Sequence record: NC_028899.1
Direction: 5' to 3' (one strand)
DNA length: 64,000 nucleotides
Position 1 is the stretch's first letter, and the number at the start of each line of letters is the position of its first letter. Under the pieces are notes generated by a model. That model worked only from the letters and a program-made list of their open reading frames with translations, made no database searches and was not told the origin of the DNA. The position numbers and the translations under genes are program-made. Positions 1 through 64,000 of the stretch are shown in pieces.

Positions 1-2
1 TC

Positions 3-242
3 TCGGACTGGTTCCCGGATTACTTCTTCACGCCGAATACGTCGGCCGACTTCAACCGCATGTCGCTCGACACCCAGGGCTGGTTCAACATGCTCATGGC
101 GATGCTCCCCATCGCTCGTGACATGACCAGTGGTTCGACGATTCCCAACGGCTACACGCGCGTGATTCGCGGCACCAAGATGTATCTGGCCAAGAGTTAC
201 GATGACGTGCAGTTCCTGATCCAAGCACAGGCGGCACCGTAA
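3..242 (+). CDS. C-terminal part of a hypothetical (probably virion) protein, truncated by the window start
   Basis: Frame is open from position 3 (SDWFPDYFFTPNT...) to TAA at 240-242, which overlaps the ATG of the next gene (TAATG). Confidence 0.7.
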   Translation, partial: SDWFPDYFFTPNTSADFNRMSLDTQGWFNMLMAMLPIARDMTSGSTIPNGYTRVIRGTKMYLAKSYDDVQFLIQAQAAP

Positions 243-871
243 TGGCTGAACTCCTCCCTTCGATCGGGGCTTCGGGCGATTGGACGCTCAAGCCCCCTTT
301 TGACACCAAATACACTGCCGGTCTCGCCTACAGCTGTCGAGCGATCAACAAGATCAGCTCGTTGGTGGCAACCGGCGTCGACGTATTCAATACGTTCTAT
401 GTTCCGAACGATTTGACGGTCGATAAGTACAACGCAGATGTTGCGGCCGACCTTTCGATGGTGACGTTACAGTCCTCGTCTGGTCAGGTCCTCATCCTGC
501 CGTCGACTTACTTGTCCGGCTGGCCGAGTGCGGATTCCGTACCTTATGTGGTTATGGGCATGGTGATCAATTTGGGAGCGATCCCGAACACACTCGATCC
601 GACGTTCCTGACCCCTAAGGTGGCTGCGGTCATCAAAGCGGCCTTGGGACACGACCCGGACATCCAATACGCTACGTTGTCGGAGACGACCAACAAGACG
701 TGGGATGACCACACGGCACTTGAAAACCTGCGCTTGGCGAATATCACGGATGACAATTCGGATTACATCAAGCGCCTGAATGCTGAATCGGATCTGGCCG
801 CAGCACAGGCACAGATCGCAGCATTGCAACAATTCATCATTCAATCGGGTCTGACCGTACCGAGCGCATAA
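242..871 (+). CDS. Hypothetical protein, 209 aa, probable virion structural protein
   Basis: Translationally coupled start, phage-like codon usage, short C-terminal coiled coil, followed by a hairpin. Confidence 0.7.
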   Translation: MAELLPSIGASGDWTLKPPFDTKYTAGLAYSCRAINKISSLVATGVDVFNTFYVPNDLTVDKYNADVAADLSMVTLQSSSGQVLILPSTYLSGWPSADSVPYVVMGMVINLGAIPNTLDPTFLTPKVAAVIKAALGHDPDIQYATLSETTNKTWDDHTALENLRLANITDDNSDYIKRLNAESDLAAAQAQIAALQQFIIQSGLTVPSA

Positions 872-881
872 CGAAAACAGA

Positions 882-911
882 CACTACTGGAGGCGTGAGC
901 CTCCAGTAGTG
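882..911 (+). terminator. Intergenic hairpin, 13-bp stem, GTGA loop
   Basis: CACTACTGGAGGC-GTGA-GCCTCCAGTAGTG just downstream of the stop at 871. Confidence 0.7.
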
Positions 912-939
912 ATCTTGTGACTTTATCTATGGATTAATC

Positions 940-1470
940 ATGTCTCCTTACGCGAAGCTATCGGGAGTGTGGAAACACGTCTCGCAAATATTCATCAAGC
1001 AGGCTGGTGCCTGGAAGCAAGTCAAGCAAGGCTGGATTAAATCAGGCGGGATCTGGAAACAGTTCTACGCATGGGCTACGACCGTTGCCATTCCTACTGT
1101 CATGTATGTGGTCAGTTCCAACAATGGTGGAACTGAAACAGCCATGGCTACCCTCTCTACGCCTTATCCCGATCACGGAGGTTTCATTTCCAGTATTGGG
1201 ATGGACACTCAATACAATTCCGGAACCGGCAATACGGATTCTTGGTCTTATGAGTTACAGTTTCAAACATCTCAGCCTGCGCCCACATGGACAGGTAACT
1301 TCAAGGTCACGAATTTGAATACCGGTGTTTCCGTTATTCTGGCTGCCAATACTGCTTATGACTGGCGCACAGTCGTCGTTAATCCTGGAAGCGTGGGATT
1401 CCCAGCGAACCCGTACGAAGGATGGATCCGACAAGGCGCAACTGATACGTTCCGATTCGAAGAAGCTTAA
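940..1470 (+). CDS. Putative tail adhesin/receptor-binding protein with a triple G-x-W-K N-terminal module
   Basis: N-terminus SGVWKHV / AGAWKQV / GGIWKQF; T/S/N/Y-rich beta-type C-domain; AT-richer than neighbouring core genes; paralog of the next gene. Confidence 0.6.
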   Translation: MSPYAKLSGVWKHVSQIFIKQAGAWKQVKQGWIKSGGIWKQFYAWATTVAIPTVMYVVSSNNGGTETAMATLSTPYPDHGGFISSIGMDTQYNSGTGNTDSWSYELQFQTSQPAPTWTGNFKVTNLNTGVSVILAANTAYDWRTVVVNPGSVGFPANPYEGWIRQGATDTFRFEEA

Positions 1471-1476
1471 AGAACC

Positions 1477-2028
1477 ATGCAAACATTACTAAAAAAATCA
1501 GGGGTATGGAAAAACGTAAGTCAGTTGTTTATCAAGGAGGGTGGAGTCTGGAAACAGGCAAAACAGGGATGGGTTAAGGTAGGCGGTGTGTGGAAACAAT
1601 TCTACACCGCATATACTCCCGTTCAAGCAACTGGGCAGGTTGCTTCTTACCAGAAATCTGCATACAACAATAGCGTTGAAAACGCAGTCTCGCTGCTCAA
1701 ACCTCAAGGCACTCTATTCAATGGTTTTGCCTTGTCGTATATCGTGATGGGAATCACGTGGGACAGCACTTCTAAAAACAGTATCGTGAATTATGCCTTC
1801 GGGCTTTATTTCGATACCACCGGTCCTCAACCGACAGGTATTGGAAACATCAAGGTAACCAACTTGACTACTGGTGTCGCGATGGTTCTTTCGCCAGAAC
1901 CCACGTCATCGGCATGGCTGTGGAGTTACTATTGGCCGAACAACACGGGTCAGAATTATCCGGATAACCCGTATGATGCCTGGCTGCGAAACGTCACGAC
2001 CGATTTGTACCAGTTCGATCCAGCATAA
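1477..2028 (+). CDS. Putative tail adhesin, tandem paralog of 940-1470
   Basis: Same triple GVWK module and shared C-terminal blocks (KVTNLxTGV...PxNPYxxWxR...D.xxFxxA); divergent middle. Confidence 0.6.
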   Translation: MQTLLKKSGVWKNVSQLFIKEGGVWKQAKQGWVKVGGVWKQFYTAYTPVQATGQVASYQKSAYNNSVENAVSLLKPQGTLFNGFALSYIVMGITWDSTSKNSIVNYAFGLYFDTTGPQPTGIGNIKVTNLTTGVAMVLSPEPTSSAWLWSYYWPNNTGQNYPDNPYDAWLRNVTTDLYQFDPA

Positions 2029-2035
2029 AGACATA

Positions 2036-2065
2036 GACTACAGACGGCGCAAGCCGTCTGTAGTC
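2036..2065. terminator. Hairpin between convergent genes, 13-bp stem, GCAA loop
   Basis: GACTACAGACGGC-GCAA-GCCGTCTGTAGTC between stops at 2028 (+) and 2072 (-). Confidence 0.7.
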
Positions 2066-2071
2066 GTATGT

Positions 2072-4582
2072 TTAACTGATCACCACATGCTCGTTGTAGA
2101 CGATGTTCGTTGGCAACAAGACATTGTCCTTACTCAGGACGCACGTCTGCGCCAAAGATGACAAAGCGCCATGGTTCGATTCATAGTGAGACACCATGTA
2201 GATCTGACCGTAGGCTTGCTCATCCAGCAGTTTCTTAACGAAGTAAATAGCATTCTGACGATGAGCGTCGTCGAACGCTGCTTCGAACTCGTCCAGAAAG
2301 AGCGGCAAGTGTCCCAGCCCAAGCTGTCGTAGAGCACACATCCGGAACGAAAAGTTGAACATCGCCAACATCGATTCCGAACCCTCCACCACATCCCGGT
2401 TCGGTTTGCCTTCCCGATTCTTCCAGAAAGGAAACTTGTAGTCCATCTCCGCGGTACCATCTTCCATCTGGAAGGGCAGGAGTTCGAGGGGATAGGACCA
2501 TACGGAATTGATGACCTTGTTCATCCGCATCACGAAGACGTTGATAAACCGATGCAGCCCTTCGGCTATGGCGCCATTCGTTGGGGATAGAGCGATGTGG
2601 GCCGCTTTCGCGATCCGCTCGTTCATATGTGCTTCCTCCAGCTGACGCATGAGTTCGTCCACGATTGACTGCTGCTGTGTAGCCGCATTCAGCGCGTCTT
2701 CTTTTCGTGCCAGCTGGGTCTGCAAAGACATGATAAGGTACCATAGCAACTCCTGGTATCTTGAGTACACGTAGTCCTTCGCGTACTTGGTTTGCATGTG
2801 AACGTTATTCAGCAACTGCTCGTTCAGCTTGGCATTGCGATCGAACGCCGAGATCAGATTCTCCGAGCGGATCAAGTCTTCTGCTAGCGTTCGGAGTTTC
2901 TGTGTCTGAATCCCCATCGTTTCTTCGATATGGGCCAGATCCTTCTCGATGGTTTCGAGCGTATCTGCATCCAGATTCTTTTTGAGCGCGATCTGCTCGT
3001 TAGCGTGGCCGACGATTTTGTACAGCTTCTGGATTTCGATATGGTGGTCGATATCCGAAAGAACCGTATGCAGATCGTGAACGACAGTCTTCGGGAACAG
3101 CAGAAGACGATTGTTCTGGCAAATCTCATTGAAGTAAGGAGCGAGCATGGGAACCGAACGCATCAGACCAGTCACAGCACGAAACTGTTGACCGTAGATT
3201 GTCAGATCGCCAAGATACTTACCCTTTTCATTCATGAGCTTTTCAAGCTCGTTAGCCCGATCAGTCATCCGTTTAACCAGTGCTTCGGCTTTTACGAGAT
3301 CTTCTTCGCTAGCCTGGGCAATCCAGGTATGGTGGCAATTCGGACATTCGATCGAATCTTTCTGAACGTGTTCTCGTCTATGAGCGATATCGCTGCTCAG
3401 ACGCTCTATGCGGCTCGTGAGCGGGATGAATTCATTTTTGTAGGCGTTGTATGCCTGCTGAGCTTCTTCTTCCTTAGCGGCCGTATAAAGGCCGTCATTG
3501 ACGGGTAGTTCGGTCAGCTTATCAACGAGTTCGCCATAGACAGAATCCAGAGCGAGTGCGGCTTGCTGGGCATCTTCAGGCGCGATGTTCCGAAACACCA
3601 GGTAGTTCTCTTTGAACGCAATCTGGTCTTGGGCATCTTTAACTTTCTTTTCCAGTTCGCCAATCGACTCCGTACCTGCTTTGATCAGCATGTCGTACTT
3701 TTTCTTGATGCGGGAATGATCCGCAAACAAGTGCTGAGACAGTTGTTGGGTCGAATGGATCTGGATCTTGATCGTATCGCGTGCATCCACCAATTGCTCA
3801 CGAGTCTCGTAACCACATGACTCCAACATGGAGTTGTTCAGTCGATCGACTTCGTTACAGTTGGTTTGCAACATTTGCTGCACGCCATTCAGCTGCGTCA
3901 GGACATCGTCAGACTTGTCGGCCTGGGCATTGCGCATGCCATAGATTTCCTGAATCAGCTTTTTGATCTCGCTAGTTTCTTCCTTCATCTGCGAGACTAC
4001 ATCTTTATCGACGAGTTTATTGGTCTCATCGACCAGTCGTTTCTGCAAACGCTTGATCATGCCTTGCGCGTCGCGATGCTGATCCTGGAGTTTACGATAT
4101 GCGTTCATCGCATACGTGAAGTCCGTGTCAGCCAGTCGAATCATCCAGTAACGACGACGACTCGGGCTCATGTCGGTCAGTTTCTCATAACCGAGAGCCA
4201 GATTCCGGATCTCGTCGGTTACGCCGAAATGTTCCAGACACAATGCGCGACACATTTCGATTTTGAATCCATCGTTCAATTCAATGCCATCGACGATGAA
4301 TTCGTATTTCGGTTTATTCCCATCGAATGTGGAAATGATCTGGTATTGTTTTCCGTTATAGGTGCATTGGAAGTCACACTTCCCGCCCACACCGAAATCG
4401 TCTTTATTGGCAGGCAGCGGCCAGAGCATGTGCATGAACGAACTCTTGCCTGCGCCATTGGTGCCAAGGATTGTCTGGAGAGCATAAGCGGTGTCAGGAG
4501 TAAACAGAATCCGACTACCGGTCAGGCTCATGCGAATATAGTTCACGAGTTCAACGCTCGTGACAATCATCATCTTGCTCAT
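2072..4582 (-). CDS. sbcC: SbcC/Rad50-like SMC ATPase
   Basis: Walker A (GTNGAGKSS), long coiled coils, central zinc hook CPNC, Walker B/D-loop (LFLDEFEAAFD), H-loop (VSH). Confidence 0.9.
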   Translation of the reverse strand: MSKMMIVTSVELVNYIRMSLTGSRILFTPDTAYALQTILGTNGAGKSSFMHMLWPLPANKDDFGVGGKCDFQCTYNGKQYQIISTFDGNKPKYEFIVDGIELNDGFKIEMCRALCLEHFGVTDEIRNLALGYEKLTDMSPSRRRYWMIRLADTDFTYAMNAYRKLQDQHRDAQGMIKRLQKRLVDETNKLVDKDVVSQMKEETSEIKKLIQEIYGMRNAQADKSDDVLTQLNGVQQMLQTNCNEVDRLNNSMLESCGYETREQLVDARDTIKIQIHSTQQLSQHLFADHSRIKKKYDMLIKAGTESIGELEKKVKDAQDQIAFKENYLVFRNIAPEDAQQAALALDSVYGELVDKLTELPVNDGLYTAAKEEEAQQAYNAYKNEFIPLTSRIERLSSDIAHRREHVQKDSIECPNCHHTWIAQASEEDLVKAEALVKRMTDRANELEKLMNEKGKYLGDLTIYGQQFRAVTGLMRSVPMLAPYFNEICQNNRLLLFPKTVVHDLHTVLSDIDHHIEIQKLYKIVGHANEQIALKKNLDADTLETIEKDLAHIEETMGIQTQKLRTLAEDLIRSENLISAFDRNAKLNEQLLNNVHMQTKYAKDYVYSRYQELLWYLIMSLQTQLARKEDALNAATQQQSIVDELMRQLEEAHMNERIAKAAHIALSPTNGAIAEGLHRFINVFVMRMNKVINSVWSYPLELLPFQMEDGTAEMDYKFPFWKNREGKPNRDVVEGSESMLAMFNFSFRMCALRQLGLGHLPLFLDEFEAAFDDAHRQNAIYFVKKLLDEQAYGQIYMVSHYESNHGALSSLAQTCVLSKDNVLLPTNIVYNEHVVIS

Positions 4583-4645
4583 TCAGTCCTCTAGTTGGAC
4601 AGGGTACAGATAATACGACTTAGTGATAAATTTTTAGGAAACGCT

Positions 4646-5644
4646 ATGGCAGAGAACAATGCTCCGGCTTCTCCGGGCACTCCCGATACGTCGGCTTCGA
4701 AGTTCCATTTCTATTCCTTCGGTCAGGTAGCCGCGAACAAACCTCGTCATGAAGGCAATGGTCCCTGCATGATGCTGGAAGTGTTCCCGCAGGAAAAATT
4801 CACAATGTCGGCTGGTGAAATCACCGACAACGTGGAGACGATCAATGTTAAAGGCCAAGACGCTACTGGCAAGGCTTACGAAGGCAAGATCGAAACCAAG
4901 CCTTCGATCACCTGCATGTGGCTGCCCATCGGAGAACCCAACCGAGTTACTCCCCCAGACGTACGACGCGGTGAGCAGGTCATCATTTACCGATATGCCG
5001 ACACCCAGTATTACTTCTGGTCATCCGCTTTCAACAACCTTATTCGGAAACTGGAAACGGTAACGCACTGGTATTCAGGTATTCCCGAAGACGGCAAAAA
5101 TGCTCCGACGGATAAGACATCCGATAACGGTTACATCGTCGAAGTATCGACCCACGACAAACATATCCTGATCACGACTTCCAAACTCAATGGCGAGAAA
5201 TGCCGCTACACGGTAGCGCTCGACACGGCAAACGGGAAGTTCAATCTGGAAGACGATCTGGGTAACGAACTCGAACTCGATTCAGTAGCAGGCGTGTTGA
5301 CGGCTACGACCGAAAACCAGATCATTCACAATACGAAGAAGTTCACCTCGAACTGTGAAGAATTTGAAGTGAATGCTTCCAAGAGCGTACAGTTCAATAC
5401 GCCCAAGACCGGAATGTCTCAGGACATGCAGGTTGATGGTAACTCGCTTCAAAAGGGTTTCGCCAACTTTACCACTGGCATTGGTGGCGGTGGATCAGGC
5501 GACACCACCGCAGATCTGGAGTTCAAGGGCAACGTCACACAGACGGGCAACTGGACGACCAATGGCGCACAGACCGTCAACGGAGAACTCGCCGTTCATG
5601 GTACGGGTACTTTCGACGGCAACGTCAACGCGCCAAACATCTAA
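4646..5644 (+). CDS. Putative baseplate central spike/puncturing protein (gp5/gp138-like)
   Basis: ATG at 4646 after AGGA; OB-fold-like N-half (VTPPDVRRGEQVIIY); C-terminal V-x-G-N/T-x-T beta-helix repeats ending NVNAPNI. Confidence 0.6.
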   Translation: MAENNAPASPGTPDTSASKFHFYSFGQVAANKPRHEGNGPCMMLEVFPQEKFTMSAGEITDNVETINVKGQDATGKAYEGKIETKPSITCMWLPIGEPNRVTPPDVRRGEQVIIYRYADTQYYFWSSAFNNLIRKLETVTHWYSGIPEDGKNAPTDKTSDNGYIVEVSTHDKHILITTSKLNGEKCRYTVALDTANGKFNLEDDLGNELELDSVAGVLTATTENQIIHNTKKFTSNCEEFEVNASKSVQFNTPKTGMSQDMQVDGNSLQKGFANFTTGIGGGGSGDTTADLEFKGNVTQTGNWTTNGAQTVNGELAVHGTGTFDGNVNAPNI

Positions 5645-5659
5645 ACATAAAGCACAGAC

Positions 5660-5687
5660 TACAGAGTGGGCGCGAGCCCACTCTGTA
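5660..5687. terminator. Hairpin between convergent genes, 12-bp stem, GCGA loop
   Basis: TACAGAGTGGGC-GCGA-GCCCACTCTGTA between stops at 5644 (+) and 5693 (-). Confidence 0.7.
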
Positions 5688-5692
5688 TGTCC

Positions 5693-6970
5693 TTATGATA
5701 CCTGGATCTGGATTTCTTCTTCGATGAGTTTCAGGAACATGGCGTCACCCAACGTTCCCGCTTTACCCATCCACATCTGGTTGTCGACTGCCACACGGTC
5801 AGCATAACCAACCGTATTGAACAGATAATTCCGTTTGAAGGTGTCGTGGCAACGCAGCATCCAGCCACCGGCTTCGTATTGCTTCCAGTAGACTTCGTGT
5901 TTGCCTTCACCCGTAACCAGAGGCCACTTGGGTTCTTCCCACGACATGAAAGTGTGAGGAACCGTTTGCTTTTCCGGATAGGTCTTCTCGACCACGATGG
6001 TGTTCGCATCGAGCAACACCATGAACGATTGACTCATGGTGAAGTACTTGGTCAGGAAATCCTGACTCTTGAAGTTCTGAGCGATCACCCAGTTCGGGTT
6101 ATCCGTCTGATGCTGGATATTGAAATCGTCGAAGTCCAGATACGGCTCGGACTCGAAGTACTTCTCCAGGAACGGATACTTGAACGTCTTGAACGTGAAG
6201 ATGTTCGTGTTGGTGAGCAGACACTGATTGCCGCCAGGCAGCAACATGTAGCCACCCAGAATCAGAATCGGTGTCTTGGTCGTCAGATCGGTATCGGCGA
6301 ACTTGACATGGACTTTGTCGACGAGACCCGTGTCCGTATTCAGGTCGAATGCCAGCATGTCTTGCGTAATCGGCACGATGTCAAACGTACCGAACGTACC
6401 GAACGAAAGCAGACCCAGCTGGTTGCTGCCAGATTTCAGACGCGACTTGTTGCCGTCGACGATATAGAAGCCTTTCGAATCTGCAGCAGTGTTGTGGTAA
6501 AAGCCATTGACGTTGGCTAACACTTTCTGACGGAAACCCAGATAGTCGTAACCGACCTGATCTGCGGGATTGTCAGGCTTCACCACGACGTGCGGACGGA
6601 GTTCCTGAGGCAAGTCGACACCAGCACCGACATTGTAGTCGATGGAGTCTGCCCAGAAACCAGCTTCCCACAAATCGCTGAAAATAGCGTTGTTTCGCAC
6701 GATCACCGGACTACCTACGGTAGTCGGTAAAGTTTTATTGCCGATCGCGGTCAGATAGTCTGAAATCGTACCCGCATTGGTCTGGATCGCTGCTGCAACA
6801 TCGTCCAGGTTAAGTGTCAGTTCAGTGTCGGTGATTCCGTCCGTCAGGACAACATAAACCTGTCGGTATTTGGTCAGGAGGGTACTGGTAGGAGTCGCCG
6901 AAATGTCGACTTCTGCCCAGCGTTGGTTGGTGCCGGGTGCAACGGCGAGTGCTCGAACGAATGTGTACAT
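5693..6970 (-). CDS. Hypothetical protein, 425 aa, probable virion structural protein
   Basis: Long ORF with RBS (GAGG) and phage codon bias, in a structural-gene neighbourhood. Confidence 0.7.
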   Translation of the reverse strand: MYTFVRALAVAPGTNQRWAEVDISATPTSTLLTKYRQVYVVLTDGITDTELTLNLDDVAAAIQTNAGTISDYLTAIGNKTLPTTVGSPVIVRNNAIFSDLWEAGFWADSIDYNVGAGVDLPQELRPHVVVKPDNPADQVGYDYLGFRQKVLANVNGFYHNTAADSKGFYIVDGNKSRLKSGSNQLGLLSFGTFGTFDIVPITQDMLAFDLNTDTGLVDKVHVKFADTDLTTKTPILILGGYMLLPGGNQCLLTNTNIFTFKTFKYPFLEKYFESEPYLDFDDFNIQHQTDNPNWVIAQNFKSQDFLTKYFTMSQSFMVLLDANTIVVEKTYPEKQTVPHTFMSWEEPKWPLVTGEGKHEVYWKQYEAGGWMLRCHDTFKRNYLFNTVGYADRVAVDNQMWMGKAGTLGDAMFLKLIEEEIQIQVS

Positions 6971-7054
6971 AGAAACCTCACTCTTGACCGAGGGGGGTCA
7001 AGAATAATATGACCTCAAAATTAGGTTTTATCTTATTTAACCGGAGAATGCAGT

Positions 7055-9127
7055 ATGTCCGATCCCGTAACTAGCTATCCGGTAGATTACACCGGTCAGG
7101 CGGCTAGCAATCGAATCGTGGATGAACAGATCGTTATCCTCCCTCCGGGTGATCGTCTGTTCCAATTCACAATGCCGCTTTTCGCGCCGTTTTTCGAGGA
7201 AGGTCACTCCCTCAAGCTGCGCGACATCAATAACAACGTCACACCATTAACGTTGGGCGTTGACTATTATCTCAGCCACAAGTTCATGGATGCCTCCTTG
7301 GCGACCATGCACCCGATCTGGGGTTCGGTCAGCTTCCTGAAACCGATCAGCGGCGTGCTGCTGATGACGTACCAGACCCTCGGTGGAATCTGGACGATCG
7401 ATCAGGCCACGATCACCGAAATCCTGATGAACACGACTCAGAACCCGCGTATCACTACGTGGGAACAGGTCGTGGAACGTCCGGTCGACTTCCCTGTGAT
7501 CGACCACCCGTGGAACCTCGCAGACATGGTCGGCATGTCCGAGATCTACACGGTGCTGGAGAACTTCTACCAGGCATATCTCCTGTCGCTGGATCCGAAC
7601 GGCGGCGGTGGCGGTTCTTCGATCATCCTCGACCACATCAACAACAAGAACAACCCGCACAGTGTGACGGCGGCTCAAACGGGCGCCTACAGCACGCTCC
7701 AGATCGACACGATGCTGGGCGGCTATGTCACGACGTCAGGCACTGCTGCGAATTCGACTCTCTTCAATGGCAAGTCCTATGCCCAGATGCTCGTGGACGT
7801 AGCAGCCGTGAAGGTGGCGAATGCCACTCATGCTGACGTTGCCGATAACGCAACCAATGCAAACTCGGCCACGAATGCAGCAGCGCTTGGTGGTAAGTCG
7901 CTGGCTCAGCTGATGACCGATGTGGCAAACACGAAGGTCGCCAATGCTGCTCATGCCGACACTGCAGACAATGCGACGACGGCTGGTACGGCAACGGATT
8001 CGAATCAGTTGGGTGGTCAGACACTGACGCAGGTTCTGGCGGCTGCTCAACAGCAAAAAGCGGCCGATACGTTCCTGTTCAACGGCAAGTCGTATGCCGA
8101 TGCAGCAGCTGACATCCTGACGGGTAAGGCTGCCGACTCGGACAAACTCGCCGGACAAACGCTTACGCAGATCATCGCCACGCTCCAACAAGCAACTGGT
8201 GATGCGACGACCCTGAGTGGTAAAACCCTCGACCAGATCATGGCCGACGTGGTTAACACGAAGGTCAACAACGCAACGAATGCCGATACGGCAACCAATG
8301 CGCTTGCGCTCGGCGGCCAGTCTCTCTCGCAGATTCTGGCATCGGTAGCAGGCGTGGTTCCGGATCTGTCGCACAATTCGGAAGCGGTTTACGGCTACAC
8401 GTTCGACCAGCTGGTCACGGCTATCGTTCAGAGCAACACGTACGCGTCGCAACTCGACTATCTGTGCGTGGATCTGGACATTGAACACGGCACTGTCATC
8501 ACGTCGAACAATGGTGGTACGGCAGATGCCAACTATCATTACCTGTACGTGGGTTCTTTCCCGATTCCCACGACGGGCCCGACGAACAACTTCTACGATC
8601 CGACGATCGAACAGGTTGGTTCGTCCTTCGACATGTTCCTGTACTACGCGAACCAGATTCAACGGATCCGTGTGGACGTGAACGTCGACGCAAATCAGAT
8701 CATCGGCGTGAATTCCTACAGCGATGAAGGCAATCTGAACGGATCGGTTTCGATCGGTGTCCGTAACGATCCTTCGACGCTTAAGTCTTCGGATGGCACG
8801 AAGACGGGTCTGTACAAGGAAGTCTGGCTGAAGTTCAAGACCAGTAACAGCCTGCAACGAGTTGGTATTTACCAATTCGTCAAGAACAGCTTCGTGCTGG
8901 ACGAAAGCGAAACGTTGAGCCTGTACGACTCGACTGACGTTCGTTTGAACACGGTCAACTGGGGTCAGCCTAGCTTCACGGCTAACGAGAACTTGCTTCA
9001 GTCGAACATCACGGCTGAGACGACGAATCGTACCAATGCCGATACGGCGATCCGTACGGATACGCAAGCAGCGCTCGACGCGCTGGCGGCTGAAATCAAC
9101 TCCCTGACGGCAACGCCGGCTGCTTAA
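7055..9127 (+). CDS. Tail fibre-like virion protein with internal repeats
   Basis: 690 aa, A/T/N-rich; about 8 copies of (L/F)-(G/N)-G-(K/Q)-(S/T)-(L/Y)-x-Q; N-domain homologous to the next gene (D.TG....N.I..E, P..W..I...P..(F/Y).P..H......L.G). Confidence 0.65.
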   Translation: MSDPVTSYPVDYTGQAASNRIVDEQIVILPPGDRLFQFTMPLFAPFFEEGHSLKLRDINNNVTPLTLGVDYYLSHKFMDASLATMHPIWGSVSFLKPISGVLLMTYQTLGGIWTIDQATITEILMNTTQNPRITTWEQVVERPVDFPVIDHPWNLADMVGMSEIYTVLENFYQAYLLSLDPNGGGGGSSIILDHINNKNNPHSVTAAQTGAYSTLQIDTMLGGYVTTSGTAANSTLFNGKSYAQMLVDVAAVKVANATHADVADNATNANSATNAAALGGKSLAQLMTDVANTKVANAAHADTADNATTAGTATDSNQLGGQTLTQVLAAAQQQKAADTFLFNGKSYADAAADILTGKAADSDKLAGQTLTQIIATLQQATGDATTLSGKTLDQIMADVVNTKVNNATNADTATNALALGGQSLSQILASVAGVVPDLSHNSEAVYGYTFDQLVTAIVQSNTYASQLDYLCVDLDIEHGTVITSNNGGTADANYHYLYVGSFPIPTTGPTNNFYDPTIEQVGSSFDMFLYYANQIQRIRVDVNVDANQIIGVNSYSDEGNLNGSVSIGVRNDPSTLKSSDGTKTGLYKEVWLKFKTSNSLQRVGIYQFVKNSFVLDESETLSLYDSTDVRLNTVNWGQPSFTANENLLQSNITAETTNRTNADTAIRTDTQAALDALAAEINSLTATPAA

Positions 9128-9138
9128 TCTGAGGAATC

Positions 9139-10260
9139 ATGTCTGACGTTAACATCACTCCCGTCTCTCATGTTTTCGATGAAACCGGCACTCTGGCCGA
9201 GAACTACATCGAGAACGAACAACGAGATCTGGCGCAACGGAATGTCCGTGCGCTTTGCACCCGATACGGCAGTTTCTTTGTCGACTCGGTCAAGCTGCGC
9301 GATGCCAACGGCAATCCGTTGGTACCGTCGCAATACCAATTCGGTCTGTTTGCCGAAGACCTCACCGCGAAGACCGGTAAGGAAATCGCTGGCGCGGTGA
9401 TCATCACCGATGCCACGGTGATCGCTCCTGTGTTCATCGATTATCAGTGCGTGGGCGGCCCGTGGGGCGCGACCAATGAGCAGATCATCGATCTGTTCAC
9501 GCAACTGACGACCGACGATCGTCCTGTGGCGTGGCCGAACATTCTGGGTAAACCGGATGGTTACAAGCCTGCTCACCACTTCCAGGACATCGGTGACCTG
9601 TTCGGTGCGGAATACATCGTTCAGGCACTGGAGCGCTTGGGCAATGCCTACTTGATGGGCGACAATGCGTCGCACGATGAAATCCTTCGCCAGATCGACC
9701 AACTGCGTCAGGACATGAATCAGGGCTTGACTGACCTGAGCAATGCACTGAAGGCATACGCCGATGCAGGTGACGCTCGTGTCCAGGCTAACCTGGATAA
9801 CGAAGCGCAGATTCGTGCGAACGCTGATACGACTCTGCAAGGCAACATCAACAACGAAGCGACGGCGCGTCAAAATGCCGATGCGACGTTGCAGACGAAC
9901 ATCAACAACGCCATCACGCATGCGGACAATGGTGACGCTGCTTTGCAGCAGAACATCAATGCCGAAGCAACTGCTCGTCAAAACGCAGACACCGCTCTGC
10001 AGACGAACATCAACTCCGTGAACACCGCCCTCACCGCCCACGTGAATGCGACGGGTAACGTTCACAACCTGACGCCGGCTCAGCTGGGTGTGTACACGAC
10101 CGCTCAGGTCGATGCACTCATCAATAGCGTCAACGCAAACCTTGGCAATTACGTCAAGAAGAATACGGCAGAAGAACTCTCGCTGACCAACAGTGGTGGT
10201 GTTCTGTACGCATTCGTCTCTGGTGCATGGCGTGCTGTGTGGCCGCCCCAGTGGCAGTAG
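9139..10260 (+). CDS. Tail fibre-like virion protein, paralog of 7055-9127
   Basis: Shared N-domain; coiled-coil repeats EAxARQNADxxLQxNIN; ends YAFVSGAWRAVWPPQWQ. Confidence 0.65.
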   Translation: MSDVNITPVSHVFDETGTLAENYIENEQRDLAQRNVRALCTRYGSFFVDSVKLRDANGNPLVPSQYQFGLFAEDLTAKTGKEIAGAVIITDATVIAPVFIDYQCVGGPWGATNEQIIDLFTQLTTDDRPVAWPNILGKPDGYKPAHHFQDIGDLFGAEYIVQALERLGNAYLMGDNASHDEILRQIDQLRQDMNQGLTDLSNALKAYADAGDARVQANLDNEAQIRANADTTLQGNINNEATARQNADATLQTNINNAITHADNGDAALQQNINAEATARQNADTALQTNINSVNTALTAHVNATGNVHNLTPAQLGVYTTAQVDALINSVNANLGNYVKKNTAEELSLTNSGGVLYAFVSGAWRAVWPPQWQ

Positions 10261-10326
10261 GATTTAGCGACAATAATATTTTACATATACTACAGTTACT
10301 ATAGACTAGGACTGTAGAGGTGTGAA

Positions 10327-11244
10327 ATGTTGCAAGTTGCCCAAGATGTAAATCTCAGTCTGTGGGATGCAGCCGGATTTTTCCGGCTGCTTGACTGCTG
10401 GCAGAATGATGAAATCGAAACCTATCGGCAGTATAACGATTCTCTCATGGGGACTCGTTATACTTTCCGAGAAATAAACCGCCGAGAAGATACGGCTGGT
10501 GTTTACATTCTTTATTTCCGTCAAAATGGTAAGTTCTACATTGGAAGCGCGCGAAGTCTTATGCGGCGCTTAGCCGATCATGAATCAAAGATACGCAACG
10601 GAAAACACCCCAATGCTAAACTTCTCAATGCCTACAAAAATAATTACGATCGTTTACCGGATGTATTCTATATCTTAACGGATAGCGATCCACTTGCCCG
10701 TCAAGTCGAACAAAGATTAATTGACCTCGTTTTCATGGACGCATGTTGCCTGAATCAGAGGACAATGGTCGAAGAGTATCGTCCTGCTACAGAAGACACT
10801 CGAAAGAAACTTCAAGAAGGCGCCAAGCGTCAGTGGGGTGATCCTGACTTCAAGAAGAAAATCTCCGAGATCTATGCAGATCCGAAACACAAAGCGAAGC
10901 GAATTGCCAATGGCAAGAAGCTCACGGAAGATCCTGAGTACATGAAGAAGCTCTCAGATGCCTCTAAGAAGCTCTGGGAAGATCCAGAATACGCCGAAAA
11001 GATCCGTCAGTCCGGTTCTGCAGTCTGGAAGGAAGAAGGCTTCAAAGAGCGCCATAAAGCCGCTATGCAGGCTAAACATTCTGATCCCGAATATCGCGCA
11101 AATGCGACTCGCGGATTAGCTGCGTCGAATGCCGCTAGACAGAAACCAGTTACGATCGGCGGAGTCCAATATCCTCATGCAAAAGCAGCTGCACAAGCGC
11201 TAGGCATGAGTGAAACTTCGGTACGGCGCAAATGCGACAAATAA
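10327..11244 (+). CDS. Free-standing GIY-YIG homing endonuclease
   Basis: GVYILYF...FYIGSA..L..RL..H motif; about five W-x-DPEY-x-x-K-x-S helical repeats; C-terminal NUMOD1/HTH-like segment; AT-richer than flanks. Confidence 0.85.
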   Translation: MLQVAQDVNLSLWDAAGFFRLLDCWQNDEIETYRQYNDSLMGTRYTFREINRREDTAGVYILYFRQNGKFYIGSARSLMRRLADHESKIRNGKHPNAKLLNAYKNNYDRLPDVFYILTDSDPLARQVEQRLIDLVFMDACCLNQRTMVEEYRPATEDTRKKLQEGAKRQWGDPDFKKKISEIYADPKHKAKRIANGKKLTEDPEYMKKLSDASKKLWEDPEYAEKIRQSGSAVWKEEGFKERHKAAMQAKHSDPEYRANATRGLAASNAARQKPVTIGGVQYPHAKAAAQALGMSETSVRRKCDK

Positions 11245-11291
11245 AAAGGGATAGCTCGGGAAGATATGGTGACACCATATACGGAGGTAAC

Positions 11292-11828
11292 ATGAAACGA
11301 AAAGTTCACCAATCGGTCGAATGGAATCGTATCGTTCCCAACACCATCACGGCGGAGGATCTTCTTCTTCCCGAGCTTCTCACTCAAGATCATCTGTTCG
11401 AACAGGGTCTTGTTTTCACGATCGATGCTGAAGGTCGAGATCACCGCCATTCTAATGTTTACGATTTCGTGAACAAAAAGGCCGGCCGTTCGATCAAGAT
11501 CGAAGGCATCGAGCGTCTTAATCGCACGATGTGGGACTTCTGCAACCTGATCGTGAATGGCCCGATCAATAAACCGTTGCCCTTCTCGTGCCATCTGTTT
11601 ATTGCAGGCCAAAATGACGCAAGCTTTCCGGATCACACCGATCCGGACGGCGTATTCCTCTATGTCGTCGAAGGCACGAAAACGATGATCGTAGAAGGAA
11701 CGACGTATACGTTGGAAAAAGATCAAACGCTCTACATTCCGCCTGGCACGGTTCATCGTGCTGAGAACCGTGAAGCGTCCGTGATGCTTTCAATCGGTTT
11801 CGATGACTTCTTGGTGGAGAAATTCTAA
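11292..11828 (+). CDS. JmjC/cupin-type Fe(II)/2OG oxygenase (Cupin_4/ROX-like)
   Basis: GGAGGT RBS before ATG 11292; FPDHTDPDGVFLYVVEGTK and LYIPPGTVH give an HxD...H triad plus the 2OG-binding Lys. Confidence 0.75.
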   Translation: MKRKVHQSVEWNRIVPNTITAEDLLLPELLTQDHLFEQGLVFTIDAEGRDHRHSNVYDFVNKKAGRSIKIEGIERLNRTMWDFCNLIVNGPINKPLPFSCHLFIAGQNDASFPDHTDPDGVFLYVVEGTKTMIVEGTTYTLEKDQTLYIPPGTVHRAENREASVMLSIGFDDFLVEKF

Positions 11829-11829
11829 A

Positions 11830-12894
11830 ATGCATCGCACGGTATATATCAAAACAACGGAAGCGTGCAATCTGAACTGCAAGCATTGCTTTACCGGGGG
11901 CAGTCAACCGAAGCGTGAATTCCTCGACGTGGAAAGGACGATCGACTGGGTTCGACGTCTGTTTGAACACTTGAGTTTCGAGGATCACACGCATTTCGAA
12001 CTCCACGGCGGCGAGCCGTTCCTCTTGCCTGTGAAACAACTGAAGGAACTGACCAAGGGTATTCGTACCTGGGGTCCGGTCAAGCACTCGATTGGTGCGA
12101 CCACGAATCTGGTTTACAAGTTGACGGATGAACTGCTCTGGTTCATCCGCAACGATCTGGAAAGCATCGGTACGTCCTGGGATCCGGATATCCGGTTCAA
12201 GAACGACAAGCAATACCAGCTGTGGTGGGAGAACATGAAGACCATCACGAAACATTGTGATGTCACGTTGAACGTGAGCGTCTCCCGCGCTTTGGTGAAC
12301 ATGAACATCAGCGACCTGCTGATGTATCTGCGCGACACCGGTGCTTCGAAGGTTCAGTTCGAACGCATCACCCAGAACGGCAACGCGAAGAAGAACCTCA
12401 CCCTATTCCCGTCGAATGCAGAAATCAACGACTGGTATCTGCGCCTGCACAACGCGTCCGAGAAGCTGAATGCTCGCGACTGGTTCTACAATGCAGCACT
12501 GGAAGACGTGTATGCAAAATTCGAAAATGGCAATGCTTGCTCTGGCACGTTCTGTCGGAATTGCGAAGAGACCATCTTTACGCTCAACGCGGACGGCAGC
12601 ATTGGGGGTTGCGCCAATTCGGCGCCAGAAGAATCCTTTGGACACATCGACATGGACATCGGAGAACTCTTCGATACCACCGGACGAATCGATAACATTG
12701 TTAAAGAGCGCGTGCGCAACGAGCAGTGTTACGTTTGCCCTGTGGCCGCTCATTGCGGTGGTGATTGCCACCGACTGGCTTGGGAAGGCGATGTGTGTGC
12801 AGCACCCCGGCAGCTGATGAAGAAGCTCGCTGGCTTGCCGATCGACACTCCCGAAGTCCAACCGAAACGTATCATTCCCATCATGGCGGTTTAA
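11830..12894 (+). CDS. Radical SAM/SPASM protein 1
   Basis: CNLNCKHC, HGGEP, and C-terminal SPASM-like Cys array (CSGTFC..C, GC, CYVC..AAHCGGDC, C). Confidence 0.92.
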   Translation: MHRTVYIKTTEACNLNCKHCFTGGSQPKREFLDVERTIDWVRRLFEHLSFEDHTHFELHGGEPFLLPVKQLKELTKGIRTWGPVKHSIGATTNLVYKLTDELLWFIRNDLESIGTSWDPDIRFKNDKQYQLWWENMKTITKHCDVTLNVSVSRALVNMNISDLLMYLRDTGASKVQFERITQNGNAKKNLTLFPSNAEINDWYLRLHNASEKLNARDWFYNAALEDVYAKFENGNACSGTFCRNCEETIFTLNADGSIGGCANSAPEESFGHIDMDIGELFDTTGRIDNIVKERVRNEQCYVCPVAAHCGGDCHRLAWEGDVCAAPRQLMKKLAGLPIDTPEVQPKRIIPIMAV

Positions 12895-12900
12895 GGAAAT

Positions 12901-13461
12901 ATGAGTACATATCGCACAGACGTCGATGCCGTGGCCCAGGCATACGTACGGAACAACGTGAACGGGGCAATCAACCCCTATCGCTCGGATTGGGCGCCGG
13001 GCTATGTGAACATGGGTCTGGTGGGTTGGATCTCGCAAGATCCGAATCCGGCTCATCCGTCGTGGAACGGCGAATTGAGCACCAACGGCAATACCATGAT
13101 GACCAATCAGGTACGCCAGGCCATGATCGATCTGGGCGTGTATTACGCATGGATTGCCAAGGGCCACTACGGTCTGCAAACGTCGAACCAGAGCGGCGCT
13201 CAGCCTTTGCAGTATGAAGGCTATGGCTACTTCGTGTTCAACGGCGCAGCACCTGGTGCAGGCGATCATTCGAACCGGGTGTATAGCGACCTGCAAACTG
13301 CTGGTACCATGAACGGCACGATCCAATATGCCCAGCTGACGAACTTCTACCAGTTCTGCTGGAACATCATCTGGAACCGTAAAGACGACCTGCTGGTCGA
13401 TCTGACGGTATGCCATTCGTCCTGCCATTCGTCCTGCCACGGCAGCCGTGGTCGTCGTTAA
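12901..13461 (+). CDS. Putative substrate/precursor protein with a C-terminal (CHSS)n repeat
   Basis: AAGGA RBS; 186 aa ending VCHSSCHSSCHGSRGRR; immediately follows rSAM 1. Substrate role is inferred. Confidence 0.6.
   Translation: MSTYRTDVDAVAQAYVRNNVNGAINPYRSDWAPGYVNMGLVGWISQDPNPAHPSWNGELSTNGNTMMTNQVRQAMIDLGVYYAWIAKGHYGLQTSNQSGAQPLQYEGYGYFVFNGAAPGAGDHSNRVYSDLQTAGTMNGTIQYAQLTNFYQFCWNIIWNRKDDLLVDLTVCHSSCHSSCHGSRGRR
13411..13440 (+). repeat. 12-bp tandem repeat (TGCCATTCGTCC)x2 plus TGCCAC encoding CHSS-CHSS-CH
   Basis: Read directly: 13411-13422 and 13423-13434 are identical; 13435-13440 is a partial third unit. Confidence 0.95.
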
Positions 13462-13470
13462 GGAGTCGTC

Positions 13471-14541
13471 ATGATCAATCTTTTCGATCGAGTCTATCTC
13501 CGCCACGACAACGTGCTTGCGCGGGGTGAAGGTCAGCTGAAACTGATCATCAGCCCGAAGGTGAAGGAAGTCACTTACGTGATGGATCCGCTGCAACAGC
13601 AACAGGCGGGCATCATGGGCGTTTACGACTGCCTGTCCGATTGCGATCACTACATGGGTGGTCGCGATGCGCTCTGGCTGTCGCTCGCAACCAAGAAGGC
13701 CAAGGTCGTCATCATCGCAGATCGTTTCGTGGCGGCCGAGCTGCTGATCCAGTACTGGAAGGCAATCTTCAAGGAAACCACGGCCGACAGTCTGTACGCT
13801 CTGTACCAGATCGCGGTGAACAACGAGAACCTGCATACGCACCGTCCGACGGAAAAGCGTACGCACCTGGCGTCTCCCAATTCGACCGATGGTCACATCG
13901 AGAAGCTGACGGCTGAAGAATTCCAGACGCTGTACGACAAGCTGTCGCCGGCTATGCTGGACTTCTCGTCGGATGCGGCTCTGAAGTCGATTCCGTTCGA
14001 ATATCTGCTCATGTCGTATCTGGCAGATCCGTCCGAAGACCTCGTGAAGCGCGTCTTCTTCCAGAAGCTCGACGCAATCATGCGTTCGAACATCGTCGCG
14101 AAGCTGATCGGTGGGCGTGAAGAACTCATGTTCGAGACGCACAACTACTACCTGCTGGAAAACGGCGGGCAAGAGCACCTGATCACCGATCCGGTGGCGC
14201 ACCTGACGAACAGTCCGATCCTCTCGTGGGTGATGGACGAAGCGTTCGTGTATGGCAACGAAGACGAGATCCTGAAGAAGTATTCGCTCGATCAGATCAA
14301 GTTCTTCTTCGAACAGATCAAGCGTCTCGTACTCGAAGACGAATCGATCCTCGTGGCCATCGACTGCGTGAAGAACAAGCAGTACGCAAAGCTGATCGAA
14401 TACGACATCGGTGACCATCAAGGCAACTTCTTCGGCACCGGTGCGTTCGTGAACAAGATCAACGGCCTGTTGGTCTCGTACATGTATCAGCTGAAACGTC
14501 TGAACATGATGGACAAGCTCGCGCTGTACGAACTGAAGTAA
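13471..14541 (+). CDS. Hypothetical protein, 356 aa, within the rSAM cluster
   Basis: AGGAG RBS, strong codon bias, no recognised motif. Confidence 0.8.
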   Translation: MINLFDRVYLRHDNVLARGEGQLKLIISPKVKEVTYVMDPLQQQQAGIMGVYDCLSDCDHYMGGRDALWLSLATKKAKVVIIADRFVAAELLIQYWKAIFKETTADSLYALYQIAVNNENLHTHRPTEKRTHLASPNSTDGHIEKLTAEEFQTLYDKLSPAMLDFSSDAALKSIPFEYLLMSYLADPSEDLVKRVFFQKLDAIMRSNIVAKLIGGREELMFETHNYYLLENGGQEHLITDPVAHLTNSPILSWVMDEAFVYGNEDEILKKYSLDQIKFFFEQIKRLVLEDESILVAIDCVKNKQYAKLIEYDIGDHQGNFFGTGAFVNKINGLLVSYMYQLKRLNMMDKLALYELK

Positions 14542-14550
14542 ATCCATGTG

Positions 14551-14589
14551 CTGCTCGGTACCTTCGGGTACCGAGTGGTCTCTTTTTTT
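14551..14589 (+). terminator. Intrinsic terminator with cUUCGg loop and U-tract
   Basis: CTCGGTACC-TTCG-GGTACCGAG followed by TGGTCTCTTTTTTT. Confidence 0.85.
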
Positions 14590-14636
14590 CTATTGGTCAC
14601 ACTTCTGTTTTGACCTATCCCACTGAGGAAAACGAA

Positions 14637-15683
14637 ATGAGTGAAGAGAAGAAACATCCGTTGAATTTCGGCAATATGGAAATGAAGCCCGAACTCGAAC
14701 CCGCTCTCGAGATCGCGCGTGCGCCGATCGAAGATGTGCCGAACGATCCCTTGCTCGAAAATCTGGGCGCGCCGATCGATTATCAGTCGCCGAGAGAAAT
14801 CGTTCAAGCTGAAAACGTCGGCGATGGCTGGGTCGCAGAACTCCCGCCCGAGCAGCAGACCCCGGTCCAGCAGCCCGGCATCCCCGAAGACAAGCTGCGC
14901 GAAACGGTTGTACCGTTTCCGACCGACATGATCCGCCAGTACTTCAGCGACAAGGATCTGTTCTTCATCGCGAACTACAGCGAGTCGAAGCTCAAGGGCG
15001 CGCAGTTCCTGACGTACCTGTCGAACATCAACATCCCGTCGGATGTGAAGTTCAATACGCCGATCGGATACGCCGAGTATGCCGAGATCATGAAGGCGTA
15101 CATGGAATCGATCAACATCGTCAACTGCGCTGGTCTGCACGTCATGGCAGCTGAAATGCTGCTCGTCGCCAAGGGCCTGCCGTACGATCGTTCGCCGTAC
15201 GCTCTGCCGATCGACGAGAAGGTGATCCTCATGTTCATCGAGGAACACTACGAGATGGTGCAAAAGTGGCTGCACTTCATCGACTCGACGCAAGTCTACG
15301 CGCTGCGTTCGATCAAGGCGCTGAATGATCACTTCAAGCCGGAAGAACATTTCCCGGTGGTGGAAGATCGCTGCTTCGTCGGCGCGAACATCGCCCAGCT
15401 GTTCCGCATCCCGCAGTTCATCGCCCTGTACTTCGTGATCGAAAACGCGACGTACAAGTTGTCGTACTTCCGAGATCAGTTCGAAGAATACATGTTCAAG
15501 AACGAAACGCTCGCGAAGTACTTCCAGTCGCCGAACAACTTCGCTGCGCTGTATTTCATGCACTACGCGTCGGGCCTGTTCAAGCCGGAAGACATCAACC
15601 ACGGTCTGTTCAAGATCGGCGTGTTCGATCCGAACAGCGAGGCTTTCGTGAAGGAAGCATATGCCGCAACCATTCAAATCTGA
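14637..15683 (+). CDS. Hypothetical protein, 348 aa, within the rSAM cluster
   Basis: GAGGA RBS before ATG 14637; acidic Pro-rich N-terminus and aromatic-rich helical body. Confidence 0.8.
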   Translation: MSEEKKHPLNFGNMEMKPELEPALEIARAPIEDVPNDPLLENLGAPIDYQSPREIVQAENVGDGWVAELPPEQQTPVQQPGIPEDKLRETVVPFPTDMIRQYFSDKDLFFIANYSESKLKGAQFLTYLSNINIPSDVKFNTPIGYAEYAEIMKAYMESINIVNCAGLHVMAAEMLLVAKGLPYDRSPYALPIDEKVILMFIEEHYEMVQKWLHFIDSTQVYALRSIKALNDHFKPEEHFPVVEDRCFVGANIAQLFRIPQFIALYFVIENATYKLSYFRDQFEEYMFKNETLAKYFQSPNNFAALYFMHYASGLFKPEDINHGLFKIGVFDPNSEAFVKEAYAATIQI

Positions 15684-16764
15684 TTCGAACTCTTCGATGA
15701 CGATGGGTGAGGCATCCCAATACCACCTGAGTTTGAACTTGGAGTGGTTGTCGGGTTGCCAATTCAGCTGTAAAGGCTGTCACGTCAATAAGGTAACGGG
15801 CGTTCCATACACCATGACGGAGTATGTCAAGCTTAATACTTGGCTCTCCAGCATGACGTATGAAGGGAATTACCTGCCGACGATTGTCTTCCTCGGCCCG
15901 GTGGATTTCCTGGTGGCAGACAACACCTATCGTCTTCTGAAGAACGAACTTACGTGGGGCACATTCTCACAGTTCAAGCGCCTGTCTCTGCAGACGACGT
16001 TCCTGAACATGGATCGTGCTTACGAGATCGCTCAGGTTCTGAAGCAGCATTATCGGAACCTGGAACTCGAACTCAACTTCATCGTTGAGCCGGAACAGAT
16101 CAACAACGAAAAGTATCTGAATCGCATTAAGGAGAACCGCGATCGGATGCTGGATTATCTGCAGTGGGATAAGCACATCGCGTCTTTCGCCATCATGAAC
16201 GTCTACGAGTACGATCGGGTGAAGAAGAACGACGTGAAAGCAATCCTCTCGGATTACCAGGCAATGCACGCCAAGATCAAAGAGAAGTTCGATTCCACCA
16301 TCGACTTCAATTTCTCGATGACCCGTAATCCCTGGTGGGATAACGAAGACATCAAGGAAGCCGTGCAGAGCGTGAGTCGAATCTTCGACGGTGGCGTCGA
16401 TCATGAGTTCAACCAGACCATCCGATTCTCCTTCGGCAAGCTGGAAGACTCAGCGATCGAAAAGCATTACAACTGGCATCAGGGCAATCTGTATGTGTCG
16501 CCCATGATTTACGAACGCATCGCTTCTTTCAATCCGAAACTGCGTGTTCCTTTGGGACCGTTGGGTGGCGTGAGAGAAACTGAGGAGTTCGAACGCCGGT
16601 TGCTGCTGGATCAGTATCATAACTCCGAAACCAAAACCGAGTGCAATCGTTGCCGATATCAAGCCTCTTGTATCGAACGCAATGTCCTGACGTTTATGGA
16701 CATGCACGAGATCAAGGACTGCATCATCGCCCGTAAAGCTCTCGATGCCATCAACGTCATTTGA
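15661..16764 (+). CDS. Divergent radical SAM protein 2
   Basis: GCQFSCKGCH retains CxxxCxxC; GGE motif replaced by LGPVDF; reduced C-terminal CxxCx5C...C. Start could be 15697 or 15703. Confidence 0.75.
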   Translation: MPQPFKSDSNSSMTMGEASQYHLSLNLEWLSGCQFSCKGCHVNKVTGVPYTMTEYVKLNTWLSSMTYEGNYLPTIVFLGPVDFLVADNTYRLLKNELTWGTFSQFKRLSLQTTFLNMDRAYEIAQVLKQHYRNLELELNFIVEPEQINNEKYLNRIKENRDRMLDYLQWDKHIASFAIMNVYEYDRVKKNDVKAILSDYQAMHAKIKEKFDSTIDFNFSMTRNPWWDNEDIKEAVQSVSRIFDGGVDHEFNQTIRFSFGKLEDSAIEKHYNWHQGNLYVSPMIYERIASFNPKLRVPLGPLGGVRETEEFERRLLLDQYHNSETKTECNRCRYQASCIERNVLTFMDMHEIKDCIIARKALDAINVI

Positions 16765-16768
16765 GACG

Positions 16769-16798
16769 CATATGGACTGGCCGCGGCCAGTCCATATG
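16769..16798. repeat. Perfect 30-bp palindrome between rSAM 2 and rSAM 3
   Basis: CATATGGACTGGCCGCGGCCAGTCCATATG equals its own reverse complement. Confidence 0.95.
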
Positions 16799-16814
16799 TA
16801 CATGCGAGGTAATT

Positions 16815-17837
16815 ATGAACAACGAAATTCTGAATCAGATGCTCTCGTCCAAAGTCCAGGACAGCACGGAAATCGAACACCATCTGTTCGAGTACTGCAA
16901 CCTGAACTGTTCGTTCTGCGGTCAGGACCATGACTCGAAGGTCGGCATGGAATCGATCATCGAGAAAGCCCACAAGACCGTGGACTTCATCTTCCGTTCG
17001 AAGAAGAAGAAACACACCATCAACGTGATGGGTGGTGAGATCTTCAACGACAAGGTCGAGACGAATGTCTTTCTCGACTACTACAAGTTCTACGAAATCA
17101 TCGAAAAAGTCTGTCGCGATCTGAAGGTGGAATTCCAGATCAACTGGGTCACGAACCTGATCTTCAAAGAGAATCGTGAGATGGTGCATTGGCTCATGGA
17201 GAAAACCAAAGCCCATGCCAAGATCTCCACCTCGTATGACTTTGCGGGTCGTGGTCTGGACCTGAATCGTACTCTGACGTTCAGGTATAACCTGAGTCTC
17301 TACAAAGAGTACATCGGTGTCGTCGGCTTCGTTCTGACGAAACCGTCGATTCGTAAACTCCTGAAGGATTCGGATTCGTTCTTCCAGAATGAACTGTATC
17401 CGAACTTCCCGTTGTATTTCGATTGGTACGTGCCGGAGAAATCTTCCGAAAAGATGATGCCGTCGGAGCAAGAGATGCTCGACGCGCTGCTTTATGTCGC
17501 GGAGAAATATCCGAACATCGAACCGGTCAAATCCATGCTGGAGAACGAGCACAACAAGATGACGTGCTTCAGCTTGAACAAGACGACTATCCTGCCCGAC
17601 GGTAAGGAAGTCACATGTCGCTATCTTGAATACGACAAAGAAAAATTTATAAACGATATCGATTATTCGAGCAATGCAAACATTGTCCAATCCCACCTCG
17701 ATCGAAACGAATGCTATTCGTGTAATCACTTTGACCGCTGCCAGTTTCGGTGTTTTGTGCAAGCTGACTGGGCGGAACTCGAACGGCTGCCCACCTGTTT
17801 CATCCGAACCTTCTTCGACAAGACTGTCGGGAGGTAA
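16815..17837 (+). CDS. Radical SAM/SPASM protein 3
   Basis: GAGGT RBS; CNLNCSFC, MGGEIF, C-terminal C...C...CYSC...DRCQFRC...C. Confidence 0.9.
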   Translation: MNNEILNQMLSSKVQDSTEIEHHLFEYCNLNCSFCGQDHDSKVGMESIIEKAHKTVDFIFRSKKKKHTINVMGGEIFNDKVETNVFLDYYKFYEIIEKVCRDLKVEFQINWVTNLIFKENREMVHWLMEKTKAHAKISTSYDFAGRGLDLNRTLTFRYNLSLYKEYIGVVGFVLTKPSIRKLLKDSDSFFQNELYPNFPLYFDWYVPEKSSEKMMPSEQEMLDALLYVAEKYPNIEPVKSMLENEHNKMTCFSLNKTTILPDGKEVTCRYLEYDKEKFINDIDYSSNANIVQSHLDRNECYSCNHFDRCQFRCFVQADWAELERLPTCFIRTFFDKTVGR

Positions 17838-17839
17838 AT

Positions 17840-18493
17840 GTGCCGGAATTCATTCCGCTGAAAGGTAAAGTATTTGGTCGTTGGACAGTTATCGACGACG
17901 GAACAAGATCAAAAAACGGCCATATGTGGAAATGCCGCTGCGAATGCGGTAATACTGGTGTAGTTAACGGGAAAGACCTTCGCAGAGGCCATTCGCAAAG
18001 CTGTGGGTGCATTATTGCCGAAATAATGAAAACACAGAAGTTCGCGGCCACTCACGGAATGCATACTTTTCCAGAACACCGAATCTGGCTAAATATGAGG
18101 TATCGGTGTCGTAGTCCGAAATGTTCGGCCTGGAAAGATTACGGAGGCCGTGGAATCAAAGTCTGCGAGGAATGGGACAAGTCTTTTGAAGCTTTCATCA
18201 GAGACATGGGACGACGACCTTCTGAACAGCATTCTATCGACCGCATCGATAATGACGGGAATTATGAACCCGGTAATTGTCGATGGGCTACTCTGCAAGA
18301 GCAGGCCAAAAATCGTCGTACGACGGTAATGATCGAATACAAAGGCGAAACTCGATCGATGTCAGAATGGGCACGTCTTTACGGTATTTCCAAATCGATG
18401 CTTAGCAAGCGTCTTTCCGCGGGCCTTCCTTTTGAATTGGCGCTTCTTAAACCAAGCATCCGCCAGCCTCGTCTTAACAAAATCACTGACTAA
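17840..18493 (+). CDS. HNH homing endonuclease
   Basis: GTG start after GGAGGT; FGRWTV, CRCECG, SCGC, YGGRGIKVC, SIDRIDNDGNYEPGNCRWAT. Confidence 0.92.
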   Translation: MPEFIPLKGKVFGRWTVIDDGTRSKNGHMWKCRCECGNTGVVNGKDLRRGHSQSCGCIIAEIMKTQKFAATHGMHTFPEHRIWLNMRYRCRSPKCSAWKDYGGRGIKVCEEWDKSFEAFIRDMGRRPSEQHSIDRIDNDGNYEPGNCRWATLQEQAKNRRTTVMIEYKGETRSMSEWARLYGISKSMLSKRLSAGLPFELALLKPSIRQPRLNKITD

Positions 18494-18501
18494 ACTGCAT
18501 C

Positions 18502-19038
18502 ATGAAAATCATTCTTATCGCAGCTGAAGCAGCGAACAAGGTCATCGGCAACGACGGTAAGATGCCGTGGCATATTCCCGAAGATCTTCAGGGTTTCAAA
18601 AATACCACGATGGGTTCTGCCATCATCATGGGTCGTAAGACCTGGGACTCCTTCGGTGGTCGTCCTCTGCCTGGTCGCAAGAACATCATCGTCTCGCGTC
18701 AGCTCGATGCAGGTTGGACAGCACCGGAGGGCGCATTCCGCGTTCACAGTTTTAAATCGGCAATCAAAAGCCTGATTGCGGCCGGTTACGATCACTGTTT
18801 CGTGATTGGTGGTGAACAGCTGTATCGAGCAGCCATGCCGTGGGCTTCGATGATCATGCTCACGAAGCTCTACAAGTCCTACGAAGGCGATGCGCGCTTT
18901 CCGGACATCAGCCCGCTCGAATGGCGCATGACGGCCTCGGCGCAATTTTTCGAGGCTTCCCAACCGTACTCGGTACAGACTTACTATCCGATCAGCGAAC
19001 GCGACGTCGTTAAGTGGGTCGACCTCATCAAGGACTGA
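18502..19038 (+). CDS. folA: Dihydrofolate reductase
   Basis: VIGNDGKMPWHIPEDLQGFK, IMGRKTW, PLPGRKNIIVSR, VIGGEQLY, GDARFP. Confidence 0.93.
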   Translation: MKIILIAAEAANKVIGNDGKMPWHIPEDLQGFKNTTMGSAIIMGRKTWDSFGGRPLPGRKNIIVSRQLDAGWTAPEGAFRVHSFKSAIKSLIAAGYDHCFVIGGEQLYRAAMPWASMIMLTKLYKSYEGDARFPDISPLEWRMTASAQFFEASQPYSVQTYYPISERDVVKWVDLIKD

Positions 19039-19039
19039 T

Positions 19040-19618
19040 ATGGACATCATCCTGACTGCTTTGATTTACAACGACAACACCATCGGCGCGAAGGGTGAGC
19101 GTCCCGACTTTGTCGGACAGCATGCTTCGTACATTAGCGATCTCAGACATCGCTTTGTGCTGATCGGACGTAAAACGTTCGAGGCCATGGGCAAGCCGAA
19201 ACTCGGTACGCGTACGTTTGTCTTTTCGCGTAACCACGAATACCAGTCCGAAGGCGTAACGACGATCCTCGATCTGGCGGCTTTCATCAAGATCGCAGCT
19301 GAAGCTGGTGAATCGGAAGTCGTCGTATTCGGTGGCGCACAGACGTTCCATGCGACGATGCCTTGGGCGGACAAACTGTGTATTACCTGGGTTCATCGGA
19401 ATCGCGAAGGCGAGATGAAGTTCCCTCAGTTTCCGCCGCATTTCCACTGCCCTGCGTGGGATACCCAGGAATATGACGTCGATGGTGTCTTGCTCGAATC
19501 CATGACGTATTACCGGTGGAACGACGTACCGTTCCCGAGCGAAACTCTGGAAGACCAAGCAATGCTGGTCGCCAAGGACTATGCTCGTCGCCTTACCGGC
19601 AAACGACCGCTTATCTGA
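19040..19618 (+). CDS. Divergent DHFR-fold protein (possible pseudo-enzyme)
   Basis: TIG, LIGRKTF, VFSR, VFGGAQTF, GEMKFP are retained; the PW..P.D substrate loop is replaced by PDFVGQH. Confidence 0.75.
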   Translation: MDIILTALIYNDNTIGAKGERPDFVGQHASYISDLRHRFVLIGRKTFEAMGKPKLGTRTFVFSRNHEYQSEGVTTILDLAAFIKIAAEAGESEVVVFGGAQTFHATMPWADKLCITWVHRNREGEMKFPQFPPHFHCPAWDTQEYDVDGVLLESMTYYRWNDVPFPSETLEDQAMLVAKDYARRLTGKRPLI

Positions 19619-19626
19619 AATTCATT

Positions 19627-20703
19627 ATGAGCCATCCTTCACTGATCATCAAACCGACTGAAGCGTGCAATTTTAAATGCACCTTCTGTTCGTCGACGGA
19701 TATCCAAGGCGATTCTCCTAACCTCGACGTCGAGTACATCAAGTTGTACCTGGAGCGTTTCCCGAAGACTCCGACGATCATCGTGAATGGTGGGGATCCG
19801 CTCATGATGAAACCCGAGTACTATTGGGAGATCATCAAGATCATTGAGAGTATGGGCTTGAAGACCACGCTCTCATTTACAAGCAATCTGTGGGCTTTCT
19901 ACAAGAAGCCTGAGATGTGGGTGGACTTGTTTCGCCATCCGCTTGTAGGGGTCTCTACGAGCTTCCAATACGGTAATTCACGGCTTAAGGGCGACCTCAC
20001 TCCGTTTACCGAGGAAGAGTTCTGGAAAGTGTCCGATCTGATGCTGGAAAAGGTCGGTTATCGCCCACCTTTCATTGCAGTCATTACAAAAGAAAATGAG
20101 GATACCAGTATCCAGACTGTCGAGCTTGCTAAACGCATGGGTGTTGTCTGTAAGCTCAACTATGCAATGGCCTCCGGACCCAAGACAACGTTCAAAGGCA
20201 TTACGATCGGCAACGCCGATTCCACCTACGTCCTTGCGGATATCTACGAAAAGTATATCAAGATCGCCGAAGCGGGACTCGCGCCGTGGGAACATAACAC
20301 GCAAGTCATGATGAAACGACTGGCAGGTCAGCAAAATCAGATCTGTCCTCAGGCTCGTCATTGTGATGAGGGGATTCGCTCTTTGCAGCCTGGTGGAAAG
20401 TACTATAGCTGCGGAGCATTCGGAGACGACGGATTATATCCTATCGACTTCGCTAATGAGATGGCAGGCGGCTTTGAAACTCCACTTCGCCATCAACCGG
20501 AATTGCAGTCACTCAAGTTCTCATGCTTCGAGTGCCCCATGTTTGAAATCTGCAACGGGTGCCGTAAGACCACGCACGATCTTAAACGTCTTGACCTGGT
20601 GGAAGTCCACTGCTCCAAGATGAAGACGCTGGCTCCGAAAATCATCGATCTGAATGGGCTTACCGGAAAAGTATATCCGACGCCCTATGTCAAGGAGACA
20701 TAA
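19627..20703 (+). CDS. Radical SAM/SPASM protein 4
   Basis: CNFKCTFC, NGGDP, SPASM-like ICP...HC...SCG...CFECPMFEICNGC...C. Confidence 0.92.
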   Translation: MSHPSLIIKPTEACNFKCTFCSSTDIQGDSPNLDVEYIKLYLERFPKTPTIIVNGGDPLMMKPEYYWEIIKIIESMGLKTTLSFTSNLWAFYKKPEMWVDLFRHPLVGVSTSFQYGNSRLKGDLTPFTEEEFWKVSDLMLEKVGYRPPFIAVITKENEDTSIQTVELAKRMGVVCKLNYAMASGPKTTFKGITIGNADSTYVLADIYEKYIKIAEAGLAPWEHNTQVMMKRLAGQQNQICPQARHCDEGIRSLQPGGKYYSCGAFGDDGLYPIDFANEMAGGFETPLRHQPELQSLKFSCFECPMFEICNGCRKTTHDLKRLDLVEVHCSKMKTLAPKIIDLNGLTGKVYPTPYVKET

Positions 20704-21248
20704 TGGAACTGCTCCAACCTTGGAAAACGAGTATCGGGAAAATGTCGGTTCTCGATTTGCTGGATATCGACTCGATGCTCAACGAAGTCATGCAGCACCC
20801 GAAAGTCATGGAGAACCCGGTCAACGGGTCTCTACGCATCAAGTACGAGGAGTTTCCGATCTGCTCGGAAGCTCTGGAGAAGGTTCTCAAGCCTATCGTC
20901 GAAGCGTACATCATCAACGTCGGCGGCCGACCGGCTAAAAACCTAGCCTGGAGCAGTTGGTTTCACATCTGCTTGCATGGTAACGGATTGATTCCGCACT
21001 ACCATGACGAGGCATTGAATTCGGTTCTGTATTTTACCACGTCGAAGGCTAATCTGGTGCTACGCGACCCTCTGGCTTCTCAAGCTCGACAGTGGCCGCA
21101 AGAAATGCGAAAGGTGATGCACGCCGACCAACAGTTTCATCCAGTCAAGGGCGATCTCCTGGTGTTTCCGGGATATGTCGACCATTATGTCATGGCAGAT
21201 GAACCGGACTTCCGGATTTCCATGGCAACGGACTGGATCTTCCGATAG
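20703..21248 (+). CDS. Fe(II)/2OG oxygenase, TIGR02466-like
   Basis: TAATG coupling; PHYH, SVLYF, LVLRDP, P.KGDLLVFPGYVDHYV, RIS. Confidence 0.8.
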   Translation: MELLQPWKTSIGKMSVLDLLDIDSMLNEVMQHPKVMENPVNGSLRIKYEEFPICSEALEKVLKPIVEAYIINVGGRPAKNLAWSSWFHICLHGNGLIPHYHDEALNSVLYFTTSKANLVLRDPLASQARQWPQEMRKVMHADQQFHPVKGDLLVFPGYVDHYVMADEPDFRISMATDWIFR

Positions 21249-21255
21249 GAAAGTT

Positions 21256-22197
21256 ATGCTCGCGAATGAATCTGGGATTCTGAACGTTTCTCTGAATCCA
21301 ACGTACTATTGTAATTTCCGGTGCGATTTCTGTTACCTGACGAAGAAGCAACTCAATACCCAGAACTACTTGCCGATCGAAGGTATTCGCAAGAAGCTCA
21401 AGGAGATCCTGGATTCGGGTCACCAGATCGGCCATGTGGATTTGTACGGCGGTGAGATCATGCTCCTGCCCAACGAGTACATCAAGGCCATCGGTGATCT
21501 GATGGAAGAATTCAAGGTCGAGGATTGTGAGATCATCACGAACCTCTCGGCCTACAAGAAAGACATCATCGAAGACCCGCGTTTCGGTATCTCGGTGAGT
21601 TACGATTTTGAGTATCGCGCACAGCCCGAACACGTGTGGCAGAACATGCTCAAGATCCCACGGGCCTTTACTGTCCTGACGCTCGGTATTCCCGAGATCG
21701 TCAAGATGGATCCGGCTGAGTTGGTCGAACGAATCAACTTGCTGGAGAACTGCAAAGCCTGGGAGATCAAGCCTTACAGCAAGAACCAGGCTAACCAGCT
21801 GGCTGTGACGGATCTGGAATTTGAAGAATTCGTCAAGAAGATCATCGAGTATCCGAACAAGAACTTCGAGTTCCTGAACGAGACGAAGTTGCGAACCATT
21901 AAGTTCCGCGACTACAACGCGTTCTCGGATAACCACGTCTACATCACACCCAAGGGTCATTTCGGTGTGTTGGAGTTCGATGAGAACGATCGCGAGTTTT
22001 TCCTCGAACTGAAGACCATGGACGATTACGTCAATTGGACTCAGGAAGAGAAGATTCGTGTGATGTCCAATCCGACCTGCGGTGGCTGCGAATACATGGG
22101 TAAGTGTGCGTCCGAACATTTGCGTGATGTCCAATCCATGGATAACAGCTGCAATGGCTTTTACAATTTGATTCAGTGGTACGAGGCAAGGCCATGA
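21256..22197 (+). CDS. Radical SAM protein 5 with C-terminal Cys cluster
   Basis: CNFRCDFC, YGGEIM, C-terminal CGGCEYMGKC...SC. Confidence 0.9.
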   Translation: MLANESGILNVSLNPTYYCNFRCDFCYLTKKQLNTQNYLPIEGIRKKLKEILDSGHQIGHVDLYGGEIMLLPNEYIKAIGDLMEEFKVEDCEIITNLSAYKKDIIEDPRFGISVSYDFEYRAQPEHVWQNMLKIPRAFTVLTLGIPEIVKMDPAELVERINLLENCKAWEIKPYSKNQANQLAVTDLEFEEFVKKIIEYPNKNFEFLNETKLRTIKFRDYNAFSDNHVYITPKGHFGVLEFDENDREFFLELKTMDDYVNWTQEEKIRVMSNPTCGGCEYMGKCASEHLRDVQSMDNSCNGFYNLIQWYEARP

Positions 22198-22754
22198 TCG
22201 AATACAAACACCCGTGGATCACCCCCATCGGACAGACGTCTTTCTTCACGGCTGTCCAGCATGAGAAGCTGCTTGACGAAGTCATGCAGCATCCCGAAAT
22301 CATGGCAGAGATCAAGGTTGGGTCTTTGCGGATCTCGGATCGCAAAAAAGAATTCCCCAAACTGGCGTCGTTTATCGAAAACGTACTCAAGCCCCATGCG
22401 AAGTACTTCATCCAGGACTTCTACGACCATCGGCCTGAAGATCTGAGGTGGTCGGCGTGGGTGCATGCCTGCATCAATGGCGCTGGGCTCGTTCCCCATT
22501 ACCACATGGGCGACGAGCATATGGCGTCGATCCTGTATCTCACCGAGTCCAAAGCGAATTTGGTCTTGCGCAATCCCATGGCGAACATGATGCGTAACTG
22601 GCCTCAGGAAATCCTGAAAGGTCACTACGCTGACGTTCAGGTGAATCCGCGCGTAGGCGACTTCGTGATCTTCCCGACCTTCATTGATCATTACGTGATG
22701 GCTGCAGAACCGGACTTCCGCATCTCAATCGCAATCGACTGGTGTTTCGAATGA
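22194..22754 (+). CDS. Fe(II)/2OG oxygenase, TIGR02466-like, paralog of 20703-21248
   Basis: ATGA overlap; PHYH, ASILYL, LVLRNP, P.VGDFVIFPTFIDHYV, EPDFRISIAIDW. Confidence 0.8.
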   Translation: MIEYKHPWITPIGQTSFFTAVQHEKLLDEVMQHPEIMAEIKVGSLRISDRKKEFPKLASFIENVLKPHAKYFIQDFYDHRPEDLRWSAWVHACINGAGLVPHYHMGDEHMASILYLTESKANLVLRNPMANMMRNWPQEILKGHYADVQVNPRVGDFVIFPTFIDHYVMAAEPDFRISIAIDWCFE

Positions 22755-23443
22755 CTTTCAAGCCTCTCACTCAAAAAGACCTTGACGACCTCAAGGATTT
22801 GACGAAACTCTATCCCGTGTCCATGCACGAGATTCGTCCGAATATCGATCGCAAGCCGTTCAATCCGGATGAATTCCTCGGTGATTATTTCACCAAGGGG
22901 TTTTACGCCTTCGATGCGACGACGATCATGAAGGACATCGAGATCCAACGCTTCGAGCCGGTGAAGGTGGTTCACGAGGACAACTGCTTCCATGCAGAAG
23001 GTCACGAGTTCCACTCCGACTACATGCGTCTGTCGATCGAACAGTTGAAGCGCGACATTCGTCGCATCTTGCACATGTTCCCGCACAAGTCCGCGTTCGA
23101 CTTTTACGCTGAAGCCGTGAACGACCACGTGCAGCACTGGCACAGCGACGCGCAATACGCTCTGCCCGGTCAGAACGCAACCATCAACTGCTTTTTCGAC
23201 AGCACGTCGGAAGACATCGGCGGGCGCTTCGACATGGCATCGTACTCGGCCGAGATCATCGGCACGAAGAACCTGCCCGGCGTTTTCACGTCGATCTATC
23301 CGCAGCGTTACGAAATTCTCATCTTCAACCAGAATCGAAACTTCCTGCATAAAGCAGTGAAGAACAAGGTTCCGCGTCGAATGGTTTCGTTCGCATGCGA
23401 GTTCGACGACATCAACCCCATTCTCCCGAACTGGCAAGCATGA
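22751..23443 (+). CDS. Fe(II)/2OG oxygenase (HxD...H type)
   Basis: ATGA overlap; HWHSD, NCFFD...GGRF, FNQ..NFLHKA, RRM. Confidence 0.72.
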   Translation: MTFKPLTQKDLDDLKDLTKLYPVSMHEIRPNIDRKPFNPDEFLGDYFTKGFYAFDATTIMKDIEIQRFEPVKVVHEDNCFHAEGHEFHSDYMRLSIEQLKRDIRRILHMFPHKSAFDFYAEAVNDHVQHWHSDAQYALPGQNATINCFFDSTSEDIGGRFDMASYSAEIIGTKNLPGVFTSIYPQRYEILIFNQNRNFLHKAVKNKVPRRMVSFACEFDDINPILPNWQA

Positions 23444-24021
23444 TCGATACTGGCGAATTCATCACCGACTATCTGACTAAAGGTCATTTCCGATTCGACG
23501 CTTCGGAGGTCCTCTCCAAGTTCGATATCGCGGCCTTTGGGACGATCAAGAAAACGGACGCAACATTCAGCACGGAAGACCCGGAAGAGCGCTACGAGGC
23601 TTATACGCCCGCGCAAAGGGTACTCCTGAAGCAATTGTCGGCGGACATCTCCGAAACGTATTTCAAAGAGCTCAACCACGAGCTTCGTTTCAACGACATG
23701 TGGGCGTCCGCGAACCCCTACACCTATACCTGGCATAACGACACGCTACGTTGTTGGCCGGGTTTCAATAGCAATGTGAATTGCTATTTCGACGACATGG
23801 ATCCTTCGATCGGCGGATCGCTGCAAATGCATCCGACCGTGGAAGACTACGATTCGATCATGGACGACAGTCCGCTGATCACGGAAACTTTCCCGCGCAA
23901 GTTCGACATCATCGTCATCAACCAGAACAGCAACTGGCTGCATCGTGTCCGTCATACGGAATACAAGCGAACCATGCTTGCCTTCGCAGCCGGCTTCTTC
24001 GATTTCAATCCGGTTATCTGA
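23440..24021 (+). CDS. Fe(II)/2OG oxygenase, paralog of 22751-23443
   Basis: ATGA overlap; TWHND, NCYFD...GGSL, INQ..NWLHRV, KRT. Confidence 0.72.
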   Translation: MIDTGEFITDYLTKGHFRFDASEVLSKFDIAAFGTIKKTDATFSTEDPEERYEAYTPAQRVLLKQLSADISETYFKELNHELRFNDMWASANPYTYTWHNDTLRCWPGFNSNVNCYFDDMDPSIGGSLQMHPTVEDYDSIMDDSPLITETFPRKFDIIVINQNSNWLHRVRHTEYKRTMLAFAAGFFDFNPVI

Positions 24022-24023
24022 CC

Positions 24024-24443
24024 ATGAAAGAATGGAAGATGTGGCAACAGGTCTACAATGACCTCGTTCAGGATCACAGCGATGCTCGACACAAACACCA
24101 GTTCATCATCAGCAACACGCCCGTCGAAGATGCTATCGAATATGTCACTATCCAGGCAGCAGTGGGACGCTATCCGGGAAAAAGTCGTATCGTTGCTATC
24201 ATCTATGCGCGATGTATTGCGGATCATTACGGAGAGGATTTCTTTGAAGTTCTCGACGATCCTGACCTCCTTCATGGTCAAGATGAGTTCTTCGTGCCGT
24301 ACTCCGAAGACAAAGAAACCTACGATGCGATCCTTGCCCGTCTCCAAGACATCCCTGATTGGATTAAGGGGGGTTGGGCACCGAAGACGGTTGAGTACTT
24401 CCACCTGGAGTGTACTGAAGAGGGCGTAAAGTCGATCAATTAG
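24024..24443 (+). CDS. Hypothetical acidic protein, 139 aa, last gene of the rSAM cluster
   Basis: ATG 2 nt after the previous stop; C-terminal part of track ORF 23781..24443. Confidence 0.7.
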   Translation: MKEWKMWQQVYNDLVQDHSDARHKHQFIISNTPVEDAIEYVTIQAAVGRYPGKSRIVAIIYARCIADHYGEDFFEVLDDPDLLHGQDEFFVPYSEDKETYDAILARLQDIPDWIKGGWAPKTVEYFHLECTEEGVKSIN

Positions 24444-24540
24444 TTCAAATTTTATAGAACTGGTCGGCTGTTCAGAAAAATATAGTGTCGTTTTGACACC
24501 TGGAGAGTCCGTGGCTTAATTCTTTTAAGTAAGGTACTCT

Positions 24541-25170
24541 ATGGGTTTTGATTTAACAAATTTGAATGCATCGCTGGCTACTTTGACGCAGTGGGTCAAG
24601 ACCGGCCTGGCGAAAAAAGCGGATGCTGCCGCAACAACGTCAGCCATTAACTCAATCAACCAGAAACTCTCCAGTGGCATCGTTGGTGCTTTGCCTGGTC
24701 TGACCATCGAGCTTGGCCATTCCAGCCAGGCCAACGGCGGCAGAGGTATCGATAAAGGAAGTTACTACCAGCTGGATTTCAATGTTGGTACGAACTACTA
24801 TAACGGCATCGAGGCGGTCTCGAACCCTGACGGAACGCTCACTCTGCCCAATGGGTACTATCTTGTAATCGGTAGCGCGAAAGTCGTCGCCGATAGTCAA
24901 GATACGTTCCAGATTCCGCAGCAAGTTACGCTTGCAGCAGGGCAGAACTATGATTTTCCGGGCATATACCAGTATGCTGTACAGGCACTTCCTCAACCGC
25001 CACAGTCTTCTGGTTCTGAAACCGGGGCAATCGGCTTCATCCAGATTGGCGGAGCCATGCCATTTGCTTCGAGTGATCCTGTGTGGCTTGGTTTTTCTAA
25101 AGTCACTGGTTCCGTGAATTCGGTAATCTTGCGACTGCAAGGTTACATCAGCTTCGTTAAATTTGGCTGA
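24541..25170 (+). CDS. Short tail fibre/adhesin with possible C1q/BclA-like head
   Basis: N-terminal MGFDLTNLNA helix shared with the next gene; QLDF...NPDGTLTLPNGYYLV resembles gC1q/BclA-CTD strands. Confidence 0.5.
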   Translation: MGFDLTNLNASLATLTQWVKTGLAKKADAAATTSAINSINQKLSSGIVGALPGLTIELGHSSQANGGRGIDKGSYYQLDFNVGTNYYNGIEAVSNPDGTLTLPNGYYLVIGSAKVVADSQDTFQIPQQVTLAAGQNYDFPGIYQYAVQALPQPPQSSGSETGAIGFIQIGGAMPFASSDPVWLGFSKVTGSVNSVILRLQGYISFVKFG

Positions 25171-25181
25171 GGATTGAGACT

Positions 25182-25490
25182 ATGGGTTTTGACCTGACAA
25201 ACCTGAATGCCGCATTCACCACCCTCACGACGTGGGTGAAGAATGGTCTGGCTAAGAAGGCTGACGCAACTGCGACTTCGAACGCACTGGCCACCAAAGC
25301 CAATGCAACCGATCTCGCAACCACCAACACAAATCTGTCGAACCTCACGACCACCGTGGGTACGAAGGCAGATGCAACGGCAACCAACACTGCACTGGCA
25401 GGCAAACAGAATACCGTGCTCACTGGCACAGCTGTTCCTGCCAATACCGTCGGTGTCGACGGTGACGTGTTCTTGCTGACCGACAGCTAA
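25182..25490 (+). CDS. Short tail fibre-like protein, 102 aa
   Basis: N-terminus near-identical to 24541-25170; LA.KA repeats; ends GTAVPANTVGVDGDVFL. Confidence 0.6.
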   Translation: MGFDLTNLNAAFTTLTTWVKNGLAKKADATATSNALATKANATDLATTNTNLSNLTTTVGTKADATATNTALAGKQNTVLTGTAVPANTVGVDGDVFLLTDS

Positions 25491-25503
25491 AACGCAGACG
25501 ACT

Positions 25504-25537
25504 CATACACACCTGGGCGCAAGCCCAGGTGTGTATG
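25504..25537. terminator. Hairpin between convergent genes, 15-bp stem, GCAA loop
   Basis: CATACACACCTGGGC-GCAA-GCCCAGGTGTGTATG. Confidence 0.72.
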
Positions 25538-25547
25538 GTTTATGCCG

Positions 25548-26207
25548 TCAAACGTACAGATACCACTTGTTTTCGAAGATGTATCCACGAACGAAGATTG
25601 CTGCGTTCGGGTCACCTTTTGTCGTACCATCCGGCCACGTGTAATCCACACCGACATAGTTTTCGTAAGCCGCGGTAAAGCCTGCTTGACCGATCAACAT
25701 GTAAGCACCGCGATAAGCCATGGCCTGGCCGTAAACAGAAGACGTACCACCTACACGGTACACAGCTGCTTCAAGTCCTGCGTCCGTGTGACCACCTTGA
25801 GGTTCATCGTAACTGATGAGCGTGAACAGAGTTCCGGTAACCAACGCATTCAGTGCATTCGTCAGTCCAGCAATCTGCCCAGTCGCAGTTCCTAATGATT
25901 CCCCATAGAGGTCAAATGTTTGATTGGTCAGGACGTTGCCGTACTTGTCGTAGGTTGTTAGCGTGTAACTTCGCCCCGCTACCCAACCATGAACTCCGTC
26001 TCGCCAGACTCCTGCATCTGCTGCCGGATAAACAGTCTGTTCCAGACCCAATGCGTAAAACAGGAAGTTATGCAGACCATACACCTGCATCCACGTTCCA
26101 TTCTTTTTGATGTAGACAGACCGGACTGTTTTCCAGACTCCTGCTGCCTTTGCGTAGACGTTACTGACGTGGTGAAAAGCACCACTGAACTTGGCAAAAA
26201 TCGTCAT
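25548..26207 (-). CDS. Putative adhesin: triple G-x-W module plus ILEI/GG-type lectin-like domain
   Basis: SGAFHHV / AGVWKTV / NGTWMQV, then TFDLYG...L..AL..L..GTL..L.SYDE....YR.AY..IG typical of ILEI/PANDER-like domains. Confidence 0.6.
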   Translation of the reverse strand: MTIFAKFSGAFHHVSNVYAKAAGVWKTVRSVYIKKNGTWMQVYGLHNFLFYALGLEQTVYPAADAGVWRDGVHGWVAGRSYTLTTYDKYGNVLTNQTFDLYGESLGTATGQIAGLTNALNALVTGTLFTLISYDEPQGGHTDAGLEAAVYRVGGTSSVYGQAMAYRGAYMLIGQAGFTAAYENYVGVDYTWPDGTTKGDPNAAIFVRGYIFENKWYLYV

Positions 26208-26208
26208 G

Positions 26209-26937
26209 TTAGTTAGGATACGATCCCGTAGTCGGGGTGAAGGCCGACGTGTATTGACACGTCTTGTAGATTCGTAGTCGGTCCAAATAGCCGTTGAAGC
26301 CAGCGTAAGTCGAACCGCCGCTGAGACGAGCGTCGTTATAGCCGGCGATGTTCAATGCGCTGCCGAAACCGACTGCGCTGGTATACGTCGTTTGTCCAGC
26401 CACTGCACCATTAACAAACAGATACAGCGTGCTACCTGAGCGACCCATCGCAAAGTGATTCCAGGAATTGTTCGTTACCGCAATACTCCCGGTAATGAAA
26501 GCGGTATCCGTGGTACCACTGGGTGTGCGCAGTGCCAGTTTCAGATTATCGAGGTGCCATCGCCACACGCCACCAGTCGCTGAATAAGAACCATACGACA
26601 GTAGGGAATTAAAACCACCGGTATAAACCGTATTGCCTTGACCCAAACAGTAACCCCAGGCTTCCATCCAGAAGTCACCAGTAAACGTCAGATCAGAAGT
26701 AAGTGGTGTCGATAGATACGCACTGGCGCCTGCCGATACCTGTTGTTGTAAAAGAGACTGCGTTCCGTTTTTGAACTGTCCGGTGTTTTGGCCAATACTG
26801 CCGCCACTACCTACCAGGTTAAAAGTCCGAGTTCCTAAAACCAGATCTTTGAATCCAGCGGTATCGAAGTCCATTGCAAGCACGAGATTGGGATCTGAGC
26901 TTGAAGCCTTCTTTTTTAAGAGCATTGAGTCTTGCAT
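26209..26937 (-). CDS. ConA/LamG-like lectin-domain virion protein
   Basis: DFWMEAW, WNHFAMGRSGSTLYLFVNG, FNGYLDRLRIY, YTSAFTP. Confidence 0.8.
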   Translation of the reverse strand: MQDSMLLKKKASSSDPNLVLAMDFDTAGFKDLVLGTRTFNLVGSGGSIGQNTGQFKNGTQSLLQQQVSAGASAYLSTPLTSDLTFTGDFWMEAWGYCLGQGNTVYTGGFNSLLSYGSYSATGGVWRWHLDNLKLALRTPSGTTDTAFITGSIAVTNNSWNHFAMGRSGSTLYLFVNGAVAGQTTYTSAVGFGSALNIAGYNDARLSGGSTYAGFNGYLDRLRIYKTCQYTSAFTPTTGSYPN

Positions 26938-26995
26938 GGTATTCTCTGGTAAATGATCATAAAATCTTGTGACTTTAACGCATTAAGGATTAGCC

Positions 26996-27658
26996 ATGCA
27001 GGCAGCAATGCTCCTCAATAAAAAGAAGCAAAATGGGAATACGGTCTTACTGATGCATTTTGATGGAACAGAAGGTGGGACTGTATTTACCGATGCCGCT
27101 AAGCCTTCTCGGACATTTACGCCGACTGGTGCTACCACCACGGCTGCCCAAACGAAGTTTGGAGGAACGTCTCTCTATATCGACGGCCTGGCTGGCAGCC
27201 GGCTCTTGACGCCAGATTCGACTGAACTCAAACTCATGACCGAATGGACTATTGAGTTCTGGACGTATCAATTGACCATTGGTTCGAATACGTGGCTCTA
27301 TGGTAAGAACACGTCTGGTTCTGCTTCGTGCCTGAAGACATATAACGGCACGCTCTACATGGAACCGGATAATGGCGCCCAACTCACGGTCGCCACAAGT
27401 GTTATGAAAGCGAACCAATGGCAACATTACGCCATGGTTAACCATAGTGGCTGGTGGTATCTGTATATCGACGGGGTTCAGCAAATCGCGGCGGCAAATG
27501 CTTCTTCGATGGGCAATAACGTTGCTTCGTTGGTGCTCGGCGGCTCGGCTTTTGATACGTCCACCTCGAAAGGTTACTACCAGGAATTTCGAATTTCGAA
27601 AGTTGCTCGATATCTTTCGGCCTTCACTCCTCCCGCATCTCGATTTACATTGGACTAA
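26996..27658 (+). CDS. ConA/LamG-like lectin-domain virion protein
   Basis: LLMHFDG, EWTIEFW, WQHYAMV..SG.WYLYIDG, GYYQEFRISKVARY..AFTPP. Confidence 0.82.
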   Translation: MQAAMLLNKKKQNGNTVLLMHFDGTEGGTVFTDAAKPSRTFTPTGATTTAAQTKFGGTSLYIDGLAGSRLLTPDSTELKLMTEWTIEFWTYQLTIGSNTWLYGKNTSGSASCLKTYNGTLYMEPDNGAQLTVATSVMKANQWQHYAMVNHSGWWYLYIDGVQQIAAANASSMGNNVASLVLGGSAFDTSTSKGYYQEFRISKVARYLSAFTPPASRFTLD

Positions 27659-27753
27659 TCGAATACCAGCGGCGAATGGACGAACTTCACTGCACCTGGA
27701 CCGTCCAATACGGTCGACTAAACGATAATTTGTAACACACTACGGAGAAGAAC

Positions 27754-28548
27754 ATGAATTACGATCCGATTTACACCGCGGGGATTCAAAAGGCGATCAA
27801 CGAAAAGGCCGGCCAGAATCTCAAGCCGGATGGTCAGTTCGGCCCGATGTCGGTAGCAGCGTTGCGCACCTGCCAGGCAAAGCTGGGTTGCCCTGTCACC
27901 GGCGTTTACGACGCAGCGACTTCCGCTCTGCTCGATCCGTTCATCAAACAGAAGTATCTGACGATGGCGTCGTTCGAACAAGCTGCGCAAGCACTTGGCG
28001 TGACGCCCGCACACATTCGTACCGTGTGTGATGTGGAAGCACAAGGTGCAGGTTTCCTGCCCGACGGTCGCGTGAAGATTCTCTTCGAGCGTCACTGGTT
28101 CCGCTCGTCACTCATCGCCCGCAAGGTCCCGAACTTCCAGCAACTGGCTGCTGCCAACCCCGACATCATCGGTGATCAAGGTGGTTACGTCGGCGGCGCT
28201 GGAGAATATCCGCGTCTGGCACGGGCAATCAAGATCGACCCGTACTCCGCGTACTACTCGGCTTCCTATGGTCTTTTTCAGATCATGGGCTTCAACTGCT
28301 CGTACGCAGGCTACGCTCAGCCGGTGGATTTGTACAACGCCTGTCAGCTGTCGGAAACGAACCAGCTGCTTGCGTTCGTCAGCTTCATCAAGAACTACCG
28401 CAACGGTGTTCTCTGGCGCGCGCTTAAGGCTCAGGACTGGGTGACGTTCGCTCTGAACTACAACGGTCCGGCCTACAAGCAAAACCAGTACGACACGAAG
28501 CTCGCCAACAGCTTTGCAAAGTACACCAAAAACATTCTCGCTTTCTAA
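27754..28548 (+). CDS. Modular endolysin: peptidoglycan-binding domain plus N-acetylmuramidase (DUF3380-type)
   Basis: PDGQFGP.S.AAL...Q..LG..VTG.YD; then VEAQG.GF, KILFERHWF, ASYGLFQIMGFN, FA.NYNGP.Y..N.YD.KL. Confidence 0.9.
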   Translation: MNYDPIYTAGIQKAINEKAGQNLKPDGQFGPMSVAALRTCQAKLGCPVTGVYDAATSALLDPFIKQKYLTMASFEQAAQALGVTPAHIRTVCDVEAQGAGFLPDGRVKILFERHWFRSSLIARKVPNFQQLAAANPDIIGDQGGYVGGAGEYPRLARAIKIDPYSAYYSASYGLFQIMGFNCSYAGYAQPVDLYNACQLSETNQLLAFVSFIKNYRNGVLWRALKAQDWVTFALNYNGPAYKQNQYDTKLANSFAKYTKNILAF

Positions 28549-28560
28549 GCGGACATACTC

Positions 28561-28592
28561 CCATACTCCTACCCTTGCGGGTAGGAGTATGG
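28561..28592. terminator. Hairpin between convergent genes, 14-bp stem, TTGC loop (GCAA on minus strand)
   Basis: CCATACTCCTACCC-TTGC-GGGTAGGAGTATGG. Confidence 0.72.
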
Positions 28593-28603
28593 AGAGTCTT
28601 TCG

Positions 28604-28882
28604 TTAAAACGGCAGGGTGCTTGACAGACGAACCATTACGCCACTGGTTTCGTCAAAGCGAAGATCGCCTCTACGCATCACGCCAGCATTGGGCTGGCAG
28701 AACTCGATGATTTTACCGTCGGCCATTTTCACGTCGTAATACGACTTGATATAACCATTGCCGTCCCAGGGACGCCAATCGAAATAATCGTAACGGTGCT
28801 TGAACCGTCCGCTTTCTTCAAACGAACGGATCTTTTCATCATCGAAGGCTTTCTTCGCGTCGTCAGGTTTCAGAAAGGACAT
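28604..28882 (-). CDS. Hypothetical protein, 92 aa
   Basis: ATG start overlapping an upstream TAA (TAATG); ends next to the hairpin. Confidence 0.65.
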   Translation of the reverse strand: MSFLKPDDAKKAFDDEKIRSFEESGRFKHRYDYFDWRPWDGNGYIKSYYDVKMADGKIIEFCQPNAGVMRRGDLRFDETSGVMVRLSSTLPF

Positions 28883-29047
28883 TACCGGGCGAACTGGGAA
28901 GTCCGAATCTGAGCGAGGGACATCTGCAAGATGGAACGACCTTGCGATGCAACGTGACCACGAGAGATGGCGACCAATTCCTGCGTCATCATCTCCAGAG
29001 TCCGCTGGATCATGAAGGCGTCGTGCTGGCGAATGATTTCCTTCGCC

Positions 29048-29992
29048 TTAGCCCTCGTTACCCCCTTTTCCTGCATTGTCATCTTGATCAGGGTTTCCGT
29101 CGTCGGTCGCCCCGGCGCCTTCTTTACCCGATCCGTCGCCGCCTTGATCATCTCCGGCGTTGGGCGGATTGTCGTCTGCTCCGCCAGCGTCGTCACTTGC
29201 GCCAGTGCCTGCTGCTCCGGCGTTATCGTCGTCGGTTCCACCATTGGCTCCGTTGTCGTTTTGCTTGTTCTCACCGTCTTCATCGGTCGCACCCGCGCCG
29301 CCGGTGTCGCCGTAGTCGACGAGAGGTTGGTTGGTGTTCGGCGTGAGGAACATCGTCTCGTACATCTGCTTGATCTTCTCTTCGGCTTCCGGAGTTTGAA
29401 GACCTTCGGAGCCGTCGAGCATTTCGACGAATTCCATCGGCAATGCCGGCAGTTCCTTGCCACGCGGCCACTTTTCCAGGTCGATCTTGACCCAGTCGTG
29501 ATACATCTCGCCCGGCTTCGGGAAGCAATCGACTTCCCAGTTCAGATCGCTACCTTCGATCGGGAAGATGTAGCGGTCCTTCAGCATGCCGGCGTCGCCG
29601 AAATACTTGAAGATGTTGAACTGGTCGAGCGAAGATTGTTCGGGCGTTTCAGCGCAGCTGCCGCGCATACCGATGTCCAGCTTTGTCGTGAGAACGTACG
29701 AAACAGCAGCACCCGGTTCACGCAGGTTGGTTGACTTGCGAACACGAATCGAGCCGGATCCAGCGTTCTTGTCGGTCTTCGGAATCTTGACCGACCACTG
29801 CTCCTGGCGTTCTGCGCCAGCTGCACGTTCGAGCCAGCCGAAGTCTTTAACGCGCACGTACAACACGCGTTCGATTTCAGCCGATGTACGACCGGACGCG
29901 TCGTCCGCTTCGTTCGAGATCTGGCCTTTGAGATGCTTGATCTCGACAGCCTGGAACGATTCGGCGATCAGGGTTCTGGGTCCGAAACTCAT
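29048..29992 (-). CDS. CYTH/triphosphate tunnel metalloenzyme-like protein with acidic D/G/N tail
   Basis: EIERVL (ExE motif), RVRK, YVLTTK, KDRYIF, WEVDCF, KIDLE; AGGAG RBS. Confidence 0.6.
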   Translation of the reverse strand: MSFGPRTLIAESFQAVEIKHLKGQISNEADDASGRTSAEIERVLYVRVKDFGWLERAAGAERQEQWSVKIPKTDKNAGSGSIRVRKSTNLREPGAAVSYVLTTKLDIGMRGSCAETPEQSSLDQFNIFKYFGDAGMLKDRYIFPIEGSDLNWEVDCFPKPGEMYHDWVKIDLEKWPRGKELPALPMEFVEMLDGSEGLQTPEAEEKIKQMYETMFLTPNTNQPLVDYGDTGGAGATDEDGENKQNDNGANGGTDDDNAGAAGTGASDDAGGADDNPPNAGDDQGGDGSGKEGAGATDDGNPDQDDNAGKGGNEG

Positions 29993-30007
29993 ATGTTTGC
30001 TCCTTGC

Positions 30008-30328
30008 TTAACCAGGCAGGAAGATCTTCACCATTTCGATGATACCGTCGATGAATTTCTCCAGCAGCTTGGTTTCAGGTAAAGGTTTTCCGAGGATGAA
30101 TGAAAGAAAATAGGTGAAGAAGATGAGAAAGAGAAGAACGATCAGCGCCGTCACGGCTTTACGCACGAACGGGTTCTTCAGACGCTCTTTCATTTCCTCA
30201 TCCTCTCGGTCAATGTCGAGAGCATTCTCGACGCGATCCAGAAGATCATCGGTGGAGCTATGCTCTTTTCCCTTGGGTTCTTCTGCCATGGTAGCCTTGA
30301 CTACCGGTTCAGTTGCTTGCGCTTCCAT
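30008..30328 (-). CDS. Small membrane protein (holin candidate)
   Basis: Acidic N-terminus, one strong TM segment (AVTALIVLLFLIFFTYFLSFIL), amphipathic C-helix; directly downstream of the spanin pair. Confidence 0.5.
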   Translation of the reverse strand: MEAQATEPVVKATMAEEPKGKEHSSTDDLLDRVENALDIDREDEEMKERLKNPFVRKAVTALIVLLFLIFFTYFLSFILGKPLPETKLLEKFIDGIIEMVKIFLPG

Positions 30329-30647
30329 CGGTCTGCGCCTTCTTGTTCAGCTCGTCGACCTTTTTGACGACGTCAGCCTTCCATTGTCGCAGACCTGCTT
30401 TGTCGGCGTGTTCCTTACCGATCACGTTCAGGAGATCCGTGGTGTATTGCGTCCACATGTCTTCCTTGGCGTCGCAAGACAGCTTGCTGTATTCCACCGA
30501 CGTGTAAGGCGGGGGAGGAGCCGAGTTGTCCTGAAGCAGGTTATCGTTGGGGGTCATGATCGCATATTTGTCGCGGTACTGAACTGTCGAACAGCCGCTC
30601 AAGCTGATCGCTGCGATCGTCGCAATCAGCAAAATCTTCTTCTTCAT
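30309..30647 (-). CDS. Outer-membrane lipoprotein, putative o-spanin
   Basis: MKKKILLIATIAAISLSG-C lipobox; Pro-rich stretch (APPPP). Confidence 0.75.
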   Translation of the reverse strand: MKKKILLIATIAAISLSGCSTVQYRDKYAIMTPNDNLLQDNSAPPPPYTSVEYSKLSCDAKEDMWTQYTTDLLNVIGKEHADKAGLRQWKADVVKKVDELNKKAQTDGSASN

Positions 30648-31141
30648 TTTTGAGGTCCCTCGCCTTGTGCTTCACTCGCAGCAGACGCGCCTTGGGCGAC
30701 AGCCGCTCTTGCTTTGCATTGGTCATTGGAAGGCTCCACGTTGCAGTACGTATCCCACACGCTATCCATGCGGGCCACGGCGAGTTGCTCGGTCTGTTGG
30801 ACCGGATCTTTCACCGTCTGCTTGATCGTAGTTTCCTTCTTCTGCAACACATTGCGAACGACCACAGCTGAAGCTGCCAGATCGTCTTTCTTTTCGGTAG
30901 CGGTCGTTTGAGCCGCTTCGTTGGCTTTTGCGCCAGTATCGGCCACGACGAGATTCTGCTTCTCTTCGTGAACCTGTTCTTTCTGGACAGCGATGACCTG
31001 CTGGTCCTTGATGTGTAGCTTGAACAGGTAATACGCACCTGCACAGATGAGGATCACCACCCCGATGATCGCTCCATAGACAGCCCACTTCACCCCTTTG
31101 ACAGCAGGCACGGCGTCTTCGACTGCTTCTTCAATTCCCAT
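30644..31141 (-). CDS. Putative i-spanin
   Basis: N-terminal TM (WAVYGAIIGVVILICAGAYYLF) followed by coiled coil; ATGA overlap with the lipoprotein gene. Confidence 0.7.
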   Translation of the reverse strand: MGIEEAVEDAVPAVKGVKWAVYGAIIGVVILICAGAYYLFKLHIKDQQVIAVQKEQVHEEKQNLVVADTGAKANEAAQTTATEKKDDLAASAVVVRNVLQKKETTIKQTVKDPVQQTEQLAVARMDSVWDTYCNVEPSNDQCKARAAVAQGASAASEAQGEGPQK

Positions 31142-31712
31142 GATTGAGCTCTCTTTGTAAGGAACAATACGTGACGGCAAGCGAGTCGACCGCATTGTTA
31201 TCCATGGCGTCTATATCACCTACCAGAACATCCATGATCTCAGGTATTTTTTTAATTGCTTCAGTCATGGCGTGTTTATCACCGCTATTACCCTTGACGC
31301 CAACAGCGTTCTTGATGCTCGAAGGATCGATCTTCTCCAAGCTCATGTAAGGGTTATAAGCATGAACTTCCTGTTCCGTCATATACAGACACTCCGCAAG
31401 CGGAATGACTGCCCCTGGTCTCTTCGGGTTAATAAACGGATGTTCGGAAGCGATGGCCATTGGTCTCTCTTTTTTAAAGAGATCGCGCAGGAACATCTTA
31501 AACGCCTGAAGCTTCAGAAAGCGCAGGTTCTGGTATTGGAAGTGAGGGTTGCGTTTGGCGATCTTTTCCAGATTCAGACAGACCGCAGTAGCGCGAACGA
31601 TTTTCTTCTCGGGAACGTCATAGTGGATAAGACCAACCCCGGGAAACGATGTCCCGGGGTCGATGCCTACAAACTTGACAATACCATCCCCATCATGCGG
31701 GATGTGAAGCAT
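31131..31712 (-). CDS. ruvC: RuvC-like Holliday junction resolvase
   Basis: VGIDPG, ASEHP, IKNAVG.KG...KHAM, AVDSLAV. The exact start is uncertain. Confidence 0.85.
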   Translation of the reverse strand: MLHIPHDGDGIVKFVGIDPGTSFPGVGLIHYDVPEKKIVRATAVCLNLEKIAKRNPHFQYQNLRFLKLQAFKMFLRDLFKKERPMAIASEHPFINPKRPGAVIPLAECLYMTEQEVHAYNPYMSLEKIDPSSIKNAVGVKGNSGDKHAMTEAIKKIPEIMDVLVGDIDAMDNNAVDSLAVTYCSLQRELNHGN

Positions 31713-31717
31713 GAAGC

Positions 31718-32572
31718 TTACGCGTTGACGCCTTCCAGCTGGAAGAGCGGCTCGCTGATACCCAGTTCCAGGTTGTCTGCGAGCGATTGGTTGATGTAGT
31801 CGAGCGGATACATCGCCTGAACGAACGATGCGATCTGCACACCGACTGCTTCCGTGAACGGGAAGGTGCCCGTTTGCGACTGGGCTTGGATGACCTGATC
31901 AGCGCCGGTACACAGAGCCAGTTCCGATACGATCGCGCGATCTGCACGCTGGGTGATGATCTGCGATGCTGCGCGGATTTCCGAGATGTCGAAGTCGTCC
32001 AACGGCAACGAGATGATCGTCGACGCCAGTACCGAGTAGCCCGCCAGCAGGTTCGTGCCGCTTTCGGTCAGATCCGTCGGAGTCGGGTTCAGCGTCGATT
32101 CGTCCGGCACCACATCGGTCACCGTGGACGAGCCGTCGTCGAGCGTCTGCTTCAGGAACAGGTCGGTGTCGGCTTGCGAGAAGTCCACCCGCTTGAGCCA
32201 GTAAGCCCAGTAGGGCGTACCGTTGTACTCGACTTGCTGACGCAGCGCGTAGCGCGAACGGCGTTCGGCCGGCAGATCGTTGTCGAGCAGACGCAGCGAG
32301 AACGGCATGTGGTTGAACAACGCACCGTCGTTCGACTTGTGTTGGAGGATCGTCGGGTACGTTTGGCCGTCGGCGCCCGTGCTCATGCCCAAACCACCAC
32401 GGCCGAGAGCGATGTAGCCGAGCTTGGTATAGGCACCAGCGCCGGGGTATTGCTGCGGCAAGACATTGAACTTCTCGTTCAGCGTCGTGTAGCGCAGCCA
32501 TTTGTAAGCTGCGCCTCGGACCATTGCGGATTGCAGTGCCGAAAACCACAGCGTGCGGGTAACGTGTTCCAT
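31718..32572 (-). CDS. Hypothetical protein, 284 aa, probable virion structural protein
   Basis: Strong codon bias; co-oriented with the 733-aa structural gene. Confidence 0.7.
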   Translation of the reverse strand: MEHVTRTLWFSALQSAMVRGAAYKWLRYTTLNEKFNVLPQQYPGAGAYTKLGYIALGRGGLGMSTGADGQTYPTILQHKSNDGALFNHMPFSLRLLDNDLPAERRSRYALRQQVEYNGTPYWAYWLKRVDFSQADTDLFLKQTLDDGSSTVTDVVPDESTLNPTPTDLTESGTNLLAGYSVLASTIISLPLDDFDISEIRAASQIITQRADRAIVSELALCTGADQVIQAQSQTGTFPFTEAVGVQIASFVQAMYPLDYINQSLADNLELGISEPLFQLEGVNA

Positions 32573-32595
32573 GAGTGACCTGTCAAAGGGTTAGG

Positions 32596-34797
32596 TTACG
32601 ATTCAAACAATGAGGTTTTTTGATCATCGGTCAGGACCATGTAATAGTCCATACCGAGAACCGGTTGAAGCGGTGTGCCAGATGTGTCCGGCGGATTGAC
32701 GAGGGAAAATTCGATCCGGCTCAAGTTGTAATGATGCTTGAAGATCATCCCGCGCGTAGGTTCGTGAGGACCGTTTTGCAGATCCATGTAGATGTAGCCT
32801 CGACCACTCACCTTATGCGAAAGCACTTCGCTAAAGATGTTGATCGCAAAGCTGTCCTGGTTGACGGCAGTGACTTCCTGGTCGAGCACTTCCACAGCGC
32901 CAATGCGCATGTATTCGTGACCCTCGGCCGAAATCTGCTGATCGCCCACACGCACGCTGGGCATGTCAGTCATGATGGTTTCATCGTCTGCCATTTGCGT
33001 CACCACTTGGATGGTGTAGCTGGACAAATCCATCAAAGCCGAAGCCATTGCTTTCTGGATATTCCTCAGACTCGGGGAAGTCACAAGTGTCTGACCCAAA
33101 GCGCCGGCTACCAGATTCGCGTAAAGCGTGTCGAATTCATCTCGACTCAGGGTATCGAAGTTCAAGTTAAGGCCGAGTAGCCATTCCTTGTAAGTCGTCC
33201 CCTCAGGCTGCAATCGAACATACGCGTCGCCGTAAAAGCGTTCCACGTACTTATAGACTTCTGCCCGATCCTGCATACCTTCCTGATACGCCACGAGGTT
33301 GCGTTGGAAGTTTGCGGATTTGTGGATGGTTTTCGTTGCAGTGTAAAACGCATCGATCGAAATCATCGGTTGCGCTTCCACTACAAATGTCTTGGCGGTA
33401 TTCCAGGAGAAGGAATCGACGTAATTCATGTCGACACCCTTTTTCAAGTCAGCATCCGCTGGAATCGGATAACGCTGCACCCGCTGAGCGCCCAGCAACG
33501 GAATCACTTCCGGATCGACATTGAACGACTTGTACATAGCGTAGGTCGCCAGAATGTAGGCGTCCTTAACCGAGAGCACAATGCGTTCGGAAGTCTTGGG
33601 GTTCTCGACATTTACGATCGCCGAATACAAGCCCTTGGAAGCGTAATACAGCCAGTGCGCCACCTGAACATCTTCGAGCTTATACGTAAGTGCCCCAGTG
33701 TAATCGACCATCGCTGATTCCAGGAGCTTCGTCTGTACCACATTGGACGGGCTATCCTTGAGGAACTGCGTGATGTCAGGAGTGGAGTAAGCGATCTCAT
33801 CGCTGTTCTCCGGTGCCGAAGGAACTTCCTTGGCAAGGAATGTCGGAGTGTCGATGTATTCCGGAGCACCAGCAGATGGAATTGACGTGGTGTCTGTCCG
33901 TTTGAAAGTGATATCGGCATAAACATTCTCCGTCACATTGGTGGTATCGTGACGCATTGTGTAATCTGCCAGCGGCATGTTGCGCTTGGTCAGCAATGCG
34001 TCGACCAGTTTGTCGAGCGTGTCGTTGGCACCCGGATGCCTTTGGTAATACAGGATGTTCCGGTAGAAGTGCATCGACTGCTCCAACGTCATGAACTGGT
34101 AGTACTGACCCAGGTTCGAGTTGGAAGCCAGATATTGCTCGACGTAGAAGCTGTGGGCTTCGATCGTCTTGTGGCGTTTCAAGCGTTCCGTCAGGATCAG
34201 CGGTACGAGGTTCATGTAGTACATCGACAACACGACACCATAGTACAAACTGTCCGAAATCGTATACTGTTCGTTGTAATAACGCTTGAAATAGATGGTT
34301 GTCCAGTCCTGCAAAGAGTTCACGAGCGTGTACTCGTTGGACTCAATTGCATTCACCGGGTAGCCCAGTATTGTATGGTCAGGGGCGGCTATTGCAGTCG
34401 CCTTATCAACCGGATAGAGTATCCCGAGAATGACATCTTCCTGAGTAGGATACTTGGCGAGCAACTCGCCATATTGCCGCGTACCGAACTGGTAATCGCG
34501 CGCCGTGTTCTTGTGAATCAGGAGGTTTGCCGGAGTAAAGTCGATCACTTCCAGGTTATCGGAAGAGATGACTTGCATCACGGTGTCTGTCGGATGGTAT
34601 TCACCAGCCAGATTCATGTAGTACTTCCATGTTTCCGGCTTATCCGCGTCTGTTTCGTATTCTTGGAATTGGAGTAGTCTGTCGTTCACGCGCTGTGCAA
34701 CATACTCGGACTTGATGATCAGCGTCTGAGCCAGTTTAAGCACGCTATTGAGATAGACCTGAAATGAATTATCGCTCACGGTAGGTATCCATGTCAT
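32596..34797 (-). CDS. Large virion structural protein, 733 aa (probable baseplate/neck component)
   Basis: TWKYYMNLAGEYH-type N-domain; divergent from the putative portal as in remembered phiKZ-like synteny. Could start at GTG 34779. Confidence 0.65.
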   Translation of the reverse strand: MTWIPTVSDNSFQVYLNSVLKLAQTLIIKSEYVAQRVNDRLLQFQEYETDADKPETWKYYMNLAGEYHPTDTVMQVISSDNLEVIDFTPANLLIHKNTARDYQFGTRQYGELLAKYPTQEDVILGILYPVDKATAIAAPDHTILGYPVNAIESNEYTLVNSLQDWTTIYFKRYYNEQYTISDSLYYGVVLSMYYMNLVPLILTERLKRHKTIEAHSFYVEQYLASNSNLGQYYQFMTLEQSMHFYRNILYYQRHPGANDTLDKLVDALLTKRNMPLADYTMRHDTTNVTENVYADITFKRTDTTSIPSAGAPEYIDTPTFLAKEVPSAPENSDEIAYSTPDITQFLKDSPSNVVQTKLLESAMVDYTGALTYKLEDVQVAHWLYYASKGLYSAIVNVENPKTSERIVLSVKDAYILATYAMYKSFNVDPEVIPLLGAQRVQRYPIPADADLKKGVDMNYVDSFSWNTAKTFVVEAQPMISIDAFYTATKTIHKSANFQRNLVAYQEGMQDRAEVYKYVERFYGDAYVRLQPEGTTYKEWLLGLNLNFDTLSRDEFDTLYANLVAGALGQTLVTSPSLRNIQKAMASALMDLSSYTIQVVTQMADDETIMTDMPSVRVGDQQISAEGHEYMRIGAVEVLDQEVTAVNQDSFAINIFSEVLSHKVSGRGYIYMDLQNGPHEPTRGMIFKHHYNLSRIEFSLVNPPDTSGTPLQPVLGMDYYMVLTDDQKTSLFES

Positions 34798-37700
34798 CCA
34801 GCGTTAAAATCGTCGAAAACGTCGCGAACGTTTCGAACGGCAGGAAACTGCCTGTTCTGGAATTCGTTCGCAATTACAAGCCGCTCGCGGCCGCGATCAG
34901 TAAGGCTACGCCTGGCACTGACCGCGTGACCAGAGACCCCCAGGGTAACCGTAAAATCAGTTCCCCTGATTACGCCTCGATGATCAGTGTTCACCGCACG
35001 ATCAGCCGTCGTAATAAAGATGCAAAAATGACTCTTCAGATGTTGCCAGATTTGAAGCTGGCCCTGGAGATGGTCATTTCTCTGATCATGTCGCCGAAGG
35101 ATATGTTCAGTGATGAGGTTTTGATTCTCTCGGATTCGTCGGAACTGCTGCCCGCGTCGTTGATGTCTTCGATGCTGCAAGTCACGACCGACTACTTCAA
35201 GAAGAATCACAACCTGACGGAATTCCTCCAGCACATGCTCGAAGAGGTTCTCGGCCAACAAGGCGCATTGCCTGTGGCTGTGATTCCCGAAAACGCGCTG
35301 GACGATCTCATCAACAACTACAACGCCAATCTCTCGCTGGAAAAGTTCTCCACGGAGTTTGACGTCGAGCGAAATATCCCCCATCCCCTCAGTTTGCTGG
35401 GAGCACCAGACTATCTGACGGCCCGACAAAATAATACACCGGCTCAAGCTGGTGGTCGTGCTAACCGCATGAAGTTTGGTTCGCAGGTGTCGTTTGACCT
35501 GCAGTCTTTCGAATCGTATCGTTCGACTTCGATGAACGCCAATAAGGCAACGACGGCCAACGCCGGCATTGCTTTCTCGAAGCTCTTCAACGATAAACTC
35601 AAGGACGAAGACAAAAACAAGCCCTGGATGTTTAAACCCGCGGGCATGTCGGCCTTGCCTGGTTCGGAAGGTGATGGTAACGAAATCAGTGCTGACAATC
35701 TGGTATTCGTGACCGACAACTTCTCCATCCTGAAGTTGCCCAACTGGAAAGAACGTGCTCGTGGTTCACGGGTTAGTGAAGTCCTCAAGGGCCGAGGTTA
35801 CAACAAGCTGCAAGCTTCGCTTGAGTCGATGACGCTCAAGCTCTCGCAAAAACAAAAAGAAATCATCAAAGCCGATGCGGAAAAGGGTGGTCGACAACTC
35901 GCCGATAGCGAGGTCGAAAGTCTGCTCTTCAAGAATCGCCGCTTTGCTCATACGCCGGTGGCTTCGATCCGCACCAACGGAAACCTGAAGCGTAACTCCA
36001 TCGGCGAACCCATGATCAAAGAATTCGATACGGCATGTTTCATTCCCGTGTCGATTGAGGGCGACCCGACTCGTAAGCTCGGTGGTTTCATCATGCTGGA
36101 CGAAGAGGGTTATCCTCTCACCACGCATACGCCGGATCCTGAAGAGATCGTTGACTTGTCCACCTACGCTGGAGGTTCTGGCAACTTTATCTCCAGCATG
36201 AATGATCGTTCGAACTCGATCATGAATGGTAAGGACTGCAATGGCGTCCCCCAATACATGCTCAAGAAGTTTTTCACGCGTGCATTCGCAGAAATGGTCG
36301 AGAAGGATCTGATCGACCGTGTGAAGAATGGTCAGTACGACAACGGTGTCCAGCTGGCCTCGAACGAAGACTTCTACTGGCTGATGCTCACCCGCTGTAT
36401 GAAGGGTCAGCGCACTCACTTGCTTTGGCTGCCCAACGAGTTCCTGGTGTACTTTGCCATGGACTACGACGAAATGGGTTTTGGCAAGAGCTTGCTCGAT
36501 GACATCCGCAACATCACCAGTATGCGCATCATGCTGATGGTCTCGGGTATCGCAGCATCGCTCAAGAACTCCATTGGCCGCACCAAGGTGACAGTGAAAC
36601 TGGATGAAGAAGATCCGGATGCCGAAAAATCGATCGAAGACATTCAGGATGAAATCCTGAAGAGCCGGATGAACCCGATTCCGTTCGGCATCAACAACGT
36701 GGCAGACATCAGCAAGTATCTGCAACGTTCGTGCTACGAATTCGAAATCTCGGGATCGAATGCGATTCCGGACATGCAAGTTCAGTTCGAACAATACAAT
36801 TCGCAGTATCCGAAGCCCGATGAAGATCTCCAGAACCAGCTGAAGGAACTGTCGATCCATCATTTCGGTCTGACGAAGGACATGATCGACGCGGCAGAAG
36901 GTGTGGACTTTGCCATTCAGGCAGCCACGAATAACCTGATGACCATGAAACGCGTGCAGCGTTGGCAACGTAAGGTCGAGCCGCAAGCATCCGAATACAT
37001 TCGCAAGATCGCCATTAACAGCGAATCCCAAATCAATGACCTGCGTGATCTGGTACGAAACAACTTCGACCAGCTGCAAGTCGAAAAGATCAAGCGTTAT
37101 TTTGGTCTTGAAGACGACAAGATGCTGGAAGACGAAGACTTCAAAAAGCTCGTCACCGAACAGTGTCTGAACGTCTTCCTGAACAACCTCGTGGTGGAAC
37201 TCCCGTCTCCGGCTTCTGCAACTCTGGAAGCTCAGAAGCAGCAGTTCGACGACGCAGCCGAGTTCTACAAGAATGCACTGGAGTACATCGTGAACGAATC
37301 GTTCTTCGATGCTTCGGTCCAAGGCGAAGAAATGTCCAACCACGTGGACATGATCAAAAACATTCTCTTGTCGCACTTCATGCGCGAATACATGGCGAAG
37401 AATGCAATCCTTCCGGAACTTGCAGACCTCACCACGATCGGCGAAGATGGCAAGATCGCAGTCAACATCATGGATTCCTTGGAGCAACACATCAAGGCTC
37501 TGGGTATGTCGACTGGCAACTTCTTCAAGCGTTTCAAACAGTTCGCTGCTCTGCAATCGGCTCTCATGCAGGACGTGGCCGATAGCACGACCGAAGGCGA
37601 AACCGACACTGGTGGCGGTAGCAGTGGTGGTGACGACTTTGGTGGCGGTGGTGGCACTGACGACGACATTCCTGGTCTGGATGATATTCCGGACGAAACG

Positions 37701-37799
37701 GAAGAAGACACCGATACGACTACGTCGGATACAGACACCGGGACTGGCGATCAAAACGCTAACCCGGATGAAAACGAAGACGAAGACGAAAATCAGTAA
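34791..37799 (+). CDS. Probable portal protein
   Basis: 1002 aa, largely helical, acidic disordered C-tail; size and position match my recollection of phiKZ gp129-like portals (not verified). Confidence 0.55.
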   Translation: MSSSVKIVENVANVSNGRKLPVLEFVRNYKPLAAAISKATPGTDRVTRDPQGNRKISSPDYASMISVHRTISRRNKDAKMTLQMLPDLKLALEMVISLIMSPKDMFSDEVLILSDSSELLPASLMSSMLQVTTDYFKKNHNLTEFLQHMLEEVLGQQGALPVAVIPENALDDLINNYNANLSLEKFSTEFDVERNIPHPLSLLGAPDYLTARQNNTPAQAGGRANRMKFGSQVSFDLQSFESYRSTSMNANKATTANAGIAFSKLFNDKLKDEDKNKPWMFKPAGMSALPGSEGDGNEISADNLVFVTDNFSILKLPNWKERARGSRVSEVLKGRGYNKLQASLESMTLKLSQKQKEIIKADAEKGGRQLADSEVESLLFKNRRFAHTPVASIRTNGNLKRNSIGEPMIKEFDTACFIPVSIEGDPTRKLGGFIMLDEEGYPLTTHTPDPEEIVDLSTYAGGSGNFISSMNDRSNSIMNGKDCNGVPQYMLKKFFTRAFAEMVEKDLIDRVKNGQYDNGVQLASNEDFYWLMLTRCMKGQRTHLLWLPNEFLVYFAMDYDEMGFGKSLLDDIRNITSMRIMLMVSGIAASLKNSIGRTKVTVKLDEEDPDAEKSIEDIQDEILKSRMNPIPFGINNVADISKYLQRSCYEFEISGSNAIPDMQVQFEQYNSQYPKPDEDLQNQLKELSIHHFGLTKDMIDAAEGVDFAIQAATNNLMTMKRVQRWQRKVEPQASEYIRKIAINSESQINDLRDLVRNNFDQLQVEKIKRYFGLEDDKMLEDEDFKKLVTEQCLNVFLNNLVVELPSPASATLEAQKQQFDDAAEFYKNALEYIVNESFFDASVQGEEMSNHVDMIKNILLSHFMREYMAKNAILPELADLTTIGEDGKIAVNIMDSLEQHIKALGMSTGNFFKRFKQFAALQSALMQDVADSTTEGETDTGGGSSGGDDFGGGGGTDDDIPGLDDIPDETEEDTDTTTSDTDTGTGDQNANPDENEDEDENQ

Positions 37800-37814
37800 A
37801 CGAAAGCAAAGATG

Positions 37815-37842
37815 CCATGGAGAGGCGCAAGCCTCTCCATGG
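37815..37842. terminator. Hairpin between convergent genes, 12-bp stem, GCAA loop
   Basis: CCATGGAGAGGC-GCAA-GCCTCTCCATGG. Confidence 0.72.
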
Positions 37843-37852
37843 GTTTATGCCG

Positions 37853-38572
37853 TCAACTCGGTGTGAAGTTACTCGTGTACTTGGCAAGACCGACCGTGAG
37901 GATCGTACGATCGAAGTGTCCATTGATCGATCCGTAGTTAGCCGAGTAGTTGCCTTGATACATACAGCCAATGGCGACTACTCCTGTCGTATCGAACGTG
38001 AGATTTGTTTTCGTCGTCTCGGTACCAATAGCTTTCTGAATACCATTGAGAAAGAGACGATAAGTATTACCTGCTCGACAACATGCCATATGGAACCATG
38101 CAGCAGCAGGCACCGATCCATCGGTTTGTACAATGTTAAAGAGATTCGGTCCGGACTGACTATTGCCGATACCAAACCAGAGATTCGCTCCACCATAAAC
38201 GTGGAAGTTTGCATAGAGACTACTCCCTGCACTCACCCCCATATTCAGGAACCGACCGTTGTCGTTCGCGATTGTTGGCAAGTAGCAATAGGTCTCGAAG
38301 GTATAGTCCTGAAGACCCGGCATGAGATCAGGATAGCGCGCATAGTCGTAATACAGACCAGCCGCGCCCTGAGAGCCGTAAAACAGACCAGACGTACTGC
38401 CGTACTTGGCCGGCAGACTGTTATCGATTGTGGTCTTGGGAAAAATCGTTTTAGGGGTTCGGCCACCGCTGGAATCGATGAAGTTCTGGCTGCCAGGTGT
38501 TCCCTCATATTCCAGCTGAAGAATACCGTTTCCACCGCTCTTCTTTTTATAGAGGAGTAAAGAATTGAGCAT
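37853..38572 (-). CDS. ConA/LamG-like lectin-domain virion protein
   Basis: Start MLNSLLLYKKK at 38572; DYTFETY, AWFHMACCRAGNTYRLFLNG, INGHFD, AKYTSNFTP. Confidence 0.8.
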   Translation of the reverse strand: MLNSLLLYKKKSGGNGILQLEYEGTPGSQNFIDSSGGRTPKTIFPKTTIDNSLPAKYGSTSGLFYGSQGAAGLYYDYARYPDLMPGLQDYTFETYCYLPTIANDNGRFLNMGVSAGSSLYANFHVYGGANLWFGIGNSQSGPNLFNIVQTDGSVPAAAWFHMACCRAGNTYRLFLNGIQKAIGTETTKTNLTFDTTGVVAIGCMYQGNYSANYGSINGHFDRTILTVGLAKYTSNFTPS

Positions 38573-38579
38573 AAAAGCC

Positions 38580-39242
38580 TTACGGTAACTGAGAAATACG
38601 AATGTTTTTAACCCAGCCATTCAGAGCGCCTGTATTGGCCGAAGTAGCACCAACTCGGGTAAACGTATCGCCACCAGTATCGAATGCTCCAGCGCCCTGC
38701 GTCACGCTTTTTGTTACGTTAGTAACATATACGCCCGTGGCATCCTTACGAATGCTGTAACGCTGCATCGTCAAGTCGTTGGTCAGTGTAGGCATGATAC
38801 GCCTATAACTACCACCAGACGTCGTCTGAAAATACATCGGGTATGTAGCCGGATACTGGTTCAAAGAGAATGCAGAACCGGCGTGAGGAGAAGTTGGATA
38901 ATCGCCAGTCCCGACGACAAATCCATTGGTCGTTGTATCGGTCGTTGCCAACTCGCATTCGATCAGGTAACGCATCGAATTCAAAGCAAGTACCGATGGG
39001 TTAATAAATACGACCCCGGCATTGAAACGATAACAAATTCCAAACGTAGGGTGGTCGACATATCCGTCGGCAACACTCGGAGAACCAAACGTGCTGCGCG
39101 TCAGATTTCGACCAGCAACGGTTTCATAAATTACCTGACTGCCAACAGTACCTGTAGTCAAATCGAGATTGAAAATGGGGGTACCTTCACCAGATGGCCA
39201 TGGACCTCCCGCCTTCTTTTTCAAAAGAAGATCTTCCAGCAT
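38580..39242 (-). CDS. Lectin-like (ConA-fold candidate) virion protein
   Basis: MLEDLLLKKK N-terminus shared with the LamG genes; beta-rich body ending LNGWVKNIRIS. Confidence 0.6.
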   Translation of the reverse strand: MLEDLLLKKKAGGPWPSGEGTPIFNLDLTTGTVGSQVIYETVAGRNLTRSTFGSPSVADGYVDHPTFGICYRFNAGVVFINPSVLALNSMRYLIECELATTDTTTNGFVVGTGDYPTSPHAGSAFSLNQYPATYPMYFQTTSGGSYRRIMPTLTNDLTMQRYSIRKDATGVYVTNVTKSVTQGAGAFDTGGDTFTRVGATSANTGALNGWVKNIRISQLP

Positions 39243-39277
39243 TTCTTATAAACCCTGTCTATAGATTGTCACAGGAT

Positions 39278-39676
39278 TTACTCCCTTGCAATAGCTTCTC
39301 GTAATACCTGAATGTCTTTCTCGTCCTTCTCACGATTCAAAGGCAGCTTCAGTTCCAGAATGCTTTTGAGTGATTGGACAGGATAACCGTTGATCACTCG
39401 ATCGCATTCATGTTTGGTGTCGCGTGCATCGATTACGCCACCCACTACCCACATGACGTGCGGTTTATCCTTTACTGCCATTTTGCAATAGACTCGCGTC
39501 ATGACCATCTGGCGGCAGACTTCAGTCGGTACGTACAGATCGATATCTGCGGTCTCCAGTCTAAGACCACGTAACACCATGGCAGATCCGCCCAATACCT
39601 GGATCTGGTTACGTTCGAGCTTCATGTGCCAAATGAACTCGCTGAGTTTCTCCAATACCTGGCTTCTATTAAGCAT
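39278..39676 (-). CDS. Minimal nucleotidyltransferase-like protein
   Basis: VLGGSAM...TADIDLYV (GG/GS...DxD) and LELK...REKD..DI C-terminal helix. Confidence 0.65.
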   Translation of the reverse strand: MLNRSQVLEKLSEFIWHMKLERNQIQVLGGSAMVLRGLRLETADIDLYVPTEVCRQMVMTRVYCKMAVKDKPHVMWVVGGVIDARDTKHECDRVINGYPVQSLKSILELKLPLNREKDEKDIQVLREAIARE

Positions 39677-39728
39677 TTTTCACTCCGACAAAGCAAAAAA
39701 AATAGATGGGTCGAAGCCCATCTATTCG

Positions 39729-41801
<2,073 letters not shown>

Positions 41802-41809
41802 TCATAGCA

Positions 41810-41820
41810 ATGATATATTC
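41810..41820 (-). promoter_or_regulatory. Candidate phage promoter motif GAATATATCAT
   Basis: Plus-strand ATGATATATTC about 24 nt upstream of ligA; the same 10-11-mer recurs at 49093 and 59574. Confidence 0.45.
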
Positions 41821-41852
41821 GTGAAAAAATAACAGACACAATAAGCACAGTG

Positions 41853-41882
41853 GATACAGCTAGGCCGAAGCCTAGCTGTATC
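41853..41882 (-). terminator. Hairpin, 13-bp stem, cUUCGg loop on the minus strand
   Basis: GATACAGCTAGGC-CGAA-GCCTAGCTGTATC just after the minus-strand stop at 41891. Confidence 0.72.
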
Positions 41883-41890
41883 GGGTCTGC

Positions 41891-42349
41891 TTATGCCTGA
41901 ATCATGAGCGTTTGAGCGACGTCATACAAATCCGCCCAAATCCGAACAGACGCGTAGACTGCCTCATGCCTGTTCATTTCACTACCATTCTGACCAACGC
42001 CGCTCAGGATGGTCTGCACTACGTGCGGAACCAGCACCTGCAACTGGGGAAGATGAGCGCCTTTGAAGTTCCCATGCATCCATTTCACCAGGACCGAAGC
42101 GGCCTTGATATACATCTCCAGATTTTCAAGAGAACTGTTCGATGCCTTGAGCAATTCTTTCAACTTGATCATGCGTTGTTGGCGATGTACGAGTCCGACG
42201 TCCGTGCTTTCGGAGCAAAGATGAATGTATTCGCCAGCATAAGCGGCGCGTTCATTCATCATTACCACCATTTCTTCCTTGAAAGAATTGATGGCTTCCT
42301 GAAGCATGTCGGAATTCGTCAACACCATTCCACCGGCGATGTTGTCCAT
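41891..42349 (-). CDS. Hypothetical protein, 152 aa
   Basis: GAGG RBS, helical, fills the gap between neighbours. Confidence 0.7.
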   Translation of the reverse strand: MDNIAGGMVLTNSDMLQEAINSFKEEMVVMMNERAAYAGEYIHLCSESTDVGLVHRQQRMIKLKELLKASNSSLENLEMYIKAASVLVKWMHGNFKGAHLPQLQVLVPHVVQTILSGVGQNGSEMNRHEAVYASVRIWADLYDVAQTLMIQA

Positions 42350-42358
42350 GCAGACCTC

Positions 42359-42943
42359 TTAAACGGAGACGAGCAGGCTGCCGCCCAGACCGTCGACGCC
42401 CTTGGCGTTCGGGATGTTCAGACCGCTGTCCAGCATGCCGGGACCATCCTGACGCTGATTGGCCGGATCTTGCGCAGCCTTTTTCGCAGCGACTTCTTCC
42501 ACGGGGTTGGCGTTCGGATACAGAACCGGCACGTATTGCATCATGTCGCGAATGATCGAGACGGCGAAGACTTCTTCGATCGTCGTCTTTTGCAGATCCT
42601 TGCCGGTATCGATGATCGTTTCGTACGCCAGCTTGATCTGGCCGCGCACGTTCGGCAGGTTGTCCAGGAGATCGATCTTCTCGCTGTACGTGATCAGCAC
42701 GGTAGCCGAGGCGATCAGATCGGCGAAACGCTTGATCTCCATGTCGTGTTGCTGGAGCTTCTGCGCTTGGGCGTGCAGTTCCTGCTGATTCGGCTGCACG
42801 ATGACGCTCGACTGCATCTTGCAGAACTTCACGAGTTCTTCGGCACGGCGGTTGATCCAGTCACGCATGCGGCCCTGATACGTCAGGCGAGCCATTTCGA
42901 GGTTCTTGACTTGTTCTTGCGTGAGATGCTTATTTTCGGACAT
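42359..42943 (-). CDS. Hypothetical protein, 194 aa
   Basis: AAGGA RBS before ATG 42943 (MSENKHL); strong codon bias. Confidence 0.75.
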   Translation of the reverse strand: MSENKHLTQEQVKNLEMARLTYQGRMRDWINRRAEELVKFCKMQSSVIVQPNQQELHAQAQKLQQHDMEIKRFADLIASATVLITYSEKIDLLDNLPNVRGQIKLAYETIIDTGKDLQKTTIEEVFAVSIIRDMMQYVPVLYPNANPVEEVAAKKAAQDPANQRQDGPGMLDSGLNIPNAKGVDGLGGSLLVSV

Positions 42944-43208
42944 TTTCAATTCCTTGCTTTTCAAGCTGCTTATAGCGCTTGGTGAGTTTTCGAGAAAGAC
43001 GACCCAGAACAGCCACCCAATGCTCTTCCGGGACAATTTCAAACATGTACTGCACGGCATAGCGATGCTGGGTGAACATCGCCTGCCGGGTCATTGCTTC
43101 GTGAAACGGGAAGCGACGCAGAACGACATCTTCCTGATTGCCGTTATGCAACTGCGTCATGGTGACGTCGTGATCGGCAATCCCGCCAATGAGTCCTCGC
43201 GTCATCAC
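42930..43208 (-). CDS. Hypothetical protein, 92 aa
   Basis: AGGAGG RBS; overlaps the downstream start. Confidence 0.6.
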   Translation of the reverse strand: MMTRGLIGGIADHDVTMTQLHNGNQEDVVLRRFPFHEAMTRQAMFTQHRYAVQYMFEIVPEEHWVAVLGRLSRKLTKRYKQLEKQGIENVRK

Positions 43209-43214
43209 GCCTCC

Positions 43215-43964
43215 TTAATGCAGAACCTTCTTCGGTTCTTCTTCCTTCGCCGACGCAGCGATCTCGTCGAGCGGCTTGGTCCCGAATTCGCTCTTCTTTT
43301 GCAGCCGGTCGTTGTTGAACGGCAGGCCGTTGAGGAGGAAGTCGATCAGCTGATCACGGATCTGAGCCACCAGGTATTCGCGCGAGAAACCGCGCAAGTT
43401 GTCCTGATTGCCGTAGTGCGATGCCAGTTCGGCGATACGCGATTCCAGCTCAGCCGGAGTACGAGCAGCCAGCTTGTGTTTCGGGATGACGAAACTGGTC
43501 TGGTCATACGCTTCATTCATGTACCAGTTGGTGTATGGGTACAGATTGAAGTAGATCATGTCACGAGACCAGTGTACCGGATTCTCGTTCATCATCTCGG
43601 CGAACCGCTCCATGTACTGCGAGCAGTTCAGGATGATCAGAGCTCGGACACGGCGCAGTTCCGAGTTGATCATCTTGTCGGTCGGGTACTTCGGGTCGGT
43701 CGTCTCGCCATCTTCCGTCAGATACGCCTGCTTCAGGAAGCTTTGAAACGCCGCTTCTGCATGCTGCGCCATCTGGTCTGCCGAGCGTTGCCCGAACGCC
43801 AGCAATGTTGCCGTATGACGCGCCCCGCCTGCACGGTTCTGGAGGTAATTCTTCTTCTCCCACCAGAAGCGAGTGCGCATCTGTTCCAGACTGAAGACGG
43901 CTTTTTCTTCCAGCGTCCCGTTCATCGGGTACTGGTCTTCGTTGTCCATGTCTTGGAAAAACAT
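43215..43964 (-). CDS. Hypothetical protein, 249 aa
   Basis: AGGA RBS, strong codon bias. Confidence 0.75.
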   Translation of the reverse strand: MFFQDMDNEDQYPMNGTLEEKAVFSLEQMRTRFWWEKKNYLQNRAGGARHTATLLAFGQRSADQMAQHAEAAFQSFLKQAYLTEDGETTDPKYPTDKMINSELRRVRALIILNCSQYMERFAEMMNENPVHWSRDMIYFNLYPYTNWYMNEAYDQTSFVIPKHKLAARTPAELESRIAELASHYGNQDNLRGFSREYLVAQIRDQLIDFLLNGLPFNNDRLQKKSEFGTKPLDEIAASAKEEEPKKVLH

Positions 43965-43973
43965 CAGGCTTTC

Positions 43974-44441
43974 CTATTCGATATAGTTTTCAAAAGGGAA
44001 TTCATGGATTTCATGAGATTCCACCAACGTGGCCTTATCCTTAGCGATTGCGACTTGGCCATCTGGATACACGATGTGTTCTTCGGAATCGTAGATTGCG
44101 ATGTGAAACCCAAACTGGCGCAAATGCACCAGACTGTTCACCGCACTCCACAACGTCAACGCATCGACAAACGCAAAGATGTGTTGACCGTACGTCGTCG
44201 GAGGAGCATTGAAGTCCCCCGGCTCGGCCAAACACACCATCGCATCAGACGCAAACCGCCCAGGTCCGCAATCATGCGTGAACGGACCTTTTTTGCTTTC
44301 CGGATGTTCTATCCGGAATACGCGCCGCTTTGCATACTCGGTTTCAATTCGGGCAGGCTTGGCGGTTGCACGGGCAACGGTTCGGCTGTAAGTTCCTTTG
44401 ACTCTTCCAGCTGCTCGACGCGCAGCGCGGTTCTGATCCAT
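43974..44441 (-). CDS. Hypothetical protein, 155 aa
   Basis: GAGGA RBS; basic N-terminus, globular C-domain. Confidence 0.65.
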   Translation of the reverse strand: MDQNRAARRAAGRVKGTYSRTVARATAKPARIETEYAKRRVFRIEHPESKKGPFTHDCGPGRFASDAMVCLAEPGDFNAPPTTYGQHIFAFVDALTLWSAVNSLVHLRQFGFHIAIYDSEEHIVYPDGQVAIAKDKATLVESHEIHEFPFENYIE

Positions 44442-44839
44442 GAATGATTATCCTCGCCCACGATGAAGACCTGTCCCGGCTGCGTATAGCGGGCGGTAGA
44501 ATCGCTGATGTCGACGGCAATACTCGACGAAAGCAATTGAAACCGCAAGCCGTTCTCGGATTCCATCAGTGGAGTGAGTTGGTTCAACACACGAATTTCC
44601 TCGATGGGACGCTCGTAGAGTCTGGCCAACTGGTAACGGTTTTGGCTCATCAACTCGTACCGCAATTGAAGGACATGCAGGATCTCACCCTTGTCCTCCG
44701 TCTTGTGGAACTTCCAGACGTAGTTGTAAAGCTTTTCAAGAAACGAGTTGTCTTCAGCATACAAGCCGAAAGGCAAGCCCGTCAGTTCCCGTTGCTGCGG
44801 ACTCAAGTCCAGCATGTTGATGTAACGGGTATTTTCCAT
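44309..44839 (-). CDS. Hypothetical protein, 176 aa
   Basis: AAGGAG RBS; the 3' end overlaps the next gene by about 130 nt. Confidence 0.6.
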   Translation of the reverse strand: MENTRYINMLDLSPQQRELTGLPFGLYAEDNSFLEKLYNYVWKFHKTEDKGEILHVLQLRYELMSQNRYQLARLYERPIEEIRVLNQLTPLMESENGLRFQLLSSSIAVDISDSTARYTQPGQVFIVGEDNHSWIRTALRVEQLEESKELTAEPLPVQPPSLPELKPSMQSGAYSG

Positions 44840-44866
44840 GGCGTGCTCCTTTAGTAGACCACACCA

Positions 44867-45073
44867 TCAGGAATGAATTGCGGTATCCATCAGAATCAGG
44901 TCCGCGATTCCGTTCAACTCGACCAACGTGATCTTTTCATTCCGGTCCCGACCTCTGATGACGTCGAGACACAGACCCTTGCCCCCGGCTTTAACTCTAG
45001 CCGCATCCACTGCTTGCTGAATGGTGTATTTTTTGTCCAGCTGCTCATGGATGGTCCAGATAAGTGTTGCCAT
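44867..45073 (-). CDS. Hypothetical protein, 68 aa
   Basis: AGGAG upstream of ATG. Confidence 0.55.
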   Translation of the reverse strand: MATLIWTIHEQLDKKYTIQQAVDAARVKAGGKGLCLDVIRGRDRNEKITLVELNGIADLILMDTAIHS

Positions 45074-45157
45074 TATCCTAGCTCCTGTTTTTGAGCGATA
45101 GTGAGGCGACGGCCAGCCTCCTCACTATCACGACGACTGTTTTTAAATTACAGCTTC

Positions 45158-46459
45158 TTACTGCTTGTCGCGAAACTTCTTCAGAGCAGCCGCCAACACA
45201 GATCCTGCCGGCGGTGGGTTTTCAAGAAGGTCTTGAAGTTTCTCCATTTCTTCGGGTTTGACCTTGATCGCCGATTGAATCATCCCTTCGACCAACGTCG
45301 GCAGCTTCTTACCGACTTCGGGACGGCTGGGCCGAGCCTGCTTGGCCATTTCAGCCATCACTCGATACGAAAAGTAGCCCAGATGGAACCAGATCGCCAG
45401 TGCATCCCAGGCCGCATTGTGTTGAACAGCTTCCTTCAACTTCGTCGGATACGCGTCGACGTAGTCGATCTTGAACGTCACGTTGCGCATTTGCCCGATG
45501 CGCTTGCCTTCTCCCAGATGAAGAATACGTGAGATGTATTCGACATCCGTCGGAAAGTCCATGTGGATAATGAAGTCCGAGTAGACAGTGTCGTGGCTGT
45601 GAGACGTCGACTTCATCACGTACTCAAGCCAGGTGCCCCAGCCGATACCTTGGGCATTCAGGTCGGTTGCCATCGTACCGGGCGGCACGTCCAGCAACAG
45701 CGGTACCACGTTTTCCTTCACCCATTCGTTTTCGACTGCATCTGCTGCTTTGCTGTCGAAAGCGTAGTACACACCGCCCATCTTGTTCGTGATGCCGACG
45801 GACAAGAGAGTTTTGGTCGTGTCGTCGAATTCGCAGTCGACGAAGAGTTCAACAGGCTGACGGAAGCGACCCGGGTGATGAACCAGCTGCCCGTCAATGG
45901 TGAGGTAGGCCCAAGCAAAAACGTTCTTGAAGTCTACCGGGATGAAAACCGCGGTCTCGATTGCTCCGTCGATCCCGTACTTCACCGGCGCGTTGGCCGA
46001 GAACTCGAAGCCGCCTTCGCGCACGATTTCCAGGAAGACGATCTCGTTGCTGATCTCGCCATCGCGGTTCATGGCGTGGTTCACGAGCATGCCTTCGGTA
46101 TAACCCATACGCCCGTTGATCTGCACGACGATCGGTACTTCCAGAGGAGGCCATTCGTCGAGCACGACTTCATTCATGTTCATGCCGTCGGCGCACTTGA
46201 TGACTGCCCATTCACGCTGGAGTTGCCAGACTTCGAACAGGTTTGCAGGGATCTTGCCTGGCACATACAGGCCGTGCGTGATGCCGGTCGGTTTGTTCTT
46301 CGGGAAGACTGCCGGATTCTTGAAATCCAGCTTCGGCACCGGTTGATCCGCGTGTTCTTCGCCTGTGGTCGGATCCTTCCGGGGAACGAATGTCAGACAT
46401 GCTTCTGCTCGGGGCTGGGAGCCCAGCTCTTTTATTGCGTGTTTTGCGTCTTTAATCAT
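45158..46459 (-). CDS. Two-domain protein with C-terminal DEDDh 3'-5' exonuclease (Rv2179c-like)
   Basis: FVDCEF, LLSVGI, YYA, WVKENVVPLL, DFPTD, HNAAWDA. Confidence 0.7.
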   Translation of the reverse strand: MIKDAKHAIKELGSQPRAEACLTFVPRKDPTTGEEHADQPVPKLDFKNPAVFPKNKPTGITHGLYVPGKIPANLFEVWQLQREWAVIKCADGMNMNEVVLDEWPPLEVPIVVQINGRMGYTEGMLVNHAMNRDGEISNEIVFLEIVREGGFEFSANAPVKYGIDGAIETAVFIPVDFKNVFAWAYLTIDGQLVHHPGRFRQPVELFVDCEFDDTTKTLLSVGITNKMGGVYYAFDSKAADAVENEWVKENVVPLLLDVPPGTMATDLNAQGIGWGTWLEYVMKSTSHSHDTVYSDFIIHMDFPTDVEYISRILHLGEGKRIGQMRNVTFKIDYVDAYPTKLKEAVQHNAAWDALAIWFHLGYFSYRVMAEMAKQARPSRPEVGKKLPTLVEGMIQSAIKVKPEEMEKLQDLLENPPPAGSVLAAALKKFRDKQ

Positions 46460-46484
46460 TGTAAAAAAATTCCAGGTGAAGAGA

Positions 46485-46508
46485 CGTAGGTGGGTTGCCC
46501 CACCTACG
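46485..46508 (-). terminator. Hairpin, 10-bp stem, GCAA loop on the minus strand
   Basis: CGTAGGTGGG-TTGC-CCCACCTACG after the stop at 46517. Confidence 0.65.
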
Positions 46509-46516
46509 CTCAGTTG

Positions 46517-47971
46517 TTACAGGGAACTTGCTTGCTCGTCGAGTGCCGACTTGATGATGTCGACGTCTTCGTCCGAGAGATAGCCCTCGTTACGCAGCTT
46601 GTCGACCAGATCACCCCAGAAGAACGTCGGCGCAGCGTTGGCCTTGCCGGAGATCTGCACGACTGCGACGCCGAACTGCTTGTGGTCGATCAGGTAATCG
46701 ATCGCCAGACCGCCATGTGTGTCCAGAGCGTCACGATACTGGTTGTCGATCAGATCGACTTCTTCGTGGGTCATGACGTCGTCCGGCAGGAGCACCGATA
46801 CGGTACCCGACGGAGTGAAGTCCGACTTCTGAAGGAATTCCAGCATCGCTTCGCGATCTTCACCCTTGCGACCCGTGAAGATGAACACAGCATGCCCGTT
46901 CTTCTTGAGGGCTTTCAACGTCGCGACAGCGAACGGCGATTCCGGACCGATTGCAGCCGGGCGTTGATCTTCGACGATGGTACCGTCGAACGTGACGACG
47001 AACACGGCCGGAATTTCTTCCTGTCCGCCATCGTCTTCGATCTCCGGATCGATCGCATGCATGTCGATTTCCATCTGCGCGTCTTTGCGGCCGACATGCT
47101 GGAATTCTTCACCGAAGTTTTCGACGCACCAGTCGAACAGATGCTTGTCGGTTTCACCCTTCTGGACCGCCACGTTGTGGTACGCCGTGACTTCCGCCTG
47201 CTTGAACTTCACCATCGCGTCGACGTACTCATCGTCCGGCAGGGCGTCGATGCCCTCCAGCTGCTGGAGTGCCGGGATGTTCACGCCCTGGTTCTGGACC
47301 ATCCATTCGTCGAACGAGAGTGACGAACCGCTGCGCGTATGCGCGTCTTCGAGTGCTTCGCGATGTTGGTTGATCGTGTTACGCACGAGCCGGCGGCTGT
47401 CGCGATTGGTGAGCGGAATGTCCTTCAGGTGGATCTTCGGCTTCACGGGTTCCGCATCGGCTTCGATCGGATCGCCGTTGGGCGACCAATGAATGCCGTT
47501 CCAGTACCACATCGGATGCGTCTGCTTGTACTCCTCCTGGTCGATCTTGACGATCCGCTCGTTGACGGCGAGCGCCTCGATCTCGATCTCGTTGGCCAGC
47601 ACCATGAAACGCAGCCATGGCATGTTTTCTTCGTTGACCCACATGTCGTCTTGGCCGTCGAAGATCGCCGTCAGCACAGCGCTGTTCAGCGCGATGGCGT
47701 CGGCGAAACGCTCTTCGCCTTCCAGACCGGTTTCAGCCTTGAGTGCCACGTAGGTCAGCAGACCGTTGGCCGAGATGTAGAACTCGCGCGGTTGTTCGGC
47801 CGGGAACAGACGTTTCAGATCGCGCTTCGGGATGACGATGGTCGCGACCTTGTTCTTGAAATCGGGCTCCTGTGCCAGCACGCCGACGTGCTGTTGGATT
47901 TTCGAATGGTATTCCAGGCCGTAGCCCGGACGGAAAACTTGAGCCTTTGCGTAAGTGATCGGAGTTTTCAT
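46517..47971 (-). CDS. Hypothetical protein with a C-terminal degenerate HAD-like domain
   Basis: VVTFDGTIVE, LKALK..GHAVFIFTGR.G, YLIDHK resemble HAD motifs I, II and IV with Asp substitutions. Confidence 0.65.
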   Translation of the reverse strand: MKTPITYAKAQVFRPGYGLEYHSKIQQHVGVLAQEPDFKNKVATIVIPKRDLKRLFPAEQPREFYISANGLLTYVALKAETGLEGEERFADAIALNSAVLTAIFDGQDDMWVNEENMPWLRFMVLANEIEIEALAVNERIVKIDQEEYKQTHPMWYWNGIHWSPNGDPIEADAEPVKPKIHLKDIPLTNRDSRRLVRNTINQHREALEDAHTRSGSSLSFDEWMVQNQGVNIPALQQLEGIDALPDDEYVDAMVKFKQAEVTAYHNVAVQKGETDKHLFDWCVENFGEEFQHVGRKDAQMEIDMHAIDPEIEDDGGQEEIPAVFVVTFDGTIVEDQRPAAIGPESPFAVATLKALKKNGHAVFIFTGRKGEDREAMLEFLQKSDFTPSGTVSVLLPDDVMTHEEVDLIDNQYRDALDTHGGLAIDYLIDHKQFGVAVVQISGKANAAPTFFWGDLVDKLRNEGYLSDEDVDIIKSALDEQASSL

Positions 47972-47974
47972 GGT

Positions 47975-48628
47975 TTACTCGGTTTCGTTATAAAGAGCGA
48001 AGTTAACACGGAGAGGATCGCGTTGAGTTTTGGCCAACTCATAGTGCGTAATCACAGTTCCTGCGAAGTCGATGCGGTCGATAGCCTTTTGATCAAACCG
48101 CATGAACGTCATTTGGTAAAACGTTTTCTCGGGAACGTCCTCGAACCCGAATGCACGCCTCTTGACGTCGTTGACGTCATCCTTGGAAAAGAGCAGCAGG
48201 CCCATCGTATTTTGAAACAACGCGATGAAGCACGACTGATCTTCCGTGATTTCCAGCAGGGGTGTTTGCATGGAAGCCTTGACTACTTCGGTAACCTCCG
48301 CAAAACATTGCGTGTAGAAATAAGGATAAACATCCCTTTCCTCCACTGTGAGTTCGTGATTCAGGTAACGAATAAAGAACCCAACATCGTCAGCTACGAT
48401 CTCCCTGAGGATTTGAAAATCGACGAACAAGTCGTCCTTGTGATTCCAGGTGATCGGATCTCCATATCCTTCACCCAGAAATGCTTCGGGATGAGGAATG
48501 TTTTTCAGATCCCGCTCGGCTTTGCGAGTTTGTTCCTCGATCACCCGTTTGGCGAAAATCGCCGCGAGCTTGCTGTCGTTGGGATAGTTGACCAACTTTC
48601 CCCAGATTGCTTTCATTTTGCCGATCAT
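47975..48628 (-). CDS. Hypothetical protein, 217 aa
   Basis: ATG 48628 lies 2 nt past the upstream stop at 48631. Confidence 0.7.
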   Translation of the reverse strand: MIGKMKAIWGKLVNYPNDSKLAAIFAKRVIEEQTRKAERDLKNIPHPEAFLGEGYGDPITWNHKDDLFVDFQILREIVADDVGFFIRYLNHELTVEERDVYPYFYTQCFAEVTEVVKASMQTPLLEITEDQSCFIALFQNTMGLLLFSKDDVNDVKRRAFGFEDVPEKTFYQMTFMRFDQKAIDRIDFAGTVITHYELAKTQRDPLRVNFALYNETE

Positions 48629-48630
48629 TT

Positions 48631-49032
48631 TTAGCCCTTGTATTGCTTGAGTTGTTCTGGCAACTCGTATTGGAAATGTCCGTTCTTCACGCCGGTAATG
48701 CGAATATGGGAATCCGCCATCGCACAGTGAAAGAGCCCGAAGTTGTGGTTCAACCATTCGTAAAACACATCTTCAGCCACACGCTGTGCAACATACTCCG
48801 CTCCTTGTCCGCCATTGCGAAACGCCAGTTCGCTGAGTTTGCCACGCAATGCCAGTTGGAGTTCCCTTACTGCTTGGGCTTTCTTCTTCTCCGTCTTATC
48901 AATGCGAGTCTGAATCTGCGACTGCCTGTAACGGAAGTTTTTGTTTTTCTGACGAAGCCGATAACCGACGAGTCCGGTAATTCCTGCCGCAGCTGCACCT
49001 CCCATGCTAACTGCAATCAGCAACGCGCTCAT
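48631..49032 (-). CDS. Hypothetical membrane-anchored protein, 133 aa
   Basis: GAGGT RBS; N-terminal hydrophobic segment followed by a basic coiled coil. Confidence 0.7.
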   Translation of the reverse strand: MSALLIAVSMGGAAAAGITGLVGYRLRQKNKNFRYRQSQIQTRIDKTEKKKAQAVRELQLALRGKLSELAFRNGGQGAEYVAQRVAEDVFYEWLNHNFGLFHCAMADSHIRITGVKNGHFQYELPEQLKQYKG

Positions 49033-49092
49033 ATCTACCTCATTTTAAAAGTTGAATGGTTTTTATAAACTTCGGTTGGGAAGTTCTAGAGG

Positions 49093-49103
49093 ATGATATA
49101 TTC
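49093..49103 (-). promoter_or_regulatory. Candidate phage promoter motif GAATATATCAT
   Basis: Identical 11-mer to 41810-41820, in an AT-rich gap about 60 nt upstream of the gene starting at 49032. Confidence 0.45.
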
Positions 49104-49131
49104 TTATAATAAAATACAAGAAAGCATAAGT

Positions 49132-49167
49132 CATAATCTACCTAGCCGTGAGGCTAGGTAGATTATG
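49132..49167. terminator. Hairpin, 16-bp stem, GTGA loop
   Basis: CATAATCTACCTAGCC-GTGA-GGCTAGGTAGATTATG just after the nrdB stop. Confidence 0.7.
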
Positions 49168-49176
49168 GTCGTCTTG

Positions 49177-50310
49177 TTACAGATCGAAGTCGAAGGTCTT
49201 GCCCTTGTCGTCACGCGTCACAGTGTTCACCATGTACGCAACCGGCGGAGCTTCTTGCGGAGAAGCTTGCGTCTTGCGCAGGTTCACACGGCTATTCATG
49301 TACGGCAGCGGATTGTCTTCCACCATCGGGAAGTTCACGTCGTCCCGGATGCCAAGGAACGATGCGACATCCGTACCGCCGAAGTAGTTGAAGCGTTTGA
49401 GCGACGAAGGCGACATGCCGGTATGCTCATGGCCGTCGTCGTGCATCACATCCACCCAGCGGTCTTCGCCAGCAATTGCTTCATTGAGCATCGCGACGAT
49501 CAGGTGCCGGTTGTTCTTGAATGCTTCACGTCCGCGATCGGTTGCCATCAGCGAAGCGATGTTGGCCTTGCCGAACGGAACGTGGATCTCCACCTCGTCC
49601 TGTGCGATGCGCTGCACTGCATCGCCGATCGGCTGGAACAGGTTCATCGCGCAGATGCCGAACGTCACAGCAAACGACGGCATGAACTGGCAACGCTCCA
49701 TGATCAGCAGTGCGACGATATACAGGAAGATCGCATCGTAGATCTCGTAACGTTCACGCTCGGTGAGCGGATACGTTTTCGAATCGTACTGGTACAGAGC
49801 CCAGCGATGCGAAGCGCAGTACGCACGACCGAATACTTCGGCGACGGTCTTCAGACGCAGGTGGGCGTCCGAATCGTTCTTGAACTGTTCCATCGCAGCG
49901 ACCGGATCGTCGAACGACTGACGAACGATTTCTGCGTAGGTGCGTGCATGGATCGACTCGTTGTCCGAGATGCGCTGGTAACCCGTCCAGACTTCAGACG
50001 AGGAGCACACGCCCGACATGATGCCTGCGATGGTCGAGGAGGCCACAGAATCCGTTTCCCACTGCCAGGCGAGGGTACGGATCATGTCCTTCGCGATGAG
50101 CGGGTCTACGGTCTTGAATTCCACGCGACAGAGCTCGAATACGAACTCTTTTTCAGTCCAGTCCTGCCCGCGCAGCTTTTCGTAAAGCTTGTTCTGCTCG
50201 GGGTACTGGCTGTTGATAGTGTCCAGCAGACCACGCGGCTGGCCAAGAATGATCGGAGTCTTTTCATAATCCGTCTTTGCGGCATTGAAAATGGCTTGGT
50301 TAATGGTCAT
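49177..50310 (-). CDS. nrdB: Ribonucleotide reductase class I beta subunit
   Basis: ETDS, NESIHARTY (E/H ligands and radical Tyr), MERCQF..SF, IAQDEVEIH, C-terminal SPQE....Y. Confidence 0.92.
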   Translation of the reverse strand: MTINQAIFNAAKTDYEKTPIILGQPRGLLDTINSQYPEQNKLYEKLRGQDWTEKEFVFELCRVEFKTVDPLIAKDMIRTLAWQWETDSVASSTIAGIMSGVCSSSEVWTGYQRISDNESIHARTYAEIVRQSFDDPVAAMEQFKNDSDAHLRLKTVAEVFGRAYCASHRWALYQYDSKTYPLTERERYEIYDAIFLYIVALLIMERCQFMPSFAVTFGICAMNLFQPIGDAVQRIAQDEVEIHVPFGKANIASLMATDRGREAFKNNRHLIVAMLNEAIAGEDRWVDVMHDDGHEHTGMSPSSLKRFNYFGGTDVASFLGIRDDVNFPMVEDNPLPYMNSRVNLRKTQASPQEAPPVAYMVNTVTRDDKGKTFDFDL

Positions 50311-50341
50311 TTTGAAATTTGAGCCTATAGAGGATGTTGAA

Positions 50342-50366
50342 ACAGGGACTACAGAATAGTCCCTGT
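50342..50366 (-). terminator. Hairpin between nrdA and nrdB, 10-bp stem
   Basis: ACAGGGACTA-CAGAA-TAGTCCCTGT; may be a processing or attenuation site rather than a full terminator. Confidence 0.45.
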
Positions 50367-50377
50367 CCCTTTCTTTT

Positions 50378-53300
50378 TTACAGCGAACAGCCTTCGCATT
50401 CCATGTGACCATCGCCACCCGTCTGTTCAGTCTGGAACGTGATACCTTCCAAGCCTGCGAGTTCGTCAGAAGTACCCAGCAGATTGCCAGGCGCACTTTC
50501 GATTGCCGGCGCGATTTCGTGGACCGACTTCGAGATCTTCATCGTGTCGTCCGAACCAGGCATGAGCGTGTTGACGTAATAGCGCGTCTTCACACCCTTT
50601 TTGACGCGGTCGAGTTCCGCTTCCACGATTTCCGTCGACGAAACTTCCAGACGGTTCGTGAAGTCGAGATACCAGTCAGCCGAAGCCGATTGGTCGCAGA
50701 ACTTCTGGCCGATGGCGTAGAGACTGTTCTGCTCGGGCAGAGTCAGTTCCCACATGCGTTGGTACAGGTACGCAGGATCGTCACCGTACGGTGCAGCCCA
50801 GCGCAACATGTTGTTCGCATCACCCTTGAGCAACACGAGTTCGCGAATGCCGTAGATGCTGTTCGTAGCACCCAGAGCCTTCGACGAGCTTTCGCCCGGC
50901 ATGAAGTTGATCAGGCAGCTGTGTGCCAGACCACCATTTGCCTTGATGCGTTCGGACACTTCGTCCCAGTCGTACTGGTATTCGAAGTTTGCCAACTGGT
51001 CGACTTCCTTCCGATACGACTTGAGAGGCGTCCAACCATCGGGCCACTTCGTACGACCGATCCACGGAGCCAAACCGCGCTCTTTGGAGATCTGAAGCGA
51101 AGCTTCGATTGCGAAGTACAGATGTCGCTCGAACACGCGATGCAGTTCTTGCAGACCTTCGGTCGAGTTGAACTTCAGGCGCTTGCGGGCCATGTGAGTC
51201 GCCAGACCCATCATACCAACGCCGGCATTCATCCGAGCTTTCGCCGTGACGCCGATGTGGGGCATGATGTACTCGTTGTGCAGGATGCAGTAATCGATCA
51301 TCTTGTACGCGTAGTACATGACGTCACGATATTCGTCATCCGACATTTCTTCCGTGATGTTGGTCGCAGCCAACGAACACAGGGCGACTTCCGGTTCCTT
51401 CTTGACAGCAAGGATTTTCTTCACGACCAATTCGTCGTGACCCCAGTCGATGTAATGATCGCCTGCTTTCAGAGTCTGCGCGACGATACGACCGCCGCCG
51501 GGCTTCGGCAAGATCTTCGAAGCGTTGTAACGCACCTCCGCTTCGCGCCCGTCCGGATAAACCACCAAGGCTCGAACATAGCCGACTTCGACAGACGAAT
51601 ACAGATCCAGCATCGCGTTTTTGCCGTCGTACGGCTCGGTCGGCTCCGACACTTCCAGACACTGACCGGTCACGACACCATTGAACATGGCCTTGTGGCG
51701 CTTCGGTTCATTGAAGCAAAACACCGAGTTCTCGACACCCAGATCTTCCACGTCCAGAATCTGGCAGTGAATGTTGATCGCAGGTTGTTCGTGATGCTCG
51801 AACGGTGCCAGTTCCATCCCCGGCTTCAGTTCGTGCGTACGCTTCTCGACTTCGACGCCATTTTCCATGACGTACCACTTGTGGTAGGCGGTACAGTCCA
51901 GGAAACCCCGTCCAGCGCTCGTATAGACTCGCAGGAGCTTCTCGCACTTGCTGGTCTGACGCACGGTAACCCGCGACCATTCGAAGCCGTTCCAGACCTC
52001 GACTTGGCGATCGTGGAACTCCGAGATCGCGCGATGGCCGTATTCCTTCGTGACGATGATGGTGCCAGGAGCGACACACAGATTCGACGAATGGATCGGA
52101 TCCAGGAACGGCGTGTTGCGGTTCATCTCGTCGATGGAAGCCGCATAGATCGTGCCGGTCTGGATGCCTTGCTGAACGGCATGAACGACCAGTTCACGAG
52201 CCGGCGTATAGGTCTTCTTGAAGTTCGGATCGTTCTCGTACTTCTCGTAGATCTTCGCGAACAGGTTGATGTCCGGGCCGTAGAAGGCTTCGTGCAGATC
52301 CGGAGCGGTCTTGATGTTCCACGTGAAGACTTCTTCATCCTTGGCCATCTTCATGGTCAGGAAACGGTTCGACATGTACGCGTAATGCGCATCACGGTTA
52401 CGAGCCGTGTCGGAAGCACGCGTATCGCGCAGACCTGCGATGACCTTGGCTTCCGGATCGAACAGGTTGAAGTACATCGTACCTGCGCCACCACGACCGC
52501 CTTGCAGGTTTGCACGGATGTTCTTGCCAAACGCGGCAATATACGGCAACTTGCCGCGATGGAGGAAACGACCCTTTTGGACAGGATCGCCGATGGAACG
52601 CGTCATCAGGTTCGTGCCGATACCTGCGGACTGTGTCGTCATCATGTATGTGATGTGGTCTCCGACTGCCAGACTCCAGCGGCTGTCACCAACCGCGATC
52701 AGGCAGCAGCTTGCATACCCCTTGTGGTACGTGCCCAGGTTGTTGTAATTGGGCGTCGGCGCGCTCAGGCGCTTGTTCGAGAAGTGCCGATAGATACGCA
52801 GCACATGTTCCAGGCGCGAACGCTTGCTCGGATCTTCGTTCACCAGCGGATAGCCCGGCATCGTTTCTTCGTTTTCTTCGAAGAGAGCCATGGCCATGCG
52901 CATGTAGATGAACTGCGGCGATTCGAATTCGGTCTTCGTCGAGAAATCCTGCAGCGCGTACTTGAAGCGCAGCTGGTCCATCGCGAAGTGCGGATACGTC
53001 AGATCGCGGTCGTGGTTGATTTCCGCTTCGATGATCGCCCACTCGTATTCCGAGTAATTGAGGCGCCGCATGAGGCCCGACTCATACAGCTGTTCTTGCA
53101 CCGCACGCACGGTCGGCAACTCTTTGCTGCCGAAGACTTCGATGCGGTTGAGGACTGCGCGCAGGCGACCAGCCATCAGGTAATGCGACCACGTTTCACG
53201 TGACAGAAGGGTGTCGATGAGCTTCTGCATGAGTTGCTGCACCGTGACCTTCTTGGGGAGATCGCGAACCGTTTCCAGTGCGATGCTGGACCATTCGTCG

Positions 53301-53395
53301 GCATTGAAGCCGACTGCATCTTGCACCCAGTGGTTCAGCTTCTTGGCGTCGAATTTTTCTTCTTCGCCTTTGAGATTGATGACGGTTTCAATCAT
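50378..53395 (-). CDS. nrdA: Ribonucleotide reductase class I alpha subunit, intein-containing
   Basis: ATP-cone-like N-terminus, PTP, ASCC, SNL/CLE active site, EVALC, GVGMMGLA, MPGESSS, YY, C-terminal CEGC. Confidence 0.95.
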   Translation of the reverse strand: MIETVINLKGEEEKFDAKKLNHWVQDAVGFNADEWSSIALETVRDLPKKVTVQQLMQKLIDTLLSRETWSHYLMAGRLRAVLNRIEVFGSKELPTVRAVQEQLYESGLMRRLNYSEYEWAIIEAEINHDRDLTYPHFAMDQLRFKYALQDFSTKTEFESPQFIYMRMAMALFEENEETMPGYPLVNEDPSKRSRLEHVLRIYRHFSNKRLSAPTPNYNNLGTYHKGYASCCLIAVGDSRWSLAVGDHITYMMTTQSAGIGTNLMTRSIGDPVQKGRFLHRGKLPYIAAFGKNIRANLQGGRGGAGTMYFNLFDPEAKVIAGLRDTRASDTARNRDAHYAYMSNRFLTMKMAKDEEVFTWNIKTAPDLHEAFYGPDINLFAKIYEKYENDPNFKKTYTPARELVVHAVQQGIQTGTIYAASIDEMNRNTPFLDPIHSSNLCVAPGTIIVTKEYGHRAISEFHDRQVEVWNGFEWSRVTVRQTSKCEKLLRVYTSAGRGFLDCTAYHKWYVMENGVEVEKRTHELKPGMELAPFEHHEQPAINIHCQILDVEDLGVENSVFCFNEPKRHKAMFNGVVTGQCLEVSEPTEPYDGKNAMLDLYSSVEVGYVRALVVYPDGREAEVRYNASKILPKPGGGRIVAQTLKAGDHYIDWGHDELVVKKILAVKKEPEVALCSLAATNITEEMSDDEYRDVMYYAYKMIDYCILHNEYIMPHIGVTAKARMNAGVGMMGLATHMARKRLKFNSTEGLQELHRVFERHLYFAIEASLQISKERGLAPWIGRTKWPDGWTPLKSYRKEVDQLANFEYQYDWDEVSERIKANGGLAHSCLINFMPGESSSKALGATNSIYGIRELVLLKGDANNMLRWAAPYGDDPAYLYQRMWELTLPEQNSLYAIGQKFCDQSASADWYLDFTNRLEVSSTEIVEAELDRVKKGVKTRYYVNTLMPGSDDTMKISKSVHEIAPAIESAPGNLLGTSDELAGLEGITFQTEQTGGDGHMECEGCSL
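51662..52078 (-). mobile_element. Mini-intein (139 aa) in NrdA ending in Gln
   Basis: Interrupts SSNL|CLEV; starts CVAPGT, has block B CTAYHKW, ends MFNGVVTGQ followed by Cys +1; no endonuclease domain. Confidence 0.9.
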
Positions 53396-53412
53396 TGTTA
53401 GGTCCGTTTTTG

Positions 53413-53658
53413 TTAAGCGGTTGCTGAGTGAGCCTTCACGATCTTGGTGAAGTTCGTCGGCGTGAAGCCAGACATCCATTCACCATTATCGTTGATCACC
53501 GGCAGCTGTCGGAAACCCTGTTCGCGCAACATCTGAGCTTGATCCGGCTGCTCGGCGACGTTGATTTCCTGATATTCGATGGCTTTGATCGACAAAGCCT
53601 TCTTCAGGTTCTCGCAATTGGGGCACGAATTGCTGCTGTAGACGATAACAGGGCTCAT
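53413..53658 (-). CDS. nrdH: Glutaredoxin/NrdH-like redoxin
   Basis: VYSSNSCPNC, GFRQLPVI, WMSGF; adjacent to nrdA; GGAG RBS. Confidence 0.88.
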   Translation of the reverse strand: MSPVIVYSSNSCPNCENLKKALSIKAIEYQEINVAEQPDQAQMLREQGFRQLPVINDNGEWMSGFTPTNFTKIVKAHSATA

Positions 53659-53747
53659 TTTCAAATACTCCAAGGTACTACTTCAGTTAATCGAAGGTGG
53701 TGCTAAAAATTAACGCATTTCGAAAATTGCGAACATAGGTCCTTGCC

Positions 53748-53775
53748 CTCCAGACGACTCGAAGTTCGTCTGGAG
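53748..53775. terminator. Imperfect hairpin upstream of nrdH
   Basis: CTCCAGACGA...TCGTCTGGAG, 10-bp outer stem. Confidence 0.4.
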
Positions 53776-53838
53776 TACGCATTTTTTGAAATGTGTTTTC
53801 TCTCTGTCCAGAGTATAAATGACCAAAAAAAATAAAAT

Positions 53839-53866
53839 TATCAGAGTGGGGAAACCCACTCTGATA
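53839..53866. terminator. Hairpin, 12-bp stem, GAAA loop
   Basis: TATCAGAGTGGG-GAAA-CCCACTCTGATA, followed on the minus strand by a T-rich run. Confidence 0.72.
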
Positions 53867-53881
53867 CTATTACTGCCGGCC

Positions 53882-54469
53882 TCAAATGTACTTTTCGTAG
53901 TCGTAATTTCTCGGCGTTAGAGGCGTCACGATGCTCATCGTGATCTTGATCCGACAACCTTCACCTTGTTCTTTTTTGTTGTATTCGGCGACATCTTCAC
54001 TGCTGGTCAGGTGGTCTCCGGAAGTCGTATACATTTGCATGTTGATGTGATTGCGCAGTTTGTTCTTTTTGATGTTGATGAACGTACCGTGCATGTAGTA
54101 GAACTTTTGCTTGACGACATCAAGTGCGGCGTAAAGCTTCAGATCATCCGGATCATTCGTCACCCAGACATTTGCCTGATAGAGAACCGTCATGTGCTGA
54201 ACAGCATGACGAATCATCCATTCGCGCTGGTATTTAAGACCATGACACAGCTGAACAATGATCTGCGCTGCAATCTCCTCGATCTCGGGACCGAAATCAA
54301 TCTTGTTGCGAGGAGATATGTGTTCGTTTGTGACGATTGCTTGTCGAAATTGTGCTGAGATGAGGCGCCTTGCTACGAAATAACGAACAGTTAACGAAAC
54401 AAGACGAATAATGCCCGATGCAAAGAGCATGGAAGCACAGAACAGAATGAATTGCCCGAGTGTATTCAT
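53882..54469 (-). CDS. Hypothetical membrane-anchored protein, 195 aa
   Basis: GAGG RBS; N-terminal TM; AT-richer than flanks. Confidence 0.7.
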   Translation of the reverse strand: MNTLGQFILFCASMLFASGIIRLVSLTVRYFVARRLISAQFRQAIVTNEHISPRNKIDFGPEIEEIAAQIIVQLCHGLKYQREWMIRHAVQHMTVLYQANVWVTNDPDDLKLYAALDVVKQKFYYMHGTFINIKKNKLRNHINMQMYTTSGDHLTSSEDVAEYNKKEQGEGCRIKITMSIVTPLTPRNYDYEKYI

Positions 54470-54501
54470 TTATTTTTACCTCATTGTCAAAAAAAGATGA
54501 C

Positions 54502-54535
54502 CTAATCACCATGGGGTTTCCCCCATGGTGATTAG
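54502..54535 (-). terminator. Hairpin, 15-bp stem, GAAA loop on the minus strand, with T-run
   Basis: CTAATCACCATGGGG-TTTC-CCCCATGGTGATTAG; the minus strand continues GTCATCTTTTTTT. Confidence 0.8.
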
Positions 54536-54545
54536 AGTCGATCCG

Positions 54546-56627
54546 TTACTGGATCATGCGCAGCAGGATTGCCTTGTCGTTCATGTACGAACGGCTGGCT
54601 TCGATGACACGCATGTCCGACGTCTGGATGTAGAAACGACCATACTGGTCGCCATCCTTGGTCAGCAGATCTTGAGCGAGATCGTGGAAGAACGGGTTCG
54701 TTTCCGAGAGCAGCTGCGATGCGACATCCGGCACCATGTCGAGGTCCAGATTGAAACCCACCTCGTTGAGGTAGATCATCTTCGTGGGCATCGACACGAC
54801 GAACGGCTTCAGGCCGCTTGCGCCTTCAGGCAGTTGCGTCAGCACATAGATTTCCGCTTCCTGGTCGTAATGGAACAGGTTGCGGATTTCGCGCTCCTGA
54901 TACGTGTTGATCGCATCGCGGTAGCCATCACCATACTTCTCGGTGATGTGTGCGAACAGCTCCAGCCAGTCGGACGAGAACGACGTGATCTTCAGCTTCG
55001 GGATCGACAGATGCTGACGCATGATGCGGTTCACAGCCTTCGTCAGATAACGATCCAGTTGCAGCCAGAGTTCCGGACGCAGCTTCTTCGACAGCATGCG
55101 AACCTTCTCGCACAGCTTCGTGAACGACGCCACTTGACGCAGTTCTTCAAGCAGCGCAGCTTCATCTTCCGTTGCGATGAACGAGTCGATGATCGATGCG
55201 CGGCCAACAGCGATTTCCACCGGATAGTAGAGATCGCCATTGGGTTGCTTGCGTTCTTGCGTGAAGCGACGATAGTTCAGACGCACCAGCACGTCCTTCA
55301 GGCCGTACGACATGAAGTTGTGTTCGGTGATGTCCATGCGGCTGTGATACGTTACCGTATCGTCCGTACCTTCGACGTTGAACGTCTCGGACGGAGTGAG
55401 CAACGCTTCGTGCAGCACGTTCAGGCGATTTGCCACCGCCGAACCATCGTCGAAACGAGTCCAGTCCTTCGGCGTCGTACCGAACGCCATCGACCCGTGA
55501 GCGTAGTAATCCACGATTTGATCCTTGTCGAGTACTCGCGGAATCACAACCTCGTGCTTCAGATCCATTTCGTACAGCAGATCCTGGTTGTGATTGATCA
55601 CGAACGGATGCGGATGATCTTGGCTCGGCACCCACGCATCCAGATTTTGATAAGCCGAGAGAAGCGGGTTGCTGCCTTGAGCCCCCGCGACTTCTTCGCC
55701 ACGGCTCATTTCGTTGGATGACATGTTGTTCCCTTCTTGTTGGGATTCACGAGCGAGAGCATCGGTGATATCATCATCCCGACGATCACGACCCGGCAGA
55801 CGCTGAACGTGACTGCCGCGAGTTTCTGCTTGTTGACGGATCGACGTACCGCTTTCATAACGGTCGTCATCCCGACGACGCGTATCGCGGCGATCATCCC
55901 GATCGTCACGTTCTTCACGACGGCTGCTGGACGCGTTGTCATCGAAGCGATCGTCTTGGTCCGTATTGCCGAAACGATTTTCACGAGTCGACACGGTGCG
56001 ACGCGGCGAACCGCTTACACCACCACGCACAGCACCGCGATCCCAACGATCCCGACGGGCACCGCGGTCACGATCCGAACCGAAACGCGCACCACGATCC
56101 CGATCGTCACGACGATCACGATCATCGCGGTCACGACCGCGCGGCACGTTGTTGCCGTTGCGACGATACGCTTCGACTGCTCGCTGATACTTGATGAACG
56201 TTTCGATCGCACGATCGATGTCGCGCTCGTTACGACGCTCGACATATTCCATCAGGTCCGGATACTGGTCGCACAGATATCCGATATGCAGCATGATCAC
56301 ATCCTCGACGCACGGCAGAACTGCGTCGCGCACGTCGCGGAACCGTCCTTCCTGCACTGCGATGTCGATCACATCACCGATCATCGCACAGATGTCTTCG
56401 AAATCGCGGTTGCGATAGTCGTTGTCCGACATCAGGTTGAAGTAGTGGATGCGCAACTCGTTGTCCTTCGCGCGCTCCTGAATCAAATCGATCGCGTTGT
56501 AGATGATGTCATCCATGACACGATCGATTTCGCGGACGGGGTGGGAGAACCGGACGGGGAGATCCCCACGACGAAGGTTTACTTCATGACCTTCGAGCCG
56601 CGTAGCAGAAAAATTGAGTCTAGCCAT
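54546..56627 (-). CDS. Hypothetical protein, 693 aa, with an Arg/Asp mixed-charge disordered region
   Basis: Globular N- and C-parts separated by RGRDRDDRDRRDDRDR... low-complexity sequence. Confidence 0.8.
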   Translation of the reverse strand: MARLNFSATRLEGHEVNLRRGDLPVRFSHPVREIDRVMDDIIYNAIDLIQERAKDNELRIHYFNLMSDNDYRNRDFEDICAMIGDVIDIAVQEGRFRDVRDAVLPCVEDVIMLHIGYLCDQYPDLMEYVERRNERDIDRAIETFIKYQRAVEAYRRNGNNVPRGRDRDDRDRRDDRDRGARFGSDRDRGARRDRWDRGAVRGGVSGSPRRTVSTRENRFGNTDQDDRFDDNASSSRREERDDRDDRRDTRRRDDDRYESGTSIRQQAETRGSHVQRLPGRDRRDDDITDALARESQQEGNNMSSNEMSRGEEVAGAQGSNPLLSAYQNLDAWVPSQDHPHPFVINHNQDLLYEMDLKHEVVIPRVLDKDQIVDYYAHGSMAFGTTPKDWTRFDDGSAVANRLNVLHEALLTPSETFNVEGTDDTVTYHSRMDITEHNFMSYGLKDVLVRLNYRRFTQERKQPNGDLYYPVEIAVGRASIIDSFIATEDEAALLEELRQVASFTKLCEKVRMLSKKLRPELWLQLDRYLTKAVNRIMRQHLSIPKLKITSFSSDWLELFAHITEKYGDGYRDAINTYQEREIRNLFHYDQEAEIYVLTQLPEGASGLKPFVVSMPTKMIYLNEVGFNLDLDMVPDVASQLLSETNPFFHDLAQDLLTKDGDQYGRFYIQTSDMRVIEASRSYMNDKAILLRMIQ

Positions 56628-56634
56628 TTTCGAA

Positions 56635-58314
56635 TTACCGCCCTTTAATTTTGTCTTGAGTACGTTTACGAATCGCCGCGAACACGGGGTTAGGATTCTC
56701 CGTCGTGATGAACTCAGGAGTCAACGTTGCCCACATGCCGAGACGGGTTCTTCCGGTCGGGGTCTTTTTCTGAATATTCAGATAGCCACCGATCTCTGCA
56801 ATTGATTCGTCCAGGATTTTGGAAGACCCTTGCGACGAACTATCGCGTCTTGCGCCTTTCTTGCTGCTGCTGGTTTGCGGTACCAACAGAGAAGTCAGCT
56901 TCGTGGCCATGTTATCGCCGGGAATTGCAATCGACGATACACCAGGCCGCCCGTTAGTGATCTTGAAAATCGGTCCGGGCTTCAACTTCTTTTTGAAAAT
57001 TTCCTCAATGGTCTTCTGCGTCAGAGGACGCTTCGGATCAGTAAGGCTACGACGATAAGCCGTGTGAATGGCGAAGTTCGTCTCGACGATCGCATGCGTG
57101 ATGTCATACAGAACGTAGTTGAGAACTGAGAGTTCCTTGCCAAACATACTGCTGATCTTGTTCGAGTCCTGAAGAATCCAACTGTTGCAGTTCATGAGAA
57201 CGTGCATGAAGAAGTCATAGGTACTCGTCACTTCGATCCCGATGGACTTGAGCTTTTGCTGCGTGATCAAGTCCATGTACTGATCGATACTCTTGAAGTG
57301 ATCCCGCACCTTATCGTGCAGAAGCCCTTCATTCATATCGCCAGTCCAGAGAATGTGACCCATCAGAACACGCCACAACCAGAGGTTGTCGATGTCCTTC
57401 AGGATCATTCGTCGGGGGAAGTGGTCGATCAGATAGAACAGAGCACCGGTCAAGCTCTCTGCATGCTGATCGAATTGCTCACGACGGATCGCGACTCGGA
57501 CCTTGCTCCTGACAAAGTCCATTCGAGGATTGCCCGATGGCGGAATGCCGCGTGTTTCACACACGACCCATTCCTCCGGTGGGAACCGCTCGACATCGAT
57601 ATCTTCGTTCGTTCCGAACACCGGCTCAATGCCGAGATACCGCTTGAACGTATCCGTCACGCCATACTTACAGAACAGATAGTGCGCAATGCACGTCTCC
57701 ATCTTGATCGTAGGCTGCAGCTTCAACATGTCTTTGGTCTTATTGTAAATATTCGACCAGACGACGTTTACACTACGACTTCTTCCGTCAACCACAAATG
57801 CATAATCCAGCCGCCGGAAGATCAGCTTGATACACAACAACTGTGCGAATACGTTGTCATCGTCCGGCGAGATCACGATGTCTTGCAAGACAGGACTGAT
57901 TGCGAACCGCGAACCAGCAATCGTGATCAATCCGCCTTTCGTGACGAAAGGCAGATACAGGAACCGCGGCGGAAGGTCCACGCCTTGGAACCTGAAGAAG
58001 AACTTCACAAGAAAGACATCCGAACGTGCCACATCAAACGCGGTCTTCGGTGCTTTCTTCAACTTGGTCTCGACTCGCTTGGAAGTTTTCGTAGGCGAAC
58101 GCTTCTTTGCGCCTTCCCGATATTCATCGGGCGGCAGACAGCGCTCATAGCCGACATAAACCAATCCTTCGGGAAATTCCCGACTGATCGACTTCCATAC
58201 TTGGTCGATGAACTTCAACGCCCGCGGAATGTGCGTTGTAGCAATCCCGCTTGCAATCGCATGATTGAATTTTGGAATGATGCGATTCCGGAGTTCAACG
58301 AATGTTGGGTCCAT
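56635..58314 (-). CDS. Phage multisubunit RNA polymerase beta subunit, N-terminal part (non-virion RNAP, gp123-like)
   Basis: RFLYLPFVTKGGLITIAGSRFAISPVLQD (beta-type), fork-like SIAEIGGYL...PTGR.RL; position downstream of the capsid gene matches remembered phiKZ order. Confidence 0.78.
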   Translation of the reverse strand: MDPTFVELRNRIIPKFNHAIASGIATTHIPRALKFIDQVWKSISREFPEGLVYVGYERCLPPDEYREGAKKRSPTKTSKRVETKLKKAPKTAFDVARSDVFLVKFFFRFQGVDLPPRFLYLPFVTKGGLITIAGSRFAISPVLQDIVISPDDDNVFAQLLCIKLIFRRLDYAFVVDGRSRSVNVVWSNIYNKTKDMLKLQPTIKMETCIAHYLFCKYGVTDTFKRYLGIEPVFGTNEDIDVERFPPEEWVVCETRGIPPSGNPRMDFVRSKVRVAIRREQFDQHAESLTGALFYLIDHFPRRMILKDIDNLWLWRVLMGHILWTGDMNEGLLHDKVRDHFKSIDQYMDLITQQKLKSIGIEVTSTYDFFMHVLMNCNSWILQDSNKISSMFGKELSVLNYVLYDITHAIVETNFAIHTAYRRSLTDPKRPLTQKTIEEIFKKKLKPGPIFKITNGRPGVSSIAIPGDNMATKLTSLLVPQTSSSKKGARRDSSSQGSSKILDESIAEIGGYLNIQKKTPTGRTRLGMWATLTPEFITTENPNPVFAAIRKRTQDKIKGR

Positions 58315-58332
58315 GCAATCTCCAGAAGTTAT

Positions 58333-59481
58333 TCAATTTGAAAACAATCCTTTTAACGCCACGATGGCTGCCCCCGCACCCATCAGTACCGTTGGGATAA
58401 ACTTCCACATCTCACTCGAATCCTTTCTTATCGTACTTCTTTCCTCGTAAAGGTCTTTCGTTCTTAACTGTTCAATCTTGGTCTCGTGATCCTCTCGGGC
58501 ATACCTGCGACTGAGTTCATTTTCGAAATGCTTGGTTCTACGCTCTTCGTCTTCCAATTGCTGCTGGAGTCTGATATTGCGTTGTGCCAGTTCCAAGTTC
58601 TCCAGATCAAATCCGGCTTTCCGATCGGCATGTTCTGCCTGCTTCTTCTTGCCTTGTAGATCCAGATGTTTTAATTCATAACTGAGTTCAACTTCATGCT
58701 CAGGAGCGGTACGGGCCTCGGCGTAAGTCCTATACAACCACTTTGCTTCTGGCATTGCCTCAGGTGGGATATAATCGATGATGTCCTGGACGGGACCTTG
58801 AGCATCATCCACAAATCCCCGATACTTCAGATATACGCCGTCCCTTCTTAGCGCATTCTTAACAGTATCGATCCGCACGACTTTCCCAAGTAGCCGCATA
58901 TACCTGGGTCCAATCACTTCACGATTATCGATGATCTCGACTGCTAGACCATTTTCTCCCAGGGTCCTCGTTCCCTTAGGCTGTCTGGTCATCGCCTCGT
59001 AACAGAATGGATGCAACGGTATATTATCCCGTCTTGTCGATAAGATTATATCTTTTTCGACCAGATAGAGAGTTCCACCATTGTCATTCATCGTCAAAGG
59101 CGTTACTTCATAGTCATACTTCATAGCTACGCTATGAGTCTGGTCGCGATAGCTCCGCAGAAACAGATCCTCGAATGCTCTCAGATCTTGACTCTTAGGA
59201 CCTTCGTGACTTATTAGTCTATCCCGCACACTGTGCTTGATGTTATCAGACAAGTACATCTCTTCGCGAATCACGAATGCCTGACTTGTACGGGACTGCC
59301 GACTTGGTACATCCATCACAACACCATTTCTAAACCCCAACGTAATCGGTCGGCCCGAATAGTTGAGAAACTTGGTGTGGATGGAAACGTCACAGCTTTC
59401 GTTGACCGAATGCTGATGAGACGGAGACTCTTTTAGTGGAACCGACCAATGAACCGGTTCCATACCCCGGTCAGAATCCAT
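58333..59481 (-). CDS. Hypothetical protein, 382 aa, with C-terminal coiled coil and hydrophobic tail
   Basis: Long ORF between the capsid and RNAP genes; ends in a TM-like segment (FIPTVLMGAGAAIVAL). Confidence 0.75.
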   Translation of the reverse strand: MDSDRGMEPVHWSVPLKESPSHQHSVNESCDVSIHTKFLNYSGRPITLGFRNGVVMDVPSRQSRTSQAFVIREEMYLSDNIKHSVRDRLISHEGPKSQDLRAFEDLFLRSYRDQTHSVAMKYDYEVTPLTMNDNGGTLYLVEKDIILSTRRDNIPLHPFCYEAMTRQPKGTRTLGENGLAVEIIDNREVIGPRYMRLLGKVVRIDTVKNALRRDGVYLKYRGFVDDAQGPVQDIIDYIPPEAMPEAKWLYRTYAEARTAPEHEVELSYELKHLDLQGKKKQAEHADRKAGFDLENLELAQRNIRLQQQLEDEERRTKHFENELSRRYAREDHETKIEQLRTKDLYEERSTIRKDSSEMWKFIPTVLMGAGAAIVALKGLFSN

Positions 59482-59573
59482 CTTTTTACGGTCCTACGTT
59501 AATGGGCACATCATCTTCAAAACGTATAAGCAATTATCTAAAGACCTTGCTTATTCTTCTCAACTTCCGATTA

Positions 59574-59583
59574 ATGATATATT
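59574..59583 (-). promoter_or_regulatory. Candidate phage promoter motif AATATATCAT
   Basis: Third copy of the 10-mer, between the post-capsid hairpin and the start at 59481. Confidence 0.4.
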
Positions 59584-59622
59584 GATGATTTTTCATTGAA
59601 TCGTTATTCGACAGCATAAGCT

Positions 59623-59654
59623 CCATACTCCTACCCGTGAGGGTAGGAGTATGG
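59623..59654. terminator. Hairpin after the capsid gene, 14-bp stem, GTGA loop
   Basis: CCATACTCCTACCC-GTGA-GGGTAGGAGTATGG; stem identical to 28561-28592. Confidence 0.72.
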
Positions 59655-59706
59655 TAGCAGTGCTTCTCGTTAAAGAGCAGCTGTACTAGCCTGCTCGTCC
59701 GCGACC

Positions 59707-61983
59707 TTAAGCAGCGGTCGTGGTGCTGGTCGAGCCGTTCGCCGTCGTGGTCGTCACGGTCGTCGAATCGACGAACGCAGTTGCGTTCGTGACCTTGATG
59801 CCGAGGACGGCCTGCTGCGACAGAGCCTCTTGGAGGTTCGTCACGGTGACGACGCCGAGGATCGGGCACAGCGGGATGTGGCGGAACGACGGGTGAACGA
59901 TCAGTTCACGCGAGTGGCTGGTACGCGACAGGTTCAGCGCCGCGACGACTTCCGGCTTGTTCAGCATCATGCCGTGGTCGAGCGGGTGCGGAACGCCCGG
60001 GTTGGTGCTCGGGTAGCCCAGCGCGATGAAGATCTTGCCACGCACGCGGCTGTCCGGCGTCCATGCCTTCTCGTACTGGAAGTCGGGACCCATCGTGCGG
60101 GTATCACCTTCGACCATCAGGTACTGCGAGAGCACCATGTCGGTACCGAGCTTGACCACCGGCGTCTGAGCTTCCGTGCCTTCCAGCAGGTTGGCGGCGG
60201 CTTGCCAGTTCGACAGCTGCCACAGCTTGTACGCGACGATCTTGCAGGTGTCGGTCAGGATCGCGGTGATGTCCGAGTAGCGCTCGTGCTGAGCGGTCGT
60301 CGTGACAGCAGCCAACAGGTCGACTTCGACTTCTTGCAGGACCGGCTCGATCAGGTACGACGAGATGCCCATGATCTCCGGCTGACGGCCGATGATGTCC
60401 GAGCGCTTCGCGTACTGACGCAGCGAGTCGACTTCCGACAGCAGTTGCGTCACAGCCAGGTTCGACTGACGGACCTTGCACAGGTACGACAGAGCGGCTG
60501 CGTGCAGTGCGTCTTGTGCATCGCCGTTCGTGATCGGACGTTGCACCGACAGCGGGCTGCCGAGCGAAACGCCGTAGATCTGGCGATACGTGTTGAAGTC
60601 AGCCAGCTGGCCGAGTTCACGCAAGTTGCTGTTCACGCGACGAGCGTCGATGTCCACGCCGATGATCTTGCCGCCTTGCAGCAGGTTGACCATTGCAGCC
60701 TGACCAGCGTCGGCCACGTCCAGCGACACGCCGGCGGACGTCTTGATCGTGTTGACGACGATCGAGCCCGAGATGATTTCGTACGAGCTGTCCTGCAGGT
60801 TGATGTCACCGCGCACCGAGAACGACAGCCATGCCGTGTTCGCGTTGTCGCCTTGGAAAGCGGTCAGCAGCGTCGACGGGGCGTTGTTGAACAGCGTCGT
60901 TTGCGGGCCGACCATGGCCGAGTCCGTCGTGAACTGGAGGTCCATACGACGGGTTTGGCCTTGCAGCGCTTCCGTGAACTGGTTCAGCGGGCTGTTGGCC
61001 GTGTCGAAACGCACGACTTCCTTCGTGTTGCCGTCGGCCGACGTGAAGAGCACGTACACGCCCTTCAGCACCGCACCCGGGTCCAGCGCGTCGGTCTGGT
61101 CCAGCACGCCCTTGGCCAGCTGCGTGTCGGTCAGCGCGAGGCGGAACAGCGACGTACGGTAGTTCGTCTTCAGCGGCGCCGTCTGGATCGGTTCGCCGTC
61201 TTCGGTCGTTGCCGCGTACGGTGCGACCAGCGTCGGATCGACGAAGGCGTCGGCCGTCTGAGCGCGCACGACCGGGATGATCCGCAGCGTGTCGTTCTTC
61301 AGGATCGTCGCGTCGATTTCAGCGTTGACGATGTTGCGACGGTTGTAGTCCGTCAGGCGCTTTTCGAGTTCGAAACGCACTTGATCGTACACGGAGATCA
61401 GCGGAATCTCCATTTCGATCGCGTACTGGTCCGGCGACAGGTTGACCGTCTTGTAGAACATTTCGCCGAAGCGGTTCTGCGTGGCGGTCGCGAGCGCGAA
61501 AGCTGCCGTGAAGTTCAGCGTTTCGTCGTTCGGCTTCGTGTCGTACGCTTCCAGCGACTTCTCGCCGAGCTTGGCCGGATCGAGACCGCTGTGATCGGGG
61601 ATGAACACGTCGAGCGGGCCGCGGCTCTTCAGGTTCTTCATCTCGCGGCGCGCTGCGAGGCTTTCCTTCGGGTTCATCGCCGTTGCCAGCGCGAAGGCGA
61701 CTGCTTCGTGTTGCTGCGGGGTGATCTTGACGCCGAGCTTCGCACCGTCCATCTTGAAGAACGATTCGACGCTGGCTTTCACGCCGTCGAGCATGTCGTG
61801 AGCGGCTTTCTCGATGTCGGCACCGAACGACTCGTTCGAGACGAGCGCTTTGCCGATGCTGGGGTCGTTGTGAAGCGTGCCTTCCTTGCGGAGGCTTTCG
61901 ACCATGGCGAACGCGGCGCCGGCCACGTTGACATGTTCCTGGTCCGCACGTTTTGCGAACTTCGAAGTGGAAACGAAAGACAT
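59707..61983 (-). CDS. Major capsid protein (phiKZ gp120-like)
   Basis: 758 aa, extreme codon bias, GAGGT RBS, propeptide with S-x-E protease-type sites (SNE, SLE-AY), between DnaB and RNAP genes. Confidence 0.8.
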   Translation of the reverse strand: MSFVSTSKFAKRADQEHVNVAGAAFAMVESLRKEGTLHNDPSIGKALVSNESFGADIEKAAHDMLDGVKASVESFFKMDGAKLGVKITPQQHEAVAFALATAMNPKESLAARREMKNLKSRGPLDVFIPDHSGLDPAKLGEKSLEAYDTKPNDETLNFTAAFALATATQNRFGEMFYKTVNLSPDQYAIEMEIPLISVYDQVRFELEKRLTDYNRRNIVNAEIDATILKNDTLRIIPVVRAQTADAFVDPTLVAPYAATTEDGEPIQTAPLKTNYRTSLFRLALTDTQLAKGVLDQTDALDPGAVLKGVYVLFTSADGNTKEVVRFDTANSPLNQFTEALQGQTRRMDLQFTTDSAMVGPQTTLFNNAPSTLLTAFQGDNANTAWLSFSVRGDINLQDSSYEIISGSIVVNTIKTSAGVSLDVADAGQAAMVNLLQGGKIIGVDIDARRVNSNLRELGQLADFNTYRQIYGVSLGSPLSVQRPITNGDAQDALHAAALSYLCKVRQSNLAVTQLLSEVDSLRQYAKRSDIIGRQPEIMGISSYLIEPVLQEVEVDLLAAVTTTAQHERYSDITAILTDTCKIVAYKLWQLSNWQAAANLLEGTEAQTPVVKLGTDMVLSQYLMVEGDTRTMGPDFQYEKAWTPDSRVRGKIFIALGYPSTNPGVPHPLDHGMMLNKPEVVAALNLSRTSHSRELIVHPSFRHIPLCPILGVVTVTNLQEALSQQAVLGIKVTNATAFVDSTTVTTTTANGSTSTTTAA

Positions 61984-62097
61984 GTTTATTACCTCTTATT
62001 CCTAGGAAAAAGGTTTTCTGGAAAAACGAAAACTGCGATTCTGTACAAAACCGGTTTTGGCAGTGATTACCACCAAATTATTGAGACTTTGTTTGCT

Positions 62098-62739
62098 TTA
62101 TTTCAAGAGATCCAGTTCGGTCAGATACCACTCGAACCAGTTCGTCTTATGTACCACGTTCAGGTCGTAGTACATTTGCAGCTTCTCGATCACAGAACGC
62201 AGGAGTGTGAGTCGCAGCTCTTCTTTTCGATTGAATATCACCGGCGACAGAATTCCCTGATTGAGGGCCACAACAATCAGTTTGTTCGAAGCCGAATAAA
62301 CGCTATAAGATTGATGAAGATCAACCTTGTTCGCTGCATCTTGCTTGAGGTGGTCGATGATGTACTGATTCACCAGCTTGACGCTGTATTCTTGATTGTC
62401 GGTGAGTTCCGACAGTTGGTTCTTCGCATACTTATCTGCCTCATTTCCGTTCTGGCTCTGACCCGCTTCTTCCGGGAAGAACCAAAGGTAACCAAGGCTC
62501 TTGGTATACCGGCGGGAACGATCGGCGATATGCGGAATCGTACCACCACACCAGAAGATGGACAAACCATCCTCGGAAAAGCGATCGAGCGCGACCAGTT
62601 GCTCTTGCGTGAACCACTGGCGCATCTTCTCGAAGTTGACCAGGTCTTCGATCTTGCCTTTCTTGGCAAGTTGCTTGTAGGCCCAGTCCGGGATCACGAC
62701 TACCTGGTCGCCAGGGTGAACGTTCATGAAAAAGGACAT
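62098..62739 (-). CDS. Hypothetical protein, 213 aa, upstream of the capsid gene
   Basis: ATG 62739 (MSFFMNV) after GAAGG; divergent from dnaB. Confidence 0.7.
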   Translation of the reverse strand: MSFFMNVHPGDQVVVIPDWAYKQLAKKGKIEDLVNFEKMRQWFTQEQLVALDRFSEDGLSIFWCGGTIPHIADRSRRYTKSLGYLWFFPEEAGQSQNGNEADKYAKNQLSELTDNQEYSVKLVNQYIIDHLKQDAANKVDLHQSYSVYSASNKLIVVALNQGILSPVIFNRKEELRLTLLRSVIEKLQMYYDLNVVHKTNWFEWYLTELDLLK

Positions 62740-62840
62740 GTTCGCGCCTTCATCCGGAGATTGAAAATAAAATAAAAAAGTTACTCGTTCTACTTTGAAC
62801 GAAGCAACAAGAAAACCGACTAATTCCGCAGGTCTTACCA

Positions 62841-64000
62841 ATGACCCCAAGATTACTTCTTCTTAAGATCATTACGCTCTTGCATCTCGAATCCCAAATC
62901 GAGGGAGAGAACGCAAGGTCTTCAGACTTAGCCACCAGCCTGCTCGCCACGGTCAAAATTCCTGAGGCCGATGTGGGCCTCATAGACAGTGAACGAGAGA
63001 TCATTGGCTCGCTCTACAACATATGTCGTAAACTCGCCAACGCCGCTCCCGGCGACGACATGGATAAGTCGGACCTCCTTCAGGAAGTTCGGCTGCACTG
63101 CGGCACAGAGATCGATCTGTTCGAGTCCTTCAAAGAAGGAATCATTCTCGAACTATCACAAGATGGTCTCAAAAAGCGTGTTGGCCATATTCGTAAAGAG
63201 CTTAAAGGTTATCTTCATTACGAAGGAACCAAGAAGCGAATTATGGATGCGGCCCACATGCTGCGTTTCAAAGAGAATTCGATCGAGGACATGGATGCGT
63301 ATCTCCGTGAATTCTCAACTGATATCGAATCGTCGCTGAGTAAATCGAGTAAGCAGGATGAAGCGATTCTCGGCACGATCGACATGCAGGATAAAGATAC
63401 GGTCGTCAAAGCTGCTTGTGCAGTGTCAGATGAGCAATCGGGTGCCGGTAAGCTCAAGACGCATTTGCAAGATCTGAATGACATGATGAATGGCGGCATG
63501 CGCCGCGGTGAATTCATCTGTACGTCGGCTCTGCCACACAACAACAAGACCGGTTTCTCGTTGGACATCTTTGCAGGTGTCGCAGTCAACAACGATCCGT
63601 ATCTGTTCGACGCGAAAAAGAAACCTCTGTTGCTTCGTATCTCGTTCGAAGATGACGTTGAAATGAACTTCAACCACCTCTATAAACACTTCTGGGAACA
63701 GGAGCATGGTGAGGTGGCAGTCATGGTCGGTAAGTCGGAAGACGAAATCGCCCAATACGTCATGGACAAGATGACAGCGCGCGGCTGGCACGTCCGTATG
63801 TACAAGGTCGATCCTTCGTTGTGGTCGATCTTCGATCTGTTTGCATTTGTGCGTGATCTGGAATCGCAGGGTTATGAAATTGCTCTGTGTATGCTCGACT
63901 ACATGCGCAAGATGCCTACTACGGGTTGCGTACAAGGCATTGCAGGGGCTGACGTGCGTGACATGGCTCGTCGTTGCCGTAACTTCTTCAACGCCCGTAA
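62841..64000 (+). CDS. dnaB: DnaB-like replicative helicase (partial, runs off the window)
   Basis: My translation from ATG 62841 stays open to the window end: LNDMMNGGMRRGEF, Walker A variant ALPHNNKT, ISFED, MLDY. Absent from the ORF track because there is no stop in the window. Confidence 0.85.
   Translation, partial: MTPRLLLLKIITLLHLESQIEGENARSSDLATSLLATVKIPEADVGLIDSEREIIGSLYNICRKLANAAPGDDMDKSDLLQEVRLHCGTEIDLFESFKEGIILELSQDGLKKRVGHIRKELKGYLHYEGTKKRIMDAAHMLRFKENSIEDMDAYLREFSTDIESSLSKSSKQDEAILGTIDMQDKDTVVKAACAVSDEQSGAGKLKTHLQDLNDMMNGGMRRGEFICTSALPHNNKTGFSLDIFAGVAVNNDPYLFDAKKKPLLLRISFEDDVEMNFNHLYKHFWEQEHGEVAVMVGKSEDEIAQYVMDKMTARGWHVRMYKVDPSLWSIFDLFAFVRDLESQGYEIALCMLDYMRKMPTTGCVQGIAGADVRDMARRCRNFFNAR

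Follow-up and report, generated by a model that had tools for sequence, protein, structure and literature searches.

The closest described system is the HXS system, in which HxsA, a protein with His-x-Ser repeats, is matured by the radical SAM (rSAM) enzymes HxsB/C, with a +8 Da change on an S-H-R-S-S motif (PMC13128918). HXS acts on DNA entry, its repeats bind DNA, and it is reported almost only in Pseudomonadota cells, not phages. Modification of larger substrates also has a precedent, as an rSAM/SPASM enzyme installs thioethers on a full-size protein (PMC13692751). Here, a conserved set of radical SAM and oxygenase enzymes is considered in a jumbo phage of the plant-wilt bacterium Ralstonia, surrounding one protein whose last 16 residues barely vary in hundreds of phages and some predatory bacteria. 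No paper describing this system was found.

The window, i.e., the whole stretch of 64,000 nucleotides that was analysed, is 100% identical to Ralstonia phage RSF1 (NC_028899), and its positions 11292-24443 (record 73292-86443) form one co-oriented block. All genes from ORF069 to ORF085 are on the + strand, and most neighbouring pairs are separated by gaps of 1-9 nt or overlap by 1-4 nt. The features of the block and of the preceding fibre module are as follows.

7055..9127 (+), ORF066, tail/fibre-like virion protein at the start of the fibre module that precedes the cluster
9139..10260 (+), ORF067, virion structural / tail-fibre-like protein
11292..11828 (+), ORF069, cupin / JmjC-type Fe(II) oxygenase-like protein
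11830..12894 (+), ORF070, radical SAM/SPASM enzyme (family rSAM070)
12901..13461 (+), ORF071, CH-tail protein, the proposed substrate and functional product
13411..13458 (+), coding sequence of the C-terminal tail of ORF071 (Cys171 to Arg186)
13471..14541 (+), ORF072, conserved protein of unknown fold and function (family o072)
14550..14589 (+), terminator-like hairpin (13-bp stem plus T run) between ORF072 and ORF073
14610..15683 (+), ORF073, conserved protein of unknown fold (family o073; conserved core about residues 73-346)
15661..16764 (+), ORF074, divergent radical-SAM-like protein (family rSAM074)
16815..17837 (+), ORF075, radical SAM/SPASM enzyme (family rSAM075)
19624..20703 (+), ORF079, radical SAM/SPASM enzyme (family rSAM079), the most conserved member
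20703..21248 (+), ORF080, PF13759-type putative 2OG-Fe(II) oxygenase
21253..22197 (+), ORF081, radical SAM enzyme with a short C-terminal Cys motif (family rSAM081), start taken at the ATG 5 nt after ORF080
22194..22754 (+), ORF082, PF13759-type putative 2OG-Fe(II) oxygenase
22751..23443 (+), ORF083, 2OG-oxygenase-like protein (paralogue of ORF084)
23440..24021 (+), ORF084, 2OG-oxygenase-like protein
24024..24443 (+), ORF085, conserved small protein of unknown function (family o085), which RefSeq starts at 24018

According to the motif analysis, five proteins carry CX3CX2C at residues 13-33 (ORF070, 074, 075, 079, and 081), and each has a C-terminal CX2CX5C(X2-3C) motif of the SPASM/twitch type. 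For ORF070 and ORF075 the motifs are CX3CX2C at residues 13 and 28, respectively, and CX2CX5CX3C at residue 300 in both; ORF074 has CX3CX2C at residue 33 and CX2CX5C at residue 328, and ORF081 has CX3CX2C and CX2CX5C. PF04055 passes its gathering score for ORF070, ORF079 (46.6 bits), and ORF081 (35.5 bits), is below it for ORF075 (21.1 bits), and is absent for ORF074. The SPASM model TIGR04085, however, passes its cut-off only for ORF070. As for ORF074, it has no Pfam hit, aligns to rSAM081 in hhalign at 91% probability, and its family is expanded to 5-6 paralogues in a second cluster architecture.

The best named relatives of these enzymes are peptide- and protein-modifying rSAM/SPASM enzymes (PapB, DynA, YhhB, anSME, DarE, and HxsB/C). 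For ORF070 they are PapB, DynA, YhhB, and anSME, with a weak match of the SPASM region to anSME structures; for ORF075 the best NCBIfam hit is HxsB at 5e-6; and the N-terminal part of ORF081 resembles viperin-type rSAM proteins. All hits to named families, however, are far below equivalog cut-offs, so reaction types cannot be transferred. The position of CX3CX2C at residues 13-33 leaves no room for an N-terminal recognition domain.

Among the five Fe(II) oxygenase-type proteins, ORF069 matches Cupin_2 (PF07883, 49.6 bits) and JmjC_2 (PF08007, 30.4 bits), both above cut-off, and has H115-x-D...H155. ORF080 and ORF082 match PF13759 above the cut-off of 27 (31.8 and 33.9 bits, respectively) and have H99-x-H101 and H102-x-H104. 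In contrast, ORF083 and ORF084 have no Pfam hit themselves, but both have H-x-D...H (H131-x-D...H200 in ORF083, which matches phrog_19592) and are homologous to a PF13640 protein in a related locus (L007). For ORF084 this BLASTP match has an E-value of 2e-14, with H-x-D and the distal His aligned.

ORF072, ORF073, and ORF085 gave no match in searches of family and PDB sequence collections. An AF2 model of ORF073 (pLDDT 89.4) also has no PDB match. The roughly 370-aa ORF that follows the o073 homologue in other loci belongs to the same family as ORF072 (profile E = 5e-20). The hairpin between ORF072 and ORF073 is the strongest terminator-like site in 9000-26500, although this is based on a consensus scan only.

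These results confirm the gene content given in the earlier note, with several corrections. The 217-aa ORF at 17840-18493 is an HNH homing endonuclease rather than an orphan, and ORF085 corresponds to the frame 24018/24024-24443. The two DHFR-fold genes, the HNH gene, and the flanking GIY-YIG gene are lineage-specific insertions and do not belong to the conserved system.

This last point bears on the reading of the cluster as a DNA or nucleotide hypermodification pathway, which the note had named as a weaker alternative and which would be linked to folate metabolism, with ORF071 being incidental. Such a reading draws on the two DHFR-fold genes inside the RSF1 cluster and on the fact that some phage thymidine hypermodification pathways use radical SAM enzymes (PMC8989533). 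DHFR homologues, however, are absent from all 99 other loci compared and are specific to the RSF1 group, while no kinase, glycosyltransferase, or nucleotide-modifying family was found in the cluster by the family searches. Since the nearest enzyme relatives are peptide and protein maturases and the CH-tail gene is the constant partner, this explanation appears very unlikely.

ORF071 is annotated only as hypothetical and ends in CHSSCHSSCHGSRGRR, i.e., three Cys-His-x-Ser units followed by Arg-Gly-Arg-Arg. The three-fold Cys-His spacing occurs once in the 64 kb window, against 0.01 expected by chance. AF2 predicts a confident body of about 170 residues (pLDDT 89.4 for the model) and a disordered 16-residue tail with values below 57. 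No PDB fold match and no Pfam, NCBIfam, or PADLOC hit were obtained. The family comprises about 420 clusters at 50% identity. Bodies fall to 25-27% identity where the enzymes keep 50-74%, whereas the last 16 residues are nearly invariant. In 241 sequences, Cys and His are 100% conserved at three positions each, as is Arg at three positions, and Ser after His-x is found in 97%, 76% (plus 20% Asn), and 95%. The identical peptide is encoded by 24 different DNA versions elsewhere with a mean nucleotide identity of 0.71, so selection acts on the protein.

The CH-tail gene sits in the same neighbourhood in 99 other loci, with the order tail-fibre gene, cupin, rSAM070, CH-tail gene, ORF073/ORF072 families, rSAM075, rSAM079, rSAM081, and ORF085. 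A cupin homologue lies just upstream of rSAM070 in 55 of 99 loci, rSAM070 lies directly upstream of the CH-tail gene in 51 of 73, and o073 lies directly downstream in 59 of 82. Among 35 loci with at least 6 kb downstream, rSAM075 is present in 35, rSAM070 in 32, rSAM079 in 31, rSAM081 in 29, and o085 in 21. The reverse comparison was anchored on rSAM079, which has 50-74% identity to orthologues in distant loci, a mean column identity of 59%, and a relative encoded in 338 IMG/VR stretches. Of 80 loci anchored on this enzyme, 66 carry a CH-tail gene (68 of 70 on the same strand), and all 15 cultured-phage records with an rSAM079 homologue have one. The system also occurs in Bdellovibrionota genomes.

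Thus, the central inference of the note, that the rSAM and oxygenase genes form a RiPP-like system whose substrate is the CHSS-tailed protein, possibly a virion part, is supported and survives in both directions the note's own test of whether homologous clusters routinely lack this protein. The substrate, however, is a folded 186-aa protein rather than a short peptide, and no mass-spectrometric or structural evidence of a covalent modification exists for any family member.

The virion idea gains independent support from Agrobacterium phage Atu_ph07, whose gp170 is a homologue with the same tail type and is present in the published virion proteome. Its mass of 31.89 kDa matches the published table, and it was detected with 8 unique peptides and 35% coverage, being most abundant in the top gel band, whereas gp165, 168, 169, 171, and 172 are not listed. 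The gel buffer as described, however, lists no reducing agent, and the high-mass form of gp170 could be a disulfide-linked or SDS-resistant oligomer rather than an enzymatic cross-link.

As for the link to fibres, in 37 of 57 loci a protein with the phrog_19602/22593 tail-fibre C-terminal domain ends within 4 kb upstream, and Atu_ph07 gp176, which is such a protein, is also in the virion proteome. In RSF1, ORF066 matches phrog_2163 (virion structural protein) and phrog_13857 (tail protein) over its N-terminal 176 residues, and its homologues precede the cluster in two loci (L005 and L085). ORF067 matches phrog_2163 at 6.8e-83, phrog_13857, and the tail fibre protein phrog_8147, and its RefSeq product is "virion structural protein".

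These data make it unlikely that the 16 C-terminal residues are the precursor of a released small product, such as a bioactive peptide or a peptide-derived cofactor like PQQ or mycofactocin, with the body being a discarded leader or scaffold. An invariant core with a variable N-terminal part does seem to be the pattern of peptide-derived cofactors (PqqA and MftA), sets of several rSAM enzymes plus oxygenases resemble heavily tailored RiPP pathways, and some relatives add a B12-rSAM or a methyltransferase. No conserved protease or exporter, however, is found in the clusters, and the body is a conserved, confidently folded domain of its own family. The presence of the Atu_ph07 homologue in virions and the position of the cluster in the fibre module also speak against it.

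It is also doubtful that the matured protein works like HxsA, with its basic His-x-Ser tail engaging DNA at the cell envelope, for example, to exclude competing phages, to assist or protect the phage's own genome entry, or to counter HXS-type defences. This reading rests on both proteins having three His-x-Ser units followed by a basic end and being matured by several rSAM enzymes, and on weak HxsB/HxsC-like hits for ORF075, 079, and 081. Those hits, however, are about 25-31 bits against cut-offs of 268-370, no HxsA or HxsD model matches, and ORF071 shows no peptidoglycan-binding domain in the Pfam scan. In addition, the system occurs in chromosomes of predatory bacteria next to fibre-like genes.

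A somewhat stronger, though still unlikely, possibility is that the tail is not the modification site but a conserved handle, either a docking (follower-type) peptide that recruits the enzymes or a Cys/His metal- or iron-sulfur-binding site. The enzymes would then modify the variable body of ORF071 or other proteins, such as the adjacent tail fibres, whose genes are conserved neighbours. Indeed, in classical RiPPs the conserved part is the recognition peptide and the variable part is the core, which is the reverse of what is proposed here, and Cys and His at i, i+4, i+8 would suit metal binding. A natural tail variant (locus L197) replaces two Cys and one His in the middle of the tail, yet keeps the total length of 16 residues, the outer Cys-His and His-x-Ser-Arg-Gly-Arg-Arg, and the full enzyme set. 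Therefore, no enzyme can be assigned to a site, and some enzymes may act elsewhere. In contrast, the body is predicted to be compactly folded (pLDDT around 95) and has almost no invariant residues that could serve as targets, while the invariant tail positions are exactly the chemically reactive residues and the x positions vary. The related HXS system also modifies the His-x-Ser motif itself.

Based on these comparisons, the preferred reading, to which a probability of roughly 55% is assigned, is that the cluster is a dedicated, RiPP-like protein-maturation system. Four core radical SAM/SPASM-type enzymes (rSAM070, 075, 079, and 081; in RSF1 also rSAM074) and Fe(II) oxygenases (cupin/JmjC-like ORF069, PF13759, and PF13640-like proteins) are inferred to act on the tail of ORF071, probably helped by ORF072, ORF073, and ORF085. 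Lacking an N-terminal recognition domain, the enzymes would have to read the tail directly, which would explain why it is frozen while the body evolves fast. The chemistry is only inferred, and likely includes radical cross-links of the kind made by related enzymes (His-to-C-beta cyclophanes within His-x-Ser/Asn units, and/or Cys thioethers or Cys oxidation) and hydroxylations of Arg, His, or Ser. Under this reading the matured protein then joins the virion as part of the tail-fibre module, where its variable body would serve as an adhesin-like or fibre-associated part, and its tail as a conserved, chemically reinforced anchoring or metal-binding element.

The region is 100% identical to Ralstonia phage RSF1 (Chiangmaivirus, 222,888 bp; window base 1 corresponds to record base 62001). 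All genes from ORF069 to ORF085 are located on the + strand, and most of their junctions are gaps of 1-9 nt or overlaps of 1-4 nt. The features referred to below are as follows.

10327-11244 (+), GIY-YIG nuclease gene between the fibre-like ORF067 and the cupin gene
11292-24443 (+), ORF069-ORF085, the enzyme cluster
13411-13434 (+), the first two Cys-His-Ser-Ser units of ORF071, encoded by a perfect 12-nt tandem DNA repeat (TGCCATTCGTCC twice)
14550-14589, terminator-like hairpin after ORF072
17840-18493 (+), 217-aa ORF from a GTG start, matching HNH endonuclease PHROGs
18502-19618 (+), two adjacent DHFR-fold genes, ORF077 and ORF078
24541-25170 and 25182-25490 (+), ORF086 and ORF087, just after the cluster

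Five proteins (ORF070, ORF074, ORF075, ORF079, and ORF081) carry the radical SAM (rSAM) motif CX3CX2C at residues 13-33. PF04055 passes its gathering score for ORF070 (30.5), ORF079 (46.6), and ORF081 (35.5), while the score for ORF075 (21.1) is below it and ORF074, which gives no hit, is tied to the others by profile comparison (hhalign). As for the C-terminal Cys motif, the full CX2CX5CX3C is found in ORF070 and ORF075, CX2CX5CX2C in ORF079, and only CX2CX5C in ORF074 and ORF081. The SPASM model TIGR04085 passes its cut-off only for ORF070 (28.8 against 27), with ORF079 scoring 18.1.

Among the oxygenase-type proteins, ORF069 is a cupin with a JmjC_2 match (PF07883, 49.6 bits against 27.2; PF08007, 30.4 bits against 22, the latter over a short stretch) and has H115-x-D117 and H155. 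ORF080 and ORF082 match PF13759 (31.8 and 33.9 bits, respectively, against a cut-off of 27) and contain H-x-H plus a distal His, although TIGR02466 gives only 21-24 bits against 62.5. ORF083 and ORF084 are paralogues (phrog_19592) with H-x-D...H that have no direct Pfam hit. They are homologous to a PF13640 protein in a related locus (L007, a Halobacteriovoraceae contig), to which ORF084 aligns at 2e-14 with the H-x-D and the distal His conserved.

ORF071 ends in CHSSCHSSCHGSRGRR, an arrangement that is unique in the window against 0.01 expected by chance. The gene content described in the earlier note is confirmed, with several corrections. The ORF at 17840-18493 matches HNH endonuclease PHROGs over residues 4-192 (phrog_374, 1e-69), whereas RefSeq annotates only its last 165 nt (18329-18493); it is absent at this place in RSL2 and S13, so it looks like a homing-endonuclease insertion that splits the cluster. 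ORF085 lies in the frame ending at 24443, and several annotated starts look doubtful. The RefSeq starts of ORF079 (19615) and ORF085 (24018) fall on CTG codons, and ATG codons at 19624 and 24024 are more plausible. ORF081 probably starts at the ATG at 21253, which gives the 313-314 residues seen in RSL2 and S13, rather than at 21337. ORF086 and ORF087 share a nearly identical N-terminal segment of about 30 residues and Ala/Thr-rich fibre-like sequence; they have no family match and may be alternative fibre or whisker proteins.

The cluster is syntenic in RSL2, S13, RsoM3USA, and the FLC phages. These phages lack the GIY-YIG gene and the HNH gene, so both appear to be RSF1-specific insertions. 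A protein search with ORF071 returned more than 160 metagenomic proteins of about 170-260 residues, whose bodies diverge down to undetectable similarity. A full-library profile search found 420 clusters at 50% identity. Over 241 sequences in the same register, counting from the C-terminus, Cys is 100% conserved at -16, -12, and -8, and His at -15, -11, and -7. Ser reaches 97% at -13, 76% (plus 20% Asn) at -9, and 95% at -5, while Arg is 100% conserved at -4, -2, and -1, and Gly reaches 94% at -3. Rare variants replace the middle of the tail, but keep its length, the first Cys-His-x-Ser, and the final His-x-Ser-Arg-Gly-Arg-Arg. Although the first two units in RSF1 are encoded by the tandem repeat, the same peptide uses many different codons in other phages. 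The identical peptide is encoded by 24 different DNA versions with mean nucleotide identity 0.71, and selection is therefore on the protein, not on a DNA or RNA element or recent transfer.

A degenerate DNA pattern for the window's own tail found 91 stretches in IMG/VR and 13 among 185,579 species-representative genomes, 8 of the latter being Bdellovibrionota MAGs. ORFs were called in these loci and in loci fetched by protein identity, and then compared with the RSF1 proteins. Across 99 loci outside the RSF1 group, a homologue of ORF070 (family rSAM070) lies directly upstream of the gene carrying the Cys-His tail (CH-tail gene) in 51 of 73, and a homologue of ORF073 lies directly downstream in 59 of 82. 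In 9 further loci the upstream gene is another CH-tail gene. Among the 35 loci with at least 6 kb downstream, rSAM075 (the family of ORF075) is present in 35, rSAM070 and ORF073 in 32 each, rSAM079 in 31, rSAM081 in 29, and ORF085 in 21. The roughly 370-residue ORF that follows the ORF073 homologue belongs to the ORF072 family (profile E = 5e-20). These loci hold 1-8 CX3CX2C proteins, typically 3-5.

The survey also bears on the alternative that the cluster is a phage DNA hypermodification pathway. Only the two DHFR-fold genes are nucleotide-related, and DHFR homologues are absent from 99 of 99 other loci; within the cluster they are found only in the RSF1 group. The second of them, ORF078, matches PF00186 only over residues 37-138 and may not be a working DHFR. 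No other nucleotide-modifying family was found in the family scans of the cluster proteins, and the DHFRs were rejected as part of the system.

The reverse comparison gives a similar picture. An alignment of rSAM079 homologues (mean column identity 59%) retrieved 338 IMG/VR stretches. Of the best 80 loci, 66 contain a CH-tail ORF end within 10 kb, and 68 of 70 such ends are on the same strand; most of the 14 exceptions are cut short upstream. All 15 cultured-phage records with an rSAM079 homologue, including Pseudomonas phage pPa_SNUABM_DT01, Agrobacterium phage Atu_ph07, and Sinorhizobium phage Phosso, have a CH-tail gene next to an rSAM070 homologue. Homologous clusters therefore do not routinely lack the protein with the CHSS tail; the earlier note had named such a lack as evidence that would refute its interpretation.

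A second cluster architecture was observed in nine loci, where two tandem CH-tail genes of about 125 residues lie directly after a very large (up to 3611-aa) fibre-like protein and are followed by five to six paralogues of the rSAM074 family and then the usual rSAM075, rSAM079, and rSAM081 families. In L007 (350 kb) the cluster lies among ordinary cellular genes (ribosomal protein S20, acyl-CoA dehydrogenase), next to a Peptidase_S74 fibre-type protein, and includes an extra B12-binding radical SAM methyltransferase-like gene.

With a 28-sequence alignment, AlphaFold2 predicts for ORF071 a confident alpha/beta body (mean pLDDT 89.4, pTM 0.84) and a tail that is disordered from about residue 171. 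Foldseek finds no solved structure (best E = 0.6), and in BFVD it finds only uncharacterised phage proteins, including the Atu_ph07 homologue. ORF073 also gives a confident model with no PDB match. Profile searches of the ORF072, ORF073, and ORF085 families against PDB sequences and all-against-all hhalign gave nothing, suggesting no relationship to the rSAM enzymes or to each other, and ORF072 and ORF073 were rejected as paralogues. No curated model (NCBIfam June 2026, Pfam, PHROGs annotation, PADLOC) names the CH-tail, ORF072, ORF073, or ORF085 families, and PADLOC gives only generic viperin-type hits to the rSAM N-termini.

Between RSF1 and the distant locus L005, the enzymes rSAM070, rSAM075, and rSAM079 keep 62-74% identity, while ORF071 keeps 27% overall with an unchanged tail. 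The body evolves like a host-interaction surface, and the tail like an active site. The nearest named relatives of the rSAM enzymes are peptide and protein maturases (PapB, DynA, YhhB, DarE, anSME, and HxsB/C), all far below equivalog cut-offs. The only solved-structure hits are anSME for the SPASM part of ORF070 and viperin-type proteins for the N-terminus of ORF081. Because CX3CX2C starts at residues 13-33, these enzymes have no N-terminal recognition domain, which fits direct reading of an invariant target, as anSME does with sulfatases.

In RSF1 the cluster follows ORF066 and ORF067, which match tail and virion-structural PHROGs. In diverse loci the gene before the cupin carries a C-terminal domain matching phrog_19602 (tail fiber protein) and phrog_22593, and a profile of that domain finds such a protein ending within 4 kb upstream, on the same strand, in 37 of 57 loci. 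The published Atu_ph07 virion proteome (PMC6102473, Table S5) lists gp170, the CH-tail homologue, whose computed mass of 31.89 kDa equals the tabulated value, with 8 unique peptides and 35% coverage. It also lists the fibre-domain protein gp176, but not the enzymes gp165, gp168, and gp171, the cupin gp172, or gp169. gp170 appears in bands 1-9 and is most abundant in band 1, the top band, far above its monomer size. However, the sample buffer as described lists no reducing agent, and the high apparent mass may therefore reflect disulfides or an SDS-resistant oligomer rather than enzymatic cross-links. S13, a close relative with the same cluster, uses flagella as its receptor.

We propose a protein-level, RiPP-like maturation, in which the rSAM and oxygenase enzymes, helped by ORF072, ORF073, and ORF085, modify the exposed tail of ORF071, and the mature protein then becomes a fibre-module virion component. 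The chemistry is inferred only from relatives and may include His-to-C-beta cyclophanes in the His-x-Ser/Asn units, Cys thioethers or Cys oxidation, and hydroxylation by the JmjC-like cupin and the 2OG oxygenases. Precedents exist for both elements: rSAM maturation of a His-x-Ser repeat protein gives +8 Da on an S-H-R-S-S motif (PMC13128918), and rSAM/SPASM thioether formation has been shown on a full-size protein (PMC13692751). An attempt to map enzymes to tail positions through a natural variant failed, however. Locus L197, in which the two inner Cys and one His are replaced by a Tyr/Val/Ala/Pro/Pro stretch of the same length, keeps every enzyme family, and the variant (L197/L198) is accompanied by four tandem ORF084-like oxygenase genes and the full rSAM set; a DNA-pattern scan for it in IMG/VR found nothing. 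Sites and enzymes cannot be matched, and a role of the tail as a handle or metal site remains a serious rival. The strong terminator-like hairpin after ORF072 suggests that ORF069-ORF072 may form a first transcription unit, although this rests on a consensus scan only.

In comparison with known systems, the cluster works most like the HXS antiphage system (PMC13128918) and like protein-directed rSAM/SPASM maturation. HXS likewise has a protein-sized substrate, HxsA, with tandem His-x-Ser units in a basic context, several radical SAM enzymes encoded beside it, small accessory proteins of unknown fold, and a covalent change mapped to a His-x-Ser motif. However, neither ORF071 nor three distant family members gave any NCBIfam hit, including the HxsA model TIGR03979, even at E up to 0.1. 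The best HxsB and HxsC hits are 25.8 bits against a cut-off of 370 and 31.4 bits against 267.9, respectively, and no cluster protein hits HxsD. Here each unit is preceded by an invariant Cys and sits at the extreme C-terminus, 4-8 rSAM enzymes plus oxygenases are present instead of two rSAM enzymes, and no peptidoglycan-binding domain was found. The system is encoded by phages and Bdellovibrionota in a tail-fibre module, not as a cellular periplasmic defence protein.

Three-residue cyclophane (triceptide) maturases acting on aromatic-x-x motifs, including His-containing ones such as those of HaaB and HtkB (PMC11499958), are rSAM/SPASM enzymes that cross-link His to the beta-carbon of a residue two positions on, and the tail offers three His-x-Ser/Asn units. 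The hits to the cyclophane-forming families YhhB, FxsB, GrrM, XyeB, and AmcB are weak and far below family cut-offs, the substrate is a folded protein rather than a short peptide with a leader, and no cross-link has been observed. Ranthipeptide/sactipeptide maturases make Cys thioethers, and CrpC-CrpA (PMC13692751) shows that this can happen on a Cys-rich protein encoded next to the enzyme. PapB is the top NCBIfam hit of ORF070, but with 51 bits against a cut-off of 340, and the tail has only three Cys, each paired with His, and several different enzymes and oxygenases beside it.

As for anSME (TIGR03942), it is a compact rSAM/SPASM enzyme without a recognition domain that acts directly on a short motif of a full-size protein. 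It is the best solved-structure match of ORF070 (only E = 0.001, over the SPASM region) and among the best NCBIfam hits for rSAM070 members (42-50 bits against a cut-off of 349). The last Cys of the tail lies four residues before an Arg, which resembles what is probably the sulfatase motif, Cys/Ser-x-Pro/Ala-x-Arg. However, Gly, not Pro or Ala, sits at the middle position, variant tails lack that Cys, and no sulfatase domain or gene was found in the cluster.

The cluster also does not satisfy the criteria of a classical RiPP biosynthetic cluster, since the precursor is a 186-aa protein, predicted to be folded, with a variable body and an invariant C-terminus, the rSAM enzymes have no N-terminal RRE, and no protease or transporter family was found in the window cluster or is conserved in relatives. 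In proteusin-type pathways (polytheonamides), several radical SAM enzymes, a 2OG oxygenase, and methyltransferases probably work on one precursor with a long N-terminal part; here, however, there is no nitrile-hydratase-like or Nif11-like leader, the enzyme families are different, and the product seems to stay a protein in the virion. Finally, a fast-evolving protein of about 190 residues, encoded after a tail-fibre gene and, for the Atu_ph07 homologue, found in the virion, recalls tip adhesins and assembly proteins such as T2-type gp38 and Tfa, but no sequence or fold match to any such family was found, and none of those appears to need radical SAM enzymes. Genome papers on these phages merely list the rSAM, cupin, and oxygenase genes, and we found no paper describing the system, reporting the tail sequence, or linking radical SAM enzymes to phage fibres or virion proteins.

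Radical SAM maturases are known for small peptides, a few enzymes, and, very recently, the HXS defence effector, but they are not known to build parts of virus particles. A more far-reaching possibility, which we consider less likely than not, is that large phages and predatory Bdellovibrionota share a previously unrecognised class of post-translationally armed envelope-attack proteins. In these a hypervariable receptor-side domain would carry an invariant 16-residue C-terminal module, which a dedicated battery of 4-8 radical SAM enzymes and several oxygenases converts into a multiply cross-linked, possibly metal-binding or covalently anchoring structure on the fibre. This would be the first enzymatically cross-linked virion component made by radical chemistry.

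A whole battery of such enzymes, three protein families with no known fold, and a substrate-like protein with an almost frozen tail are conserved in hundreds of uncultured large phages, and they also occur in several cultured jumbo phages used or proposed for crop biocontrol (RSF1, RSL2, the FLC phages, S13, and Atu_ph07) and in predatory bacteria. If the tail is modified, this opens new radical enzymology on a defined 16-residue target, gives a new principle for how fibres or adhesins are stabilised or anchored, and links phage and Bdellovibrionota attack machinery.

Follow-up and report, generated by a model that had tools for sequence, protein, structure and literature searches.

A near-invariant C-terminal Cys-His tail linked to radical SAM genes in a putative jumbo-phage virion protein

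Organization of the ORF071 locus

The locus lies in the genome of Ralstonia jumbo phage RSF1 (NC_028899.1), of which a stretch of 64,000 nucleotides, the window, was analysed. Directly upstream of the cassette described here, ORF066 (7055–9127, + strand) and ORF067 (9139–10260, +) encode paralogous virion-structural, tail-fibre-like proteins, supported by PHROG hits to virion structural, tail and tail-fibre families and by the RefSeq annotation of a "virion structural protein". Large fibre-like genes hold the same position in other loci, the gene for the tailed protein always lying downstream of them. The conserved module opens with ORF069 (11292–11828, +), a predicted cupin/JmjC-like Fe(II) oxygenase (Pfam Cupin_2, 3e-13; JmjC_2, 3e-7) whose H-x-D...H triad is invariant in 7 homologues and whose family is present in 6 of the 7 deep contexts compared. 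ORF070 (11830–12894, +) follows and encodes a radical SAM (rSAM)/SPASM enzyme, separated by a 6-nt gap from ORF071 (12901–13461, +; YP_009207875.1), the subject of this study.

ORF071 translates to 186 residues, of which residues 1–169 form the body and residues 170–186 the C-terminal tail (13408–13458, +), ending V-CHSS-CHSS-CHGS-RGRR-stop. Cys residues occur at positions 153, 171, 175 and 179, leaving a single Cys outside the tail, and the body consists of 13.6% F/W/Y and 20.1% N+G. Tandem Repeats Finder reports an exact 12-bp repeat, TGCCATTCGTCC, in 2.4 copies at 13411–13439 (+). The original prediction, which described an aromatic- and Asn/Gly-rich body with one other Cys and a period-4 Cys-His tail encoded by an exact 12-bp tandem repeat, is therefore correct as an observation. 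However, the exact DNA repeat is specific to RSF1: the eight other Chiangmaivirus orthologues encode the same peptide, with one S to T change, using different codons and without an exact repeat. Selection therefore acts on the peptide, and a DNA-level repeat element is rejected.

Downstream, ORF072 (13471–14541, +), whose Shine-Dalgarno sequence sits directly after the ORF071 stop, belongs to a family present in 6 of 7 contexts, and searches returned no Pfam or PDB relative. A terminator-like hairpin with a 13-bp stem and a T-run (14550–14589, +) closes the cupin–rSAM–ORF071–ORF072 unit. ORF073 (14610–15683, +) represents the most widely shared partner family, present in 7 of 7 contexts and within 4 kb downstream in 68 of 81 loci; its core spans residues 96–357, preceded by an acidic, Pro-rich N-terminal extension of variable length, and its homologues range from 254 to 604 aa. 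The AF2 model of ORF073 has a pLDDT of 91.8, yet a Foldseek search of its core against the PDB gave no fold match. Beyond it lie ORF074 (15661–16764, +), an rSAM enzyme with CX3CX2C at residue 33 and one C-terminal auxiliary motif of 4 conserved Cys; the rSAM/SPASM paralogues ORF075 (16815–17837, +) and ORF079 (19615–20703, +); the 2OG-Fe(II) oxygenase ORF080 (20703–21248, +; Pfam 2OG-FeII_Oxy_5); the rSAM paralogue ORF081 (21175–22197, +; RefSeq start at 21337); and a second 2OG-Fe(II) oxygenase, ORF082 (22176–22754, +). ORF083, ORF084 and ORF085 (22751–24443, +) are further cassette families shared with other loci, ORF083 and ORF084 clustering with the 2OG-FeII_Oxy_3 protein of one of the compared loci (L010) and ORF085 having homologues in two others (L016 and L017). 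The gene for ORF071 lies in the structural module, between the baseplate assembly protein and the fibre-like ORF066/067 on one side and the baseplate wedge ORF089 on the other, and the same position is seen in other phages.

Conservation and portability of the C-terminal tail

A profile search recovers 836 clusters (50% identity) at E<=1e-3. The bodies diverge to a mean identity of about 24%, whereas nearly all members end in C-H-x-S-C-H-x-[SN]-C-H-x-S-R-x-R-R-stop, preceded in the family signature by [VI], with C, H and R invariant at 11 columns. All synonymous codons and both Ser codon classes are in use. Within Chiangmaivirus, 7 tail codons vary only synonymously and 1 of 17 changes the amino acid, against 44 of 169 in the body. 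Repeat-number variation among relatives, which had been proposed as a check, is absent: almost all members carry three units and two carry four. The basic end varies between R-G-R-R and R-S-R-R. Four genome hits (L020, L022, L025 and L050) proved to be chance low-complexity Cys-His runs and were discarded.

A chance low-complexity end or an annotation artefact is refuted by these data. The only support for an artefact is a 714-aa ORF on the opposite strand (12403–14547), which has no family hit, whereas the + strand gene has hundreds of homologues and is under purifying selection. The pattern CHxxCHxxCH occurs once in the six-frame translation of the window, against about 0.0001 expected from residue frequencies, and it is far beyond chance because the same tail ends hundreds of distant homologues.

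The tail also ends a sequence-unrelated family of 125–140 aa proteins, delineated by clustering without the tail. The hhalign probability of this family against the ORF071 body is 3.9%, and 118 of 120 members carry the motif. tblastn searches of isolated phages with the short tail protein and with a distant member gave no match, and another of the compared loci, L068, matched no isolate. Chromosomal copies of the tail are concentrated in Bdellovibrionota. A Sec-type signal peptide is lacking in 123 of 124 members examined, which argues against a secreted protein and fits cytoplasmic maturation.

Predicted structure of ORF071

The AlphaFold model of ORF071 comprises a confidently folded body (pLDDT 91.8) and a low-confidence, disordered tail. 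Foldseek of this model against the PDB found no hit with E<=0.001, and against BFVD it found only uncharacterised phage proteins. Sequence profile searches of the PDB with the ORF071, ORF072 and ORF073 alignments gave nothing significant, Pfam and NCBIfam returned no family for ORF071, and PHROGs returned only its own unannotated family, phrog_35144.

The greater conservation of the tail than of any body, together with its presence on unrelated bodies, is the pattern expected of leader or recognition sequences, raising the possibility that the tail is only a docking tag, a C-terminal "follower" recruiting enzymes to sites in the variable body or in a partner protein. This reading is considered unlikely, since the bodies are compact, predicted folded domains with no conserved Cys (76 of 120 short members have no other Cys), rSAM maturases normally need an unstructured substrate, and the only disordered segment is the tail itself.

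Linkage to radical SAM enzymes

Of 159 loci carrying the tail, 150 (about 94%) also hold at least one rSAM-family gene. Among RSF1-type genes, 68 of 81 have an rSAM gene ending less than 100 nt upstream, while the ORF074 family sits directly next to the short tail proteins. Every isolated phage with an ORF070 orthologue has a tail protein directly downstream, and the cassette is conserved in 7 of 7 deep contexts. In the RSF1 type, the order is cupin, rSAM/SPASM, tail protein, two families without assigned function, further rSAMs and 2OG oxygenases, downstream of tail-fibre-like genes.

ORF070 belongs to the rSAM/SPASM superfamily. PF04055 scores 30.5 bits against a cut-off of 29.5, and the CX3CX2C motif, CNLNCKHC at residue 13, is conserved in 6 of 6 orthologues. 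The C-terminal SPASM domain is supported by TIGR04085 (28.8 bits against a cut-off of 27) and by eight conserved Cys, including CX2CX5CX3C. The position of the cluster motif leaves no room for an N-terminal RRE domain. Judged from these motifs and from the invariant cupin triad, the enzymes look active.

The large enzyme complement, with at least 5 rSAMs and 3–5 oxygenases, and the occurrence of the cassette in bacterial chromosomes could also suit a precursor or scaffold whose processed tail is cut off as a small peptide, cofactor or metallophore, as with PQQ or mycofactocin precursors, the body serving only as a carrier; invariant product-encoding residues are typical of cofactor precursors. 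This alternative is improbable on present evidence, as no protease or exporter is conserved in the cassette, the bodies of 125–300 aa are confidently folded in prediction and, for one distant homologue, present in virions, and the genes lie in the baseplate/fibre module.

Comparison with known maturation systems

The rSAMs of the cassette score far below the cut-off of every curated maturase family, so the reaction type cannot be read from homology. The closest solved relative of ORF070, and the only solved structure that it matches, is the anaerobic sulfatase-maturating enzyme (anSME; E=1e-3), an rSAM/SPASM enzyme of about 360 aa without an RRE domain that oxidises one Cys or Ser in a short motif of a full-size protein. 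TIGR03942 aligns over the full length of ORF070 but reaches only 42 bits against a cut-off of 349.45. In the last tail unit, Cys is followed four residues on by Arg, as in the sulfatase signature, which lies near the N-terminus of sulfatase-fold substrates. However, ORF071 has no sulfatase domain or other Pfam hit, its motif is repeated three times at the extreme C-terminus, and several different rSAMs and oxygenases accompany it.

The best NCBIfam hit of ORF070 is PapB (51.3 bits against a cut-off of 340), with lower scores for all other families, including CteB/SCIFF and AlbA. Ranthipeptide and sactipeptide maturases (PapB, SCIFF and CteB-type) and QhpD/QhpC are SPASM systems that link Cys sulfur to carbons of nearby residues in Cys-repeat substrates, QhpD modifying an enzyme subunit rather than a free peptide. 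In contrast to the short, leader-bearing precursors bound by an RRE domain in ranthipeptide and sactipeptide systems, the ORF071 body is a predicted folded domain of 169 aa, a homologue's body is found in virions, and His, Ser and Arg are invariant as well as Cys.

The tail contains three His-x-Ser triplets, and ORF070, ORF079 and ORF081 give weak N-terminal hits to the cyclophane ("triceptide") and His-Xaa-Ser (Hxs) maturases YhhB, FxsB, GrrM, XyeB, HxsB and HxsC, all far below cut-off. The best HxsB hit is 25.8 bits against 370 (ORF081) and the best HxsC hit 31.7 bits against 267.9 (ORF079). ORF071 has no NCBIfam hit at E<=0.01, and thus no HxsA hit, and no HxsD hit was found among the 10 cassette proteins scanned. 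Moreover, the period is 4 rather than 3, with a Cys in each unit and the copy number almost fixed at three. Membership of the Hxs system is rejected.

The CXXX-repeat peptide/rSAM system (TIGR04115) likewise places Cys at every fourth residue next to an rSAM maturase, but scores 25.3 bits against a cut-off of 350, over the N-terminal cluster-binding region only, and ORF071 carries three units on a protein rather than a long repeat peptide. DynA is the second-best hit of ORF070 (50 bits against a cut-off of 450). The darobactin and dynobactin maturases DarE and DynA are single SPASM enzymes that make several cross-links, including one through a His side chain, and their products act at the Gram-negative outer membrane, where phage fibres and predatory bacteria also act. 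Those products are released heptapeptides to decapeptides, whereas nothing here shows release or binding to an outer-membrane protein. Finally, phage spikes and fibres of the P2/phi92 and T4 types carry His-coordinated iron at their tips, being small particle proteins with closely spaced C-terminal metal ligands; no structural or sequence match to these was returned, and such tips need no dedicated enzymes and use His only.

Virion association of a distant homologue

Agrobacterium phage Atu_ph07 gp170, a distant homologue of 31.89 kDa with the same tail, is a published virion protein (PMC6102473, Table S5), identified by 8 unique peptides and 35% coverage and peaking in gel band 1, at the top of the gel. 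The last tryptic peptide of gp170 spans 30 residues and ends at the first Arg of the tail. The neighbouring gp165–169, gp171 and gp172 are not listed. These data concern gp170 and not RSF1 itself. Additionally, one member of the family is fused to a Gly-rich tail-fibre-type domain.

The gel behaviour of gp170 bears on the main rival explanation, in which the tail is an unmodified metal-binding or disulfide clasp. Three Cys and three His, possibly from several chains of an oligomer, would bind Zn, Fe or an Fe-S cluster, or form intermolecular disulfides, stapling the protein to partners in the particle, while the rSAM and oxygenase genes act on another substrate, such as the fibre proteins or a small molecule. 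The invariant residues are classical metal ligands with fixed spacing, the gel buffer lists no reductant, and the only three Cys of gp170 are in the tail, so its high apparent mass may be simple disulfide linkage, which would imply free thiols. This explanation is nevertheless judged unlikely, although it ranks first among the alternatives: it does not explain why the tail, on two unrelated bodies, is encoded directly beside rSAM genes in about 94% of loci, why the enzyme orthologue never occurs without it in isolated phages, or why Ser and the R-x-R-R end are invariant.

Proposed maturation of the tail and its implications

The reading favoured here, at a probability of roughly 0.55, is that ORF071 is a structural protein of the phage particle, probably associated with the baseplate or tail fibres, whose short, flexible and nearly invariant tail is the substrate handle of a dedicated maturation cassette encoded around it. 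The analysis itself establishes that the tail is the conserved element of a very large family, that it is portable between unrelated bodies, that it is almost always encoded beside rSAM genes of the peptide/protein-modifying SPASM type and beside Fe(II) oxygenases, and that a homologue is present in purified virions in which the neighbouring enzymes were not detected. Everything beyond this, including enzyme activity and any cross-link, is inferred without chemical evidence for a modification. In this view, ORF070 and its old paralogues ORF074, ORF075, ORF079 and ORF081 would act in the cytoplasm of the infected cell on the three Cys and/or the His-x-Ser triplets, possibly yielding thioether or C-C/C-N cross-links or oxidation of Cys, while ORF069 and the 2OG oxygenases would hydroxylate His, Arg or Ser, producing a rigid, chemically unusual, basic C-terminal tip. 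Against this reading, RiPP cores are usually variable, an invariant Cys/His motif is also what a plain metal site would look like, and ORF072 and ORF073 gave no functional clue. Because a similar cassette sits in chromosomes of predatory Bdellovibrionota, the tip is most likely used at the prey or host cell envelope, for attachment, anchoring or cross-linking, although this last step is speculation.

The interpretation offered in the original prediction is thus partly supported. Comparative evidence supports the tail as the conserved functional element, its genomic tie to rSAM/SPASM enzymes across phages and bacteria, and an N-domain that is a predicted folded protein rather than a leader. The suggested relation to His-Xaa-Ser precursors is not supported, and the two alternatives that it offered, a modified core or a metal-binding site, are not separated by these data.

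A bolder and improbable possibility is that the matured tail acts as a protein-borne "warhead" displayed on phage fibres or baseplates and on equivalent structures of predatory Bdellovibrionota. A rigid, rSAM-cross-linked and hydroxylated tip, possibly metal-loaded and basic, would bind or breach the Gram-negative envelope, for example by docking onto an outer-membrane protein in the way released rSAM-made macrocycles do, representing a post-translational chemistry of cell attack shared by viruses and bacterial predators.

rSAM/SPASM maturases are known for small secreted peptides (RiPPs), cofactors and a few enzymes, whereas enzymatic maturation of a phage particle protein by a phage-encoded battery of at least five rSAMs plus oxygenases was not found described in the literature searched. 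The motif string appears in no paper, a search combining the CXXX repeat with radical SAM found nothing, and the jumbo-phage comparative review does not mention radical SAM. Genome papers on jumbo phages, including those on FLC6, SURPRISE13 and pPa_SNUABM_DT01, only list many such enzymes without explanation, and the present finding gives these genes a concrete candidate substrate. The family, with at least 836 clusters plus a second family, is entirely annotated as "hypothetical", and neither the body nor the partners have a fold relative in the PDB, yet the 16-residue signature is specific enough to find the system anywhere. The enrichment in predatory bacteria hints at a wider function in attacking Gram-negative cells.

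The ORF071 tail and its conservation in Chiangmaivirus

ORF071, the open reading frame at window 12901–13461 (+), translates to a 186-residue protein that terminates in DLTV-CHSS-CHSS-CHGS-RGRR-stop. The protein carries a single cysteine outside this tail, C153, and its body is rich in Asn, Gly and aromatic residues. Tandem Repeats Finder confirms an exact 12-bp repeat at 13411–13439, and the tail pattern occurs once in the six-frame translation of the window against an expectation of about 1e-4. The sequence features described in the original prediction are present. A 714-residue open frame on the opposite strand (12403–14547, −) lies antisense to ORF070–ORF072, but it has no family hit and is most likely a shadow ORF.

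The window is 100% identical to positions 62001–126000 of Ralstonia phage RSF1 (NC_028899.1), a phiKZ-related jumbo phage of the genus Chiangmaivirus, in which ORF071 is annotated as a hypothetical protein. Eight further Chiangmaivirus genomes from Ralstonia and Burkholderia hosts carry a 186-residue orthologue at the same place. The body is 81–85% identical among these proteins, while the tail is identical except for one Ser to Thr change. At the DNA level, seven tail codons differ only synonymously and one changes the amino acid. The exact 12-bp repeat exists only in RSF1, where units 1 and 2 appear to have been homogenised. The repeat is therefore a peptide feature under purifying selection rather than a DNA element.

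A large protein family defined by its C-terminus

A word-indexed search returned 166 homologues of ORF071, and a profile search of 1.84 billion representatives returned 836 clusters at E<=1e-3, of which 591 reach E<=1e-10. The bodies fall to about 20% identity with ORF071, and in a 75-member alignment the only invariant columns are the C, H, C, H, C, H, S, R, G, R and R of the tail. Of 252 members, 212 end exactly in CHxxCHxxCHxxRGRR, while most of the remainder carry R-S-R-R or R-I-R-R, a few contain a one-residue insertion, and four are degenerate or truncated. The consensus is [VI]-C-H-x-S-C-H-x-[SN]-C-H-x-S-R-x-R-R-COOH, in which the x positions are small residues. Across 187 environmental genes, every invariant residue is encoded by all of its synonymous codons, including both Ser codon classes. 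Variation in repeat number among relatives was also examined and is almost absent: the copy number is three, and the only variants seen are two Bacteriovoracia members with four Cys-His units, at 864–1433 (+) of locus L048 and 156–764 (+) of locus L056 (L numbers denote the individual tail-bearing loci retrieved).

The tail is portable between bodies. A DNA pattern for the tail found 47 stretches in species-representative genomes and at least 120 in IMG/VR; four of the genome hits were low-complexity chance matches. Among the real hits, 121 have the ORF071-type body, and another 51 are short proteins of 124–140 residues whose body shows no profile similarity to that of ORF071 (hhalign probability 3.9%). 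This second family comprises at least 146 clusters, 118 of the 120 listed members end in the motif, and it is abundant in marine metagenomes. Its members usually occur as tandem pairs positioned directly after a very large fibre-like gene and directly before an rSAM gene of the ORF074 type, as in L066, L091, L100, L109, L119, L133 and others; in L109 the pair lies at 6766–7583 (−) and the fibre-like gene encodes 1979 residues. A few other bodies also occur, and one member fuses a Gly-rich, tail-fibre-type domain in front of the ORF071 body and tail. In some loci, including L018 (9240–10756, +), L116, L135 and L139, two tandem long tail-bearing paralogues of about 250 residues each lie behind one rSAM.

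Organization of the surrounding cassette

Clustering of the neighbouring genes in seven deep contexts identifies a set of shared families: a cupin (ORF069), an rSAM/SPASM family with several paralogues per locus (ORF070, ORF075, ORF079 and ORF081), a second rSAM family (ORF074), two families of unknown function (ORF072 and ORF073), 2OG-Fe(II) oxygenases (ORF080 and ORF082; ORF083 and ORF084), and ORF085. The RSF1-type order is cupin, rSAM/SPASM and tail protein, then ORF072 and/or ORF073, then further rSAMs and oxygenases, while in the short type two tail proteins are followed at once by an ORF074-type rSAM. Over all retrieved loci, 150 of 159 with a tail ORF contain an rSAM-family gene, and the exceptions mostly have short flanks. 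Of 81 RSF1-type genes, 68 have an rSAM ending within 100 nt upstream, and 68 have an ORF073 homologue within 4 kb downstream. In the converse direction, a tblastn search with ORF070 finds orthologues in only four groups of isolated phages, namely Chiangmaivirus, Atu_ph07, Sinorhizobium phage Phosso and Pseudomonas phage pPa_SNUABM_DT01, and each has a tail protein directly downstream. Conservation of the enzymes without the tail, which had been set beforehand as grounds for rejecting the link, is therefore not what this search shows.

In RSF1 the intergenic gaps are 6 nt between ORF070 and ORF071 and 9 nt between ORF071 and ORF072, each with a Shine-Dalgarno sequence. A strong terminator-like hairpin with a 13-bp stem and a T-run follows ORF072 at 14550–14589 (+), suggesting that the cupin, rSAM, ORF071 and ORF072 form one transcription unit. 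The cassette always lies downstream of large fibre-like genes and inside the baseplate/fibre module. In the window, the upstream genes ORF066 and ORF067 (7055–10260, +) share an N-terminal domain of about 170 residues (phrog_2163 / phrog_28376) followed by different C-terminal parts, which is the pattern of alternative fibres or receptor-binding proteins sharing one attachment domain.

A GIY-YIG homing-endonuclease gene (ORF068; 10327–11244, +) is inserted between ORF067 and the cupin in RSF1, FLC6 and FLC4-11C, and is absent at that spot in RSL2, RsoM3USA, SURPRISE13, FLC4-4C, FLC8 and FLC4-5C. A small HNH endonuclease gene, annotated at 18329–18493, lies in a 660-nt gap (17838–18500, +) between the rSAM ORF075 and the DHFR gene in RSF1, whereas in the relatives those two genes abut or overlap. 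Two tandem dihydrofolate reductase genes, one canonical and one diverged (18502–19618, +), sit in the middle of the rSAM cassette in Chiangmaivirus and are absent from the cassette in the other contexts.

Sequence features of the cassette enzymes

ORF070 contains CX3CX2C at residue 13, leaving no room for an N-terminal RRE domain, together with eight conserved C-terminal cysteines including CX2CX5CX3C, a full SPASM domain. The ORF074-type enzymes contain CX3CX2C plus four C-terminal cysteines. The paralogues within RSF1 are only 23–27% identical, so they are old and presumably perform different functions. NCBIfam returns only weak hits, to PapB (51 bits), DynA (50), YhhB (46) and anSME (42), all far below cut-offs of 340–450, and the only solved relative is anSME, at E=1e-3; the reaction type cannot be read from homology. 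The cupin has an invariant H-x-D...H triad and hits JmjC_2, the family of ribosomal Arg/His hydroxylases.

Predicted structures of ORF071 and its partners

AlphaFold2 with 75 sequences predicts a confident alpha/beta body for ORF071 (mean pLDDT 91.8, pTM 0.86), while the last 17 residues have low confidence. A Foldseek search with this model finds no PDB relative, and in BFVD it finds only uncharacterised phage proteins, including one from Atu_ph07. The core of ORF073 is also confidently predicted (pLDDT 91.8) and has no PDB relative. This core of 260 residues is conserved, whereas the N-terminal extension of 95 residues (14610–14894, +) is acidic, Pro-rich and highly variable in length, with orthologues ranging from 254 to 604 residues (348–598 among Chiangmaivirus-like sequences). 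Neither ORF072 nor ORF073 has a Pfam or PDB sequence relative.

A homologue in virions of Atu_ph07

Atu_ph07 gp170 is a protein of 296 residues that ends in CHSSCHASCHNSRSRR, and its computed mass of 31.89 kDa equals the published value. It is listed among the virion proteins identified by ESI-MS/MS, with 8 unique peptides and 35% coverage (PMC6102473, Table S5). The protein was found in gel bands 1–9 and was most abundant in band 1, whereas proteins of 87–137 kDa peak in bands 1–2 and proteins of about 30 kDa peak in band 8. The neighbouring cupin, rSAMs and partner genes (gp165–169, gp171 and gp172) are not listed. A family member is therefore a particle protein that migrates far above its monomer mass. 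However, the loading buffer as described contains no reductant and the only three cysteines of gp170 are in the tail, so that intermolecular disulfides through the tail would explain the shift. The main alternative, an unmodified metal or disulfide clasp, fits both the ligand-like residues and the non-reducing gel, but it leaves the enzyme linkage unexplained. Release of the tail as a cofactor or peptide is less likely, because the body is in virions and no protease or exporter is conserved.

Distribution in jumbo phages and predatory bacteria

The family occurs in four groups of isolated jumbo phages and in many uncultured viral contigs of 5–490 kb, including marine ones. Among species-representative genomes, chromosomal copies of the tail protein and its rSAM cassette, which may lie in prophages or in particle-like gene sets, are concentrated in predatory Bdellovibrionota, which account for 27 of about 43 validated loci (Bdellovibrio, Bacteriovoracaceae, Halobacteriovoraceae and Pseudobdellovibrionaceae). 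Some of these, within L023–L064, lie on long contigs, such as L041 (2.8 Mb), L062 (2.4 Mb) and L039 (1.3 Mb). In one Halobacteriovoraceae contig (L010, 10001–10591), the cassette lies next to a Peptidase_S74 (fibre chaperone) protein and within about 7 kb of a ribosomal protein S20 gene and acyl-CoA metabolism genes. Of 124 members, 123 lack a Sec-type signal peptide.

Comparison with related systems and interpretation

The system resembles rSAM/SPASM protein or peptide maturation, but it fails the criteria tested for the Hxs, anSME, ranthipeptide/sactipeptide, CXXX-repeat and triceptide families. It differs from them in placing an invariant C-terminal tag on folded, probable particle proteins, in using two unrelated carrier bodies, in combining a battery of old rSAM paralogues with oxygenases, in including two partner families without known folds, and in its distribution in jumbo phages and predatory bacteria.

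The comparative data establish that the tail is a conserved, portable and disordered tag that is tightly linked to rSAM/SPASM enzymes and Fe(II) oxygenases, that the genes sit in the structural module, and that one homologue is in virions. The original interpretation, in which the tail is a modified core or a metal-binding site matured by the cluster and the large N-domain resembles a structural protein, is supported only in part. Three candidate chemistries are indistinguishable on present evidence: thioether links from the three cysteines; three-residue cross-links across His-x-Ser; and oxidation of Cys as in sulfatase maturation, with hydroxylation of His, Arg or Ser by the oxygenases. What we infer, rather than observe, is that the tail is the substrate of the cassette, and that the product would be a chemically altered tip on a particle protein.
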